Source of the DNA: Lepidodermella squamata
Lineage: Eukaryota; Animalia; Gastrotricha
Length of the DNA: 64,000 bases
Reading direction: 5' to 3'
NCBI GenBank assembly: GCA_047495785.1
Contig: JBLDXI010000029.1
Coordinates: forward strand, 2,480,001-2,544,000
Below the pieces are notes generated by a model that was not told the origin of the DNA, ran no database searches, and worked only from the letters and a program-made list of their open reading frames with translations. This document shows, piece by piece, positions 1 through 64,000 of this stretch. Position 1 is the first letter of the stretch. Every line of letters begins with the position of its first letter. The translations under genes and the position numbers were made by a program.

Positions 1-554
1 CGGCCAAGTTGCAGCACAACAAAGTTCATTTTGCATTCCTGCGTATCAAATGGGAATGCTTCGAGTTTTAGGTCGCAAACAGATTTAAAGACGCCGGTAA
101 ACGTGTAGTCAAACTCAACATTCGGAGAAAATTTCAAGGACAGTACAGATAGCTGACCACCAAAATTTGTCATAGCGGCATCCTCGAAGGAGTTGGAATG
201 TTCGATAAGCGGCCGCCAGAACAAGTCGACGTTTGAAAAGAATGTTATACTTCGATTCGCAAAATGTTGACATGGTGTAGCCCAAGATACTTTCAGCTGG
301 GCTGCGATTTCGAAACTTTCTGAAACATCGTCAACGTCGTGGAAAGCTTGAACAATCATTTCTATGCCAACAAGGGTGACATTGCAATTATCATGTTCAA
401 TGAACGACTCGCAAAGCGGCGAATAGCGCTGCGCACTAAGATCGGGGCATTTCGTTATCATTTCGACAGTGAGCGGTTCACGAAGCTCGACTTCACTTTT
501 TTGAGCCTGCAGCAGGATGAAGTTGAGTGTTAGAAGTGGAAAAATTACAAGCAT
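1..554 (-). CDS. Cys-loop ligand-gated ion channel subunit, N-terminal part (runs off the window start)
   Basis: Manual translation from ATG at 554 (not in ORF track): signal peptide MLVIFPLLTLNFILLQA, loop-A-like FWRPLIEHSN, Cys-loop CDLKLEAFPFDTQEC (C-x13-C with FPFD). Open to position 1. Confidence 0.9.
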   Translation of the reverse strand, partial: MLVIFPLLTLNFILLQAQKSEVELREPLTVEMITKCPDLSAQRYSPLCESFIEHDNCNVTLVGIEMIVQAFHDVDDVSESFEIAAQLKVSWATPCQHFANRSITFFSNVDLFWRPLIEHSNSFEDAAMTNFGGQLSVLSLKFSPNVEFDYTFTGVFKSVCDLKLEAFPFDTQECKMNFVVLQLG

Positions 555-813
555 TTTCTTTTCGATAATATTCTCGTTTGAGATTGTGTCATCTGCGCAT
601 TTGGATGTGTGGCATTGGCCAATTAAATCAGAAGAGCGAAAAGAGTACTTATTTACATATCATAAAATTTATGGTTTGAAATATACCTCCCCTAAAGTAA
701 ACTATGTCAGCAACATTTTCTGCAGTCTTAGAGCCTCGGGGAATCAATGCGCATTTTTGTAAATCTTCCAGAAGATTACAAGAATAGTTGGCAAATCAAA
801 GCATTCAATGTGA

Positions 814-945
814 AAGAATCGGATCTAAATACCGCCGATCTATCTGAAGAATCGGATCTAAATACCGCCGATCTATCTGAAGAATCGGATCTAAATACCG
901 CCGATCTATCTGAAGAATCGGTTCTGATACCACAGACGATCTCAT
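814..945. repeat. 33-bp tandem repeat, 3 exact copies plus 1 degenerate
   Basis: Unit aagaatcggatctaaataccgccgatctatctg repeated from 814. Confidence 0.95.
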
Positions 946-2762
946 GAGAATGTTTAATTAATTATGCCGGTTTTGCCGCATACGGAATCAGCCCTTTAAA
1001 TCCTGGTTACATTACTGAGGAATTCTTCGTAGCTTCCGATCACCTCCCTGCGGTGCCATGATTCAGACATTGTGTGACAATTGTTTAGGCGGAAATAACG
1101 TCGGCTGTCCTGTAGCTATCCACCGAACTAGTGCCCAGTTTATAGTACATTAGTTTGGATTTACTATTGAAAAATTGTGCATGACTTTCGATTCTTCTTG
1201 CAATTCTCAATGACGGAAAGCACTGGGACGTAGGAGGGGGAGACTTCATTAAAACTGCTCGTCTTTATTTGCCCAGGAAGTGTGTACAATTAAAATTGCA
1301 ATCAACAGCTACTTTGACATTCGAACACTTTGAAATAGGCTCCATTCGCACACTCCTATTTGTCTAAAGGCCGCAATTGGCGGAGACAGAACGAATACAG
1401 ATTTGATTTGCTAACAGCAATGCTATGGGTATTGGTCGTTCTCATAATCAGCCTTTCAAGAAGCCTAAAAAGTGGCGCGCTGATTCGAGAGCCTCTAAAT
1501 AATATTATAAAATAATATTCAAAAGTACCTTGCCGTTCGAGTACCTAATTTTCAAAAATTCAGTTAGATATTATTTAAATGGCCTCGTCCTTGGTACCGT
1601 TGGAAGGCTGGCTATTCCAGTACCTAAAATCGCCAACTGAATTGTTGAAAGTAACGTCACCTGCAAACTTGAGGGATGAAAGGTTTTTGATCATAGCAAA
1701 ATGCAGAAATAAGTACGAGTATTAAGGAGGATTTTCATTCTTTCAATAAATCAATCAACCGCAAGCATTCGAAATTTGTGACCCAGATAATTGTTACGAA
1801 TCGATATACCCAACGAGATGCGTTTAAGGACGCCGGATTGTACAGCGCACTTAAAACGAAATTAAAACGCCGCGATGATGATTAGCGAACTGGAAGTAAT
1901 ACTGCCCCGTTATGATGAAAAGGATACATCATCAGATCATTTCATTTCAAATGTCGATTTGTAATTTTGTAGCGTAATATCACATTTAGCCTGCTCAGAT
2001 CCTATATCATCATCGTGGGTCAAACATTGCGCGCGCGCGCGCGTCACCCGTGCGCTGGCCTTTTGGCGCAAAGCGCTAAATAATTTAGCGCGCAACATCT
2101 GGCGAGCGCAGTTCGAAATTATTATTATTATTGCCATCATCGACAAGGCACAAAGACATGAGCCGCGCGATAATCATACCCAGCTAATACTGTGGATGTT
2201 ATACACATCTTTGGATGCACATTTTACTGTAAAAACTATCATCACAGCAGTAGTGTTACACAATTGCGGTCGCGCCCCCAGGGGAAAAGCAACGAGCCAG
2301 CAGTTCAGGAAGTAGTCGCAAGTTTGGCCACCAAATGCGCGCTTTCTTATAAAGTGTTTCATATACTACTATACTACACATAATACACACACAACATGCG
2401 CGGAAACTAGAGCGCGGCTCTTGATGCCGGGCTGAGCGCGCAAAGTATATAAACACTGTGATGATGCGCATTATTTCGTTTTGCTTGTGTTTACCTTGAA
2501 CAGCGCCCCTGTTTACTGCTACTGCGAAGCATCAGCGCCATTAGCACTTGTTAAGCCGGCGACCCTGGCAACACCTAGCAAGCAACCGGACAACCTTAAT
2601 CTCAATAAACAAATAAATGTTATTGCGCAAAATCTGCCAAATATTATTACACGCGCAGATTTTATCTTTCACACCCGACTGATAAAACTTTTTTTCCCCG
2701 CCTTTTACCCTTCTTCCACTCAAATAATATATACGTGTATATATTGCAAATAGCGGCGAACT

Positions 2763-3357
2763 ATGCTAGCTTCGATTAACGTGTTATTGATAATCTTCAT
2801 CTGGCAGCTGTTGTCCGGATTCATCATCGTCGAATGCAAGCCGCTTGTCACAAAAAATCCGGCCGGTAGTACCAGTACTGGAACCGATGATGACCGGAGG
2901 TCGGCAGAGGCTGCTACGCTGTCGATCGGGGACATTGAAACTACGGAAATGCCGACCATTTTCACGTATACCGACCGGCCCGTTATTTTGAGTAGCCAAA
3001 AATCTGGCGTGACTCATGCGACACCTGCCGCTCAAATTACAACGTCCCTAAATTCGAACTCATCCGGAACGAAAAAAGTCTCAGACCCAGAATGGCTCGA
3101 GGTTAGTTGACGAATTTAAATATTATTATTTTCACCGATTTTCGTGATTTTTCTACCAGGCACCCGGCCGGCCGTATACGACTGGTGACTACCGCGCTGA
3201 GATGACTGAAGTTGCGTCGATTTTCAGGAAGACCGAGGAGACGCTGCAATTAACTGGCCATGGCTATACTATGTTCATGCTTAAACAGGCTTGCATATTT
3301 TCGAACAAATTCAGCAGAAATTGCCCGAACATTTGTCTATATCATGGCTTGTGCTGA
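2763..3357 (+). CDS. Secreted Ser/Thr-rich protein with C-terminal 4-Cys motif (exons 2763-3101, 3160-3357; ~178 aa)
   Basis: Signal peptide; 58-nt phase-0 intron GTTAGT...CTACCAG; exon 2 open to TGA, ending ACIFSNKFSRNCPNICLYHGLC; downstream AATAAA ~3463. Confidence 0.7.
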
Positions 3358-3671
3358 TATTAAGTGCGGTTTTATCGAACATTTTCAGTCAGCGTCTATG
3401 CGCAATGATATAATTTGGCTTGCGGGTATTTCAGACTCGGAAAGTGCATTAATTTTCGCATAATAAAATAACTTTAAAAAATTTGGCCTGTGATGTCGTT
3501 CCGATGAACCAAATTTACAGATAGCTGCAGAAATCGGTCATTGAAAATTGAGAACAAATAATTTGATCATTTTTATCAAGAGATCTTCCGGCTGTGTTTT
3601 CGCAATTAGTAGAAATAAACTGCGTAGCGAAGCTGCGGTTCAAATTTTAATTATTAGGTTCGTCAAGACGC

Positions 3672-3678
3672 TATAAAA
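3672..3678 (+). promoter_or_regulatory. TATA box of basic secreted protein copy 1
   Basis: TATAAAA ~90 nt upstream of ATG 3765; TATA-like elements also lie upstream of copies 2 and 3. Confidence 0.6.
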
Positions 3679-3764
3679 GGCTATGGGATGTTTTGATAAT
3701 TCATCAAGCTTAGTTGCAAGCCTGCTTTGATATTTCGCTCCTTTTCTCAATTCAAACCAAAAGG

Positions 3765-4355
3765 ATGCGCGCTGTTTTCGCTTTGGCTGCTGTCGTTCTT
3801 TTGGCTCTCGGTAAATCTTTGAAGACATCGTCAGGTCCAATAATCTTACTCGTTTTCTTACTTACAGCTTTCTCCGAAGCCGAGGCTGGCCGTGGTAACA
3901 AGGGCAAAAGTGTCTCGAAGAGCGTCTCTATCAGCGTGTCGTACAACAGGCAGCCGAAGAAGCACGCGATGAAGAAGCGCCCGGCCAAGAAGGCCTTCGT
4001 CGCTGGGCGCAAGCACCGCCGTGCCTCGTTCTCCAAGTCCGTGTCCGCGTCGGTGTCGGCCCGCACGAACAAGCACACCCGCAAGGTCTCCACCAAGAAG
4101 TTCATGCGCGTGCACAAGCGCGGATCCATGTCCGGCTCGTACTCGCGCTCGGGCTCCTTGGGCGGCTACAACAAGAAGGGTGGCAACAAGCGCCACGGTG
4201 GCAAGAAGTTCGGTGGCAAGAAGTTTGGTGGCAAGAAGCACGGTGGCAAGCACGGCAAGAAAGGCCGCAAGGGCAGCAAGAGCGGCAGCTACTCGGCCTC
4301 CAACAACTTCTCCTACTCGGTTGCCGTCGAAACCGGTGCTGCTCCCTCCAAATGA
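3765..4355 (+). CDS. Secreted Lys/Gly/His-rich protein with (Ser-X)n blocks, copy 1 (exons 3765-3810, 3868-4355)
   Basis: 57-nt intron at the same position in all three copies; spliced signal peptide MRAVFALAAVVLLALAFSEAEA; strong C/G third-position bias. Confidence 0.9.
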   Translation: MRAVFALAAVVLLALGKSLKTSSGPIILLVFLLTAFSEAEAGRGNKGKSVSKSVSISVSYNRQPKKHAMKKRPAKKAFVAGRKHRRASFSKSVSASVSARTNKHTRKVSTKKFMRVHKRGSMSGSYSRSGSLGGYNKKGGNKRHGGKKFGGKKFGGKKHGGKHGKKGRKGSKSGSYSASNNFSYSVAVETGAAPSK

Positions 4356-4705
4356 AAACTCTTTGAGTCAAAGCCATTGAACTTCGGTTTCCTTCAATGA
4401 TAATTTATTTCAAAATCTAAAATTGAAAGTAAAGTTGTAACGCTGATCTTGAGTGCAAGTCTCTATTTGGAATTAGTCTGTTCGTTACCGGCAACGAAAA
4501 GGAAGTCAATTTGTCATCCCTTGAACCTAGCGCCAGAAAGAATTGATTTAATATGGAGCGCCACTCGAAATCCTGAAAAAGCGTTGAAATCGATTAAAGG
4601 TTCTTTTGCCTCAAAAGGTATTTTAGTCGCGTGCGATCTAAAAGCACGAGCCGATATGGGCCTGTGTTTTGAACCTTAATCGCGTGGCGTTATAGACGAT
4701 GGGGC

Positions 4706-4711
4706 TATAAA
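4706..4711 (+). promoter_or_regulatory. TATA box of sHSP copy 1
   Basis: ggggcTATAAA, conserved in copy 2 (~18495). Confidence 0.65.
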
Positions 4712-4822
4712 TTTCGATTTATTTTCTCGTTAAAAATCATCACCTGCTTTTGCAATTTAAAGCTCATAGCAATCTTCTCGCTTTCATTTTCGTTCGTGTT
4801 TTGATCTTCTTCAAACTCTAAA

Positions 4823-6139
4823 ATGGCCTGCTCATACACCTCGATCCCCTCGACCTTCGCCGCTGGCTACACCAGCCCGATGAACGTCGAGAGCCTGCTC
4901 CGCAACAAGGTCGACATCTACTCACCGTCGTCTGTTGAGCGCAGCCTCATCAACGCCGCCGTCCCGACCCCGTTCGCCGCTGCCGCCGGCATCCACAACG
5001 TCAACGCCTTCGCCTCGTCCCCGATCGCCTACAACACCTTCGCCTCGCCGATCGAGTGCGGAGCCGAGACCGGCCGCGTCTTCGGTGCCGAGTGCGGTGC
5101 CCAGCTGGCCGCCATCGTCGCCGCCCGCCTCAACACCTTCGTCGGCCAGGAGGTGGCCGTCCGCATCGGCGCCCAGTGGGGAGCCGAGATGTGCGCCAAG
5201 CTGGGTGCCGAGCTCGCCGTCAAGCTCGTCAACGGCTGGCCGGTCGAGCAGTGCGCCCGCTGGTGCTACACTTTCGGAGCCGAGCACGGCGCCGAACTGG
5301 GTGCCATCATCGCCCAGCGCCTGGGTGCCATCTACACCGCCGAGTTCGCCGCCCGCATCGGCGCCGAGCTCTTCGCCGACGTCTGCGCCAAGCAGTGCTA
5401 CGTCATCGCCGCCCGCGTCGCCGAGTCGCGCTTCGGTGCCTCCAACAACTGGAACGCCGCCGCCCGCCTCTCCAACAACTGGACCGGCTCGTTCGAGCGC
5501 TTCGGTGGCATCAACTACCCGACCACCTTCGGCGCCAACACCTGGTCGAACACCCTGTCGGCTGACAACAAGCTGTACAACATCGCCTTCCGCCCGTCCT
5601 CCGAGGTCGAGCTCTACACCCTGACCCACCCGATCCGCATGATCGACGTCGAGGGCAACCGCCAGCTGTACCTGTGCTTCGAGCTCAAGGGCTTCAAGCC
5701 TGAGGAAGTCACCGTCACCCTGAACAAGGCCGAGCGCGCCGTCGTCGTCGAGGCTGCCCACGAGGCCAAGGACGGCAAGGAGCACACCGTCGCCCGCAAG
5801 TACTCGCGCAAGTTCGTCCTGCCCGAGGTTAGTAAATCACTGAACCATCAGTCATCACCTATTTAAATGTTAATTTCATCTGTCTAGACCCTTGCCAAGA
5901 TCGACCTGACCAAGGTTGAGCTCAAGTCGTGCCTGACCCAGGAGGGCCACCTCGTCGTCGAGTGCCAGCTGCCGAAGATGACCACCGAGGAGATCGCCAA
6001 GTGCCCGACCATGTCCGAGCTGTACAACAAGCTGCCCGCCTTCGGAGGCTTCAACGCCGCCGTCCAGGCCTTCGGCGGCATCAACGCCATCAACCGCCGT
6101 ACCTGCGATGTCAAGCCCGTCACCGTCAAGACCGCCTAA
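4823..6139 (+). CDS. Large small heat-shock (alpha-crystallin domain) protein, copy 1 (exons 4823-5827, 5888-6139; 418 aa)
   Basis: ACD motifs FELKGFKPEEVTV, YSRKFVLPE|TLAKID..., KSCLTQEGHLVVE; C-terminal IXI/V-like PVTVK; 60-nt GT-AG intron. Confidence 0.92.
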
Positions 6140-7112
6140 ATGAAAGCCGAATACCATAGCCAAAGAGAAGATGAGCAATAATGCGCAATGTTGAAGAACT
6201 TTGCTTGAGAAAAATTGTGATACCATTCGATGTGATACTCTTGTGTTTCTCAGTTTTCCTCGACAGTAAAACAAGAGATGTTGCGTAAAAATGGTCCGAT
6301 TCCTACTTTATAGCAAAAAATGAGCGAAATCGACAAGGACGAGGTTCGCCTCCACGCTATGAGCCATTTTTTGCACAATCAATACATTTTCCTATGCAAA
6401 TAATCTATCTGGTTGCTGGATGCGAGACCGCAGAAGGCCTTTCAACAAAATGTTGCTACTTTAATTTCAAGATCATACTTCTTGGGATCATTTCTTTATT
6501 TAGATTTGCCCCAACGTCAGCCTCATCTGACGACAAACCCAAACCGCGATGACGAGACGTGGTGACTGGCCCTGAGCGCGAACTTGGCCGCGCGAGCCCG
6601 GCGACCTTTCCAGGGTGGCTGGTCTCGAGGTGGCCGTTGATGAACGTTCCGGCCTGGTGGCTCTTTAATTAGGGCCACTTCCGGAGGGGTCAGTCGCTTT
6701 CAGAGCGGCTTTTCTAATGAAAAACAAAACAGGAACGGAACTACTTTGTGTGAAATTATTTCGCAGCATCATCTTTAAGAACTCATTTTTAGAAGGTTTC
6801 AATTAGATCTAGCGAAAATAGGGCAACACTTTATCTAGAATATCATGAAATAGGCAAATGTCTGCCATATCACAAAGTTATATATAACCACGATGGCATC
6901 CGCGAATTCGTCCAGTCGCCGGCGAAAGTCTCTCCGATTGTATATTGACCGACAGCATGAGCCCGAATTCAGTTGCACGAGTGTATAATGGCCGAATGAT
7001 TTCGCCCGTAAACATAATTGCCCGAATTAGACAATAGAATTTCGAAGGAACTTCTGCCCGAATGAATACGATAATTTCGAGAGAAAATCAGGTAAAAAGA
7101 CGTATTATCGGT

Positions 7113-7279
7113 CAAGGGTTTATCTAGTCTTTTCGAATTGGGGGTGGGTAGTCGTAAAATGGGGTAAAAATGGACCTCAAAAGCTCAAACATAGCCAAAA
7201 AAGCTCGAAATTTGGGGGTGGGTAGCCAAAGTTTGGGGGTGGGTTGGGGCTGGGTCGAGGGTGGCTAGATAAACCCTTG
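7113..7279. mobile_element. 167-bp MITE, hAT- or P-type
   Basis: Perfect 15-bp TIR caagggtttatctag/ctagataaacccttg; 8-bp TSD ttatcggt (7105-7112, 7280-7287). Confidence 0.9.
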
Positions 7280-7325
7280 TTATCGGTATTACATCTGCCG
7301 GCTACCGGCCGTTTCGCGGGTTTCT

Positions 7326-7347
7326 GGTTCAAATCCTATTGGTAGCG
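7326..7347 (+). pseudogene. 3' remnant of a tRNA-Ser
   Basis: ggttcaaatcctattggtagcg matches the 3' end of the tRNA-Ser at 24410-24491 at 20/22 positions; no 5' half visible. Confidence 0.55.
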
Positions 7348-7422
7348 ATTTCTTTTGCGACTACGTCAAAAGGATTAAAGAGTGTCATTATTGACATTAA
7401 TTGGGCTTTAATGTTCGTGCAA

Positions 7423-7494
7423 GGTCCCATGGTGTAGCGGTTAGCACTCTGGACTCTGAATCCAGCGACTCGAGTTCAAATCTCGATGGGACCT
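7423..7494 (+). tRNA. tRNA-Gln (CTG)
   Basis: 72-nt cloverleaf ggtcccatggtgtagcgg...ctggaCTCTGAAtccag...gttcaaatc...gggacct; T-run terminator follows. Confidence 0.97.
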
Positions 7495-7638
7495 CAATTT
7501 TGCAAAAATTTTCATTCTGTTTTTAAGAAACCAAAATTTTTCTTTTTAAATTCGAACTTCGAATATGCTAATGAGACTAAAATTATTTTTATTCCAGCAT
7601 CTATTCCATTGAAAAAGCATAGTTACAACGGTAGTTTT

Positions 7639-7655
7639 GTCAATCTTCGGATTGG

Positions 7656-7694
<39 letters not shown>

Positions 7695-7744
7695 GGCCCC
7701 TGCGCAAGGATGACACGCAAAATCGTGAAGCGTTCCATATTTTT
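7639..7744 (+). ncRNA. U6: U6 spliceosomal snRNA
   Basis: 5' UUCG hairpin, ACAGAGA box, ATTAGCATGGCCCCTGCGCAAGGATGACACGCAAA, oligo-T end. Confidence 0.98.
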
Positions 7745-8237
7745 GGTGCGGAAACTACAAAATATACTTGGTAGGCGAACATACGTACAATTGGTGAACG
7801 TGCTTTCCTCTAGCCGTACAGGTGAACGAACACTCGTTTTATTGAACTTTTTCAGCGAAACGTGCTTTCGCCTAGGTTTCCGCTAAATCATGATCGTAGG
7901 TGACAAGCGGGGAAAATGCGCAAATTAGGGGAGATGACGCGTAGGTGAACACACGTTTCACTGGAAAGCAAAAACACGCGATTAAACCAAAAGCTACGCC
8001 CATGCTACGCCCATGCTACGCCATAGACATAATATCAGTATCAGGGGCCCGTGTACCAGGAAAGGGCTCAAATGCGTCACCAACTTCCAGCTGGCGATTG
8101 TTTTTAAATTAGTCCTTTACTGGTAGTCATGGACTCAATCAAGGCATCTAGCACAGGAGAAATAATACGATTGATGAATCATAGACTCATTTTAATACTA
8201 AATAGAAAACATTCAGGTATCATTTCGGCGGTAAAAT

Positions 8238-10922
8238 TCATCCTCTCACTAACTCTTGCAAAATATCTTCAAGCCTTTTTTCTACCCAATTTCGGGACAA
8301 AAATTATACCAGCGGGTGTAGCGGCAACCAAAATTGTAACAACCGATAATCCAATTGCGATTTGAGAATATGTCTTCGTGAAGAAAGCTGCAACGACACA
8401 GCAACCTGCGAAGGAGATCAGGGCGAAACCGTAAGTAGCGAATCCCGTAAGCCGGAGATCCTTTATCTCAGCAGACTTTTGCTAAAAGAAATACATTTGG
8501 TATTACAAGCAAAGAAATATCGATCAAGCCACGCCTACCTTCCTGAGAGCATACGCCTTGAACAGCGCAGTTAGAAACAACAACCCGAAGATGACGAAGA
8601 ATATGGCGACGAAGACGTCAGAATAGGATTTCTGCAACGAGCAGGCGTATGAGTAATGCTGGTACGCTAGCCCCATGTTTGCTGGTGAATATTCGATTCC
8701 CAAGTCTACCATTTCAGTTTGAAATGGATACAAAGAAAGCCAAACAATTGATATGGTGGCTATGGCTGATGTCAAGAGCAGAACATGCCACATGCCATTT
8801 CTTCGTTTTGGTCTTAGTTGATTCATTCGAACTGTGCTCGGTATAGACAACGAATCACTTCGCGACTCACCCTCGGCATATGTTGCAGCCCTGAATGCAT
8901 TCAGCTTGACCGCAAGCGTTTGAACTCCCGTTCTAATATTTACGAAGCGAAAAGCAATCGTCAGCTTGAAGAGCAGAGACGATGTGATTAATGAATACCC
9001 GACGAGTATCATGAAACATTGCGACATGCAGTAAATACTAGTTTCAAGGCTGCCGAAATTCGACCCAACAACCACACCGATTAACATTAAGATAGAGCCA
9101 ACTATAACAGTGAGATTGAATTCTGGCATGGAATATTTCACGAAATCCTCATTGCGGGACCAATACTGATGGATGAACATTGCAACTAGGGATAAGATGT
9201 TTGCGAAGGAGATAAAGTTGATAACTATTGTTATAATATCTGGAAATAACGGATCCTTTACCGTCAATATTTTAAGTGAATCTGGTGGTGGAAGACCGTC
9301 ATATGTTCGCCATTTCAACTTGTCTCGATCAAGTTGGAATATGTCTGAGGTCCCACGAGTGTCATGAAATGCTATCGGCACATAATTGAGCAAGGAATCG
9401 AAACCAGTGGTCTGGTTATCATCCGCATCCCGGATTTGCTGTACTTGAGTGTAAGCGACAATGCCGGATATTGCATTCAGAGACCTGTTCAGGTCTGAGT
9501 AAAAACCTGTGTAAACGACATTTTCCAGCGATGACTGCATCAGCTGGCGTATTTCAGAGCCATTCTGTTGAAATTTGGACTTGGACGTGACCCAGTTTAG
9601 CAAGGTTTGATTTCGAGAGTTGAGAATAGTCTCCGTATGGTTCAAAGCCGCCGCCGCGACCATAATTTGCTCATACATGAACGTGCTGCAGCATTCCCAG
9701 TAGTAGTAATTGTCTGTTACGTCAACTCGGCTCAGTAGTTCCTTTGCAAAATCCTTCGCCGTAGTTCCAACAGAATCAACAAGTCGGTTTTGCTTGTTAA
9801 TAAATGAATCAAAGTTAGAGTAGATTGTGCTTCGCAAAACGTCGAAAATCATTCTTTCAGTACACCACGGAGGCTTGACTGGGTAATTGGCTGTGAACTT
9901 CGTGTAGGGATGGGCTATAAATACGTAATTGGGGCCGTAAATGTCAGCTTTGCGGAGATAACAAGCAACGAAAGCTGGCAGATTGTTATTCATAACAATA
10001 ATCCTCGGGCGGCTGCGCTTCAACTGATCCATTGCATCCTGAAAGTTGTCATCAGAAGGCATCTCCCCAGTTGGCGGGAGAAAAACTTTCGCGATAACAT
10101 TGATCGATATGTTTTCCCTAACAAGGATCGGCACAAGGATGGCGTTCGTGTACTCCATCATTGACGAGGAATCAGACAAAATGGACACTCTGTTCCACCC
10201 TAAAGTTTTGACAAGTTTGACATTGGCGTAGCTAAAGACATCAGGCGCAGGACTAATCACGTAGTACGCTCTGTATAATCCCCGTAGATGATAAACCATC
10301 GGGTTACTCGACGAAGCACCAAGCTGTATATAGTAGGTGAATGAAATGAAATATAACTCATTGCCAACTTACGCCTACAAAATTGAAGTACTGGGTCATT
10401 CGAGCTAGAGTATCTTGGTCACTACACTCAGGTCCGATAAATATGGGCAGCCGATTTTCTGCGTCCTCGTTCTGCCTCATCGAAAACAGGAACTGATTTA
10501 CCCCAATGGATTGAGTGCACTACGAGAAACAGAAAGCTAATGGTATTCAAGGAGTAGTGACTCAGAGACTCACTTGGTTGTCGATAAATTCTACACCCAA
10601 CTCGTATTTATCTAGCAACCCCAGCTTGGAAACTGTTTCCAGCGCGAATCGAGTAGATTCAGTGCTTATCGGCCCAACAGGTGCCACTGTACCGCCTTAC
10701 AATAGGATTCAAAGCTTCAAGCAAGATTCATGTCTTTTCATTTCTTAGCTTACCGTATCGATGAGTGACTATTATGCGAAGCAGAGTTTTGTTTTCCTTC
10801 AATTTATTTGGCTGAATGAACTTCGGCATCGGCGACTGCATTGTTAGGCGAGAGCCGGCGGCAAACGTTTGCAATTCTTGGGTTAGCAAGATGATGATAA
10901 TAAGAGTATATAATCTTTGCAT
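8238..10922 (-). CDS. Divergent GABA-B-like class C GPCR (at least 5 exons)
   Basis: Signal peptide exon (ATG 10922); spliced Venus-flytrap motifs EFIDNQ|CTQS...IFIGPECS and LGWNRVSIL; 7TM ending IIFVPKL. 3' end (stop 8238) assumes no further intron. Confidence 0.85.
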
Positions 10923-11929
10923 ACTTCTACGGTAGTAAAATTAGGAATGAATGCCGATGTTCAACCCCGCAGCGATAACGTACCGCGCAAAATTTTAACT
11001 AGCTGTATCATCACTAAAGGATATCGAACTTTCAAGACATCAAAGTGCACGCAACGCATGACACGAAATCAAAACAGTCCGGTCTTGGTAGGGCGTCGAT
11101 CTAGCAATGATTGAAGTTAGCTACTAATTTCTCGAGTACGCTACACATACAGTCTATGATCTGCTAAAGATTATAAGGGGGAGAAAAAATGTCTGTTGTC
11201 TGTTGTAATGATAATATATAAGGGCAAAATGGTCCAAATTGCTATTACGAGACGTCTGCAATATTCATCGCCTCGGTTCCATAGCTGTGGTCTCCGCGCC
11301 AGCTTTTCATCGTATGGCAGCACTGATCACTGATCCATCCGCCAATCGCGGGTTCAGCTTATACGCACATATTTTGCGATAGGCCTCTTGAAGATTATCA
11401 AAGCTTCTGCTCGCTTCGAAATTCATGTTGGCTTAAAATGAAAGGAAAACGAAAAATGGAAGCGACAACCGAAAGTTCCCAAAAACTGCCGATTGTACTT
11501 GAAACAAATGCTTTAGATGGAGATGGATGGCGTGAAATAGTAGATTATTTGAATTTTATAACAACAGCAAGATTCTCGGCTGTGGGGCGGGTGACCACAT
11601 TTTTAGTTTTGCTTGTCTTCGGCTTCCTCTATACCCGAAGACCAGGGAACATCATTCGCGGGGAAGAGAAATAAAACTTTCAATTTCAATTGAAATGAAA
11701 ACTGAAAACTATCGATAAATGTAGTTTCATCCGTTTTTTCGAAAGGGCGACAAAAGCACCATGTTGCTGGCAAGAATTAAGGCGGCAAATTAGCCGCGCT
11801 AGTCAAATTACTAGTCATGACTGACTCCATTTTTGTTCTAGCAAAATATTTATAGTTTCCCGGATTCGGATCTTGTTTAGATTCGGTGCGATGATTTCGA
11901 GGTTTGGAGTTGAAATATCGAAATAGAAC

Positions 11930-11973
11930 TCGCGATTGATAGTCTCGCATGTATGCGAGACTATCAATCGCGA
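11930..11973. repeat. Perfect palindrome, 21-bp arms, 2-nt loop
   Basis: tcgcgattgatagtctcgcat-gt-atgcgagactatcaatcgcga. Confidence 0.95.
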
Positions 11974-11985
11974 CTATCGATCCCG

Positions 11986-12151
11986 CTTATCTATTAATCC
12001 TAGTTCATAGTTAGCTAAAATCGTAATAAAACTCGAGAAACATTTACAAGAAAATTCCTGGCCTTGTAAGACAACAACAAGGCCAGGAATTTTCCTATAA
12101 ATGTTTCTCGAGTTTTATTTAGCTAACTATGAACTAGGATTAATAGATAAG
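11986..12151. repeat. ~165-nt near-perfect fold-back hairpin
   Basis: cttatctattaatcctagttcatagttagctaaa ... tttagctaactatgaactaggattaatagataag, with pairing continuing inward to a short loop. Confidence 0.92.
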
Positions 12152-12429
12152 GAACTAGGAGCTTGGAAAAATGGTTAACCAATTTTAATGACGATTCCTC
12201 TGGTTATCCAATCCACAATCAAATTCCCAGTTGAAGACAGCAGAAAAATTCTAATACTGACCAATTAGCTGATAACTTATGATTGATGATAAGGCTGGAA
12301 TTCAATTATTTCCTGCGCTTCGATAAATGCCGGTTCCAATATATAAGGACGTTAGATGTTGAAGAAAAATATCAATCCAGCTCCATTTCAAATAATATAT
12401 ATATTTCGCTCAGACATAGAACCGTAAAG

Positions 12430-13029
12430 ATGCGCACTGTTTTCGCTTTGACTGCTGTCGTTCTCTTGGCCCTAGGTAAATCTTGAAAGCGTTTGCTGGT
12501 CCCATAATCTAACTCGTTATTTTTCGTTTCAGCTTTCTCCGAAGCTGAGGCTGGCCGCGGAAACAAGGGCAAAAGTGTTTCGAAGAACTACTCGAAGAGC
12601 GTCTCCATCAGCGTGTCGTACAACCGGCAGCCGAAGAAGCACGCGATGAAGAAGCGCCCGGCCAAGAAGGCCTTCGTCGCTGGGCGCAAGCACCGCCGTG
12701 CCTCGTTCTCCAAGTCCGTGTCCGCGTCGGTGTCGGCCCGCACGAACAAGCACACCCGCAAGGTCTCCACCAAGAAGTTCATGCGCGTGCACAAGCGCGG
12801 ATCCATGTCCGGCTCGTACTCGCGCTCGGGCTCCTTCGGCGGCTACAACAAGAAGGGCGGCAACAAGCGCCACGGTGGCAAGAAGTTCGGCGGCAAGAAG
12901 TTCGGCGGCAAAAAGCACGGTGGCAAGCACGGCAAGGGTCGCAAGGGCAGCAAGAGCGGCAGCTACTCGGCCTCCAACAACTTCTCCTACTCGGTCGCCG
13001 TCGAGACCGGTGCTGCTCCCTCTAAATAA
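12430..13029 (+). CDS. Secreted Lys/Gly/His-rich (Ser-X)n protein, copy 2 (exons 12430-12475, 12533-13029)
   Basis: Same exon structure and 57-nt intron as copy 1; near-identical protein. Confidence 0.92.
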
Positions 13030-13414
13030 AAACTCTTTAAAGCGAAAAGAATCGAAATAAGTTTTCTTCGTGTAATTTATTCTAGAATTCAAAGGGTGAA
13101 AATAAAAGCATCATGCTGAATTCTTTAACCAAAAGTGTTGTCTATTTAAAGATTTTAATTCGCTTTTATAATTGGTGTGAAAATTAGCTAACTTGTGATA
13201 ACTAGAGTCAATAAATATGCAAATCAGATAAAATGAAATTGCGTTCAGGCGGGAAATATTACGCTCGACTAGTACATTTTTGCAAGCAAGTTTTGTTCTT
13301 AGCGATGATGAGACCTTATAGGGTCACCGTTTTTGCTAGATTTTCTGAAATATTAAGCTTGAATATACATTTTTGAAGGAATCAAGTTTTTGGTGATGAA
13401 GCAACCTCACAAGG

Positions 13415-14794
13415 TCACAGTTTTTGCTTTTTCGCAGCAGGCAGAAATGTTCCAGCTGGCAGCTTGACCGGAATAAGATTAGTGCGATCACGCCATTCAG
13501 GAGCGAACATCACGCGGTATGATGGCTCGGAAAGTCCACCAGTTCCAACTCCAATAACCACATCATGCGTCTTGTTTAATCGCACTCCCGAAGTTCCAAC
13601 CAAATTCATCGAGAAATTGACAGTTTGCCCCGACCCCAACGTCGTTAAATCCCAATCAGGCAACTCAATTCTGTAGGCTGAAATTGTTCCCTTTCTAGCT
13701 TTGAGTTTCGATGAGGGAATTACGAGGGCATAAGCTTCGCCTTTTCTAATCGGTGCAGCCCAGCCGTCGTTTCGAATGGTTACATTGTTACGATCAGCTC
13801 GAGTCATCACGGGTACGTAACCCAGCTTGCTTTGAATGATGTCCAAGCAACTCTGGCCAAGGCTATTAACCTTCTTCCAATTATTAATTACAATTTCACT
13901 CTGGCCGTTGCCCATCGGTCCATCCCTGAGCCAAGCTTGTTTCAAGGCTTCAAAATGGCGCATGGTCCTGTTACATTCTATCAGCGCATTGTTCGTGATT
14001 CCACAAGTTTCGCCGCTAGTTGGCTTGTGGAATTCAGCCATTTGCTTTCTGACTTCGGTATTGATAACTCTCTCGTTGAGTTTCTTGCCAATAATGTTCA
14101 CAAATGTGCCCTCGTCGTGGTTATTGTACAAAATACAATCATCGAATAGACCAAGGCGGTTCTTTCCCTTCTCTGGTTCGACATCGCTGGGTATCAGCGC
14201 GATTTGGTCAGGTCGACGGAAGAAAACCACTGGTATGGACTTAGGAACAGCGTTTAGAATTTCGCGGAATAAATCTGACTGCTCAGCATCTTTTTTGTAA
14301 TTGGTCGAGTGTCCGCTGTACATCTCGCCCCAACGTCCCATGAAACCGGCTTGGAAACCTGAGATGACAGCTGAGTGATTCACAAGGAGAGGCTCCAACT
14401 GCGCCAGGTGAAGCTTGACAATATTCAGCGGAGCATCCTGAACTTTGGCTTTCTTATCGTCAGTATAGGCGAAGCGAAGGATGATTCTCATTCCATTGGC
14501 ATGAACAGCTTCCAGATCTGCACCGATCTCATCGAGCGCAGCTGTTGAGATATTTCTGTCCTTGAATGCTTCAAGGTAGTAAAGACGATGAGTCATCGTA
14601 CGACCTTCCTTGACTCTTTTCTTGAGTTCCTTGACAAACGAACCATGTTCACTCTTATTCGAATGTCTGAAATAGCGCCATGTCTGGGCGTAGAGACCCC
14701 GGTCCGGGTTACGCGGCGATAAGTCCTGAGCCCAAACACAGCTCAACAAAATCACAATTATTAGCGGCAGTGCCGCTCTTACAACTTCGAACAT
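13415..14794 (-). CDS. Secreted DUF4874/DUF4832-family protein (putative glycoside-hydrolase-like), intronless, 459 aa
   Basis: Signal peptide; motifs recalled from this family: ILRFAY, DAP..V..HL.QL.P, QAGFMGRWGEM, RLGLFDDC, GETC, KLGY, IRNDGWAAP. Confidence 0.8.
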   Translation of the reverse strand: MFEVVRAALPLIIVILLSCVWAQDLSPRNPDRGLYAQTWRYFRHSNKSEHGSFVKELKKRVKEGRTMTHRLYYLEAFKDRNISTAALDEIGADLEAVHANGMRIILRFAYTDDKKAKVQDAPLNIVKLHLAQLEPLLVNHSAVISGFQAGFMGRWGEMYSGHSTNYKKDAEQSDLFREILNAVPKSIPVVFFRRPDQIALIPSDVEPEKGKNRLGLFDDCILYNNHDEGTFVNIIGKKLNERVINTEVRKQMAEFHKPTSGETCGITNNALIECNRTMRHFEALKQAWLRDGPMGNGQSEIVINNWKKVNSLGQSCLDIIQSKLGYVPVMTRADRNNVTIRNDGWAAPIRKGEAYALVIPSSKLKARKGTISAYRIELPDWDLTTLGSGQTVNFSMNLVGTSGVRLNKTHDVVIGVGTGGLSEPSYRVMFAPEWRDRTNLIPVKLPAGTFLPAAKKQKL

Positions 14795-15375
14795 ATTTAA
14801 TCAATGCCCTAGGAAAAAAACGAGACGCAAATTTGATTCTTGCAATTGACAATCTTTACAAGAATACAAAGTAGCGATTCGAATATAGACAACCAATTTT
14901 CGCTGTGTCAAATAAATAAAATGTGAGAAATAGTTGCAGCAATAAACAATTTCGGCCGACGATATAAGGGCTCATCTGCTCATGCTATTTACTAAATATT
15001 TTTGCATAATTTTAATTTTATGGAATTTAGCCCGAGTTTAGTTACAACCGATTCCTCTCAATGAGATAAGTCTATTTATATGAAAACGTAGATGTTTCAG
15101 TCTTCATCAAAGCTATTACAGGATTTTCAGAATATATATAATTGAAATTAGATGACAAAAGAGGGATCAAAGACTCAAAATCTCGCTCAAAATCAGATCG
15201 TTGAAGGAAAAAGGGGGCACTACCAGCCAGTGGACAAAATTGTACCCTTTTACACCGTGCTTTACAGGTAGCCGTTGGCGGTTTTGAAAAATGCTTTGTT
15301 AAATGTTAAATTATGCTCAAATTATGCTAGGGGAAAACTTCACATATTGACACTTTAAGGCGGATTTTTTAAAAT

Positions 15376-15770
15376 GCGAGCGAAGCGAGCCACGATCCAA
15401 AATCCTTGCCCCGCCGTAAGAGCGAGCGGAGCGAGCATTACGGGGCAAGGATTTTGGGACGAGCGTAGCGAGGCACCGAGCAAAGCGAGAAAGCGACGAT
15501 TAATTCTTAATTAATCAAGTCGAGCGAAGCGAGATGAATGACCGACAACTAAATACTTCATTCCGCTTTTTTAAACGCGTCCAGCAACTGCCTTACATTT
15601 TTCAAAGACGATTTTCACTGCCTCAGGCGGGTAAAACGGGCCAGAAAAAAAATGAAATCGGTCAGTTCCAAACGTGAAACGAGTCGAAGCATGAGTGAAA
15701 CGAGGCGCAGCCGAGTGCAACGAATGCGGAGACGAGTTTCAATAATTTCAATTTTTTCAAGGCCCATTTT
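15376..15770. repeat. Two branched palindromic elements carrying CGAGCGAAGCGAG-type motifs
   Basis: Stem ccaaaatccttgccccg/cggggcaaggattttgg around gcgagcggagcgagc; second palindrome ~15635-15770 centred on cgaggcgcagccgag. Confidence 0.7.
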
Positions 15771-16070
15771 TCACTACTGCATGCACGAGATTCACACGTG
15801 AAGCTGCTGAACGTGTCAGCAATTTGCGAACTCAGACATTGGACCGGCTTTTTATCGTCGAAATGAGTTAATAAGATTTTAAATTCAGAAAATTCAGATT
15901 CAGAGTTTGAGAATACGATATTATCAAGCTTTCATAATTAAGATGGATTTTTTATTGTTTAAAAATGTGTCTCCTCGTTTTTTAATATGCAGCGAATTAT
16001 GTGAACTATGTGGATTCTGACGCACTCAAACCCCTGTATCTCGATAACGGTGACAGCTGTCCCCTTCGAG

Positions 16071-16200
16071 TAATATGTAAAATAGTTCCCACGGTCCGGC
16101 CTGTTTCTCGATGATAACATAACTGCGCCTCGGCTTCGCCTCGGCTTGTTTTGTGATCATCTCGAAACAGGCCTCCCCTAGGGAAATATTAATACATATT
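16071..16200. repeat. Imperfect palindrome centred on ctcggcttcgcctcg
   Basis: taatatgta...ggcctgtttc...gaaacaggcc...tacatatta. Confidence 0.75.
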
Positions 16201-16581
16201 ATCCTAAACAAAATTATTCGACAATATGGCACTTGATTAGTTTGGTTTGGTTATTGTATCGCTAAAAGGTAGAAAGCGTAATAACGGAATAGCATCCATA
16301 AACTTATAAATAAGGGTAAGAATGAAATGGTTGAAATGGTTTAGCCCTCTCGGCCATGTTTTATGCGAATCCTATACTTTTAATATGAATAATTATTTGA
16401 AAATGAATTATCAGAAATCCGAGTAAATTACCATAAAATGTTGCGCGATTTTCAGTGCAATGTCTGTCTGTTGATCACATTGAGAACACGCCGTAATCAT
16501 CATTTAAAAAAATATTCGAAAAATGACTCATCTTAAACGTTTTTGTTTAGCGTTAGATACTGAATACGCATACCTACCAAT

Positions 16582-17695
16582 AACCCTGTTTATCACCGAA
16601 TTCCGTGAACTTGTGTCTGGAGTTCAAACCTAATGAAATTTCGCTTAGGGGTCAAAACGGTCGCATCCAGGGTATTACGCCCTTTGCCCTTTGACTTCTG
16701 CGCAACCCGTTACCGATTGATTTGCACAGACCTGGCCTCTACAACACATCAACATATTCATCAAAGGTATTACAGCGGGCTCGTAAAAAAGCCGGGTACT
16801 TATAACAATATACTTGCTACTGCGCGCTGTTTTTCGCGAGCAAGCTTTTTATAAAAATGCAAGAAAAACATGAGCGCATCAAGGTCACCACAAATTATTA
16901 TATTCGAGTAAATGCGGCTCCTATTCTATTCTGAATTAAGACCCATGGGCGTGCATTTGAGACCGCGCCTTTATTCGGTTAAATATGGTATCATTTTGAG
17001 GAGGTGCTAGCGGTGTAGAGTATTCCCGGTATTCGGGGATACAGGATAAAAAAAGCATACCGGTATATCCTGTATACATACAGCGTGTCCCATAAGTAGC
17101 GCAAAGAAAATGCACGGAAAAGGGTTCAGAAACTAAACTGAGAGACGAAGTCATATTTCATGACCATGAAAACTTTAGAAAATTTAATAAAATTACGAGA
17201 ATAATACCTAATCAATCATGTCACTTGTTAATTGGATTAAGAAAGTCCGGAGAAATTTGGTCCAACCGGGTAAAATACCGAAAATTACCGAACCAGTTAC
17301 CATCGGGGTTTTCCGGGTTTCTCCGGTAAATTCTTTATTTCTTGGGTTAAATCGCGGATAAAAGATGAAATTTGCTCTCGGTAGGTTTAATTTAAAAAAT
17401 TAGTTGAATTCCCTACAAAAAATTGCGGAATTAATTACTAGCTGCGCAACTTCTGGGACACGCTGTAGCTCCATTATTTCCTTGTTTGCATTTTTTACTT
17501 TTTATATCCTGTTTATCCCCGAATACCGTGAATAATCACGTGAATGCCGTGAGGTTGTGAGTTCAAGCCAAATGAAAACTCACTCCGGCTTCGAGAAGGC
17601 TGCGTTCAAGGTATTACGGCGTTTGCCCTTTGAACTCTGCGCAACCCGTTACCGATTGATTTAGACCGATTATAACTTGCTACGGCGATGCGGTT
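16582..17695 (+). repeat. Two diverged direct copies (~16582-16830 and ~17505-17695) of a short interspersed element
   Basis: Shared cctgtttatc.ccgaat.ccgtgaa, gagttcaa.cc, ggtattacg..tttgccctttga..tctgcgcaacccgttaccgattgattt and acttgctac. Confidence 0.75.
17081..17465. mobile_element. 385-bp Tc1/mariner-type MITE
   Basis: 23-bp TIR cagcgtgtcccataagtagcgca (2 mismatches), flanked by TA on both sides. Confidence 0.9.
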
Positions 17696-18610
17696 TCAGC
17701 AACAAAACTGCCGGTGTTTTATGGCCATTCTCGAATATAATCTGTCAGTTTTCATTGTGAGTGGTGGAATTCACGGCAAGCAGGGCCGCGAGATGACAAG
17801 GTTCGAACTCGGGGTCCAATAACTTCTCGTACCGCATACTCGTACCCGATCTGACCTGGGGTTGCTCCCGTGACTTGATAAAACTCAACTTTCGAATGCA
17901 ACATTGCTCATCGCAATAATTATTAATAAATATTTCAAATTTAATTATTGAGCTTCATGAGCAGCGGTGATAACTCGTTATTAATAGGTAAAATTGATAA
18001 CCAATTTTTTGGAATAAACATGGTTGATGAAGTTTAGGGCAATAATTACTACCGGCGTTTCGGTTATTTTCCATGACCATCAGGGCTTCAGGGATACAGA
18101 GGAGGAATTTTCGCATGAAACAATGAAAGTTTTATTTTTTTTTTCGCATGAAGTTATAGTTATACAATATAATATAAATATCCGACTTAACTTTTTACTT
18201 TAACTTCATGCTATTGCGCTCATAGATAAAACGGTCGAACAATGTTCCCGTCAACAATTAAAAAAATGCGATTGTTTACAATTATTCCTCTCAACAAATT
18301 CTCTGGAACCATTATCGATTGATTTGAATACAGCAAGCCCGTGTACTTCAGAAGCGTCAAAAACGCGCCATGTTGGAGTCGTTCAAAGGTTATTTCGCCT
18401 CACAAGGTATTTGAGTCGCGTGCGATTTAAAAGCACGAGCCGATATGGGCCTGTGTTTTGAACCTTAATCGCGTGGCGTTAAAGACGATGGGGCTATAAA
18501 TTGCGATTTATTTTCTCGTTAAAATCATCACCTGCTTTTGCAATTTAAAGCTCACAGCAATCTTCTCGCTTTCATTTTCGTTCGTGTTTTGATCCTCTTC
18601 AAACTCTAAA

Positions 18611-19924
18611 ATGGCCTGCTCATACACCTCGATCCCCTCGACCTTCGCCGCTGGCTACACCAGCCCGATGATCGTCGAGAGCCTGCTCCGCAACAAGGTC
18701 GACATCTACTCGCCGTCGTCTGTTGAGCGCAGCCTCATCAACGCCGCCGTCCCGACCCCGTTCGCCGCTGCCGCCGGCATCCACAACGTCAACGCCTTCG
18801 CCTCGTCCCCGATCGCTTACAACACCTTCGCCTCGCCGATCGAGTGCGGAGCCGAGACCGGCCGCGTCTTCGGTGCCGAGTGCGGTGCCCAGCTGGCCGC
18901 CATCGTCGCCGCCCGCCTCAACACCTTCGTCGGCCAGGAGGTGGCCGTCCGCATCGGCGCCCAGTGGGGAGCCGAGATGTGCGCCAAGCTGGGTGCCGAG
19001 CTCGCCGTCAAGCTCGTCAACGGCTGGCCGGTCGAGCAGTGCGCCCGCTGGTGCTACACCTTCGGAGCCGAGCACGGCGCCGAACTGGGTGCCATCATCG
19101 CCCAGCGCCTGGGTGCCATCTACACCGCCGAGTTCGCCGCCCGCATCGGCGCCGAGCTCTTCGCCGACGTCTGCGCCAAGCAGTGCTACGTCATCGCCGC
19201 CCGCGTCGCCGAGTCGCGCTTCGGTGGTGCCGCCCGCGTCGCCAACAACTGGACCGGCTCGTTCGAGCGCTTCGGTGGCCTCAACTACCCGACCACCTTC
19301 GGCGCCAACACCTGGGCCAACAACACCTGGTCGAACACCCTGTCGGCTGACAACAAGCTGTACAACATCGCCTTCCGCCCGTCCTCCGAGGTCGAGCTCT
19401 ACACCCTGACCCACCCGATCCGCATGATCGACGTCGAGGGCAACCGCCAGCTGTACCTGTGCTTCGAGCTCAAGGGCTTCAAGCCTGAGGAAGTCACCGT
19501 CACCCTGAACAAGGCCGAGCGCGCCGTCGTCGTCGAGGCTGCCCACGAGGCCAAGGACGGCAAGGAGCACACCGTCGCCCGCAAGTACTCGCGCAAGTTC
19601 GTCCTGCCCGAGGTTAGTAAATCACTGAACCATCAGTCATCACCTATTTAAATGTTAATTTCATCTGTCTAGACCCTTGCCAAGATCGACCTGACCAAGG
19701 TTGAGCTCAAGTCGTGCCTGACCCAGGAGGGCCACCTCGTCGTCGAGTGCCAGCTGCCGAAGATGACCACCGAGGAGATCGCCAAGTGCCCGACCATGTC
19801 CGAGCTGTACAACAAGCTGCCCGCCTTCGGAGGCTTCAACGCCGCCGTCCAGGCCTTCGGCGGCATCAACGGCGTCAACTGCCACGTCAACGCCGTCAAG
19901 CCCGTCACCGTCAAGACCGCCTAA
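18611..19924 (+). CDS. Large small heat-shock protein, copy 2 (exons 18611-19612, 19673-19924; 417 aa)
   Basis: Near-identical to 4823-6139, including the intron. Confidence 0.92.
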
Positions 19925-20744
19925 ATGAAAGCCGATTCCCTATCCAAAGAGAAGATGAGCAATTATGCGCAATGTTAAAGAACTTTGCTTGAGAAGAATT
20001 GTGATACCATTCGATGTGATACTCCTGTGCTATTCGCAGTATTTCTTAAGACAGTAAAACAAGAGATGTTGCGTAAAAATGGTCCGTTTCCAACAAAAAC
20101 TTAGTAAATTCGACAAAGACGAGGTTCGCCTCCACGCCATGAGGCAATTTTTTTCACAATCAATACGTTTTTATAAGCAAATGATCTATTTGGTTACTGC
20201 ATGCGAGACCGCAGAGGGCCTTTCACAAAATTTTGCTACTTCAATTTTAAGATCATACTTCTTGGGATCATTTCATTATTTAGATTTGCCCCAACGTCAG
20301 CCTCATCTGACGACAAACCCAAACCGCGATGACGAGGCGTGGTGACTGGCCCTGAGCGCGAACTTGGCCGCACGAGGCCGGCGACCTTTCCAGGGTGGCT
20401 GGTCTCGAGGCGGCCGTTGATGAACGTTCCGGTCTGGTGGCTCTTTAATTAGAGCCACTTCCGGAGGGGTCAGTCGCTTTCTGAGCGGCTTTTCTAACAT
20501 AAAATACAAAATGTTGGCTCGCAATTGATTCTCCTTATCTCTCATTCACTATATAAAATACCTCAAAGTTGCAACCTGTAGCGATGGCTCCCCTTCAACT
20601 TCCTATGGCGTACATACTTATATTACGCGTTAATTTTTGACAAATTTTTATTATTGAATTATGTCTTCAATAAATTATGAGACAAGGTTAGAGCAACGGG
20701 AATTCATCAACATTATAAGGTATGTATATGTCGATAGTTATTGA

Positions 20745-21326
20745 TTACTCAGCAGCAGCACCAGTTTCGACGGCAACCGAGTAGGAGAAGTTGTTGGAGG
20801 CCGAGTAGCTGCCGCTCTTGTGGCCCTTGCGACCCTTGCCGTGCTTGCCGCCGTGCTTCTTTCCACCAAACTTCTTGCCACCGTGGCGCTTGTTGCCGCC
20901 CTTCTTGTTGTAGCCGCCGAAGGAGCCCGACCGCGAGTACGAGCCGGACATGGATCCGCGCTTGTGCACGCGCATGAACTTCTTGGTGGAGACCTTGCGG
21001 GTGTGCTTGTTCGTGCGGGCCGACACCGACGCGGACACGGACTTGGAGAACGAGGCACGGCGGTGCTTGCGCCCAGCGACGAAGGCCTTCTTGGCCGGGC
21101 GCTTCTTCATCGCGTGCTTCTTCGGCTGCCGGTTGTACGACACGCTGACGGAGACGCTCTTCGAAACGCTTTTAGAAACACCTTTGCCCTTGCTTCCGCG
21201 GCCAGCCTCGGCTTGGGAGAAGGCTGATAATAAGAAAACGAGTTTAGATTATTGGACCAAACAATGCCTTTATAGATTACCGAGAGCCAAAAGAACGACA
21301 GCAGCCAAAGCGAAAACAGCGCGCAT
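20745..21326 (-). CDS. Secreted Lys/Gly/His-rich (Ser-X)n protein, copy 3 (exons 21326-21281, 21223-20745)
   Basis: Same 46-nt first exon and 57-nt intron; one fewer GGKKF unit and one extra SKSV unit. Confidence 0.92.
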
Positions 21327-23164
21327 CTTTCTGTTCGAATTGAGAAAAGATAGAAATGAATGCTTCGAATGGAAAATGGAACTTGAATGGGTGATACATC
21401 TCCAAAATTGCGTCGAGATTATATACCAATAGAGCAATTAATTTACGCGCCGCAAAAAAATGAGCTCTACGCTGCTGACGAACTGCTAATTGGATATCCC
21501 AACTCAAAGTCATTGACTACGTAATTAAAATTTTCTGAATTTTAATAATATTTTATCTCATTTCATGCCACGTTTCAATTTATTGTTCTGATTTGCCACT
21601 TTCCTCATTTGTCTGAACAGCAACAAGTAGACAAATTTCCTCAAAGAGGCTGAACTCAGAATTTATTTTTCGAAATATAAAACCGCATATAGGTGAAAGG
21701 AATGGCAAAATCTTTTGATAAAGCGACGATATGTACAGCAATGTTTTCACAAGATAAAAACAAAGCAGATGCCTTCATATCATAAACGCGGTAATGAATG
21801 ACCGATGGTGATATTGAATAACATGATGGCCATTTCACAAGTCACAAGTACTAAGTCGCGCCAAGCTGATTTTACAATTTTTGCCGAATATTTTTTGAAC
21901 ATGGAGAAGCGACGAGAACAGCAAAAGAAAGCCATAATTCTTCCCGAATTCATTTCAAAATAGTGAAAAATCGCCGTTACTAGGGCATGTTCACATTCCA
22001 ATTTCAAGCTTGGGCTTTCGGACGTAGATATTCTGCTAGAAAGCAATTGGGATCGCGAGAGTTCCATTAGAAAGTCTGTTTTTTGCACCTGTTCTCAATT
22101 TGTTTCTGCGACCTTTCACCCGGTTAATGCCGATCCTAGTATTTATTTCGGTGCAGCAATAATACAATGCCTATTCGTTTCAAAAGCCTTTATAGTGGTA
22201 ATACCAATTTTTAAGGTAATGATGTGTTAAGGAGACGAACTTCGCGAGGCTTTGCTATCACTTTCATTTCTCAATTTCTTCCTGCAAAACTTGAAGCCCA
22301 GAAAAAACGACGTATGGACTGCTGCCATTAGTATATTTGAATGTGCCAGGTGTGAAAAAATTAGTGAGTTTTTTTCCTAATCCCGCGAGACAAAGCAGCA
22401 GCGGTAGAAGTTTATGTAGGTACTGTATAGACCGCGTCTTTCAGCCGCATATACGAATGAATTATTTGCTAATGATATCTTTATTAGCCTTATTTTTTAC
22501 GGTTACTTTTTTGAGGCTGAACTTGACTCAAATTATTACAGCTATTTAGGGGCCAGCTAATTTTTGCCTGCTCGTGTCGATAAGAAACGCTAACGTGTTT
22601 TTCGTGCCCAAAACCTGATGAGACATCGCGATTACGATGCTGGTACTCGGAACTTATTCATTTTATAGCCATGACCAACAATCCATATTTATTGCCATCG
22701 TGCTATGATATGATAAGTATAAACCAGTTTCAGGAATGCAGAGCGATCCCTTATTTACGTTATCAACCCGCCTTCTTTCATGTTACCGCCGTCTTTCAAC
22801 ACTGACACCTAATTTACATTTTCCATGATAAATAATAATATTTATACCTACGACCAGGTGGGTTGGTATCGTAATATTATTAGCCGCACGGTGACAAGCG
22901 CGTGAAAAAAGCGAAATGATGATAACCAAAATTTGCGATTATTATTTTTATTACCCGAATAACATATGTCGAGCCGACGCGTCTCGTAGCGGTGCGACAG
23001 TATAATAATAATAATATTTCATGCTTTGGCGCTGACGAATTGCAAAACTCCGCAACACCCCCACCCACATGCCCTTGATGGGTGGTACGATAAAAGGCCG
23101 CCAGTGTGAACCATTTTCTATAGCGCTCTTGTAGAACCAACCAAGAATACCGTAAAATATTACC

Positions 23165-24063
23165 ATGACTTTAAACTTGAAGAACATTCGCAAAAATCTG
23201 CTTGCTGAGCATAACCGAGTTCGCAAGTTGCATGGCGCCGATGACTTGAAATCGAGCAGTGATCTGGACGCGCAGGCGCAAAAATGGGCCGATCACTTGG
23301 CGTCGGTTAACCGCTTGCAACACAGCAACAACTCGTTCAACGGCAATCCGGTTGGCGAGAATGTTTTCGGAGCGTACCACTCGGCAAAGGCACCGGATGA
23401 TATTGCGGTTGGCGCTACGGGCAGCTGGTACAGCGAAATCGACATGTTCGACTTCAACAATCCTGAAGGAAAATTGTCGGGATGTGGTAAGTCGCGAAAA
23501 AGATCGCATACCGCAGAAATTAGGGGAAACTCAACATTTTCTAACATACTAAGAGACTGGTATCAGTTGATAGAGCAAATCGAGACGTTCGAGTCGTTCG
23601 ATATGCATCTCTAAAAACATTTTTCGGAATGAGAATTATTCAAAATCTTCTACATCTAATTTTTTAATATTTTTCAGGTCACTTCACGCAGGTCGTGTGG
23701 AAGGCCAGTAAGCAAGTCGGTTTCGGAGCAGCCCGATCCAGCGACGGCCATGTTTACGTAGTCGGGCAGTACTTCCCGGCCGGAAATTTCATCGGCCATG
23801 TTGCTGAAAATGTGAAACCACCGAAAGATGGCAAGCGAGCTTCGTTTGCTGAGACGCCTTCTTCGGCGCCTAGTAAAGGATCTGGCTCGGCACCGCCGAC
23901 TACGCCGAACGGTACCCCAATTAAAAAGGAAACGAAGACTGAGGTTAAGGAGGAAGTTGTCGACGGCAAACGAGTTCGCCGAACGATTACGACTGACACT
24001 GAATATTTTGCTGATGGCTCAACGCGTACGTCGACTCGCACTCAAACTGAAACATTTTCGTAA
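23165..24063 (+). CDS. GAPR-1/GLIPR2-like CAP (SCP/PR-1) protein (exons 23165-23486, 23678-24063)
   Basis: EHNRVRKLHGA, AQKWA, GEN, WYSEI, spliced GHFTQVVWK, YVVGQYFPAGN; no signal peptide; low-complexity C-tail. Confidence 0.93.
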
Positions 24064-24409
24064 GAAGCCGATAAATCTGAGAAAGCGACATCATACCGTT
24101 GACTGGGAACATTCCAAATTCTGACTATTATATTACAAAAAATCTACTGTATTCTATTCTGATTCTATTGTGCAATTATGATCCTTGAATTCCTTTTCGA
24201 TCGATTTTACGAGCGCTCGCTGCCTTTTCCTTTTTACACAGGTTAATAAATAGCTATTTTACCAAAGTAATCCAATAAAAATTAAGATGAAAATGGAAAA
24301 AACTTATTTTCTCAACATGCTGGACATGGAATTGAGACAAGAGAAAAACTGCGAAACTGTTAACGAAAAATAAATAAAAAAATAAAATAATAATAATAAT
24401 AAAAAGTTT

Positions 24410-24491
24410 CGCTGCCAGTAGGATTTGAACCTACGCGCGGAGACCGCATCTGATTTCAAGTCAGACCCCTTAACCACTCGGGCATAGCAGC
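24410..24491 (-). tRNA. tRNA-Ser (TGA)
   Basis: 82-nt cloverleaf with long variable arm, anticodon loop CTTGAAA. Confidence 0.96.
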
Positions 24492-24667
24492 TTTCGTATT
24501 TTGTGTTGACAATAGATGCAAGATGTAATGAGCTCCTCACAGTGCGATGCGTTGACAATTCCTTTCTCAGCAATTAAATTCAACTCTCCGCGCCAACAAG
24601 CAATTTTCAACCGAGAAATGAACTAAAATGAGGATTGATTTGTTTTTGTTTTCAAGCCCCATTGAAG

Positions 24668-24860
24668 GGGTGAGCCGAATGCCAGAAGCACTGCAATACT
24701 GGGCCGACTCGTGGGCAGGGACCAGCAAGCTGGAGACGCCTGCCCTTGTAGCCAAAAATCAGGCTAATATCGAAGCCCCCACATGGAGGGCGTTGTAGAT
24801 ATTAAACTACAAAGAACAGATACTACACTTTGATCTTAGCCAGTAAGGCCGAGAAGCGAT
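24668..24860 (-). ncRNA. U2: U2 spliceosomal snRNA
   Basis: ATCGCTTCTCGGCCTTACTGGCTAAGATCAAAGTGTAGTATCTGTTCTT, Sm site ATTTTTGG, 3' loop TATTGCAGT; 3' end approximate. Confidence 0.97.
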
Positions 24861-24980
24861 GACAAAAAACGGAAAAATTTTTGAGCCGCGTTTAGAAATG
24901 ATAGGCGTTCATATCGGTATCATCATCTGAATATTTTAGAAAATTTATGAAAAAAAATATTGGAAAAATGCAAAAACATG

Positions 24981-25052
24981 TGCGTCAGCCGGGAGTCGAA
25001 CCCGGATCGGCTGCTTGGAAGGCAACCATGCTGACCGTTACACCACTGACGC
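24981..25052 (-). tRNA. tRNA-Gly (TCC)
   Basis: gcgtcagtggtgtaacgg...gttgcCTTCCAAgcagc...ggttcgactccc...ctgacgca. Confidence 0.97.
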
Positions 25053-25621
25053 TGACTCACCGTCACTGCCGTAAGGAACTATTTATCTAAGAGCGCAGTG
25101 CGGCAAGTGTGACAAGTGAAAATGGGTCTTTACACTGCCATGCTAATTTCAGCTCTCAATCATGCATTTCCGCTGTTGAATAATTTATTCACAATTAAAT
25201 TTGAATGTGAAAAATGAAGTCATATTTTCTTCGACGCGTTTTTCTGACCTCTAACTAAATCAATAAAATGAGGCTGTGTTCTCGTTAATTATTTTTTAAT
25301 TCAAGTCTTTCCATTATTGCTGAAACTAAAATTATGCAGCAACCTCAGGATAAAACTGCCGAGGTATTTTTGCGGAAATTTGTTGAATGGGAACAAAGTT
25401 AGTTGTATGCGAAACCTGAAAATTAAAATGAAGTCAACTTGAAAAAATTGTCCTTTTTATTTTGCGTGCGAAAAATTAACAATAATAACCGGAGTCGAGA
25501 AAACTTCAACAAATGAGCTTCAGAAGTTGCATTTTTTCAGCAGTCAGAGAATGCTTATAAAAAGCTGGCAAAAGTGTAAAGCGCAAAGGTGAAAAACTAT
25601 AAATAAAACTCAATCATCTCA

Positions 25622-28600
25622 TCATTGAGAATAGCTGTTGTTCATACTCGAAAGCTCGCGAGAATATTGGCGATTCGGGTGACCGTTCTCACGGGCGCTT
25701 TTCCGCGAACCGTCGCTGTGAATTTTGTAAGACGCCCAGGCGCGCAACTGCTCAGGAAGACACGTGTGTTTGCGGCAAAACATGGCAAAATCCATTTTAA
25801 TTTGCCGATTAGTCACGATGTAGAAAATCAGCACTAGAACACCCTGGAAGCTGTTCAACACGATGAAAATGAACTCGACGACTTGAGAATTCGTGCTGAC
25901 GTAGAAAAAGCCCAACACCCAAGTCGCGCATAAAATAATCATAGTCCATAAAATTCCAACCATCGCACGGCTAAAAAATAGAAAATTAGAAAAAAATACG
26001 AAAAAATCCGCCTTAAAATTTACCAAACTAATCGAAGTGTAGTCTCGCCTGATCCATGCGTGACGTAATTTGACGACATTTTTGATGAGCAAGTTTTAAA
26101 AGCAATAGCAGAGAGGACGCCGAAATTGAACTGTTTGAAAATATTCAAAATTAAGGAGGAAGATTTTAAAATTTACTGACCACAAGAATGAAAGCGACGG
26201 GCGAAATGAAAAACCAGGTGTACGGCAAATTCATCCAGCAGCTGGACAAAAAAAATTAATGTCAAAATGACAAATAAGTGAAAAATCGATGACAGACTAG
26301 TAATCATTGCCGTAAGCTTTTTCTCCTGAGGCGGCGGCTGTGATCCACGTGGCTCCAACAAGCATGGCGCATATAACTAGAACAACGTCAAATTAGGGAA
26401 TTGAATGGTGTGGAATTTAGGTCATTTACAGTAACAGCCGACTTGGAAATACGGCCATCTGGGACGCCGGTCGACTAGGGTCAGCGGCTCAGCGCCGTAG
26501 ATGACCAGGACAAAGTAGAACGCTAACGCGCCTGACCAGACGAACGTTCCCGTGAAGAAGAACTGAAGCATGACAGCAACCGGCACGCATCCAGACTGAA
26601 ATTTGAAGAGTAAAATGATCAGTGAAGCGTGAAAAAAGGAATTATAAGGATTTTCTGAAATTTCAAATTTCATACGCGACGTTTTTCGATTCGTTAAAAG
26701 TTATTCTTAGCATTTTATATGCTTTGAATCAATTATCTTTTCAATTATCTCTAGCAACTGCAGACTGGTAGTATGTTTTAATTATTCATCCGTAAAATTA
26801 GATAACAGCCACAGACTGGGACGATGAGTTCACTTGGACATGGAAAAATGGCGAATTCGGCTTAGAACTAGAACTCGAAGGGGGCAATGGATACGGTTCG
26901 AAAGCTGGTTATATGAGCCATTTCGCTATGCTATCAGTTTTAGAATTTGATCGCACCTGGTTCATTCGACAACCGCTAGTATTTAAGCGTCCCAAAAGTT
27001 GCGTAACTAAGTATTTTTTAATTTGGCAAATTTTTGTAGGAAATGCAACTAATTTATTTAAATTATAACTAACGAGAGAAAATTCCATCTTTAATCTGTG
27101 ATTTAACCGAAGAAACACAACTTTTACCGGATAACCCTCGGAAACCCCCGATGGTAACTGGTTCCGTAATTTTCGGTATTTTACCTGGTTAGACCAAATT
27201 TATCCGGAAATTTTATCCCATTAAAAAGTGACATACTTGATTACTATTCTCGTGATTTTTTGAATGTTTCTAAAAAATTGCTGGCCATGAGAAGTGACTT
27301 CCATTTTATAGTTTATAGACTCTTTTTCCGTGTATTTTCTTTGCTAGCGTTACTTTCGGTGAACACTGAACTTGTTATCTTTCTAAATTAATTTTCTTAA
27401 TCATTCATTAGCCACTGAAATTAAAGTACCGCGTTTCAAATCCCCAATTTTTACTTTTTACCGGCCAATCGCCAATTGTTCACCATTAAAATCATCAAAT
27501 TCCAGCATTAATTTGAGGTTTCTTAATAAAATAAATTTTGCATTCCAAAGCCATGTAAAAATATAGACATCTTAATCCAGCTTTGATTTTAATCCAAAAT
27601 CATAAGCCTATACCTGTCAACTTGTTTTTTTGCAGCTCATCGAAATTTCGACCCTGGATTTCAAACTCAGAATCTCTTTCCGGACGTCTAAATTCATCTA
27701 AGCCCTATGATTCACTCGCCTGCTCGGTTATTTTTATAACCAAGTCCCTTTCTAATTCAATCAATATCGACGCCACGTACCGTATTAACTTTATCCGCAC
27801 CGGCCAAAAATATAATTTCAGCAACGAGGAGACAAGCGCCGAAATTGCAGTAGATAACACGAAGCGTGATGTTTTGCCTATATAATTGCAGGAGAAAAAA
27901 ACAAGTCCGTTCATAATTCAATTCAGAAAAAGGCTTCGTCTAAAAAATGTGTCCAACCTGCTTACGATAGCCACAAGTAATACGAAGATAAGGAGCGCCG
28001 CAATCGACAAAGCGCAGCCGATAATCGAAATTTCAAACATAGCTTTCTCAACAGCAGTCTACGAAAAAATGAAGCCATTTTGCATTGTTGGGTGACTCGA
28101 AAAACACGTACCTCGGTTTTGTTACTCGAATTACTGCCGTCTAAATTGTTGTTTTTAAAGCCAGACCGTCCCGTGAAGTCGACGAGAATCGCGAACGTAG
28201 TCAAATGGTCGCATTCGCACAACGTGTGGGTGTCATTTTTGTCCACCCTGCGGCAGCCTCGTTCCAGCCACATTGAATAGCCGGTATCGTAATACGCGCA
28301 TATCGTCTCGTACTGGCCCGCATCTGGGTACCGGTGTTCGACCGTGAATTTGAAGTACTCGGGCAGTAGCACGCGGCCCATCGACTTGCCTTCATCGTCG
28401 CCTAGCGCTACGGTGAAAATCGGCGAGTTGAACACGGTTTTATTGCCATCGACGCCGCCGATTTTCAACCGCGCGACTTCATCGTCAAAACTGGTGTACG
28501 TTACCATGGAAACTAGCGTCACTCGGCGCTTCATTCGGTTCAGTAACGTTTTCGGGAATTCAATTTCGATCTCTTGCGTCTCATCATCACTGTGCGTTTC

Positions 28601-31600
28601 CGTGTCGTTTCTGTCCGCGAGCAGCGTGTATTTGAACGCCTCGTTTCGCTGGACAGGAACGACGTTGACATCTGAGCATGTAAAATAAGGCTTTAATTAA
28701 TTTTTATCAATTCTCGAAAATTCGTGGGCCCACGTTATTTAAGACGATATCATTATCCATTTTTATGAAAATCTTTTTTACATATTTATTTTCGTATTTA
28801 AGTTGTATTAAAACTAAAAATGTATTTATATTTGTATGGTATGACATGAGTAAAAAGTTTATATCTGTACGGAGCCGCCCGAGATTTACGAGTCGTGACG
28901 AGCCGGAGGCGAGTTACGAAGAGTAAATCGAGTGCGGCGAGTTCAGATATGAACGTTTTACGAATGTTATACCGTAAAATATCGAATTGTCATAGCGACT
29001 CGACCTATATTTTTGGCGACAATTCTATATTTGAAGTTTCGGGACCACTCCAGAACAAATGACAGTAAAACTGTTCGAATTTTGCGCAATGAGCACAATA
29101 GAAATTTTGGCTGTTTCGATGCCTTTCGTTATTTTTTGGATGTTTTGGAGTATTCCCGAAGTTTCAGTCCGAATCCAAAACTGTTTACACAGTTCTTGAT
29201 TTACTGTAAAATTCAAGGTTGTATGGTTGCAATTCTGGATTACCAGAAAATATGGCTCTTCAAAATTTCAAGTCCTCCTTAATTTTTCGTAATGATTTAG
29301 TATCATTTTACTATTTTTCATAATTTCTTATTTTTCATTTTATTTTATTTTTTTCTATTATTACTATTACCTATCCCATTATCTATTTACTTTTCATAAT
29401 TTTTTATCCTCTGATACTTTCCGCCGTCGGCCGTCAGATTGCGAGCTGTAACTCGATTAGGAAGGCCGCTATCGATTTCTAGTATCGATTTCACAAATCA
29501 GCGATTTTCCCAAGATTACCAGTCTTGGAGAAACTCCACACACTCCACACACCTAAGGGCAACAGGCAGCTAAAATAAGAAAAAACCCCGGGATCAAAAA
29601 GTCGAAAACCCCAAAAAAATTGGAAAAAATTTAGCGATCCTATGCCGCAGCCTTAATTTTAGTGTAAATATTTAGAATGTTGCAAAATATCGGACTCCCA
29701 TTATTTACCGTTAAAAAAATCACTTGAAAATCCGAATCAAGTTAAAGATTTAGAAGTAAACATCAGTTTTCGTAAAAAATGACGTCTCCTTATTTACTGG
29801 GTCATATGACGATGATAATGCAGGCGGAATTTTTCGCAAGATTTACAATCCCAGGAAAGCCTCTTCATGTATTTAGAAACCGCAAAATTAAGCACATTAG
29901 TCACCTTCTATGGCTTCGTTTTCATCTTTTGGCAAACACTTGTAGTATTTGAGCGGAAATTGTTTGTAGTTCTTCGTCATAACAATTCCCTCAGGTAGTA
30001 CCTGGCGCTGTTTCTAAATGCTAGCGGAAACTACTATGAAAAAAATCACCTCCCATAGAGCTTCTCGATCCAGACTAATTTTCGCTATAGGTGTAGACAT
30101 CTCTATTAGCAGTTACTGGATCAGCAAAAATAAACCGATATTCGATCTGCAACAATCGTATAGAATAACTGCATTACTTATTTAAGAATGTTAATCAATT
30201 TGCTGACAGGCGGCTCTATTATGCGCTTCCTTCTTAAAAATTACCTGAGTAAACACAGCGGGTTCACGCCTTATTAACATAGCTTCATATATTATGCACA
30301 AATTCTCAAGGTGGATGATTTTTTTTCCTGCTCTCATCGCTCGGGTAAGGTGCAAGAGCTATTTTGTCTGCGATTTTTGCCCCATGTTTATTATTGATCA
30401 ACTTACCAAAGCTGTCTGTGGCTAAGGTTTTGTTGTAGTTATTCTGTGGCGTAGATGCACTTGTTGTTGTTGATGGTGAATTAACGTCTAATTCAGGTGC
30501 TGCTGCTAATGCATTACTGCTGCTGCTCGTGTGCAACGCTCGTCTTTCATTCACATCGAGCGCGGCAAAGCTAAGCTTTTCCGTAGCGTCTAACAAGGCG
30601 CCTAGCGTTGAGCCGCGCTCTTTCTTCGGCAACCCCGTCCAAGCGGCGCGCGTATCCGGGCTTATTAAATTGCTATTAGCGCGCAGCGTACTGCTAGCCG
30701 CCTCCGGGGCGCGTTCATCGCCCGTGTCTAGCAGATCCACCACGGCCGAAGCCAGCCGTGCCGCTGTCGATGTGCATTTCAGCAAATCACCGGCCAGGAA
30801 TGAATCGCTAGCGGCTGACGTGATATTCTCAAACTTGACCGAAGCATTGCTAATTATCGCTGAAGTATTCGGAGACGGCCCTATCTATAACAAATATTTT
30901 TAACGATTTTTTTTATCAATGAAATGAATCGATCTCACCGATTGAACTGTTTTAATGTCGATCAACACGTCATTCAACGCATTGTCAACCTCAGCACTGA
31001 CGCAATCGGTCAAATCCGGCTGCCCCGGTTCGATGCTCCAACCATTTATCGTACACCGCCAAATTGCCAATTTTTCTGAAAATATACACAAAATTTGAGC
31101 AATTTTTTCTTTTTTATATGGAATATTATAAGCTCTTTCAACCGAATTATGGGACTGCACAAAGCCGATTGGAATGCTGCGATTACGTTCCTAATTTGGC
31201 ATTCCTTATTAGAAATCTCTTGCGATGGGAAAACTCGGATATACAAATATAGGCTTTGATAATCCAATTCAATTTTTGTAATCGAGAATGATATTTTTCT
31301 TGAAAAAAGAGTCTAGACTGCTAGTAAAATATTTATAGAACATTATAAGTTTATATTTGCTTAATTGATCACATGTAACAATAGCTTCATTATCCATTCC
31401 CATTATTTTTCCGCCGTTTTTTGTCGGTGGCTCTAGCACGCCTTTTCATCTTAACTTTCTCGAATTCATCGTTCTATTTTATTTCGGAAATTTAAACCAG
31501 AACTAGAGACTTACTAGGATTATTTGGACAAGGAGCTTGTGACGGCAAACCAGACATTGTTTTTCGAAAGTGAATAGTGCGGCCGTACGGGTCGTCCGGA

Positions 31601-31953
31601 AGAGGGTAAATGATGTCATAGCAAGCCGTTGCCGGTGTTGTGCCGGGTAAAAACGGTTTATTTGTCGACGAAGCCACACTCGATGTACCTCCATATTTCG
31701 TCGGACGAGTGTAATTTATCTCCAAAATAGTCGTTTTTCCAGAGTTTTCCGACGCAGTACTAGTTATGGGACTAGTCACCGGCATTTTAGATGTTTGATG
31801 GGATGTGTTTACGACAATTTCGGTATAACTCAAAGTAGTACCAAGATTGATTCGACTCATCGGTATTGACACATTGCCTTGAGCCGAAGCGCACGAGACC
31901 AGGGCAGAAAGCGCCAATATTGACTCGGCTAACAGCTTTACGTCAGAGAGCAT
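25622..31953 (-). CDS. Adhesion GPCR, latrophilin-like (HormR-GAIN/GPS-7TM), multi-exon
   Basis: Signal peptide and S/T stalk; HormR (APCP...WRC...W..PDLTDCVS); GPS CAYYD...WLERGC...CECDHLTTFAILVD; TM7 LNSFQGVLVLIF. Confidence 0.9.
26987..27346 (-). mobile_element. Degenerate inverted copy of the 17081-17465 MITE, intronic
   Basis: cccgatggtaactggttccgtaattttcggtattttacc etc. is the reverse complement of the MITE interior. Confidence 0.8.
28835..28976. repeat. Imperfect palindrome centred on cgagccggaggcgag (intronic)
   Basis: tatggtatgacat...atatctg...gatttac / gtaaatc...cagatat...atgttataccgta. Confidence 0.7.
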
Positions 31954-32851
31954 TTCACAAATAGTTGATTCAGCACGACAGCCAAATTTTCAGTTTATTA
32001 GCCACAAAAATCTATCAAAACACAATGTTTTTGTCATTTTTATATTAAATTAAAAAAATCAATCTGACTCATCCAGGCTAAATTTCCCAGATTTTCAAGT
32101 TTTCCTAGTAAATGAGGGAAAAACGAGGCGGATCCTACGTCGTGTGATTTTATTTCCGCTATATAATCCCAACATAGGAAGTAATTAATTCTACGTAATT
32201 TTAATATAATAGCAACACGTACAAAATTTTATAGCATCATTTTTTCGTGTCTCACTTTAATTTTTTATGTTTCATCCTGCGATATACCCGTGAGTTGTAT
32301 TCGAAAAAAGTACAATCAAGTGCGGTATGTTATAATAAATTATGAATAACTCTTTTCTATTTTTTTGCTCGTCCCCGATTCGCGGGAAATGAATGAAAAG
32401 GCCATTATCGAGAGTGAACAAGCGGGAGTTAGTAACCCCGGGTGCGTCGAACTCTAACAACATAATGGCATCAAAAAAGCCGCATCATATAATTGCGAAT
32501 AATGGATTTTGATAGATATGTTCGGTCGCTAAGCGTGAAGCATATAAGCTCATTATTCAAGTTTTCCTAATACGTAATCCATAATAAGACTTACCCAGTA
32601 TTTAACCATTTTAGCTATTTACCAAGACGATGGCACGTTCATTTAGCGGCAAATGACTCGAAAATTGCATATTACAGCTCCGCATCATATTATGTCAACC
32701 GAAAAAGCGACTCGACTTTCCCCTTTGAAATCGCCAATAATAATCATTTATATAGTTTACGCCTTCATACACGCCGCTAAAACTTCTCCTCATTTCCGTA
32801 TCTAGGATATATTTATTATTCTTACAAAAAAATACGTTTTACTATATCCGG

Positions 32852-34722
32852 ATGGAACAAGGCATCGTGGTTACTCCGTTAACCTTGAAACAACATGATT
32901 ACTCGCCACCTCCTGCCCCAATTAGCCAGATACCCGACCTAAACTGGTTCGCAATGCTGCTCCTACCCATACCCGTGTGGATTTTCTTCGGCAACTTGAC
33001 CGTTCTAGTCGTAATAGCTGAAAACCTGTCGCTAAGGCGGACTTGGTCCAACAAAATAATCTTCTCGTTAGCATTGACTGATATGACAATATCGGTCATA
33101 GTTATGCCTTTCGCAGCTATAGGCCAGGTAAGATATTTTCGAATATATAGCCTCAAATTTCAAAATTAATTTGAAAAAATCGAATGATATTTTTTCCTAC
33201 ATTAATTTTCAAATTTTTTCCAGTTGTGCAATGGCTACTGGCCCTTCGGATTCGGAGTCTGTGCATTCCACGTCATTTCAGACGTCTATTTTTGCTCCGC
33301 ATCAATCATGCATCTACTGCTAATAGCCGTAAACCGATACGCGGCCATCGGCTGGCCGATCAGCTATCGAAGGGTCAATATGGCAGTCGGTCTTCAGGCC
33401 TTACTCCTATCGGGCGTATGGTCCATACCTTTACTCATCGCTGCTCCCCTAGCTATTCACATTTTTTTCAACCCCGAGGTAAATTTCCCACGACATTTTG
33501 ATAAACAAAAATTGGAATTGTGTGGTTTCATTTTCAGGGTATTTATAAGGAGGGTCACTGTGATATCTTCTACAACGCATTTATCCTATACGGGTCAATT
33601 TCCACATTTTATTTCCCGCTAATCATCATGATCGCCGTCGACATTCGTTCTTTCTTCCTCCTTAAAGAGAAAAACAAGGCTAGCAAACGCCTAAAATCGA
33701 TCGTAATTCACGTCGGCCTCGAAAAGATGGTCAGTCAAACGGGGCTAACTAGCTTGAGGAAATCGAAAATCTTAGACAGACTCCGATCTTGTTTCTCAAA
33801 ACGCCCATCGAATGACGAGGCGAAAACTAACGACAGCGTTTTTGATAATGAAGAAAACGCAGCTAGCACTGCGAATCACGACGACTCATTAACTATCAAC
33901 TCAAGCTACCTCCTACCCAGAAACTCTGTGGCTAACCCGGCTGAAAATCGGAGTCAATTATCGCCGATGTATCGAGCTAGTAGTTGTCCGCAATATTTAG
34001 TCGAAAGCGAAAAGAGTAGCCAGGATCAACAGAAGAAATTTTGCACAACGCCCAGGAAGAGCCGGCAAGAAACGCTGCGGACGTCTGTCATCTCAATTTC
34101 GTCAGTAATGGGTCCGTTCAAAAAGTTTATCAAAAGACAACGCGCGGAAACTGCCTTGTTAACTGTTTTCATCGTTTTCGTGATTTGCTGGATGCCATTT
34201 TTCACGATAAACATCCTTCAAACGATGGTGCCTTTGATCAAGCAACAAGGCGCGCTATTCATGGCATTTGTCTGGCTAGGATACTGCTCGTCTGGTTTAA
34301 ACCCTATCATCTACCCAGTTTTCAATAGCGAATATCGGAAATGTTTCATGAGAACTTTTGGCCGTGCAAACGAACGGCGCTCTGGTTCGTATAATCAAGG
34401 TGATCGAAATCCTCGAGCCGTAAGTGGCAGTCAGTTATCCGGTGCTGGTAGCAAGTTGAGCGACAGTAAAGCCGATGAACAACCCGAAAACGACTCTTCT
34501 AGTCAAGATTTAACTCCAACTATTTCTCAGCCCCACAATGACGGTTTTCCTGCCTCAATGTCACGATCCATGTCTGCTCTTGCGATTAAAAGCGATGAAA
34601 ACATACCTAACGAAGCTCCAGTTGTTCAAGAAACACTGGAAGCTATTATCACAGAAGGCAATACCAGCGTAAATTTAATCGATGAATCTGATTGCGATTT
34701 GGAGAAAGTTATAGAAGTCTGA
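32852..34722 (+). CDS. Aminergic class A GPCR, 5-HT2-like (exons 32852-33127, 33224-33478, 33538-34722)
   Basis: GN (TM1), SLALTD, TM3 Asp in SDVYFCSASIMHL, NRY in place of DRY, CWMPFF, WLGYCSSGLNPIIY. Confidence 0.9.
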
Positions 34723-35325
34723 ATTTTTTATCGGAGATATTCTAGTTTTGTATTTAAAAATTCATTGTGAGAAAATCATAATTTTTGCTGAAAATAAATA
34801 CAGATAATGTTATGCGTGTTGAATCCCATGCAATACGTGAGTGTCGCCTCGTAGTAAGAAAAACACGTACCCCACGTCACAAGTCTTTTTATGCTACAAT
34901 AACGCAGCTTGGTGTTGGCGTAAAATCTCCATAAAAACTGACTGTGTGGCGTTTATATGAAGAAAATGAGCTAACAGCTTACGTGAATCATTCGAGCGCA
35001 TAAATATCAGCGGAACGGGCAAGTTTTAGGTTAAAAATAAAGTAAGGCTGTTACTTTCCAAGGAATAATAAACTAATTTTACACGCGACAACAAGTAATT
35101 TCCCGCGATAGCATTCAAAAATGCCTTTCAACAGCTAGAATCAGGGAAAAATGAAAATTTCCAGAACTTATTGCTTATTTCAATTTCCTTTATTTATTTA
35201 CTAATTAAGATGATTCGAACCAAAACTCATGCACGGGTACAGCGCAAACATATGACCCAAAATTGCACATGCCTCAATAGTGGAGTGAATGCAGCAGTCA
35301 TCGATTGTGCGAGTATGCCTGAATA

Positions 35326-35370
35326 GCGTCCTTAGCAACAATGCGGCACGCAACCCATGCGCCTAGCAAC
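35326..35370 (+). promoter_or_regulatory. Two RFX X-box-like sites
   Basis: gcgtccttagcaac and tgcgcctagcaac 90-130 nt upstream of a probable ciliary gene. Confidence 0.55.
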
Positions 35371-35458
35371 TGAGCGTTTGCAAGCGAATTTCTTCGCGTG
35401 TATTGCTGCATTTAATATATAGCTCATAGTATTTTACATTTGTAGTAAAGCCTTCAAC

Positions 35459-36899
35459 ATGTCAGGATCGGAGAACCCGTTAACCGGCGCCGATAACAAA
35501 TATCTGCAGGAAAAATTGGGGACAGCTCTAATTGAAGGTCTCGCTGAAATTTGCGAGCGAGTTCCACGAGACCCGATCGAATACCTAGCCCGTTGGTTGC
35601 TTCACAAAGCTAAATTAGAGCGCCAAGCAGCCGATGATGCCAAACGTCTGGAAGAATTACAGCGTTTGTTAGAAGAAGCTGACGCCGAACGTTTGCGGGA
35701 GGCAAATCGATGGGCTGAGCAGAAGAAGATTATGGAGGAAGATGCCCGGAAACGACGAGAAATGGAGGCAGAAAAGCGGCGAAAGCAACAACTCATGGAC
35801 GCTATGAGACGCCGAAACGAGAAAGAGTGGCGACAAGACATTATGCAATACGCAGATTTAACATCACAAGAAATAACAGTAGATGGAACTCGAACAATCA
35901 TTTCGAAGGCCAACCCTGATCTGGTGACCAAAACTGACGAGGAAATCGTCGAGGTAAGACTTTCGCTCAATGCCAAAATTGCGGCTCAATTTTCTTTCAT
36001 AGGAGTGTGATATGAATAAAGACGGAGTCATTTCGTACGAAGACCTGCGAACCTACTTGGCAGAAAAATTCAAAATTTCAGTCGCGCCGTGGGAATCTGG
36101 TCACGTGCCTACCTTGCAGCGTTTGGCTGAGGAGGACGAGTCGGCCGACGGATCGCGTGACGCACGTGGTCGGACAGAGCTGCATCGCTGGGCGACTCAA
36201 AATACACCGAACGCAGGCGAGATGATCGAGAAATTGATCGCCGATGATAATGCCAACTTGATGGACCGCGACGCCGAAGGTCTGACCCCTCGAGAACTCG
36301 CTCAAAACGAAGGAGTCCTTGACAATGTTCAACAAATCGATCGCCTCGTATTAAAATGGATCTACGATGCCGTGGAGAAAGGTCAAACTGATATGCTCGA
36401 AAGTCTCATTTTCAACGGATATTCCTGGTTTCCTTCTGCGAGCGGCTTAGCAGAGACTGACATGTTCACTGCTGAGCAGATAGAATCATTTGGCCAATAC
36501 GTAGAGGAGGTTCAGGGCAAACGAGCTTCCTTCTTCCAAGCGGTTTCAGAAAACAACGTCGCCAAGGTCGAGGAGATGTTGAACGCTGACAGGAAACTGA
36601 TGAATGCGCGTGATTCTCGTGGATTGAGCGCCCTCCATATGGCCATAGTAGACAAAAAGCCAGAAGTTATCAAATTCTTGCGCATGACTTTTGCTTCGGC
36701 CATGAATACTCGAGACGCATTCGGTCGATCGCCGATCAACTTGGCTCAGTCGATTGCCGATGAGTCAGAACGCGACATCATCACTAAGCTACTGACAGGG
36801 CAGAGTGTCACGTTCGCTGAAGGCACTCCAGCTGTTCAGCAAGGCGAAGGCGCGGAACAGCCTGCCGCAGAGCAACAAGACGAAGAAGCAGACGAATAA
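35459..36899 (+). CDS. DPY-30 domain (DYDC-like) + coiled coil + EF-hand + ankyrin repeat protein (exons 35459-35953, 36003-36899)
   Basis: YLQEKLGTALIEGLAE...PRDPIEYLARWL; spliced EF-hand ECDMNKDGVISYED; ankyrin motifs GRTELH, GLSALH. Confidence 0.88.
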
Positions 36900-38141
36900 T
36901 TATATGAATGATCATTTATCTTGAACTCTAGATTCTTATACGATCTGTCAATCGGGAGATATTCGCATTGCTGCTATAAGCTAGACTTTTTAAATAATCA
37001 ATCGCATTAATTTTATGCCATTAAATAAATATCGTGTACAATTTAAATAACATGTTCAGCTTCAACCGGCAGAAGGCTAAGTCTTAACTCATGATCATGA
37101 CGTGATCATGGCGACACAAAAACAGCAGACGGCAGAAGATATTACCGCCTTACTATCAGTTAATGCAAATAAATAAATAAGTTGCTGGAAAAAAGCTGCC
37201 GAATATATTAGATGTTAGTAGATAGGCGACTGGATCATCGTTAGTAGTTAGCAAACCAGGTCTAAGCCTTCCTTGAGCGTTGGCGCGTTATTTTCTTTGC
37301 TAGTTCGGCTCGATAACGAGAATTTCATTCCGCAATACCTAGGAGAGATCCTTGATTCACGTTAAAGTGCAAATCAGGTAAAGTCAACAGCATAAATAAA
37401 AACGAACACGGGCGGGTGTGACCGACAAGTTACAGTAAAGTGAATAACATCGACCAAGCAAGTTTTCGCACACCGAAGTACATACTTTGTCCATTAGTTT
37501 GTCGGTCCCGTCCACCAGGAAAACAACAACGTGGGCTTTTCTATTCCGATGAATTTAGCCGCTGCAGAGTTCAGCCGGTGTGTTGGGAAAAGAGAGGAGG
37601 GAGCCAACAACATGAACTAAGAAACAATAAAACCGAAGGGAACGAGAGCGCGAAATTATTCAAAAAAATAGCGCGCTACCTTCACTTTACATTTTTGTTA
37701 GGGAAAATAAATATTTAAAAAATATTATTAATTTGTAAAGCAAGATTTTAAATTAGGGTCCACTTCGCGACGTTGCCGAACCGGGCCGCTCCGGGCTGGC
37801 TCTTGTGTTGTCTGTTTTCGGGTGTTTGTTTCGTCTCGAGAGGAGTTTTTCTTCCTAGTTCTTTCTCCTTCCCCTCTCATCTTCCATGATGATTTTCCCA
37901 ACGGAGCGCGTAATGCTGCTGTGGTTAGAAACGAGGAAACTTCCGTGAAGCACATCGAATCTTCTCCCTTGTTTCTTGGCTGAGCTCGTGTTGAGTGATA
38001 CGTATAGTCTCTGCAGTGGCGTAGATAAGGGGTCTCTGGTCTCTGGCCCGAAAGCTTTCTTTGGATTTCAAAAAAACTCAAGATACATTTTCATCGAATT
38101 TTTATAGAGTAGCTGCTAATCTGATATTTTAACCCTCAGCA

Positions 38142-39971
38142 ATGATACACGAGCTTCTAATGGCATTGAATGGCTGGCCCGGCGACATGTTCAAAGAAAA
38201 AGTTGCTAACAACGGGCACGTCTCAGTTTCTTATTGCGGAATGGACTTCAGCACGAATGAAAACAATGCCTTGTTAGGATCAAGCTGTACTCTTCTGCAC
38301 AAAGAATTATGTTCTTTAGCTGCTAACGTTTATCGTATTAAACGGTTTATTACTGAAACGAAGCAAAAGTCGAAGCAAGACAGTATTTATTCATCTCAGC
38401 TGGCTGTGGCATTTTCATGCTTCTTACGAGATGATTATGAACCGACCCTCGCTCGAATAGAAAAAGAATATCTGTCCTGCATCGCCATGTCAATCACGCC
38501 CCTTTCATTACTTGCTGAAATAGGGCAGTACTCTGATGCTCTTCGCAGTTTTGCTGAAATTCTCAATCTCGTTTCGGATGGAGTTCCTGTTTTAAATTCT
38601 GCTTGGCAAGTATATTGCAAGCTTGATACTGGAGTTGATTCGCCATCATCTAAAGCTGTTCAAAATGTTTTGTTGATACTAGCCACTCCATTTTTGAATC
38701 AACTGGAAGAGTGGTTAAACAACGGTTTGATATCTGCTGACAGAGATCCTTGCAGCGAGTTCTTCATTGAGAAACAAGGTGAATTGCGTAGCGAACGCTT
38801 GCCTCCATTTATCGACTTGACTACCGCAAATAAGGCGATTGCTGTTGGCGAGTTACGTCGCGAGTTACAAACTAAGAGACACTCTTCATTCGAATTGATC
38901 AGAGGTTTGCGTCGCCATGTCAATTTTGGAGACGAGCTACCCCGATTAATCGCAAGTGCTATTGCGAAAGCTCATACTTTGGCCAACCATGAAATGGCTG
39001 TGCAATTGATCTCAGCCGGTGCTCTTCGTCTAATCGCTCAATGCTGTGAGCTGTCTTTCATGAATCGTGGTGAACTCTTTTCTACATGGCTATTGTCTCC
39101 GCCAGTAAATCACATTCTGCGAACAAATCACTCTGAAGCACCTCATCATCAAGTCAGTAACGAGAAATTCGCTTCTGTACTAAGTTCAGAACTAAGAATC
39201 GCAGCTCAGCGTTTATATACCGCACTGAAGCACGAAACTCTAAATGCGTCGTTGGACAGTATCCATTTCGAACTTGAATCTTTGAATTCTAATGATCTGC
39301 CTCGATTTAAAGCCACGTTATTTCCCGTTGTTACAATTCCTCCAGGCTTGGCTCGTGTGTTTTCAGCTGAAGCTGTTCAGCAGTATAAGTCAGTCTTCAA
39401 TTACATACTCAGCATTCGGCTTGCTTCGTCTGCACTGAATACCGCTTGGTCGAATTTAGTGACATCAAGGCGGGGAATTAAAGGACGTCATCAACAGAAA
39501 TGGGTAGATGAAACTAGAAATACGTTTGCTCAGATGGCTCGAATGTCTCGTGCTCTTGGTGCCTTGGAAGAACATGCCTTCCACGTTATTCGAGTTCAGA
39601 AAGAGGAGTTTTTGAACGCAGTTCGATTCTTCGAAAATCCCGACGCCAGTGAATCGAAAACTCAGGATTGTGATAGTTTTGTTATGGCACATGCTAAAAT
39701 GGTTTGTAAAGTCGCTTATGAACTCGTGCGGCCAAGTCAAAATTACCAATTGCGAATGTCATTGATCTCGTGTGTGCTCAAAGCCACAACCCCGGTTTCG
39801 TCTTCCGGTGACCGAAATCTGCTCAACGTCTCAGAGTTTGATAAATTTGCGCCTTTGCTCAATTTGCTGTTACGCCAGCAGACCATGATTTTGGGCTCAA
39901 TGAGCATTTTGCCTCTCCACAGCCTACTTCTTTCCATGGATTTTAATGAATTTTACGCCAAACAACAATAG
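38142..39971 (+). CDS. TUBGCP4: Gamma-tubulin complex component 4, divergent, intronless
   Basis: N-terminus MIHELLMALNGWPG, LEEWL..G...DPCSEFFI, LPPFI, C-terminus LLLSMDFNEFY. Confidence 0.85.
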   Translation: MIHELLMALNGWPGDMFKEKVANNGHVSVSYCGMDFSTNENNALLGSSCTLLHKELCSLAANVYRIKRFITETKQKSKQDSIYSSQLAVAFSCFLRDDYEPTLARIEKEYLSCIAMSITPLSLLAEIGQYSDALRSFAEILNLVSDGVPVLNSAWQVYCKLDTGVDSPSSKAVQNVLLILATPFLNQLEEWLNNGLISADRDPCSEFFIEKQGELRSERLPPFIDLTTANKAIAVGELRRELQTKRHSSFELIRGLRRHVNFGDELPRLIASAIAKAHTLANHEMAVQLISAGALRLIAQCCELSFMNRGELFSTWLLSPPVNHILRTNHSEAPHHQVSNEKFASVLSSELRIAAQRLYTALKHETLNASLDSIHFELESLNSNDLPRFKATLFPVVTIPPGLARVFSAEAVQQYKSVFNYILSIRLASSALNTAWSNLVTSRRGIKGRHQQKWVDETRNTFAQMARMSRALGALEEHAFHVIRVQKEEFLNAVRFFENPDASESKTQDCDSFVMAHAKMVCKVAYELVRPSQNYQLRMSLISCVLKATTPVSSSGDRNLLNVSEFDKFAPLLNLLLRQQTMILGSMSILPLHSLLLSMDFNEFYAKQQ

Positions 39972-40081
39972 CGCGCACGCTTTTTCAATTTCGCTGAGAC
40001 TGCACTTGTTTTAATAAACAACAACATTATTATAACATTGAAAATTGTTGTTTTCGCCTCTAGTCGTTTTAATTGTGCATA

Positions 40082-41248
40082 ATGGCCTCAAGAATTATTC
40101 TTCGACGTCTTAGCGGCTCCGCCTCAAGATTTTTACGCCCAACTCAGGCTCACTTTTTGAGTGCCCCGGTAAATCAAACCGTGCTATATCAAACTCGGCA
40201 ATACACCGGCGACTCGTTGCCATGGAACACTGTTATTCTCTTCGTGCCGCAGCAGGAGGCCTGGGTCGTCGAGCGAATGGGTCGATTTTCTGAGGTTTTG
40301 AAGCCGGGTGTTAATATTCTTATTCCTTTTATCGACCGCGTCGCTTACGTGCAAAGCTTGAAAGAAATCGCAATCGATATCCCGCAGCAAAGTGCAATTA
40401 CTATGGACAATGTTACCCTCAACATTGATGGTGTTCTCTACCTTCGCGTTACCGATCCTTACAGGGTGAGTTTATGTAAAAAACTTGATGACCTGATTGG
40501 GTGCAAACTTAGTTTACCGAGGAAAAATTCGCAACGCATTTGTTCTTACTTTTAGGCGAGTTACGGTGTTCAAGACCCCGAATATGCCGTTACTCAATTG
40601 GCTCAGACAACGATGCGAAGCGAAATTGGCAAATTGACTCTGGACACGGTTTTTCGCGAGCGCGAACACCTTAACGCTAGAATTATTGATTCGCTGAATA
40701 AAGCATCGGAAGCCTGGGGCATCGACTGTTTGCGTTACGAAATTCGCGACATGAAATTGCCGGGCCGTATTCAGGAGGCGATGCAAAGCCAGGTTGAAGC
40801 TGACCGCAAGAAACGAGCTGCCATTTTGGAATCCGAGGGTGTTCGCGAGTCGGAAATCAACGTCGCTGAGGGTCGTAAGCAGGCGCGAATTCTTCAATCC
40901 GAGGCTCAAAAGCAGGAAGAAATCAACCGAGCCCTTGGTGATGCTGAGGCCTTACTAGCCCGCTCGAAAGCCAAAGCGCTTTCTCTTGGATTGATTGCGA
41001 ACGCGGTAAATTCCGAGAAGGGTCAAAGCGCTGTTTCTTACGTTATAGCCGAGGAGTACATTAAAGCCTTTTCTGGCCTGGCTCAGAAGGGCAATACAAT
41101 GTTGATTGGTTCTGACGCGGGCAATGCATCGCAAATGATTGCAAAAGCAATGGCGATTTACAAAACGGTGGATAACAGTAATATGGGATCACAAGTTCCG
41201 CAGGAAAACACTGCTGATTCAACTACTAAAAGCGAATCGAAGCCCTAA
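40082..41248 (+). CDS. STOML2: Stomatin-like protein 2, mitochondrial (exons 40082-40465, 40556-41248)
   Basis: Arg-rich presequence; FVPQQEAWVVERMGRF; ASYGVQDPEYAVTQLAQTTMRSEIGK; CLRYEIRD. Confidence 0.96.
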
Positions 41249-41491
41249 AACTCGTCGAAGCTAGATTTTTATTTCGAAAAATTGAAAATTTTGATTCAAG
41301 TCAATTGTGGCATGTGTGATAAAACTCTCGTTAACCAACCTCCTTGAATTTTTTCTAGATAATTTAGAATAGAGATTTTATGGTTTGATCGAGCCGAATC
41401 AAAATTTTCAAAAAATGTGTTGAAAGCTTTGTATTATCTCGCCGCGTAAAACTGCTGCTATCGTTCTATCGAATTGGTTGTGTTGGAGAGA

Positions 41492-44400
41492 ATGAGCGAG
41501 GAAGTCGCCGAAACGGCGGAACCTGTCGCAAGTGCTGCTGCAGAACCGGTTGATTCCGATGAGATTCTGATTGAAAGTCTCGAAGCTAATGAGAGTGATG
41601 AGGACCAATCGAATTCTGATCCTGGCTCTGCTGATTCGACGCCGAAAGAGAGCCCGCGAAGTCCGAGGGAAGAGCGACCGATGGATCCGGCAGTCATTTG
41701 CCAGGTAATTTATAATTTCATTCAATAAAATATTCCGGTGAAAAAAATTGTTTGTGAACATTTAGGATGGCAAAATTTGAATACAAATTTATATGAAATT
41801 TTAAAGAAAAGTGTACAAATAATATAGGGTTTTAGATAAAATATAAAAATAAAAAATTATTAAAAAAAGAGAAAAATTTCCAGTTTCCATCGCGAAATTG
41901 CGAAACAGTCCGCGAATTTTAGGTTGCGGTAGTTTTACAGTAGCTCTACTGGTTAAGGTCTTACACATAATGCAAATATGAGCACTTTCAAGTGCATTTT
42001 ATACTATAAATTAATTTCTCACGTTCTTCTAAGCATGTAGGCAAAATGTTAGCGTTTAACGTTAGTACTTATTCAATGTTAAAATTAAATTTTGCCTAAA
42101 TGCAATCTCACTCGGATTTCACGCATCTGGTATTTACTGCTCGGATTATTTGATTTTATCTAATTTTTTAAAACAGGCCTGTCTAATTGGTGATATCGAT
42201 GAAGTTCGAACGTGTTTACAAAACTCGACCGCTGCAAATTGTACCGACTCGGAAGGCAGGACGCCTCTCCACGCGGCCGCCTATAGTGACGAGCCTCAAA
42301 TTGTTCACTTACTCATCAGTGCGGGGGCCGTTGTCAATGCCCGGGATCGGTCACTCCTGACTCCTCTACACCGAGCGTGCAGTTCAAAAGCGCATGAAGT
42401 TGTGAGCCAGCTAATCGCGTCTGGGGCTGATTTGAATCGGAAAGACAAATATTGGCAAACTCCGTTGCATATAGCCGCTATTTCTGGCGCGGTAACTTGC
42501 GCCCGGTTCTTGCTAAAAGCCGGTGCTTTGCCGGACGAGCGTGACTGTAGCGGTCGAACGCCGCTTCATCTAGCAGCGTCGCTAACAACCCGAATCGAGT
42601 CGTCTGGCGATTTGTGTAAATTGCTGATTGAAAAAGGCCGAGCGTCGCTGACCGTTCGCGACAATCTCGGCCGGCATCCTATTCATTACGCCGCTGTTTC
42701 GGGTAATTCGCAGTCGTTCAAAGTGCTATGCGAAGCTGGCGCCCGGTTGGATGTTAGCGATTCGGAGCTCTTTATGCCGATTCACTGCGCGGCTTTGTGC
42801 GGCTCGTCGGTTATTTTGTCGCAGATTATTCGAGCTGGTTTGGTAGCGCAACCGCAGTTTTCGCATCAAATTGAGGCGCTGGCTCAGGGTGACCAGACAC
42901 CTCTGCATCTAGCTGCTGCAGGTGAGTGAAATTATTATTTGAATTTTTCAATAATTTTTGAAAGTCGTTTTCCGTGAAATATATTTTTGAAAAATTTAGC
43001 GAATTAGAAATGCTATTTTATGAAATTTCCCAAATTTTCCGGCGACTCGCAATAAGCGCGACCTAAAAAGGAAAATTCTTGGCTTTCGCTATGCTCTGAA
43101 TGAATTTCTCATTTCAAATTTCATAGTTTTTGGTAAAACCCTTTTTACACTTATTTCAGGTCATTATTCAATATCTCTGGCTCAATCAGAAATTCTTGAA
43201 TTGGAAAGTTGTTTGATAACTAAATCCCAGCCTAAAATATATAGACTCTATCTTCAAGCTAAATACCTCATGTTTCTATTGTTTTTTGTATTTTTATAAG
43301 GTGGGTACATTGACTGTATCCAGAGTCTACTGCAAAGCGGCGCCGATCCTGAGATTCAGAACGCAAGAGGCGCAACACCGGTTCACTATGCCGCTGCGGC
43401 TACTCTAGGATACGACTCGCTAGCTCTGCTAATGAAAGCCAGCAGCCAGCCTCACAAACTCGCAGTTATGGCCGACTCACAGGGCCGAACTCCGATCCAC
43501 TTCGCCGCGTTTTACGGCAACTTTGAAAGGCTGAAAAGCCTGCTTCGAACAACGTTGGATGGTCAGGAAAACTGCACGTGTCCAGACGATCTCGTATGCG
43601 AACATCGAGCGAAATACGCCCTGCAAAAGGATAACTTCGGCCTGGAACCAATGCATTACGCCGCATCTCAGGGCAACACTTATATTTGCGATTTATTAGC
43701 TCGTTTCTACCAATTTGACGCGAAAAATGAATCTGGGCCGTTGGCGAAGGCAAACAGAGATTGCTGTAACGCTTTCCCGTTGCTACTAGCCGCAGCATCA
43801 GGCTCGGCTGAGTGTTGCCGGGTCTTGTTGGGCGTATTACCGAAAACGGTGAAAAACTTGGATTTAATTCAGGATTCACTCGGGCGGAACAGTTTTCACG
43901 CCGGGTGTTACAGCGGCTTCCCCGGGGTTATCGAGCTACTAGCCGGGTCTCATTATTTCGCCGATTTCAACCGCGGCTGCTCCGCGTTTTCCGGCTGGGC
44001 GCCGATTCACTTCATCGCCTCGTCGAGAAAACGCCGTTTCGCAGCTGATAGCATCAAAACCCTGATTGACCAAGCCGGCGACCTGGTCGATCCGAACCAG
44101 TGTGATAAAGAGGGCCGAAGTGCGTTGATGATAGCCGCGGCGCTTGACGACTCGGCTAACCCGAGTGTTTTCAACTCGTTGATAAGTTTTGCGAATGCCG
44201 ACCCGTTGACGTTGGATGTTGAGTCGCGGTCGCTGCTGCACTACGCCGCGGGTAATTCGAACGGCTGTGCCGGAAATGGCGCTGGAAATGGGCCATTTGA
44301 GCGTTGCGCGATTTCACGCGTCCTTGCGTCGCCGTCGACTGAAAACAGCGGCAGTGTAGCGCCACCGGGTGGTAATAGCAATAGCGGGGAGTCGTGCCTG

Positions 44401-47400
44401 TTGTCGTCAGCCGACGCCGGTGAGCTTGTTGACTTGGCGCTGGTTGGGCCGCAGTGCAATCCTCTACACATTACGGTAGGTCACGTTTTGTTGTTTTCTG
44501 CGTTTTTCCGCACTTGAGCGTTGTTGTTGTTCTAATGAAGCGCCGCCCGTAATCTGCTGGCTGTTATTAGCCATCTCAATTAGTTGCATTGTTTTTGATG
44601 ATCTGCCTTAATTGAATTTTTATCTGATTGAATGGCGCCTCATTGTGAAGATAATGTTTTACTGCGATTGTTCGAGCATAAATTTGGATGTCCGATTTTG
44701 GTAAAAATTCAAATGCTAAAAATTTTCGTTTCTAAGCTGTATTCGCGAACGGCAAATCCACACATCGTGTGCTCATTTGAGCATTTCAGAAAAAAATTAC
44801 ATGCATTTTGATCGGAGAAATTAGAAAAAATTAGAACGCTCAAATGATCACACTATGCAAGATAGCAAATTGTCTAATTATTCCAAATTTGTTATTAATT
44901 TGCCCTTTTCGTGGCTCTAATTTTTATTTCAAAATAATTGTGGGTACCTAATCATTTATTTTGCTCTTTTGTCACAAATTTCCTCGCTCGATTTTCATTC
45001 GCGCAATTAGCGAAGAACCAAGTTTTGAATTTTTTTATTAATTTTCGCCTTTGATTTTCCCAAAAAATATGAATGCGAAAGCAAAGCGTGTGAAATATTC
45101 GATCGTATTTTCTGAAATCTTTTAAGGAGACATTTTTGACAAATTGATTTGTTCTTTTTCTTGCAAACTGAAAAAGAGCGAGGACTTGAATCAAAACGAC
45201 AAAATAGCAAATTTAATAATATTTTGAATTTTTTTATCAATTTGCCCTTTTTGCGACTATAAGCGACTATAATTTTTCTTTAAAAATAATTGTGGGTAAT
45301 CATTTATTTTGCTCTTTTGTCATACAAATATCTTCGCTCTTATTTGCAGGGCGATTTTCATTGCGATTTTAAAAAGTTTTCAATTTTGTATTAATTTTTC
45401 GCGATTGATTTTCCAATAATGTCAATGCGTTTGAAATATTCGCTCGTATCTCGTAGTTTTTAAATCCATTAAGGGGGAATTTTCAAAAAATTGCATTGGT
45501 TCATTTTCTTGCAAATTTCTTCTTTTGCCAGAAAGAAGTCTTGTCAGAATGATTTCAGTTATATAAAATATAAAATCAATTTTTTCTTTAATTTACAGTG
45601 TTTTCATGGACTTGCTGCCAATCTAGCCGCCCTGATTCCGCTAATGCCATCTCTTGTTTCTGCTGCCGACGAGTACGGCTGGACCCCTCTCCACTACGCA
45701 GCAGCCTTGAAAAATTCCGAAGCCGCCTCGGACTGCGTTCAGCTGCTTCTAGCCGGCGGCGCGAGTGTCACGGCGAAAGAGTGCAAACACGGCTGGACCC
45801 CGTTGCACGTAGCCGCCTACTACGGCGTCGCGTCAACCGTTCGAATTCTCGTCGATTACGTGGTTAATTCGTCGGAGAATCAGTTGTCAACAACGGCGTT
45901 CGGGCAGGGCCGGCGGCCGTTGCTACCCGAACCGGCTAATTACATAAACGCGAGAGATCGCAAGTTGAGGACGCCTCTTCATTTAGCAATTACTAGTCGG
46001 CACAGAGAGTCGGTCTGTGTCTTGCTGCATCGTGGCGCTGATTTTAGAGCGAAAGATAAAGCCAGGTAAAAATATTAGTTAGAAAACATTATTTTCATGA
46101 TTTTAGCTGGGATTTTCAAATCTAAAGTATACTGGTTCTATGTCAATTGAGCAAACGAAAATTGGGCAACGAAAATAGAGCAAGGGCTTTTGAGCAACGA
46201 TATTAGAGCAAACGAAATTAGAGCAAACGAAAATAGAGCAAAACGACTTTTCGTCAAAATGAGATTAGAGCAAAACGACTCGAGAGCAAATTTTATTTAC
46301 AATAAATAACAGCTGCAATTAATTATTAAATGTGCTCTCGTGTCGTTTTGCTCTAAATTCGTTTGCTCTAATATCGTTGCTCAAAAGCCCTTGCTCTATT
46401 TTCGTTGCCCAATTTTCGTTTGCTCAATTGACATAGAACCAGTATATTATGCATTATTCGAGAGCGAATTAAAATTAATATTATATAGTGTAAGATAGCG
46501 TTTATAGATATCATTCAATAAATTATTCGAAATATCATATCAGAATAATTTCGATAAGACTCATCGTCCAAACTCGATTACAACTTTTTTCGAACATATT
46601 AGTGTTCAATACATATTAGTGGATTTCTTTCGCACAAACATTTTCTACTCGAAGGATTTTTCGAATATAACTTCAAGAACCTTCAAACATTTTTATTTAC
46701 AAATAATTCACAGCGTTGTTGGCTCACGCGCTTGGGAAGATTTTAATGAAGTTCAAGTTTCAAGTCAAAGATTTTAATAAAGAAAAAATTTAAGGTAAAT
46801 GAAGGAAATTTCGAGATAGTTCATTCGAAGATTAACTCGAGAAAAAACTCTCTAATATCATCCGTTGTAACAGTGGCTCTTGCGCGAGATATATTATCGG
46901 CTGTCGTAACCTTGATTTTACCTCGGTTGAACTTCAAAAAATCCAACTCAATCTTGGTTAAATATCTTTTCAATGAATACTTCGAATATTTAACTGAATG
47001 TATGCCAGCACGGCGATGCATGTAGAACCCCAAACTGGTTTCTCCAACACCCGATGATCTGAACCAAGGGCTATCCATCTTACCAGCAAAGCCAAGAGTT
47101 GATGAATTCGGCGTGAGCATCACTTGTAGATTTTTCTTCCGTTGTTGTTCAGTCAGTCGACCGCGCATTTTTGTGAACAGTTGGACGGGGGAGAAAGGCC
47201 CGCCAACGTCGTAAATTCGTCGAGGCTGGCTCGACCTAGCTCTGAATCACCTCTGAACACCATCTTTCCCTTGAAGTACGGAAACGTCCAATATGCGAGG
47301 ATTTGACAATAGGTGATGATAACGTTATTTTCTTCATCATCGAGTACTCGTTTTCTACCAATCTTCCGTGAACCAGCCATGGTAGCAATACGCCATACGG

Positions 47401-49270
47401 TTGTATGAGGAACTTAAAACTTGTACTTGTCTTCGAACATTTCACTGAGTCTCCCTGGTGACAACTTGGAATCCTCAGCTTACCATGCTTTAAGGTCATT
47501 CAGTTGCTCGTCAGTTAACAATACACGTTTACGCGGGGTCAGCTTATTGAAACGTCGAGAATCGTTCATAGATTTGAGTGTTTTTTAAGCTTTGAGTAAC
47601 CACTGGATATCGCGATGTCGAACAAACAACGATCAACAGAGCGATAAAGATCCAGCTATGCTTTAAATACATTGGAAGAAATGAGATAATAAGATGCCAT
47701 AGCCAAATTGAAGAAGTTTTTCAAATTTTCCCGTAACGGAAACTACGATGTAGTCACAAAATATTGTGTTGTACGCCGGGCCATCGGCTTCAGGCAGCTT
47801 CCTTGGAAAACGGACGACAATGGGCGTTCGGATGTCGTTTTCGACGCCGTCGGTCGTTTAAAAAACCTTCTTTATTCGAAAAAATGAATATAGAATATAG
47901 AATGCACAACAGCACTGAGAGGGTCTGCAGAAAGTAGGGTGTTGACGAAAATTACGTATTCATGATAACGGATAACGGATTTTACTGTCTATTCCTATTT
48001 TAGGCGTACTGCGTTACATCGAGCAATTTTCATCGGTGACACCGAGCTTGTTCAATGGTTATCAAAAGCCGAACCTCAGAGCCTGAATCAAAAGGACGGC
48101 GTGCTGGGCCGCAACGCGTTACACCTTGCTGTTACATGCGGAAACGCGGACATTGTCGAAGTTATCGCTTCAACCAACCCGAAACTCGTACTAGCCTGCG
48201 ATTCAGACGGCATTTCACCCCTTCACCTGGCAGCATGGCGCCGGGTCATCTCACCCACCAGTTTCAACTCAGCCTCGTACGAAGACCCGGTTTTAACGTG
48301 TCTACTCGACCAACTCGAGCCGGATTGGGTGGATAAATTACTGAAAAATTATCGGCAAAACTCAAAATTAACCCCGTTCCACTGCGCAGCTCTAGCAGAT
48401 CGAAGTTCAGCCTTTGAAAAGCTGTGTCAATCATTTTTCCGCGGAGATAAGGACCGGGAAAAGGAATTTCTCGGCGACTTCAAAGATTCTAGAGGCAGAT
48501 CGTTGTTCCACTCAGTTTTTGCCGCTGGTTCTTCGAGTGTTTTCCGGCTGCTATTGGACTCATTAAAAGTAACTGGGGTGTCTCAGCAATTAGCCGTGAG
48601 AGATAATTACCGGAAATGGACGCCGATTCAGTACGCGATATCAAACGGCCGGATGAGTTTGCTGCGTGAGGTTGGCGAATTGCTGGGCGAACCTGGGCTG
48701 GTCGACTCGTTCGGCGAAAGTCCAAACTGGCTGAGATTAGCCGCGATTCGGGGCCACGAATCTACGGCGTTATTCTTGCTAGAAACCTACCTCAGAGTCA
48801 ACGGCAAAGACGGTTCTGACGGGTGGGGTCACGCCGCCTTGAAACACTCGATTCGAAAGGGCCTGGTTCGATTGACGGAGGCGCTGTTGAAAATCGGGGT
48901 CAACCCGTTGTCAACCGGGTCGAAGAAATCGGCCCCGATTTTCTCGGCGTGTGCGACCGAGGGCCAGGTCGCGTGCTTAGCCCTGGCAATTTCTCATTGC
49001 AACAAGGTGAAAGAATGCTGGGGAGCGATTTCCAGCCCGATTTCCGACTCGGCTTCAAAATCCGCGCCGGTTGGTAGGACGAAATCGATGTATGACGATT
49101 TGGATGATGAGGAGGAGGAGCTGGGCGATGGCGGGGATACCACCTCGAATTCTGATATTGAAACGCTGACGCCGCCGAAAAGTTTGACGGCCGACAGTGG
49201 CAAGGGTACGCGTGAATCGGGTCGAAAGTCGTCGGCGTCCGGCTATTCGGACGACGGCGATTACTTCTGA
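41492..49270 (+). CDS. PP6 regulatory ankyrin-repeat subunit-like (ANKRD28/44/52 family); exons 41492-41704, 42177-42921, 43301-44475, 45599-46065, 48004-49270
   Basis: RTPLHAAAY...VNARD..LTPLHRAC...DKYWQTPLHIAA; frame-compatible GT-AG junctions. Confidence 0.85.
44895..45540 (+). repeat. Intronic diverged tandem duplication, ~340-bp period
   Basis: aatttgccctttt...aaaataattgtgggta...catttattttgctcttttgtca occurs at ~44897 and ~45239. Confidence 0.8.
46134..46440. mobile_element. 307-bp fold-back MITE, Mutator-like
   Basis: Perfect TIRs of ~80 bp starting ggttctatgtcaattgagcaaacg, built of gagcaa(a)cga subrepeats; flanks agtatact/agtatatt. Confidence 0.88.
46821..47569 (-). pseudogene. Decayed pogo/Tigger-like transposase N-terminal fragment (intronic)
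   Basis: VPHTTVWR...GRKRVLDDEENNVIITYCQILAYWTFP (CENP-B-type HTH) and NISRARATVTTDDIREFF; in-frame stops and interruption. Confidence 0.7.
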
Positions 49271-50723
49271 AAAATTCCATATTGCACCCGAGTCGATTGC
49301 AAAACGTGATACAAAAAAATGATTAAAATAATTATCTTACCAGTTTTTTTGCTGAATTATTATGATATAAAAATAAAACGTGGTTAGTGAATCTTTTTCT
49401 GGGACGCATTTTTCCTTTCTTCGTCGACACTGTTGATATTACTTCATAATTTTTCTGTGCATAAGAAACTGACTAAAACTTTTGTTATATATTATTCTAC
49501 TTTACTGTGATTTATTTCCCTCAAAAAATTATTGTATCAGGTGAAAATTATTATAACGACATTATGCTGTATGAATACTAAAAATATTGATCGAAATTGA
49601 TTGACCTACTAATTATATGTCTTTTGCTGATTTTGACTGTAAAACTCACAACGATCTCAATCGCATTGTCTATGTTTGCATAATTTTTATCAATATTAAT
49701 GCAAATTTAACTATGAGTTTTATTTCAAAAGATTAAAATTGCCGATTCTGGAAGTATTAATGCTGCAATTTTTGATTGTCGCATAGACTTGTACGCATAA
49801 AATCATGATCAAGTTCTTTCTGAATCATGAAATATCATTACCGCTCGTTTGTTTGCTTGTTTAACACTTGTCCCGACTTGACCCGAATTTTTACCCCACA
49901 ATTTTTATCTCACACCACCTGATTTCCCGTTTTTTGTTGTTGCTTTTTGTGCAATGCATGAAAACACGATTGAAAACGTATGCAGCTAATATAATATAAT
50001 TTTCATGATATGCGTTTGACTATTTGGATATAATATGGAGTCTATTGAATGCTAATTGAACAAGTGAACTAATAAATTTGTGGAAAAAACTAATTAACCG
50101 GTCGTTTTATACTTCGAATTTTCAGCTGCGGAAATTGGGCAAAACTGGTACAACCTGCCTGCAGAAATTTTGAAGAAAAAATATCAATTTTTCACTTTCT
50201 GAAAGATTACTTTCTCTATCAATTCCAGGTTTTTATTTCACACGAATTCCTTGAATTTCAAAAAAAAATCGAGAAGAACTTCGAAGAAGCTTGGATACAA
50301 AATACAAAAATGATTCGAAAATGAAAAAACTACGGTTTCGAGCAAAAATTCAGTGCAAAAAAACTTAGAACATAGCAGTTGGACCTTGTAGTGAAAGATC
50401 AGCTTTGAGAGCGGCGCGGGAAAAAGGGAAAAGCCTAAGTCAGAGCCATTGATACTTTTTGCACTAATTATCTAACGAACTATAGCAAAATAGGTATCAC
50501 ATCACGCGACTTTCCCCGGCTTCCTGAGCTTAGCAACGAAAGTTGAAACCAAACTTGATAGGTCGTCCAATTTGTTCAAAAGAGATCTCTGTCGGAGCCA
50601 GTTCACATGCAAGGGGAAAGAAGAAAAACTGCGTAGGATAACAATGAGATTCTAACCAGATTCGGATTATAATACCATATATAATTATATATTCGGATTA
50701 TAATATACCAGATAATAGCTAAG

Positions 50724-52087
50724 CTATTCGCTTTTAGACACTATTGCGTGATATTGAGGAATGAATACGAAAAATGTCAAGGTCGAGATGAGAACAATTA
50801 CCAAGTAACAATAAAAAGCGATGCTGTCGATAACCTCCGCTACTGAGGAGGGTGGAATTTCCGCCGCTCCGCCACCTGGCCTATTTAAATCTGCAGATGA
50901 CGCAGCCGAATCTCGATATTGACGCTTACGCCGGCACAAAATTCGAACCATAACTGACTTCGAGCTGCGTTTATTGTCGAGTAGAAATAAGCAAATACTT
51001 TGCACGAGTATCGCTATTGCAATGTAAACCGTCATGAGGCACAGGTAAATGGTCAGCATTGGTGGGTGGTCGGCGGAACGTGGCAGTTCTCCAGCTGTGA
51101 GTGTTTGGAACATTGCGTAAGCCAGCATACAGGTGAATGAAATCTCCAATCTTTCAACCCGTTTAGGCGAGGCTGCAAACGAAGCCAGCTCAATGACTGA
51201 AATTAGAGAGCTCGGAATTATGACGTTGAGAAGATAAAAACCAGGTTTTCTTCGGAAGGTCAGCTGGAACTTCATCGTGTCGAATGACAAGCTTGGGTCT
51301 GAGTATACAACTGATTCGTTCAAAACTCGCGAACCTATTATTTCCCACTGCTCGTGAGTTGTAGTGTTTTGTAAGTAAATAGCTGGTTCAAAAGGCATGA
51401 ACCTCTGATGAGTTCTAGGATATCGCCAACTTTCAAGGTGAACAATGCAATCTTGGGTATCAAACGGGAAAAGGGAGAGATCGAAGTCGCAGTGGAATGA
51501 TATGGATCCAGCCCCACCGAATCTGCTACTGCCATCCGATGCTATTCGGACGTAACTTTCCTTGTTTCGAGTTATCAGGTATACATCATCTGCATTCATC
51601 AAAGCGACTTCTGGCATCCATACCCCAGTGTGCTCACCGAACGGCAGCACTAGACTACTGATGCATGACAAAGGAAATGTTTCGTTCCATCGGTGAATTT
51701 CATCCATCCATTTCTTATTTTGTTAGATCAGCTCACATTAACATGATTTTAATGTTTTTAAAAGATGACTTACCACTGTGATGAAACCGTCAACGCTGAC
51801 TAACCGCATCCTCTCATCCTAATATATAGAAGTTATCATTTGGAACCGCTGATATCTTGCGATGAACTCACGATATCTGTTATGGAAAATATTCCAAAAC
51901 GAAGTTGCACAGTGATGGGCTTGCGAGCATCTTTAACTGGCCTTTCCCAATATTTGGAATCGCCAAAAACGGCTTCGGTGATGTTGCGGTCGTAAATCTC
52001 ACGGGGAAAATCAGCACACCGCTGCTGCTGGGTGTTTTCACTCTCAACAATCCGTAATACCCAAGAGACACAAAGTAAAAAGAACAT
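50724..52087 (-). CDS. Divergent Cys-loop channel subunit A (exons 52087-51872, 51818-51774, 51713-50724)
   Basis: Signal peptide, RPV, WMPEV, CDFDLSLFPFDTQDC, ESWRY, RRKPGFYLLNVIIP, 4 TM. Confidence 0.93.
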
Positions 52088-52419
52088 CTCAAATGCAAAG
52101 TCGACAGAATTTTGTGTGTAAAAATCGCAGGAGAAACGCACCTGGCGTCATAAAATCTTTGGTTTATTAATAATTTAACACGTCGCATTCGTTTGTTCGA
52201 TAATTCATAGCTTTGACGACAGTTTCAGGGTTAGCTTCTTCCTCTCCAACTATTATGCCATTCAACAGCAAGGGCCATGACAACTTCTACGCTGCTGGAT
52301 AAAAAACGACTAATATGGTTGAAAATAATAATACCTGAATGAATTGAAGCCGGAGGAACATAATCTTTAACTTGTACCTTAGACCGCGAGAAATGTTGAT
52401 GACATTGTATACGGAAACT

Positions 52420-52650
52420 ACCACCTCTGGTGGGCTGGCCGCCATCGGTGGTGCATGCAAGTTCTCGTGAACTTCGTAGCCATTTTTGCAAGAAGGGCGG
52501 CTGCAATTGTTGAGCGGATAAGATGGTGGCTGGCGTTCCTCATGAGTTCTCCGAAATCTCCTAGGATGTGAGGGAGAGTTGCATTCTCGTCGTTGCAATG
52601 GCGACAAAGGGTTCGTCGGTACTGCGTCGTGGGTTTTCTCGGTTGTAACA
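52420..52650 (-). mobile_element. Fragment of an RLE-type (R2/NeSL-like) non-LTR retrotransposon
   Basis: CRHCNDENATLPHILG...HHLIRSTIAAALL, frameshift, then NGYEVHE: zinc knuckle plus start of a restriction-like endonuclease. Confidence 0.75.
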
Positions 52651-53306
52651 CAAGTCGGCTCGCATATTTAGGGAGATGATGAAATCAAAGGTCGAAAGAC
52701 GGGACTTGTTTTTAATCCACTTGCTGCAGGAGGGCACTTCTTTACAGAGTTTGATGCCTCAGCCTTTGTGTGACTTGCTGAACGCATTGACGGAGCGTAG
52801 GATAGAACGTAGATGCTGCCCGCGGTTCGATTCGACGTCTTCGATTTCAGGTGCACTGATTTTGAGCGATTCGAGACATAATGTCATTCCACCCTCAAAA
52901 TTTCGAAAAAAGTTGAAATTTGGGTTGTTGAGTTTAGCTAGTTTCCTGCACGTACAATAGCCTCCCATTCGCTTCGCATGAGACCGCACCATTGTTTCGT
53001 TGCTTAAAGAAACGATGACGGCGTATCTTTCGGCAGATCTGGGGCCTGCTTCACAGCACTTCTGACCAGTCATTCCACGTTTCGAGAAAAGAGGCTGGCA
53101 GCTTTGCGAGGAGTGCAGTCTGGAGGGGAAGCGTCGGTCAGATATAAAAGAGTTGAAGTAATTTACCATTTTTATTATCCAATTAGCGTCACTTTCTCCT
53201 CCATGTCCAACATATACACATACAATCGGCAAGAAGGGGAAAGAGGAAAAACTTCGTGCGATAACAAAAATATTTCAACCAGATTCCGAATAAGATAATA
53301 GCTATG

Positions 53307-54661
53307 CTATTCGCTTTTAGACACAAGTGCGTGATACTGAGGAATGAATACAAAAAATGTCAAGGTTGAGATGAGAACAACTGCCAAGTAACAATAAAAA
53401 GCGACGCTATCTATAACCTCCGCTACTGAAGAGGGCGGAATGAAAATTTCGTCACCTGTCTGCTGCTCGTTTAGATCTGAAGATGATGCAGCCGAATCTC
53501 GCTTGCGCCGGCACAAAATTCGAACCAAAGCTGACTTCGAGCTGCGTTTATTGTCGAGTAGAAATAAGCAAACACTTTGGGCGAAAATAGCTAGTGCAAT
53601 GTAAATTGTCATGAGACATAGGTAGATGGTCAGCATGGGCGGGTGGTCGGCTGAACGTGGCAGTTCTACGGCCGTGAATGACTGGAACATAGCGTAAGCC
53701 AGCATGCAGGTGAATGAAATCTCCAATCTTTCAACCCGTTTAGGCGAGGCTGCAAACGAAGCCAGCTCAATGACTGAAATTAGAGAGCTCGGAATTATGA
53801 CGTTAAGGAGATAAAAACCAGGTTTTCGTCGAAATGTCAGCTGCAACTTCATCGTATCGAATGTTACGCTAGGGTCCGCGTACAAAACTGAATTGTTTAA
53901 AACTCTAGTCCCAATTATTTCCCACTGCTCGTGAATTGTAGTGTTTTGCAAAGAAATAGCTTGTTCGAAGATCTGGAACCTCTGATGAGTTCTGGGATAT
54001 CGCCAACTTTCAAGGTGGACAATGCAATCTTGGGTATCAAACGGGAAAAAGGAGAGGTCGAAATTGCAATGGAATGATACGAGTCCTGCACTACTGAATC
54101 TGCTGCTGCCATCCGATGCAATTCGGATGTAACTTTGCTTGTCCCGAGTTACCAGGTAGACATCATCTGCATTCATCAAAGCGACCTCTGGCAGCCATAC
54201 CCCAGTGTGCTCACCAAACGGTAGCACCAGACTACTGATGCATGATAGAGGAAATGTTTCGTTCCATCGGTGAATTTCATCTGTCCATTTCTTATGTTTA
54301 GATCAGCTCTCGTTCATTTGATTTTAGCTTTAAGTTAGTGACTTACCATGGTGATAAATCCGTTAACGCTGACCAAACGCATCCTCTCATCCTATTAAAA
54401 AAAGTGTTGGAAGCCGCTGATATTAGGCGAGAAACTCACGATATCATCTATGGATAATATTCCGAACCTAAGCAGCACAGTGATGGGCTTGCGAGCATCT
54501 TTAACTGGCCTCTCCCAATATTTGGAGTCACCAAAAATGGCTTCGGTGATGTTGCGGTCTTGAATCTCACGTGGATAATCAGCACACCTTTGCTGCTCGG
54601 AGTTTTCAGCCTCACCGATCCGTAATATTACAAAACTGACACAAAGTATGAGATATAACAT
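53307..54661 (-). CDS. Divergent Cys-loop channel subunit B, tandem paralog of A (exons 54661-54440, 54391-54347, 54290-53307)
   Basis: Same exon structure as A; Cys-loop CNFDLSFFPFDTQDC. Confidence 0.93.
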
Positions 54662-55654
54662 TGCTAATGCAAATTCGACAGAGTTGGTGATAAAAAATCA
54701 CAGGTGAAACGCACCTGGGTGTGGTAATAAAATTAGGTGTTTTCTTAATAATTTATCACATCGCATTCGTTTGTCGATAATTTACTGCCAACCGGACACA
54801 AGTCATAGCTTTGCCGACGGTTTTACAATGTTTAGCTTATACCTAGCTTGCCATTCAACAGCCATGAAAACTTGTACGTTAGATATTATATAGTATATTT
54901 ATAAAAAATACTGAAGATATTATGACACTAGCACAGTTATGCTACGATGATAATCACGCGACAATTGGGCCCTATATAAATGTAGCCGAAAACTTCGAAA
55001 AAATTTAATCTCTGAAACGCAAGTTGTATGAGGATTCGATGGCTTTACGTCAGCGGGTACCAAATGATAAGCTGTAATTTTCTTGGAGTTTTCGGAGACT
55101 GATGTTTATTTTTAATTAATTTTTGAAAAATTTGCAATACTGCGCATTTGACTGCAAAGAAGCATAACAAGAAGCACATGTAAGTGCCATGTCTTCAGTA
55201 TTTTTTATCTATGCTGGATAAAACACGATGCAACACGACGCACGGGCTGGTTGGAATAACTGACATATGATGAAGCTGTGGGAACACAAGTTTTGCCTTA
55301 AAATTGTGCATAGGCTCGAGTTGACTGGGCGAAATTTCATTTTCTATACACTCGGGAACATGACAGCTTTGCTAAAACCGGGTCAAAACTGGTAAAACTA
55401 AGAAAGGTCATGCGTGCAAAAAATTCTGAATAAGTTCATTTTGACTTTTGTAACCTTTTATTACTAATTGCTAGCGCTGAAATTTTTTCATTCCAAATGT
55501 AATTTTGAAGACTACGAAATAAAGGATGTTCACTGACAAAACACAGGAAATTCGGATGACCGAGCCGCAAGCTCTATTTCGTTACCGTTACTGAGTCATC
55601 TTTGAAAGGCGCTCCTAATTTGCTTCAAAACGTCCTTTTGAACACTAAAATGTT

Positions 55655-56015
55655 GGGTCTTCCTGTTACCGGAACCAAATTTACAGTGAACGGAACCAAA
55701 TTTGCTGTTAGCGGAACCAAATTTTAGAATTTTCTAGTGGCCTGAAATCGGTTTTCGGATATTTATTGCATGTCAAAATTGGCCACAATAATTCTAGAAA
55801 ATTCACCAGTGAATTCAGCGCAACATTCTCTATAGCACGCAGTGTTCAATTCAGAATTCATGCTTAAAATTCTTAGAAATATTCCAAAAATGACTAAGTA
55901 TATTTCGAGTTTGGTTCCGCAAAAAGCAAATTTGGTTCCGCTACAGCATATTTGGTCCCGCTACAGCATATTTGGTTCCGATACAGCAAATTTGGTTCCG
56001 CTAAAAGATATTCCC
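55655..56015. mobile_element. 361-bp Mutator-like MITE
   Basis: 9-bp TSD taaaatgtt; GGG/CCC ends; inverted arrays of cggaaccaaattt. Confidence 0.88.
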
Positions 56016-56190
56016 TAAAATGTTACTCGTTCAATATTTGAAAACTATCAATTTTTTCGCTTTCCAACCTTTGTTCAACTGCAAGGCGGCAAAAAGTGCG
56101 GTAAAGCGGTTTATCTCTCCCTGGTTAAGCATTCTGAACCTCATGGTTATGGAATGGAAAGCGTTTGAAAAAATTCGACTAGGATAGGAA

Positions 56191-56254
56191 AGGACGATAA
56201 GGAGGATAAGGACGATAAGGACGATAAGGAGGATAAGGAGGACGATAAGGAGGA
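56191..56254. repeat. 9-bp tandem repeat (aggacgata/aggaggata)
   Basis: About 7 units seen directly. Confidence 0.9.
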
Positions 56255-56497
56255 AAAAATTCGGCTTTTCCTTACCCACTTTTGCACCAGTTATTGCAGA
56301 GCCTCATTCGATGAGAGTTGATTTTTCCACAAAAGAGTTCAGTAATTTTCCATTTTTATTATCCATTTCATCCGTAAAAATTATAATTTTTTTTCAAACA
56401 AACAAGTCAGATATAATAATGTTGAGTAGCCATTTTTGCCATTTTGAAATAGCAGCGCGATCATCGCCAACATAATGCACAAAATTTCAACAATCAT

Positions 56498-59400
56498 TCA
56501 GTAAAAATCACGTGACGACGATTCATTGCTAGCACTCGGCAACAGCGTTAGCGATCTGACGTGCGACGGCGCTGTTGTGTCGACAAGCAGCAGATTATCG
56601 CCATCCGTGTCATCGAACATATCCGCGTCATGCTCAGCCGCCTTAATTTCGCGACTACTAACGCTCGCCTTCACGAATAACGCGCTGTCTGAGCACGATT
56701 TATCCAACCGCTTCGGCGGGAACTGCTTCGCGAATTCGACCACCGGCGACCGATCTTCGGAGCTGCAAGTATTAGGCTGAGCTTTGTTCGAACAAAACCC
56801 GGAATCATTTCGTTTCGCCGCGACTTTCGAGTTGGGCCTAGTTTTCTCCAACGACCCAGTTGAGACGTGTAAATCGTCTAAAGGCGCGTAGATATCAGGC
56901 ATTCCACTTATTGAAAGCGACGAATTCGACGAGACAGAAGTTTCACTGATGCCGTCCAAATCGTTGTTACTCCTCTCGAAAATTCGAGAGACGAACATCC
57001 GATTCCCTAACTGCGCTGTTTCTTCATCGATCAGCCCCTGCTCGTGTTGTTTTACCAAGGCTGATAAGAAGTCGCTGAATGTCTTCGATTTACTGCACAA
57101 CACGTGAACAGGCTCGGCGCGATGGATGGCCGTCGCAATTTTAGATTCCTGCTCTTCAAAGTCGTCGTCATCTTCCTCCATGATAGCTTTTGTCGCGAAT
57201 TTCGCGTCGAATTCTGTCAATTCGCGAGCAACTTTCGAGTCATCACTAGCCATCGCGAAGGCTTGTGCCATGTAATCGGTCACGTTATCGGTATCGCAAT
57301 TAGATTCGCTGAATATCAGACTGTCATAGGCGTTATTATTGGCGTAAGAGGCCGGCGGGTGTGCGACTAGAATTTGGGCCTCGATTTTATTATTGTTCAT
57401 GTTGACGTAATCTGCGCTGTTATTGCTGGCTATTTGCGTAGGTCGAGTGCGGTCGTTTGAAGTTGTCGAATTGGGAGTCTTTGAAGGTGGCCCCGTTTCG
57501 ACTGCTGACTGGGTACTGCACGCGGTTAGCTGCGACTGCGGTTGATCCGGCCGGGTCGAACACGTATGTTGGAACGGTGTACTTGATACCAGCCTTTGAT
57601 TCAGATCTAGAAAAACACGAACAAAATTAATTTCAACTAACAATTTTGATGTATTCAATGATAAAGGAATGCCCTCTGGAATGCTTCCAGATCGGGGGGA
57701 AATTGTATTTCTCCATATGGTATTCCTATTCCCACAAGCCCACAATCCTGAGCCACTTTTTGGAGTGCGAAAGGGTTAACCCAGCGAAAATAAATGAAAT
57801 ATAAATTAAAAATTAAAATTAAAATTCCGCCTTAATAATTTCCCACAGAAGCATGTTGTGTTTCTCCATTTTTCTTCAAAACCAAGTAATAATGCAGGGA
57901 TTAGTGACCTACTAAGTCCTATTTTTATTATTCTGACCTACAAAGGCAAGCTCAAAAATGGCAATAATTTTTATGAATGGGAGTGTTTTCGACGCAAAAC
58001 AATAATATTTCCGGCTTTGCGAGAACACTTCAATGTAGTGGGCGCACATAACAAGAAAAAACGTCAAGACCCTGATTAGCGAGGGCAAAGGATCAGGTAT
58101 ATAAGATTTAAGGACTTCGCACTTTTAGTTCGCCTAAAATTAGTCATAAAACCACTTTTGACATCTATTCATAGAGGGAATACTCATAAAAAATCGATCA
58201 CTATGAGGTAAAAAAAGCCTATCGCAAAAAATGTAAGAAAATCGAGATTTTTTACCTTGCTGAGAGTGAGTCTGAATTTGCTGTTGTGCCGGATTGGGCT
58301 GGGGTAATGACTGCTGGGGGCTGGTACATTTTCCAAGAATCAGATCTGGCAAGTAGGACTTTGCTTCGTCGACTGTTACTGCCAATGGAGGCGCTGGAAG
58401 GTGAGTGTCGACTGACGTGGCGACTGCCGCCGACGCCTGGGGAGTAAATCGGCTTTTGAACATCCTCACAAGAATCTATAAAGCAAAATGAATGCATGAA
58501 AACATTATTGATCACACGTTTTTTAAAGCGGCTTTGGCTCCGTTCAAAGGCAACATTGAGTAATAAAGGGAAGCGACAGGAAACAAAGCGCTCAACCGCT
58601 CACATTAAGCAGGTTTTTTTTATAGAAAAAAACAATAATTTATGCATGCCTTGGCAGTTGGACGACGGGTGATTTGTTCTGTTCCAACCCTGGAAAGTGC
58701 CGCGCGATATTTTATTGAAAAAACAAAAGCGCGTGGGGGGTTCGGGAATTTTCGCCCGGCTCTCATGAATAAGTTATAAGCCGCCGTTAATATGTGCCTA
58801 AATGCGGTTCAACAACGCACGGATATCCTACAGCCAAATCTCTGGTTTTGCGTGCCAGTGCCGCGCCCAATTGCGGTGGAAATATTCCATTATTACAGCA
58901 AACTACTGTAAAAATACTATTAATATAAATTGTCTAGCGACATAAATGAACTGGCAATGCAATAATAAAGCCGCAGTTTTTTTCGTATTTTCTGGCCCGC
59001 TGCGGAACAAAACGGCGAAGCGCCGCTTGGTTGACAAGCGGCGGACTGGACACGCAGAGAAGTGGAATATAATGATAGCGATGATATAATCGGCAGTGAT
59101 AATAATATTTGTTCAGGAATTCGCCGCCCTAAACTGGCGCCGCTCGTGTGTTTGCGTGAGCGCGCGCGAAAATGGCGCAAATATTTTGCCGAATAATAAG
59201 CGACGAGACAAAAATATAATAAAAAAAGCCGGCTATTAGCAGTAGCTTCAGATCAAGGCCCAAATGAAAAATCCATATTTAGGTGTATTACACTTAAAAA
59301 TTATTATTTACAACAATAAAAAAAGCTGGTATTAAATTACCGGCGTAACGTAGCAGAAGTAGCTGCGTTGACTGAATTTACACAATAAAAAATGACAGTT

Positions 59401-62400
59401 TTTTCACCTAATAAGGGTGTGGAAATCCGTAAATAGTGATGCAAACGATTCAGTAATTGATTTTTTTGGGTATGAAAATAAAACTAGGCCCAGTGATGCA
59501 CCCAAGGCGCAATTTTTAATCAACAAATTACCATGTTGTTTTTTTTAGAATTCCAAACTGTAGCATAATTCATTGAGGTTTGCGTCAAAGACGTAGCCAT
59601 TGGCGAAATTAGAATTTAATCGCAAATTAATGACGCGTGGGGCGCGATTTGCGTCGGACAAAACGCCCGTTTATAGAATCCATATAAAATTACATGGTTT
59701 AAGCTTGCCCTCGGGTTATAGATCAATTATATTACGATGAATTTCGTGTAAAATTGATTAATTACGAAGCTATAAGTTTCAGCGTCTGTAATTAAAATTA
59801 ATACACGCCAGCGAAAAAATTAGTGAAAAAACTGGGGGAAAAAAGGTATTATTACGTTTTGGGTAATTCGGTTGTTGTTGTGGTTAGTTTGGTTAGCGGC
59901 GGTTGAGGAGGACGACAGCGATAGTAACTGACTTGACGAGTGATCAGTGCCCGGCTGGCTGCTGCTATTCGTCGTATTCGAGTTGATCGATGGCGCCGTC
60001 GGCGTCACTGGGTAGTAGCCTTTATTACCAGCGATGAGACCGCGTCGCGATTGGCTGCGGGCGGCTGAGGACGACCGGCTCGGGAAGCAGCAGGACGATG
60101 ACTGAGTCGAATACTCGCTGTCGAGGTAAGGACTCAAGTGTTGACCGGCTAATAGCTGGTCGTTTCGGGCCAAATACGCCGGGGTTCGATTAGCAGCTAG
60201 ATTTTTGTTATTCTCCTGGTAATACGCTGAGTTGTTACTACTGCAACAACACACGCCTCGAAACCAAGCTGCATATTGCCGACGGACCCATTTGTTGAAG
60301 ACGCAGAAAAATAAAAATATCAGGAATCCCTATAGATACAAAACACAATTTTAGAGGGTGACTAACAGCGATGAGTCACGAGTGACCTCATAAAAAATTG
60401 AATCTAGATTTTAAATGAATTGCTATATATAGTTAAAATTAAATGGCTCTCAAAATTTAGAAATTATATTCAAAAATGTCAATGACCCTTCAGCCAGTGC
60501 GTTATAGCTTTATTTGTAGGCGAGACTACTGTAAAAGCATCTCGCAGGTGAAAAGCAGGCTATACTGCAGTAAATAATAATAATATAACTGAATTATGAG
60601 GCAGCATCACCCCAGTAATAACAAACAGTGCGATAAAATGTTGCATATTATCACGTGCAGTACATACCTTGTCACACACGCCCGAGTTCACATTTTAAGG
60701 CGCGCCAGGCCAAAGAGACTTCTTCGTATACATACTTACTATAAAGGGCACTTCTTAGATGCGCCGAGTCAGCATTATGCCGTACTTTGTTTACGCCTAT
60801 ATAGCACTTAATCGGCCGCTCTGTTTTCTGACGCACCTTAGCCTCACCTGCATGCGACCTTTTATTATAATTATTATTATAAAAACTCGTGTTATCCCAG
60901 ACGCGTGACGCAAACATAATTGTATTTACGGGTGAGGTCATAGGCTGAAAGCTGACAGCCGTGAGGTTACACCGCGAAATTTAATTTCTCTACTCACCTG
61001 TAGACTGTTGAAGATCGCGAAGAGATATGCCGCAATTACAAGATGTTGATTGATGTAAAGAAACCCAAAAGACCAGGTCAGACCCAGTAAAATCGTCGCC
61101 GCAGCGATTCCTTTAATCGTAGATCTAAAATTATTAAAATTATATTAATTAATCGCAAAAAATAGGAAATTATTTTTTACCTTGTTTGATAAAGCTTAGA
61201 TTCCTTGCCAGCTGCGCAAACGATGTGATCGTTAGCGTGGGTTAACAGCGAGCAGGCTTTACAGATCAGGTAGCTGAGAATGAACACGTTCACCTAAAAA
61301 TACGAGTAAACATGTGAATATTGTAAATGCGAGCGCACATATATGCTTGATAATGACGCGTTATTATACGCATGAGCTGTTTTTCGGCCGCGAACCGGAA
61401 AACGAGCGCATACACACCGGCGAGAAAAGGTAACAAAAAATGATTAATGACGCCAGCTTCCGAGTATTATTACTATAAAACGAAATAATTAACACGAGAA
61501 ATGACTTACAAAAATAACTAAGCCAACAGGTACCACAAAGTAGAGTAGCCAACGGCCGTGCAGCCAGCAACTGAAATAATAATAGTAGCGATATTTTCAC
61601 GCAAAATTAATTGATTATGCAATTAGGGTAAATGAAGCGATAAAGCAATTATATTATCAAAGGGTACAATTCGAGGGTTGAAGAGGGGGTCAACACTTAC
61701 ATTTTTCCATCGCCATACGCCTCAAGGCCCGAAACGCCCGCGGTAAGTCCGACTAGTAAAATACTCGTGCCTGTGACAAAAAAGTATTTAAATAAGGTCA
61801 CTTGAGCGATTTAAGACAAAAAAAATCAATTTCCGCTATAGTAGCGACTTTTACCGTAGGCGGCGAGGTAATAAATGGGCCATTTGCGGGTTGTAGAAGG
61901 CATAAGTTCATTGAGCTTAATCGCGATTTGTACACCCTCGAGTAGCATCCATACGAAGGCGGAGGTGAAGAAAAATTGCAGGAATCCAGCGACGAGTTTG
62001 CAAGCGATGGGAAATACCGCTGCGTGGCGAATGCCGGTAATAAAAAGAGCTTCGCCGAAAAACAGACACGCTGCAAGATGCTTGTGAACTGTCCGCTGAT
62101 CGCTATCCAATTTTCTTGAAAAAAATTGTCAAAAATTAAAAATTCAAGGAATTGACTAATTTTGCGCCAACCTGTCGATAAATTGAAAGGTGAACCAGAA
62201 TAAGAGGAGGCAAACGGACGAAATCGAACAGCCTGCGATCGTGATGATTGACAGCCATTCTCGGTCATGCTCAGCGGTCTGAAGGAATAATATTAACGAT
62301 AAAATATCAAACATTTTCTAAATATTCTTCCCTAATTTGTTCATTTTCAAATAATTTTGTGCCCTATTTTATGTGATAAGATAAGTGGTCATTTTTAATG

Positions 62401-64000
62401 AATTTTAAACCCGGCTTTAGCACTCGTGACTGTGGTAAAACTCGGCGGAACAATGCGAATTTGGCAGCATTACAGCGAGAAAAATGTCTAATTTACAGCC
62501 GGTATTAAGGCTTTATAATATAATCCAGCCGTTTAAAGGCAGATTTTATTCTGCTTTATCTCAATGAGCGGAATGCGCGCTCGCATACCTCAGCGTCCAT
62601 ACCACTGACGTCGACTAGAATGGCGAAACTCGTCAGATGGTTACAACCGCAAGTCGTGTGAGTCGAGTTGGTGCGAACGCGATAGCAGCCTTCAGCAGAC
62701 CAACTTCCGCGATAAGTCCTAAAAATAAAAAATAAAAATAAAATTTAAATTTAATTCATATTTAATTAGTAGCCACTATAGGTCTCACTTTAAGCGAGAC
62801 GGTAATGACGCCAGTTGCGGAACCAAAATAGGTACCAGCATTCAAAAATTATTCACGCACTCAAAATTTCTGATATTTTTAATCAAAATATGCAATAAAT
62901 AAAAAAGGAGACAAGGGCCGAAGTTTTAATTATTTGGTTCCACTAAAAAAATATTCTTAAAAATAACTCCGGCTAAAACTAACCAAGGATTGTAGTCCCA
63001 GAAGCAGCAAATTGGTTTCTGACGATCATCAATCTGAAAAAAATTGAAAATTCTCAATAAAAAAAATTCACAATGAATATATTTCTCACCTTTTCGTGTC
63101 TCAAAGTGAAGATAACTGGTTCGTCGAGTTGCATCTTAACCCTATGCCGCTCGCCCATGGAAATAGTCACAATTTTACTGTTAAGGACATGTGATCGCGT
63201 CTGGCCAGCAATTGGGAAGTTCACGTAGGAATTTCCCTCTTCATCCGTACCTTCGCCATTGACCGGGCCACGATTCGAGAATGAATCATTAAAACTCGGC
63301 AAATCGGCCGTGAAGCCCATAAACCGTTCCAAATTACGGTACTGGATGTAGACGACCTTAGCCAAACCGTTTTCGGAATATTTTTGAAGCTGAGAAGTCG
63401 GCATGACAACAGATTCATCGTCATCGATGAAAATCTTCAAATCCTGAGGCGATGTTGAATCTTTCTTCTCCTGTTGTTTCTGCTCTTTCAGCTTTTTCGG
63501 AAATTCCTTCGACTGTTTCCCCTGCAATTTTTCGACATTTACCACCGAAACTTCGGCGATGATGTTGTCCTCCAAATGCAGGGTCGTGTCTGTATCGCCA
63601 AAGTCTGGCAAATCGCCCTTGACCGAAATTTTACTCCTCGCCTCAGCCTCTGACATCATCGACTGTTCGATGCCTTCCATCAAACGAGTCGCAGCTACGT
63701 CCTGCTTAAATTCAGGAAGATCAGCCCATATCGGGAATTGCTCGTCCGATAGGAGGGACGACCCGCTTCGGGCCAGTGATTTCGCGACTTGATTCACCGA
63801 CTCAGCTTCAGGTGGTCTCGTCAAGCTTTTCTCCGTTTTCGCGCTAGCATTCGCAGTTTTTTGAATCGCTTCGACAGTAGAAATTAAATCACCGCCATAT
63901 GTCATTTTAGTCTGGGCCGTTTTCGATTCGAGACTCCTCGCCGCGTCAACAGGCGGTTTCGACCCTTGGCTGACCTCCTCGGCAAGCTTTTTCATCTGTT
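56498..64000 (-). CDS. Adhesion GPCR, latrophilin-like; 5' part lies outside the window
   Basis: GAIN exon 63054-63995; GPS CCFWDY...WSAEGC...[14 protein letters not shown]; TM3 [13 protein letters not shown]; TM7 [13 protein letters not shown]; long Ser-rich tail ending at 56498 (tail assignment less certain). Confidence 0.88.

Follow-up and report, generated by a model that had tools for sequence, protein, structure and literature searches.

The 64,000-nt stretch of the gastrotrich Lepidodermella squamata analyzed here (the window; assembly GCA_047495785.1, contig JBLDXI010000029.1, positions 2,480,001 to 2,544,000) carries three genes for a basic, serine-striped protein and two for an sHSP. 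We consider it the probable reading that these represent two independent, lineage-restricted families, each probably very highly expressed, that are interleaved along the chromosome and form no unit. The features on which this reading is built are as follows, in window coordinates.

3765-4355, + strand, basic1: exons 3765-3810 and 3868-4355, 57-nt intron, 177 aa
4583-6729, + strand, duplicon copy A: sHSP promoter, sHSP gene, spacer and U3 gene
4823-6139, + strand, sHSP A: exons 4823-5827 and 5888-6139, 418 aa; TATAAAT at 4706
6469-6709, + strand, U3 snoRNA gene, copy A: downstream of sHSP A; RF00012, 103.9 bits
12262-13029, + strand, basic2 with promoter: CDS 12430-12475 and 12533-13029, 180 aa
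18372-20511, + strand, duplicon copy B: sHSP and U3; 94% identical to copy A over ~2.15-2.17 kb
18611-19924, + strand, sHSP B: exons 18611-19612 and 19673-19924, 417 aa; TATAAAT at 18495
20249-20489, + strand, U3 snoRNA gene, copy B: between sHSP B and basic3; RF00012, 107.4 bits
20745-21492, - strand, basic3 with promoter: CDS 21326-21281 and 21223-20745, 174 aa

All five protein genes lie within 18 kb at the places given by a first-pass annotation, and each sHSP copy indeed has a basic gene at the 0.5-0.8 kb it described: 468 nt separate the basic1 stop codon from the ATG of sHSP A, and 820 nt separate the stop codons of sHSP B and basic3. Its central proposal, that the two families had been co-amplified, is not supported, as they were copied in different units of different age and the sHSP duplicon carries a U3 gene and no basic gene. 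Considered as a two-gene 'system', the locus does not hold up; the annotation was right to warn against reading a chaperone-client link into it.

Separate duplication histories of the two families

In a self-comparison, the sHSP block never joins the basic-gene blocks. Its edges are sharp, with identity dropping to the random level of 0.52 on either side and the right edge falling ~20 nt beyond the U3 3' end, and neither terminal repeats nor a target-site duplication are evident there. Identity within the duplicon is 0.94 in the promoter, 0.96 in the exons, 60/60 in the intron, 0.86-0.92 in the spacer and 0.967 in U3. Both U3 genes, which were absent from the first-pass annotation, are full-length covariance-model matches (model positions 1-219; gathering score 34); the Rfam and tRNA scans were split at 7653/7749 and run on either side. 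As in known local duplicates, two complete transcription units have been copied, with greater similarity retained in coding sequence than in the spacer. It is a general phenomenon that segmental or tandem duplication of a highly expressed gene takes a small-RNA gene along; we know of no description of an sHSP and U3 paired in one duplicon.

Similarity among the basic genes is confined to ~600 bp that begin ~25 nt 5' of the ATG and end ~10 nt 3' of the stop codon. Their copies differ by a Ks of 0.13-0.17, with introns 74-81% identical and 300-nt flanks at the level of shuffled sequence, compared with a Ks of 0.02 between sHSP A and B, whose non-coding spacer can still be aligned. On these divergences the basic genes are older duplicates than the sHSP pair. 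No remnant basic gene was found beside the duplicon edges by tblastn, in 6700-7640 as read directly or among the ORFs of 14.8-18.6 kb.

We propose that an older local array of basic genes, three copies of which are present here, would first have occupied the region, and that a 2.15-kb unit comprising the sHSP gene, its 240-nt promoter and the downstream U3 would later have been copied 13.8 kb away inside the array. This copying would have placed the second sHSP close to another basic gene, such that the sHSP-basic adjacency would exist because of two separate duplication histories. The chance that a local copy of the sHSP-U3 unit lands at most 820 nt from a basic gene is ~0.17, calculated over the intergenic positions of the first 30 kb. 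The duplicon edges that face basic genes lie 228-234 nt from the stop codons of those genes, and as a counter-point to the absence of a unit, these symmetric distances may exceed what packing in a compact genome would give.

There is a small but real chance that the locus instead represents a permissive chromatin domain, in which strongly expressed genes of both Pol II and Pol III cluster and their duplicates are preferentially retained, with no need for a shared function. Two U3 genes, a U2 gene, tRNA-Gln, tRNA-Ser and tRNA-Gly genes and the five strongly codon-biased genes do fall within 25 kb, but the weakly biased genes for a class C GPCR and a DUF4874 protein (GC3 ~0.5) sit between the biased ones.

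We regard it as quite unlikely that the linkage was selected for a functional pairing, with sHSP and basic protein co-expressed in one secretory cell type, in eggs or in a dormant stage, where the sHSP could act as a cytosolic holdase aiding massive synthesis or could be a component that leaves the cell without a signal peptide. The two families do share an optimal-codon set and TATA promoters, and two adjacencies occur at 0.5-0.8 kb. Against this stand the separate duplicons and their different ages, the ~0.17 chance of the second adjacency, and the position of basic2, which stands alone with no sHSP gene inside 5 kb. Besides, basic1 and sHSP A are in tandem and sHSP B and basic3 convergent with a U3 gene intervening, which leaves no divergent shared promoter; no cis motif other than the TATA box is common to both families; and the predicted compartments differ, the basic protein having a signal peptide and the sHSP none.

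The linkage is also missing from 54 kb of a relative (STOML2 80% identical, gene order conserved), which is present in ENA samples ERZ27333047 and ERZ27332993 and is represented by six genomic contigs. On these contigs, five sHSP genes belonging to this subfamily were found, but neither a basic Ser-stripe ORF nor U3; this comparison is a weak test, because the relative's sHSPs lack the helical domain described below and are not orthologues. A synteny search via the DUF4874 neighbor found neither an exact record nor a homologue at 1e-30. None of these tests shows the sHSP and the basic protein working together. A broader version, which we hold to be distinctly improbable, is that genes for GAE-domain sHSPs, polycationic secreted proteins and snRNAs are recurrently linked as a cassette in the lineage. 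The cassette would be kept together because the secretory or egg-forming cells that make the polycationic material also make the sHSP, either as a cytosolic holdase for its mass production or as a component of it that leaves the cell without a signal peptide.

Features and relatives of the encoded proteins

sHSP A has a disordered N-terminus, a four-helix Gly/Ala/Glu-rich domain (residues ~76-204), a W/N-rich linker, an alpha-crystallin domain and a V-T-V tail, in that order; both copies lack a signal peptide. Exon 1 alone matches Pfam HSP20 (PF00011) with 28.9 bits (cut-off 20.8; profile positions 6-65), and both copies end in ...KPVTVKTA, which supplies the C-terminal I/V-x-I/V anchoring motif; relatives have comparable ends. 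In a PDB sequence search, the sHSP gave weak matches to 7pe3 and 4ydz, and a homologous-protein search with exon 1 found nothing. An exhaustive HMMER search returned 46 relatives, 40-60% identical, covering only residues ~205-335; these nearest relatives are environmental transcripts, and all seven that were checked match HSP20. A scan of JGI metagenomes for sHSP relatives yielded six loci, all of them ~1-kb transcripts without flanks.

The helical domain had zero sequence relatives among 1.84 billion representatives and no usable match in an Atlas feature search. Its predicted model (pLDDT 73) retrieved only generic helical bundles and no specific fold match in Foldseek-PDB and Atlas shape searches, and a ferritin- or artemin-like identity was dropped on this result.

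The protein resembles known sHSPs, such as C. elegans Sip1 (PDB 4ydz) and Artemia p26, in its alpha-crystallin domain, C-terminal V-x-V and missing signal peptide. It differs in its length of 418 aa, roughly double that of a usual sHSP, in the extra domain of four long helices, and in the lack of an upstream heat-shock element: none (three inverted nGAAn units, at most one mismatch) was found within ~520 nt upstream of either gene. Because the promoters lack this element, the sHSP is most likely an abundant cytosolic holdase with constitutive or developmental expression. Abundant, developmentally regulated sHSPs are described in one account, with diapause-specific p26 as an example (PMC3428274).

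The basic proteins begin with a hydrophobic N-terminus ending in A-E-A ahead of GRG, which on reading the translation we take for a signal peptide. The predicted mature proteins comprise 152-158 aa with a pI of ~12 and a net charge of +39 to +43; Ser makes up 17-18%, and Cys and Asp are absent. Four alternating-Ser stripes of 8-14 residues each are separated by Gly/Lys spacers. The role of these proteins is probably that of extracellular material made in bulk.

In design, the basic protein is reminiscent of caddisfly H-fibroin, the underwater silk in which [(SX)nE]m blocks with G-rich spacers are described (PMC13267644) and whose (SX)n blocks are presented as Ca2+-cross-linked phosphoserine beta-domains (PMC4929942). 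The likeness is one of design only and consists of a secreted, basic protein of a freshwater animal with alternating-Ser stripes and Gly-rich or basic spacers. In contrast to the giant fibroin, the basic protein has ~155 aa, and only its last stripe precedes Glu. Nor is the animal an insect, judged by its best protein matches; the best named matches of its STOML2 are molluscan, at 58-64% identity. Searches of Pfam, of PDB by sequence and of Atlas features gave the basic protein no usable match, and no homology to H-fibroin was detected in them.

A second parallel is offered by schistosomes, whose major egg antigen p40 is a two-domain sHSP and whose eggshell precursors are Gly/Tyr/Lys-rich. The schistosome egg brings together an abundant protein of the sHSP family and secreted structural proteins that are basic and rich in Gly, and two alpha-crystallin domains also occur in one environmental relative of our sHSP (P0001); no homology was found between the eggshell proteins and the basic protein.

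Codon usage, promoters and expression

GC3 is 0.81-0.93 and Nc 24-35 in all five genes, compared with 0.40-0.61 and 47-61 in 17 neighboring ORFs. This per-gene comparison bears out the statement of the first-pass annotation that the codons are unlike those of every neighbor. The same statement does not stand for the TATA box: TATAWA occurs at -90 to -117 in five of five genes (~0.065 expected per 60-nt zone), but three of eight neighbor starts also have a TATA-like hexamer at most 160 nt away.

The codons preferred in the five genes are GCC, CGC, ACC, GTC, ATC and AAG, and the G-ending GCG, GGG, ACG and CGG are avoided. T-ending codons are kept, with GGT at 0.23-0.25 and GCT at 0.50 in the basic genes, and the GC content of introns and UTRs in the biased genes is only 0.27-0.38. 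The bias is specific to C-ending codons and does not extend into the AT-rich introns and UTRs, which points to selection on translation and to high expression, and argues for such selection over GC-biased conversion or a compositional island. Very high expression, as the annotation had proposed for both families, is the best reading of codon identity together with low intron and UTR GC.

That the GC3 richness stems from GC-biased conversion among multicopy genes, with no dosage story, is scarcely credible: conversion is suggested by coding and intron identity above that of the spacer (sHSP intron 60/60 against 86-92%) and by basic-gene similarity ending at the CDS edges, but as the cause of GC3 it is rejected on codon identity, with GCG, GGG, ACG and CGG avoided and GGT and GCT kept, and on a GC content of 0.30-0.37 in introns inside the putative tracts, and it is further opposed by sHSP coding words in many small sequencing runs guessed to be RNA.

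In 10 sequencing runs, matched words came from the coding stretch of the sHSP, and only 0-3 of the 149 words outside it were matched. This pattern is ambiguous, fitting sHSP RNA without basic1 RNA, or related strains or paralogues whose near-identity is limited to the sHSP CDS.

All three basic genes are intact and are interrupted behind codon 15 by a 57-nt phase-1 intron, and Ka/Ks between copies is 0.04-0.20, indicating purifying selection. Retention of intact copies under such selection is compatible with dosage amplification, in which the extra copies would bring a benefit. Their promoters contain the following elements.

3603-3679, + strand, basic1: CAATTAG at 3603-3609 (-162 from the ATG) and TATAAAAG at 3672-3679 (-93)
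12262 and 12340, + strand, basic2: CAATTAG at 12262 and TATATAAG at 12340
21420-21492, - strand, basic3: TATA at ~21420-21425 and CAATTAG (CTAATTG on the + strand) at 21486-21492

CAATTAG thus lies at -162, -168 and -166 in basic1, basic2 and basic3, ~70 nt from the TATA box, in promoters that are otherwise unalignable. The motif has 15 sites in 128 kb (both strands), and it was not found within 300 nt of either sHSP start. The basic genes would accordingly run from a promoter type of their own, with CAATTAG ~70 nt 5' of the TATA box.

Together, these findings make the duplicon a clean case of a protein gene and a U3 snoRNA gene copied as a two-gene, sharp-edged unit. By the codon evidence, few genes of this animal would be translated as heavily as those of the two orphan families, and in situ hybridization and proteomics could well begin with them. 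In the three paralogous basic-gene promoters, the CAATTAG-TATA signature has survived full divergence of the remaining sequence, and it could tag the regulon of this animal's secreted cationic proteins.

Two gene families and their products

Across the 64 kb, tblastn and self-BLAST recovered exactly three genes for the secreted polycationic Ser-stripe protein (basic1 to basic3) and exactly two for the signal-less small heat-shock protein (sHSP A and sHSP B), confirming the copy numbers of the first-pass annotation.

Genes of the two families
3765-3810 + 3868-4355, + strand: basic1, two exons
12430-12475 + 12533-13029, + strand: basic2, two exons
21326-21281 + 21223-20745, - strand: basic3, two exons
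4823-5827 + 5888-6139, + strand: sHSP A, 418 aa
18611-19612 + 19673-19924, + strand: sHSP B, 417 aa

The basic genes share a 57-nt phase-1 intron within the part coding for the signal peptide. Their mature products (152-158 aa, pI about 12, net charge +39 to +43) contain 17-18% Ser, 15% Gly and neither Cys nor Asp, with Lys/Arg/His/Gly blocks between four alternating-Ser stripes, and returned zero matches in Pfam, PDB sequences and Atlas. This block design is similar, without homology, to that of caddisfly H-fibroin, for which two articles describe (SX)n stripes with Gly-rich spacers and Ca2+-binding phosphoserines (PMC13267644, PMC4929942).

The sHSP lacks a signal peptide, ends in a V-T-V motif and gives a Pfam HSP20 match above cut-off with exon 1 alone. 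Searched exhaustively with HMMER, 1.84 billion representatives yielded 46 relatives, all aligning solely at residues about 205-335, the W/N-rich linker and crystallin domain; those looked up came mostly from environmental transcript contigs of about 1 kb. Residues about 76-204, predicted to form four helices of about 30 residues each (pLDDT 73, pTM 0.63), had no sequence relative among these representatives, and fold searches with the model gave generic matches only. The protein belongs to the alpha-crystallin family and has a new helical domain in its N-terminal part. A functional analogue is provided by abundant sHSPs that are not heat-inducible, for example Artemia p26 (PMC3428274).

Codon usage and promoters

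The five genes were said to use almost only C/G-ending codons, unlike their neighbors, and the computed values bear this out with non-overlapping ranges: GC3 is 0.81-0.93 and Nc 24-35, compared with 0.40-0.61 and 47-61 for 17 neighboring ORFs. GCC, CGC, ACC, GTC, ATC, AAG, AAC, TAC and CAC are used near-exclusively, GCG, GGG, ACG and CGG are avoided despite their G ending, and GGT is retained at 0.23-0.25. The biased genes have AT-rich introns (GC 0.30-0.37) and AT-rich 100-nt flanks on both sides of each CDS (GC 0.27-0.38); together with the codon-specific bias, these carry the signature of translational selection. We therefore accept, as the best inference from codon usage, that both families are very highly expressed, in agreement with the first-pass annotation.

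A TATAWA element lies 90-117 nt upstream of the ATG in all five genes (expectation 0.065 per 60-nt zone), so the TATA boxes proposed earlier stand; the contrast drawn with every neighboring gene is weaker, as a few neighbors also have TATA-like hexamers. The basic promoters cannot be aligned with one another except at the TATA box and at CAATTAG, which we take to be a homeodomain-type core. It is kept in the same orientation in 3/3 promoters, with the TATA box about 70 nt further downstream, and occurs 15 times on both strands of the window.

CAATTAG sites of the basic promoters
3603: 162 nt upstream of the basic1 ATG
12262: 168 nt upstream of the basic2 ATG
21486: 166 nt upstream of the basic3 ATG

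The element is probably functional and is a candidate regulon motif of this genome's secreted cationic proteins. CAATTAG was not found within 300 nt of the sHSP starts, nor was a heat-shock element in the 520 nt or so upstream of these genes. No 8- to 10-mer present in two or more basic promoters also occurs in the promoter segment that the sHSP copies have in common; the sole 8-mer crossing both families is AT-rich and present on the sHSP side in sHSP B alone. With CAATTAG absent from the sHSP promoters and no such shared word, nothing in the promoter sequences other than the TATA box hints at co-regulation.

Genomic setting and relatives

The window belongs to an animal genome with short introns, and its genes include those for GPCRs, Cys-loop receptors, ankyrin proteins, a gamma-tubulin-complex protein (GCP) and STOML2. 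The best named matches of STOML2 are from molluscs and other protostomes (58-64% identity), which places the animal among the protostomes. STOML2 is 80% identical on one ENA metagenome assembly contig with the same gene order; the order GPCR, Dpy-30-like, Ank, GCP, STOML2, Ank, Ank (33.2-49.3 kb) is kept in contigs L011 and L012 of assemblies ERZ27333047 and ERZ23486787. Public metagenomes contain a related, more compact species.

Other genes of the window
7423-7495, + strand: tRNA-Gln(CTG)
13415-14794, - strand: intron-less DUF4874 + DUF4832 gene (E 2.7e-34 and 8.2e-14), secreted 459-aa product
24410-24491, - strand: tRNA-Ser(TGA)
24665-24860, - strand: U2 snRNA (155.7 bits)
24980-25052, - strand: tRNA-Gly(TCC)
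50724-51707 and 53307-54227, both - strand: tandem Cys-loop receptor-like genes, ORF translations apparently highly similar

Pol II snRNA and Pol III genes are abundant in the 25 kb around the two families, with a minus-strand small-RNA cluster at 24410-25052. A motif of the type GGGGGTGGGT(A/T)G is repeated several times at 7120-7260, between the sHSP duplicon and tRNA-Gln. The DUF4874 + DUF4832 pair is known mainly from bacteria, making horizontal acquisition possible; a word-based search found no close homologue of the protein. Dispersed repeats in the gene-poor stretch 14.8-18.4 kb (17101-17459 versus 26989-27344, inverted, 79%; 16620-16723 versus 17559-17662, 80%) are probably a transposable-element relic.

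Some sHSP relatives lie on four genomic contigs (L007-L010; 4-11 kb, GC 0.38-0.41) drawn from the ENA samples that also contain the syntenic relative, beside MAPEG, zinc-finger, NmrA, FMO, cathepsin, Miga and Cys-loop receptor genes. No basic gene was found in the 54 kb of L007-L012 by a screen that recovers 3/3 in the window, nor U3 in L007-L010 (Rfam). Because none of the relatives' sHSPs has the helical domain or is an orthologue, this absence speaks only weakly against conserved linkage.

Among sequencing runs sharing words with the locus, nine small ones (47-118 Mb, guessed to be RNA, four studies) contain 48-63% of sampled sHSP gene words and a tenth 41%; RNA runs with uncoded labels that contain part of the locus are solely aquatic or freshwater polyA metatranscriptomes. 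Of 149 words outside the sHSP gene, covering all of basic1 and the sHSP UTRs, X1, the probable source run, contains 93, X2-X4 and X12 contain 13-22, and ten runs (X5-X10, X13-X15, X19) contain 0-3. As even sHSP UTR words are missing, these ten may reflect related strains, or expression of other paralogues. The counts would fit sHSP-basic co-expression as well as its absence.

Duplication history

Self-BLAST aligns 4583-6729 with 18372-20511 (2.17 kb, 94%), and Rfam identifies a 241-nt stretch after the 3' spacer of this duplicon as U3 snoRNA.

Complete U3 genes (Rfam, 104-107 bits; gathering score 34)
6469-6709, + strand: copy A
20249-20489, + strand: copy B

Identity between the sHSP duplicon copies
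Promoter and 5' UTR: 0.94
Exons: 0.96
Intron: 60/60
3' spacer: 0.86 (gaps counted) to 0.92 (MAFFT)
241 nt after spacer (U3): 0.967
Both flanks: 0.52 (random)

The repeated unit hence consists of an sHSP gene, its 240-nt promoter and a U3 gene about 330 nt downstream; its end lies about 20 nt past U3, and it includes no basic gene. In spacer A, a perfect ATGCAAAT octamer precedes U3 by about 100 nt; copy B has AAGCAAAT. Similarity among the basic genes is confined to the stretch between about 25 nt upstream of the ATG and about 10 nt beyond the stop codon, their 300-nt flanks on both sides aligning no better than shuffled sequence. With introns 74-81% identical and Ks of 0.13-0.17 (Ka/Ks 0.04-0.20), against Ks of 0.02 for the sHSP pair, the basic array is the older. 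These unit boundaries and differing ages do not support the first-pass proposal of a co-amplified system.

A real functional pairing of the two families, to which their adjacency might point, appears unlikely: basic2 has no sHSP neighbor, the two pairs differ in orientation (tandem and convergent), with U3 between the members of the convergent pair, and the promoters share no regulatory hint except the TATA box. Moreover, within the first 30 kb (rough gene intervals), 17% of intergenic positions have a basic gene no more than 820 nt away, so a second adjacency is unremarkable for local duplication. On L008, an unrelated gene separates two same-subfamily sHSP genes (1963-2640 and 4481-5218) that are 1.8 kb apart, as also on L007; local sHSP duplication therefore recurs in the lineage. 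The GC3 of these sHSP genes is 0.52, versus about 0.3 for neighbors. The basic-gene array arose first and the sHSP-U3 copy later inside it, and the locus is best read, from its sequence, as an old orphan-family array that harbors a later-duplicated sHSP and U3 unit.
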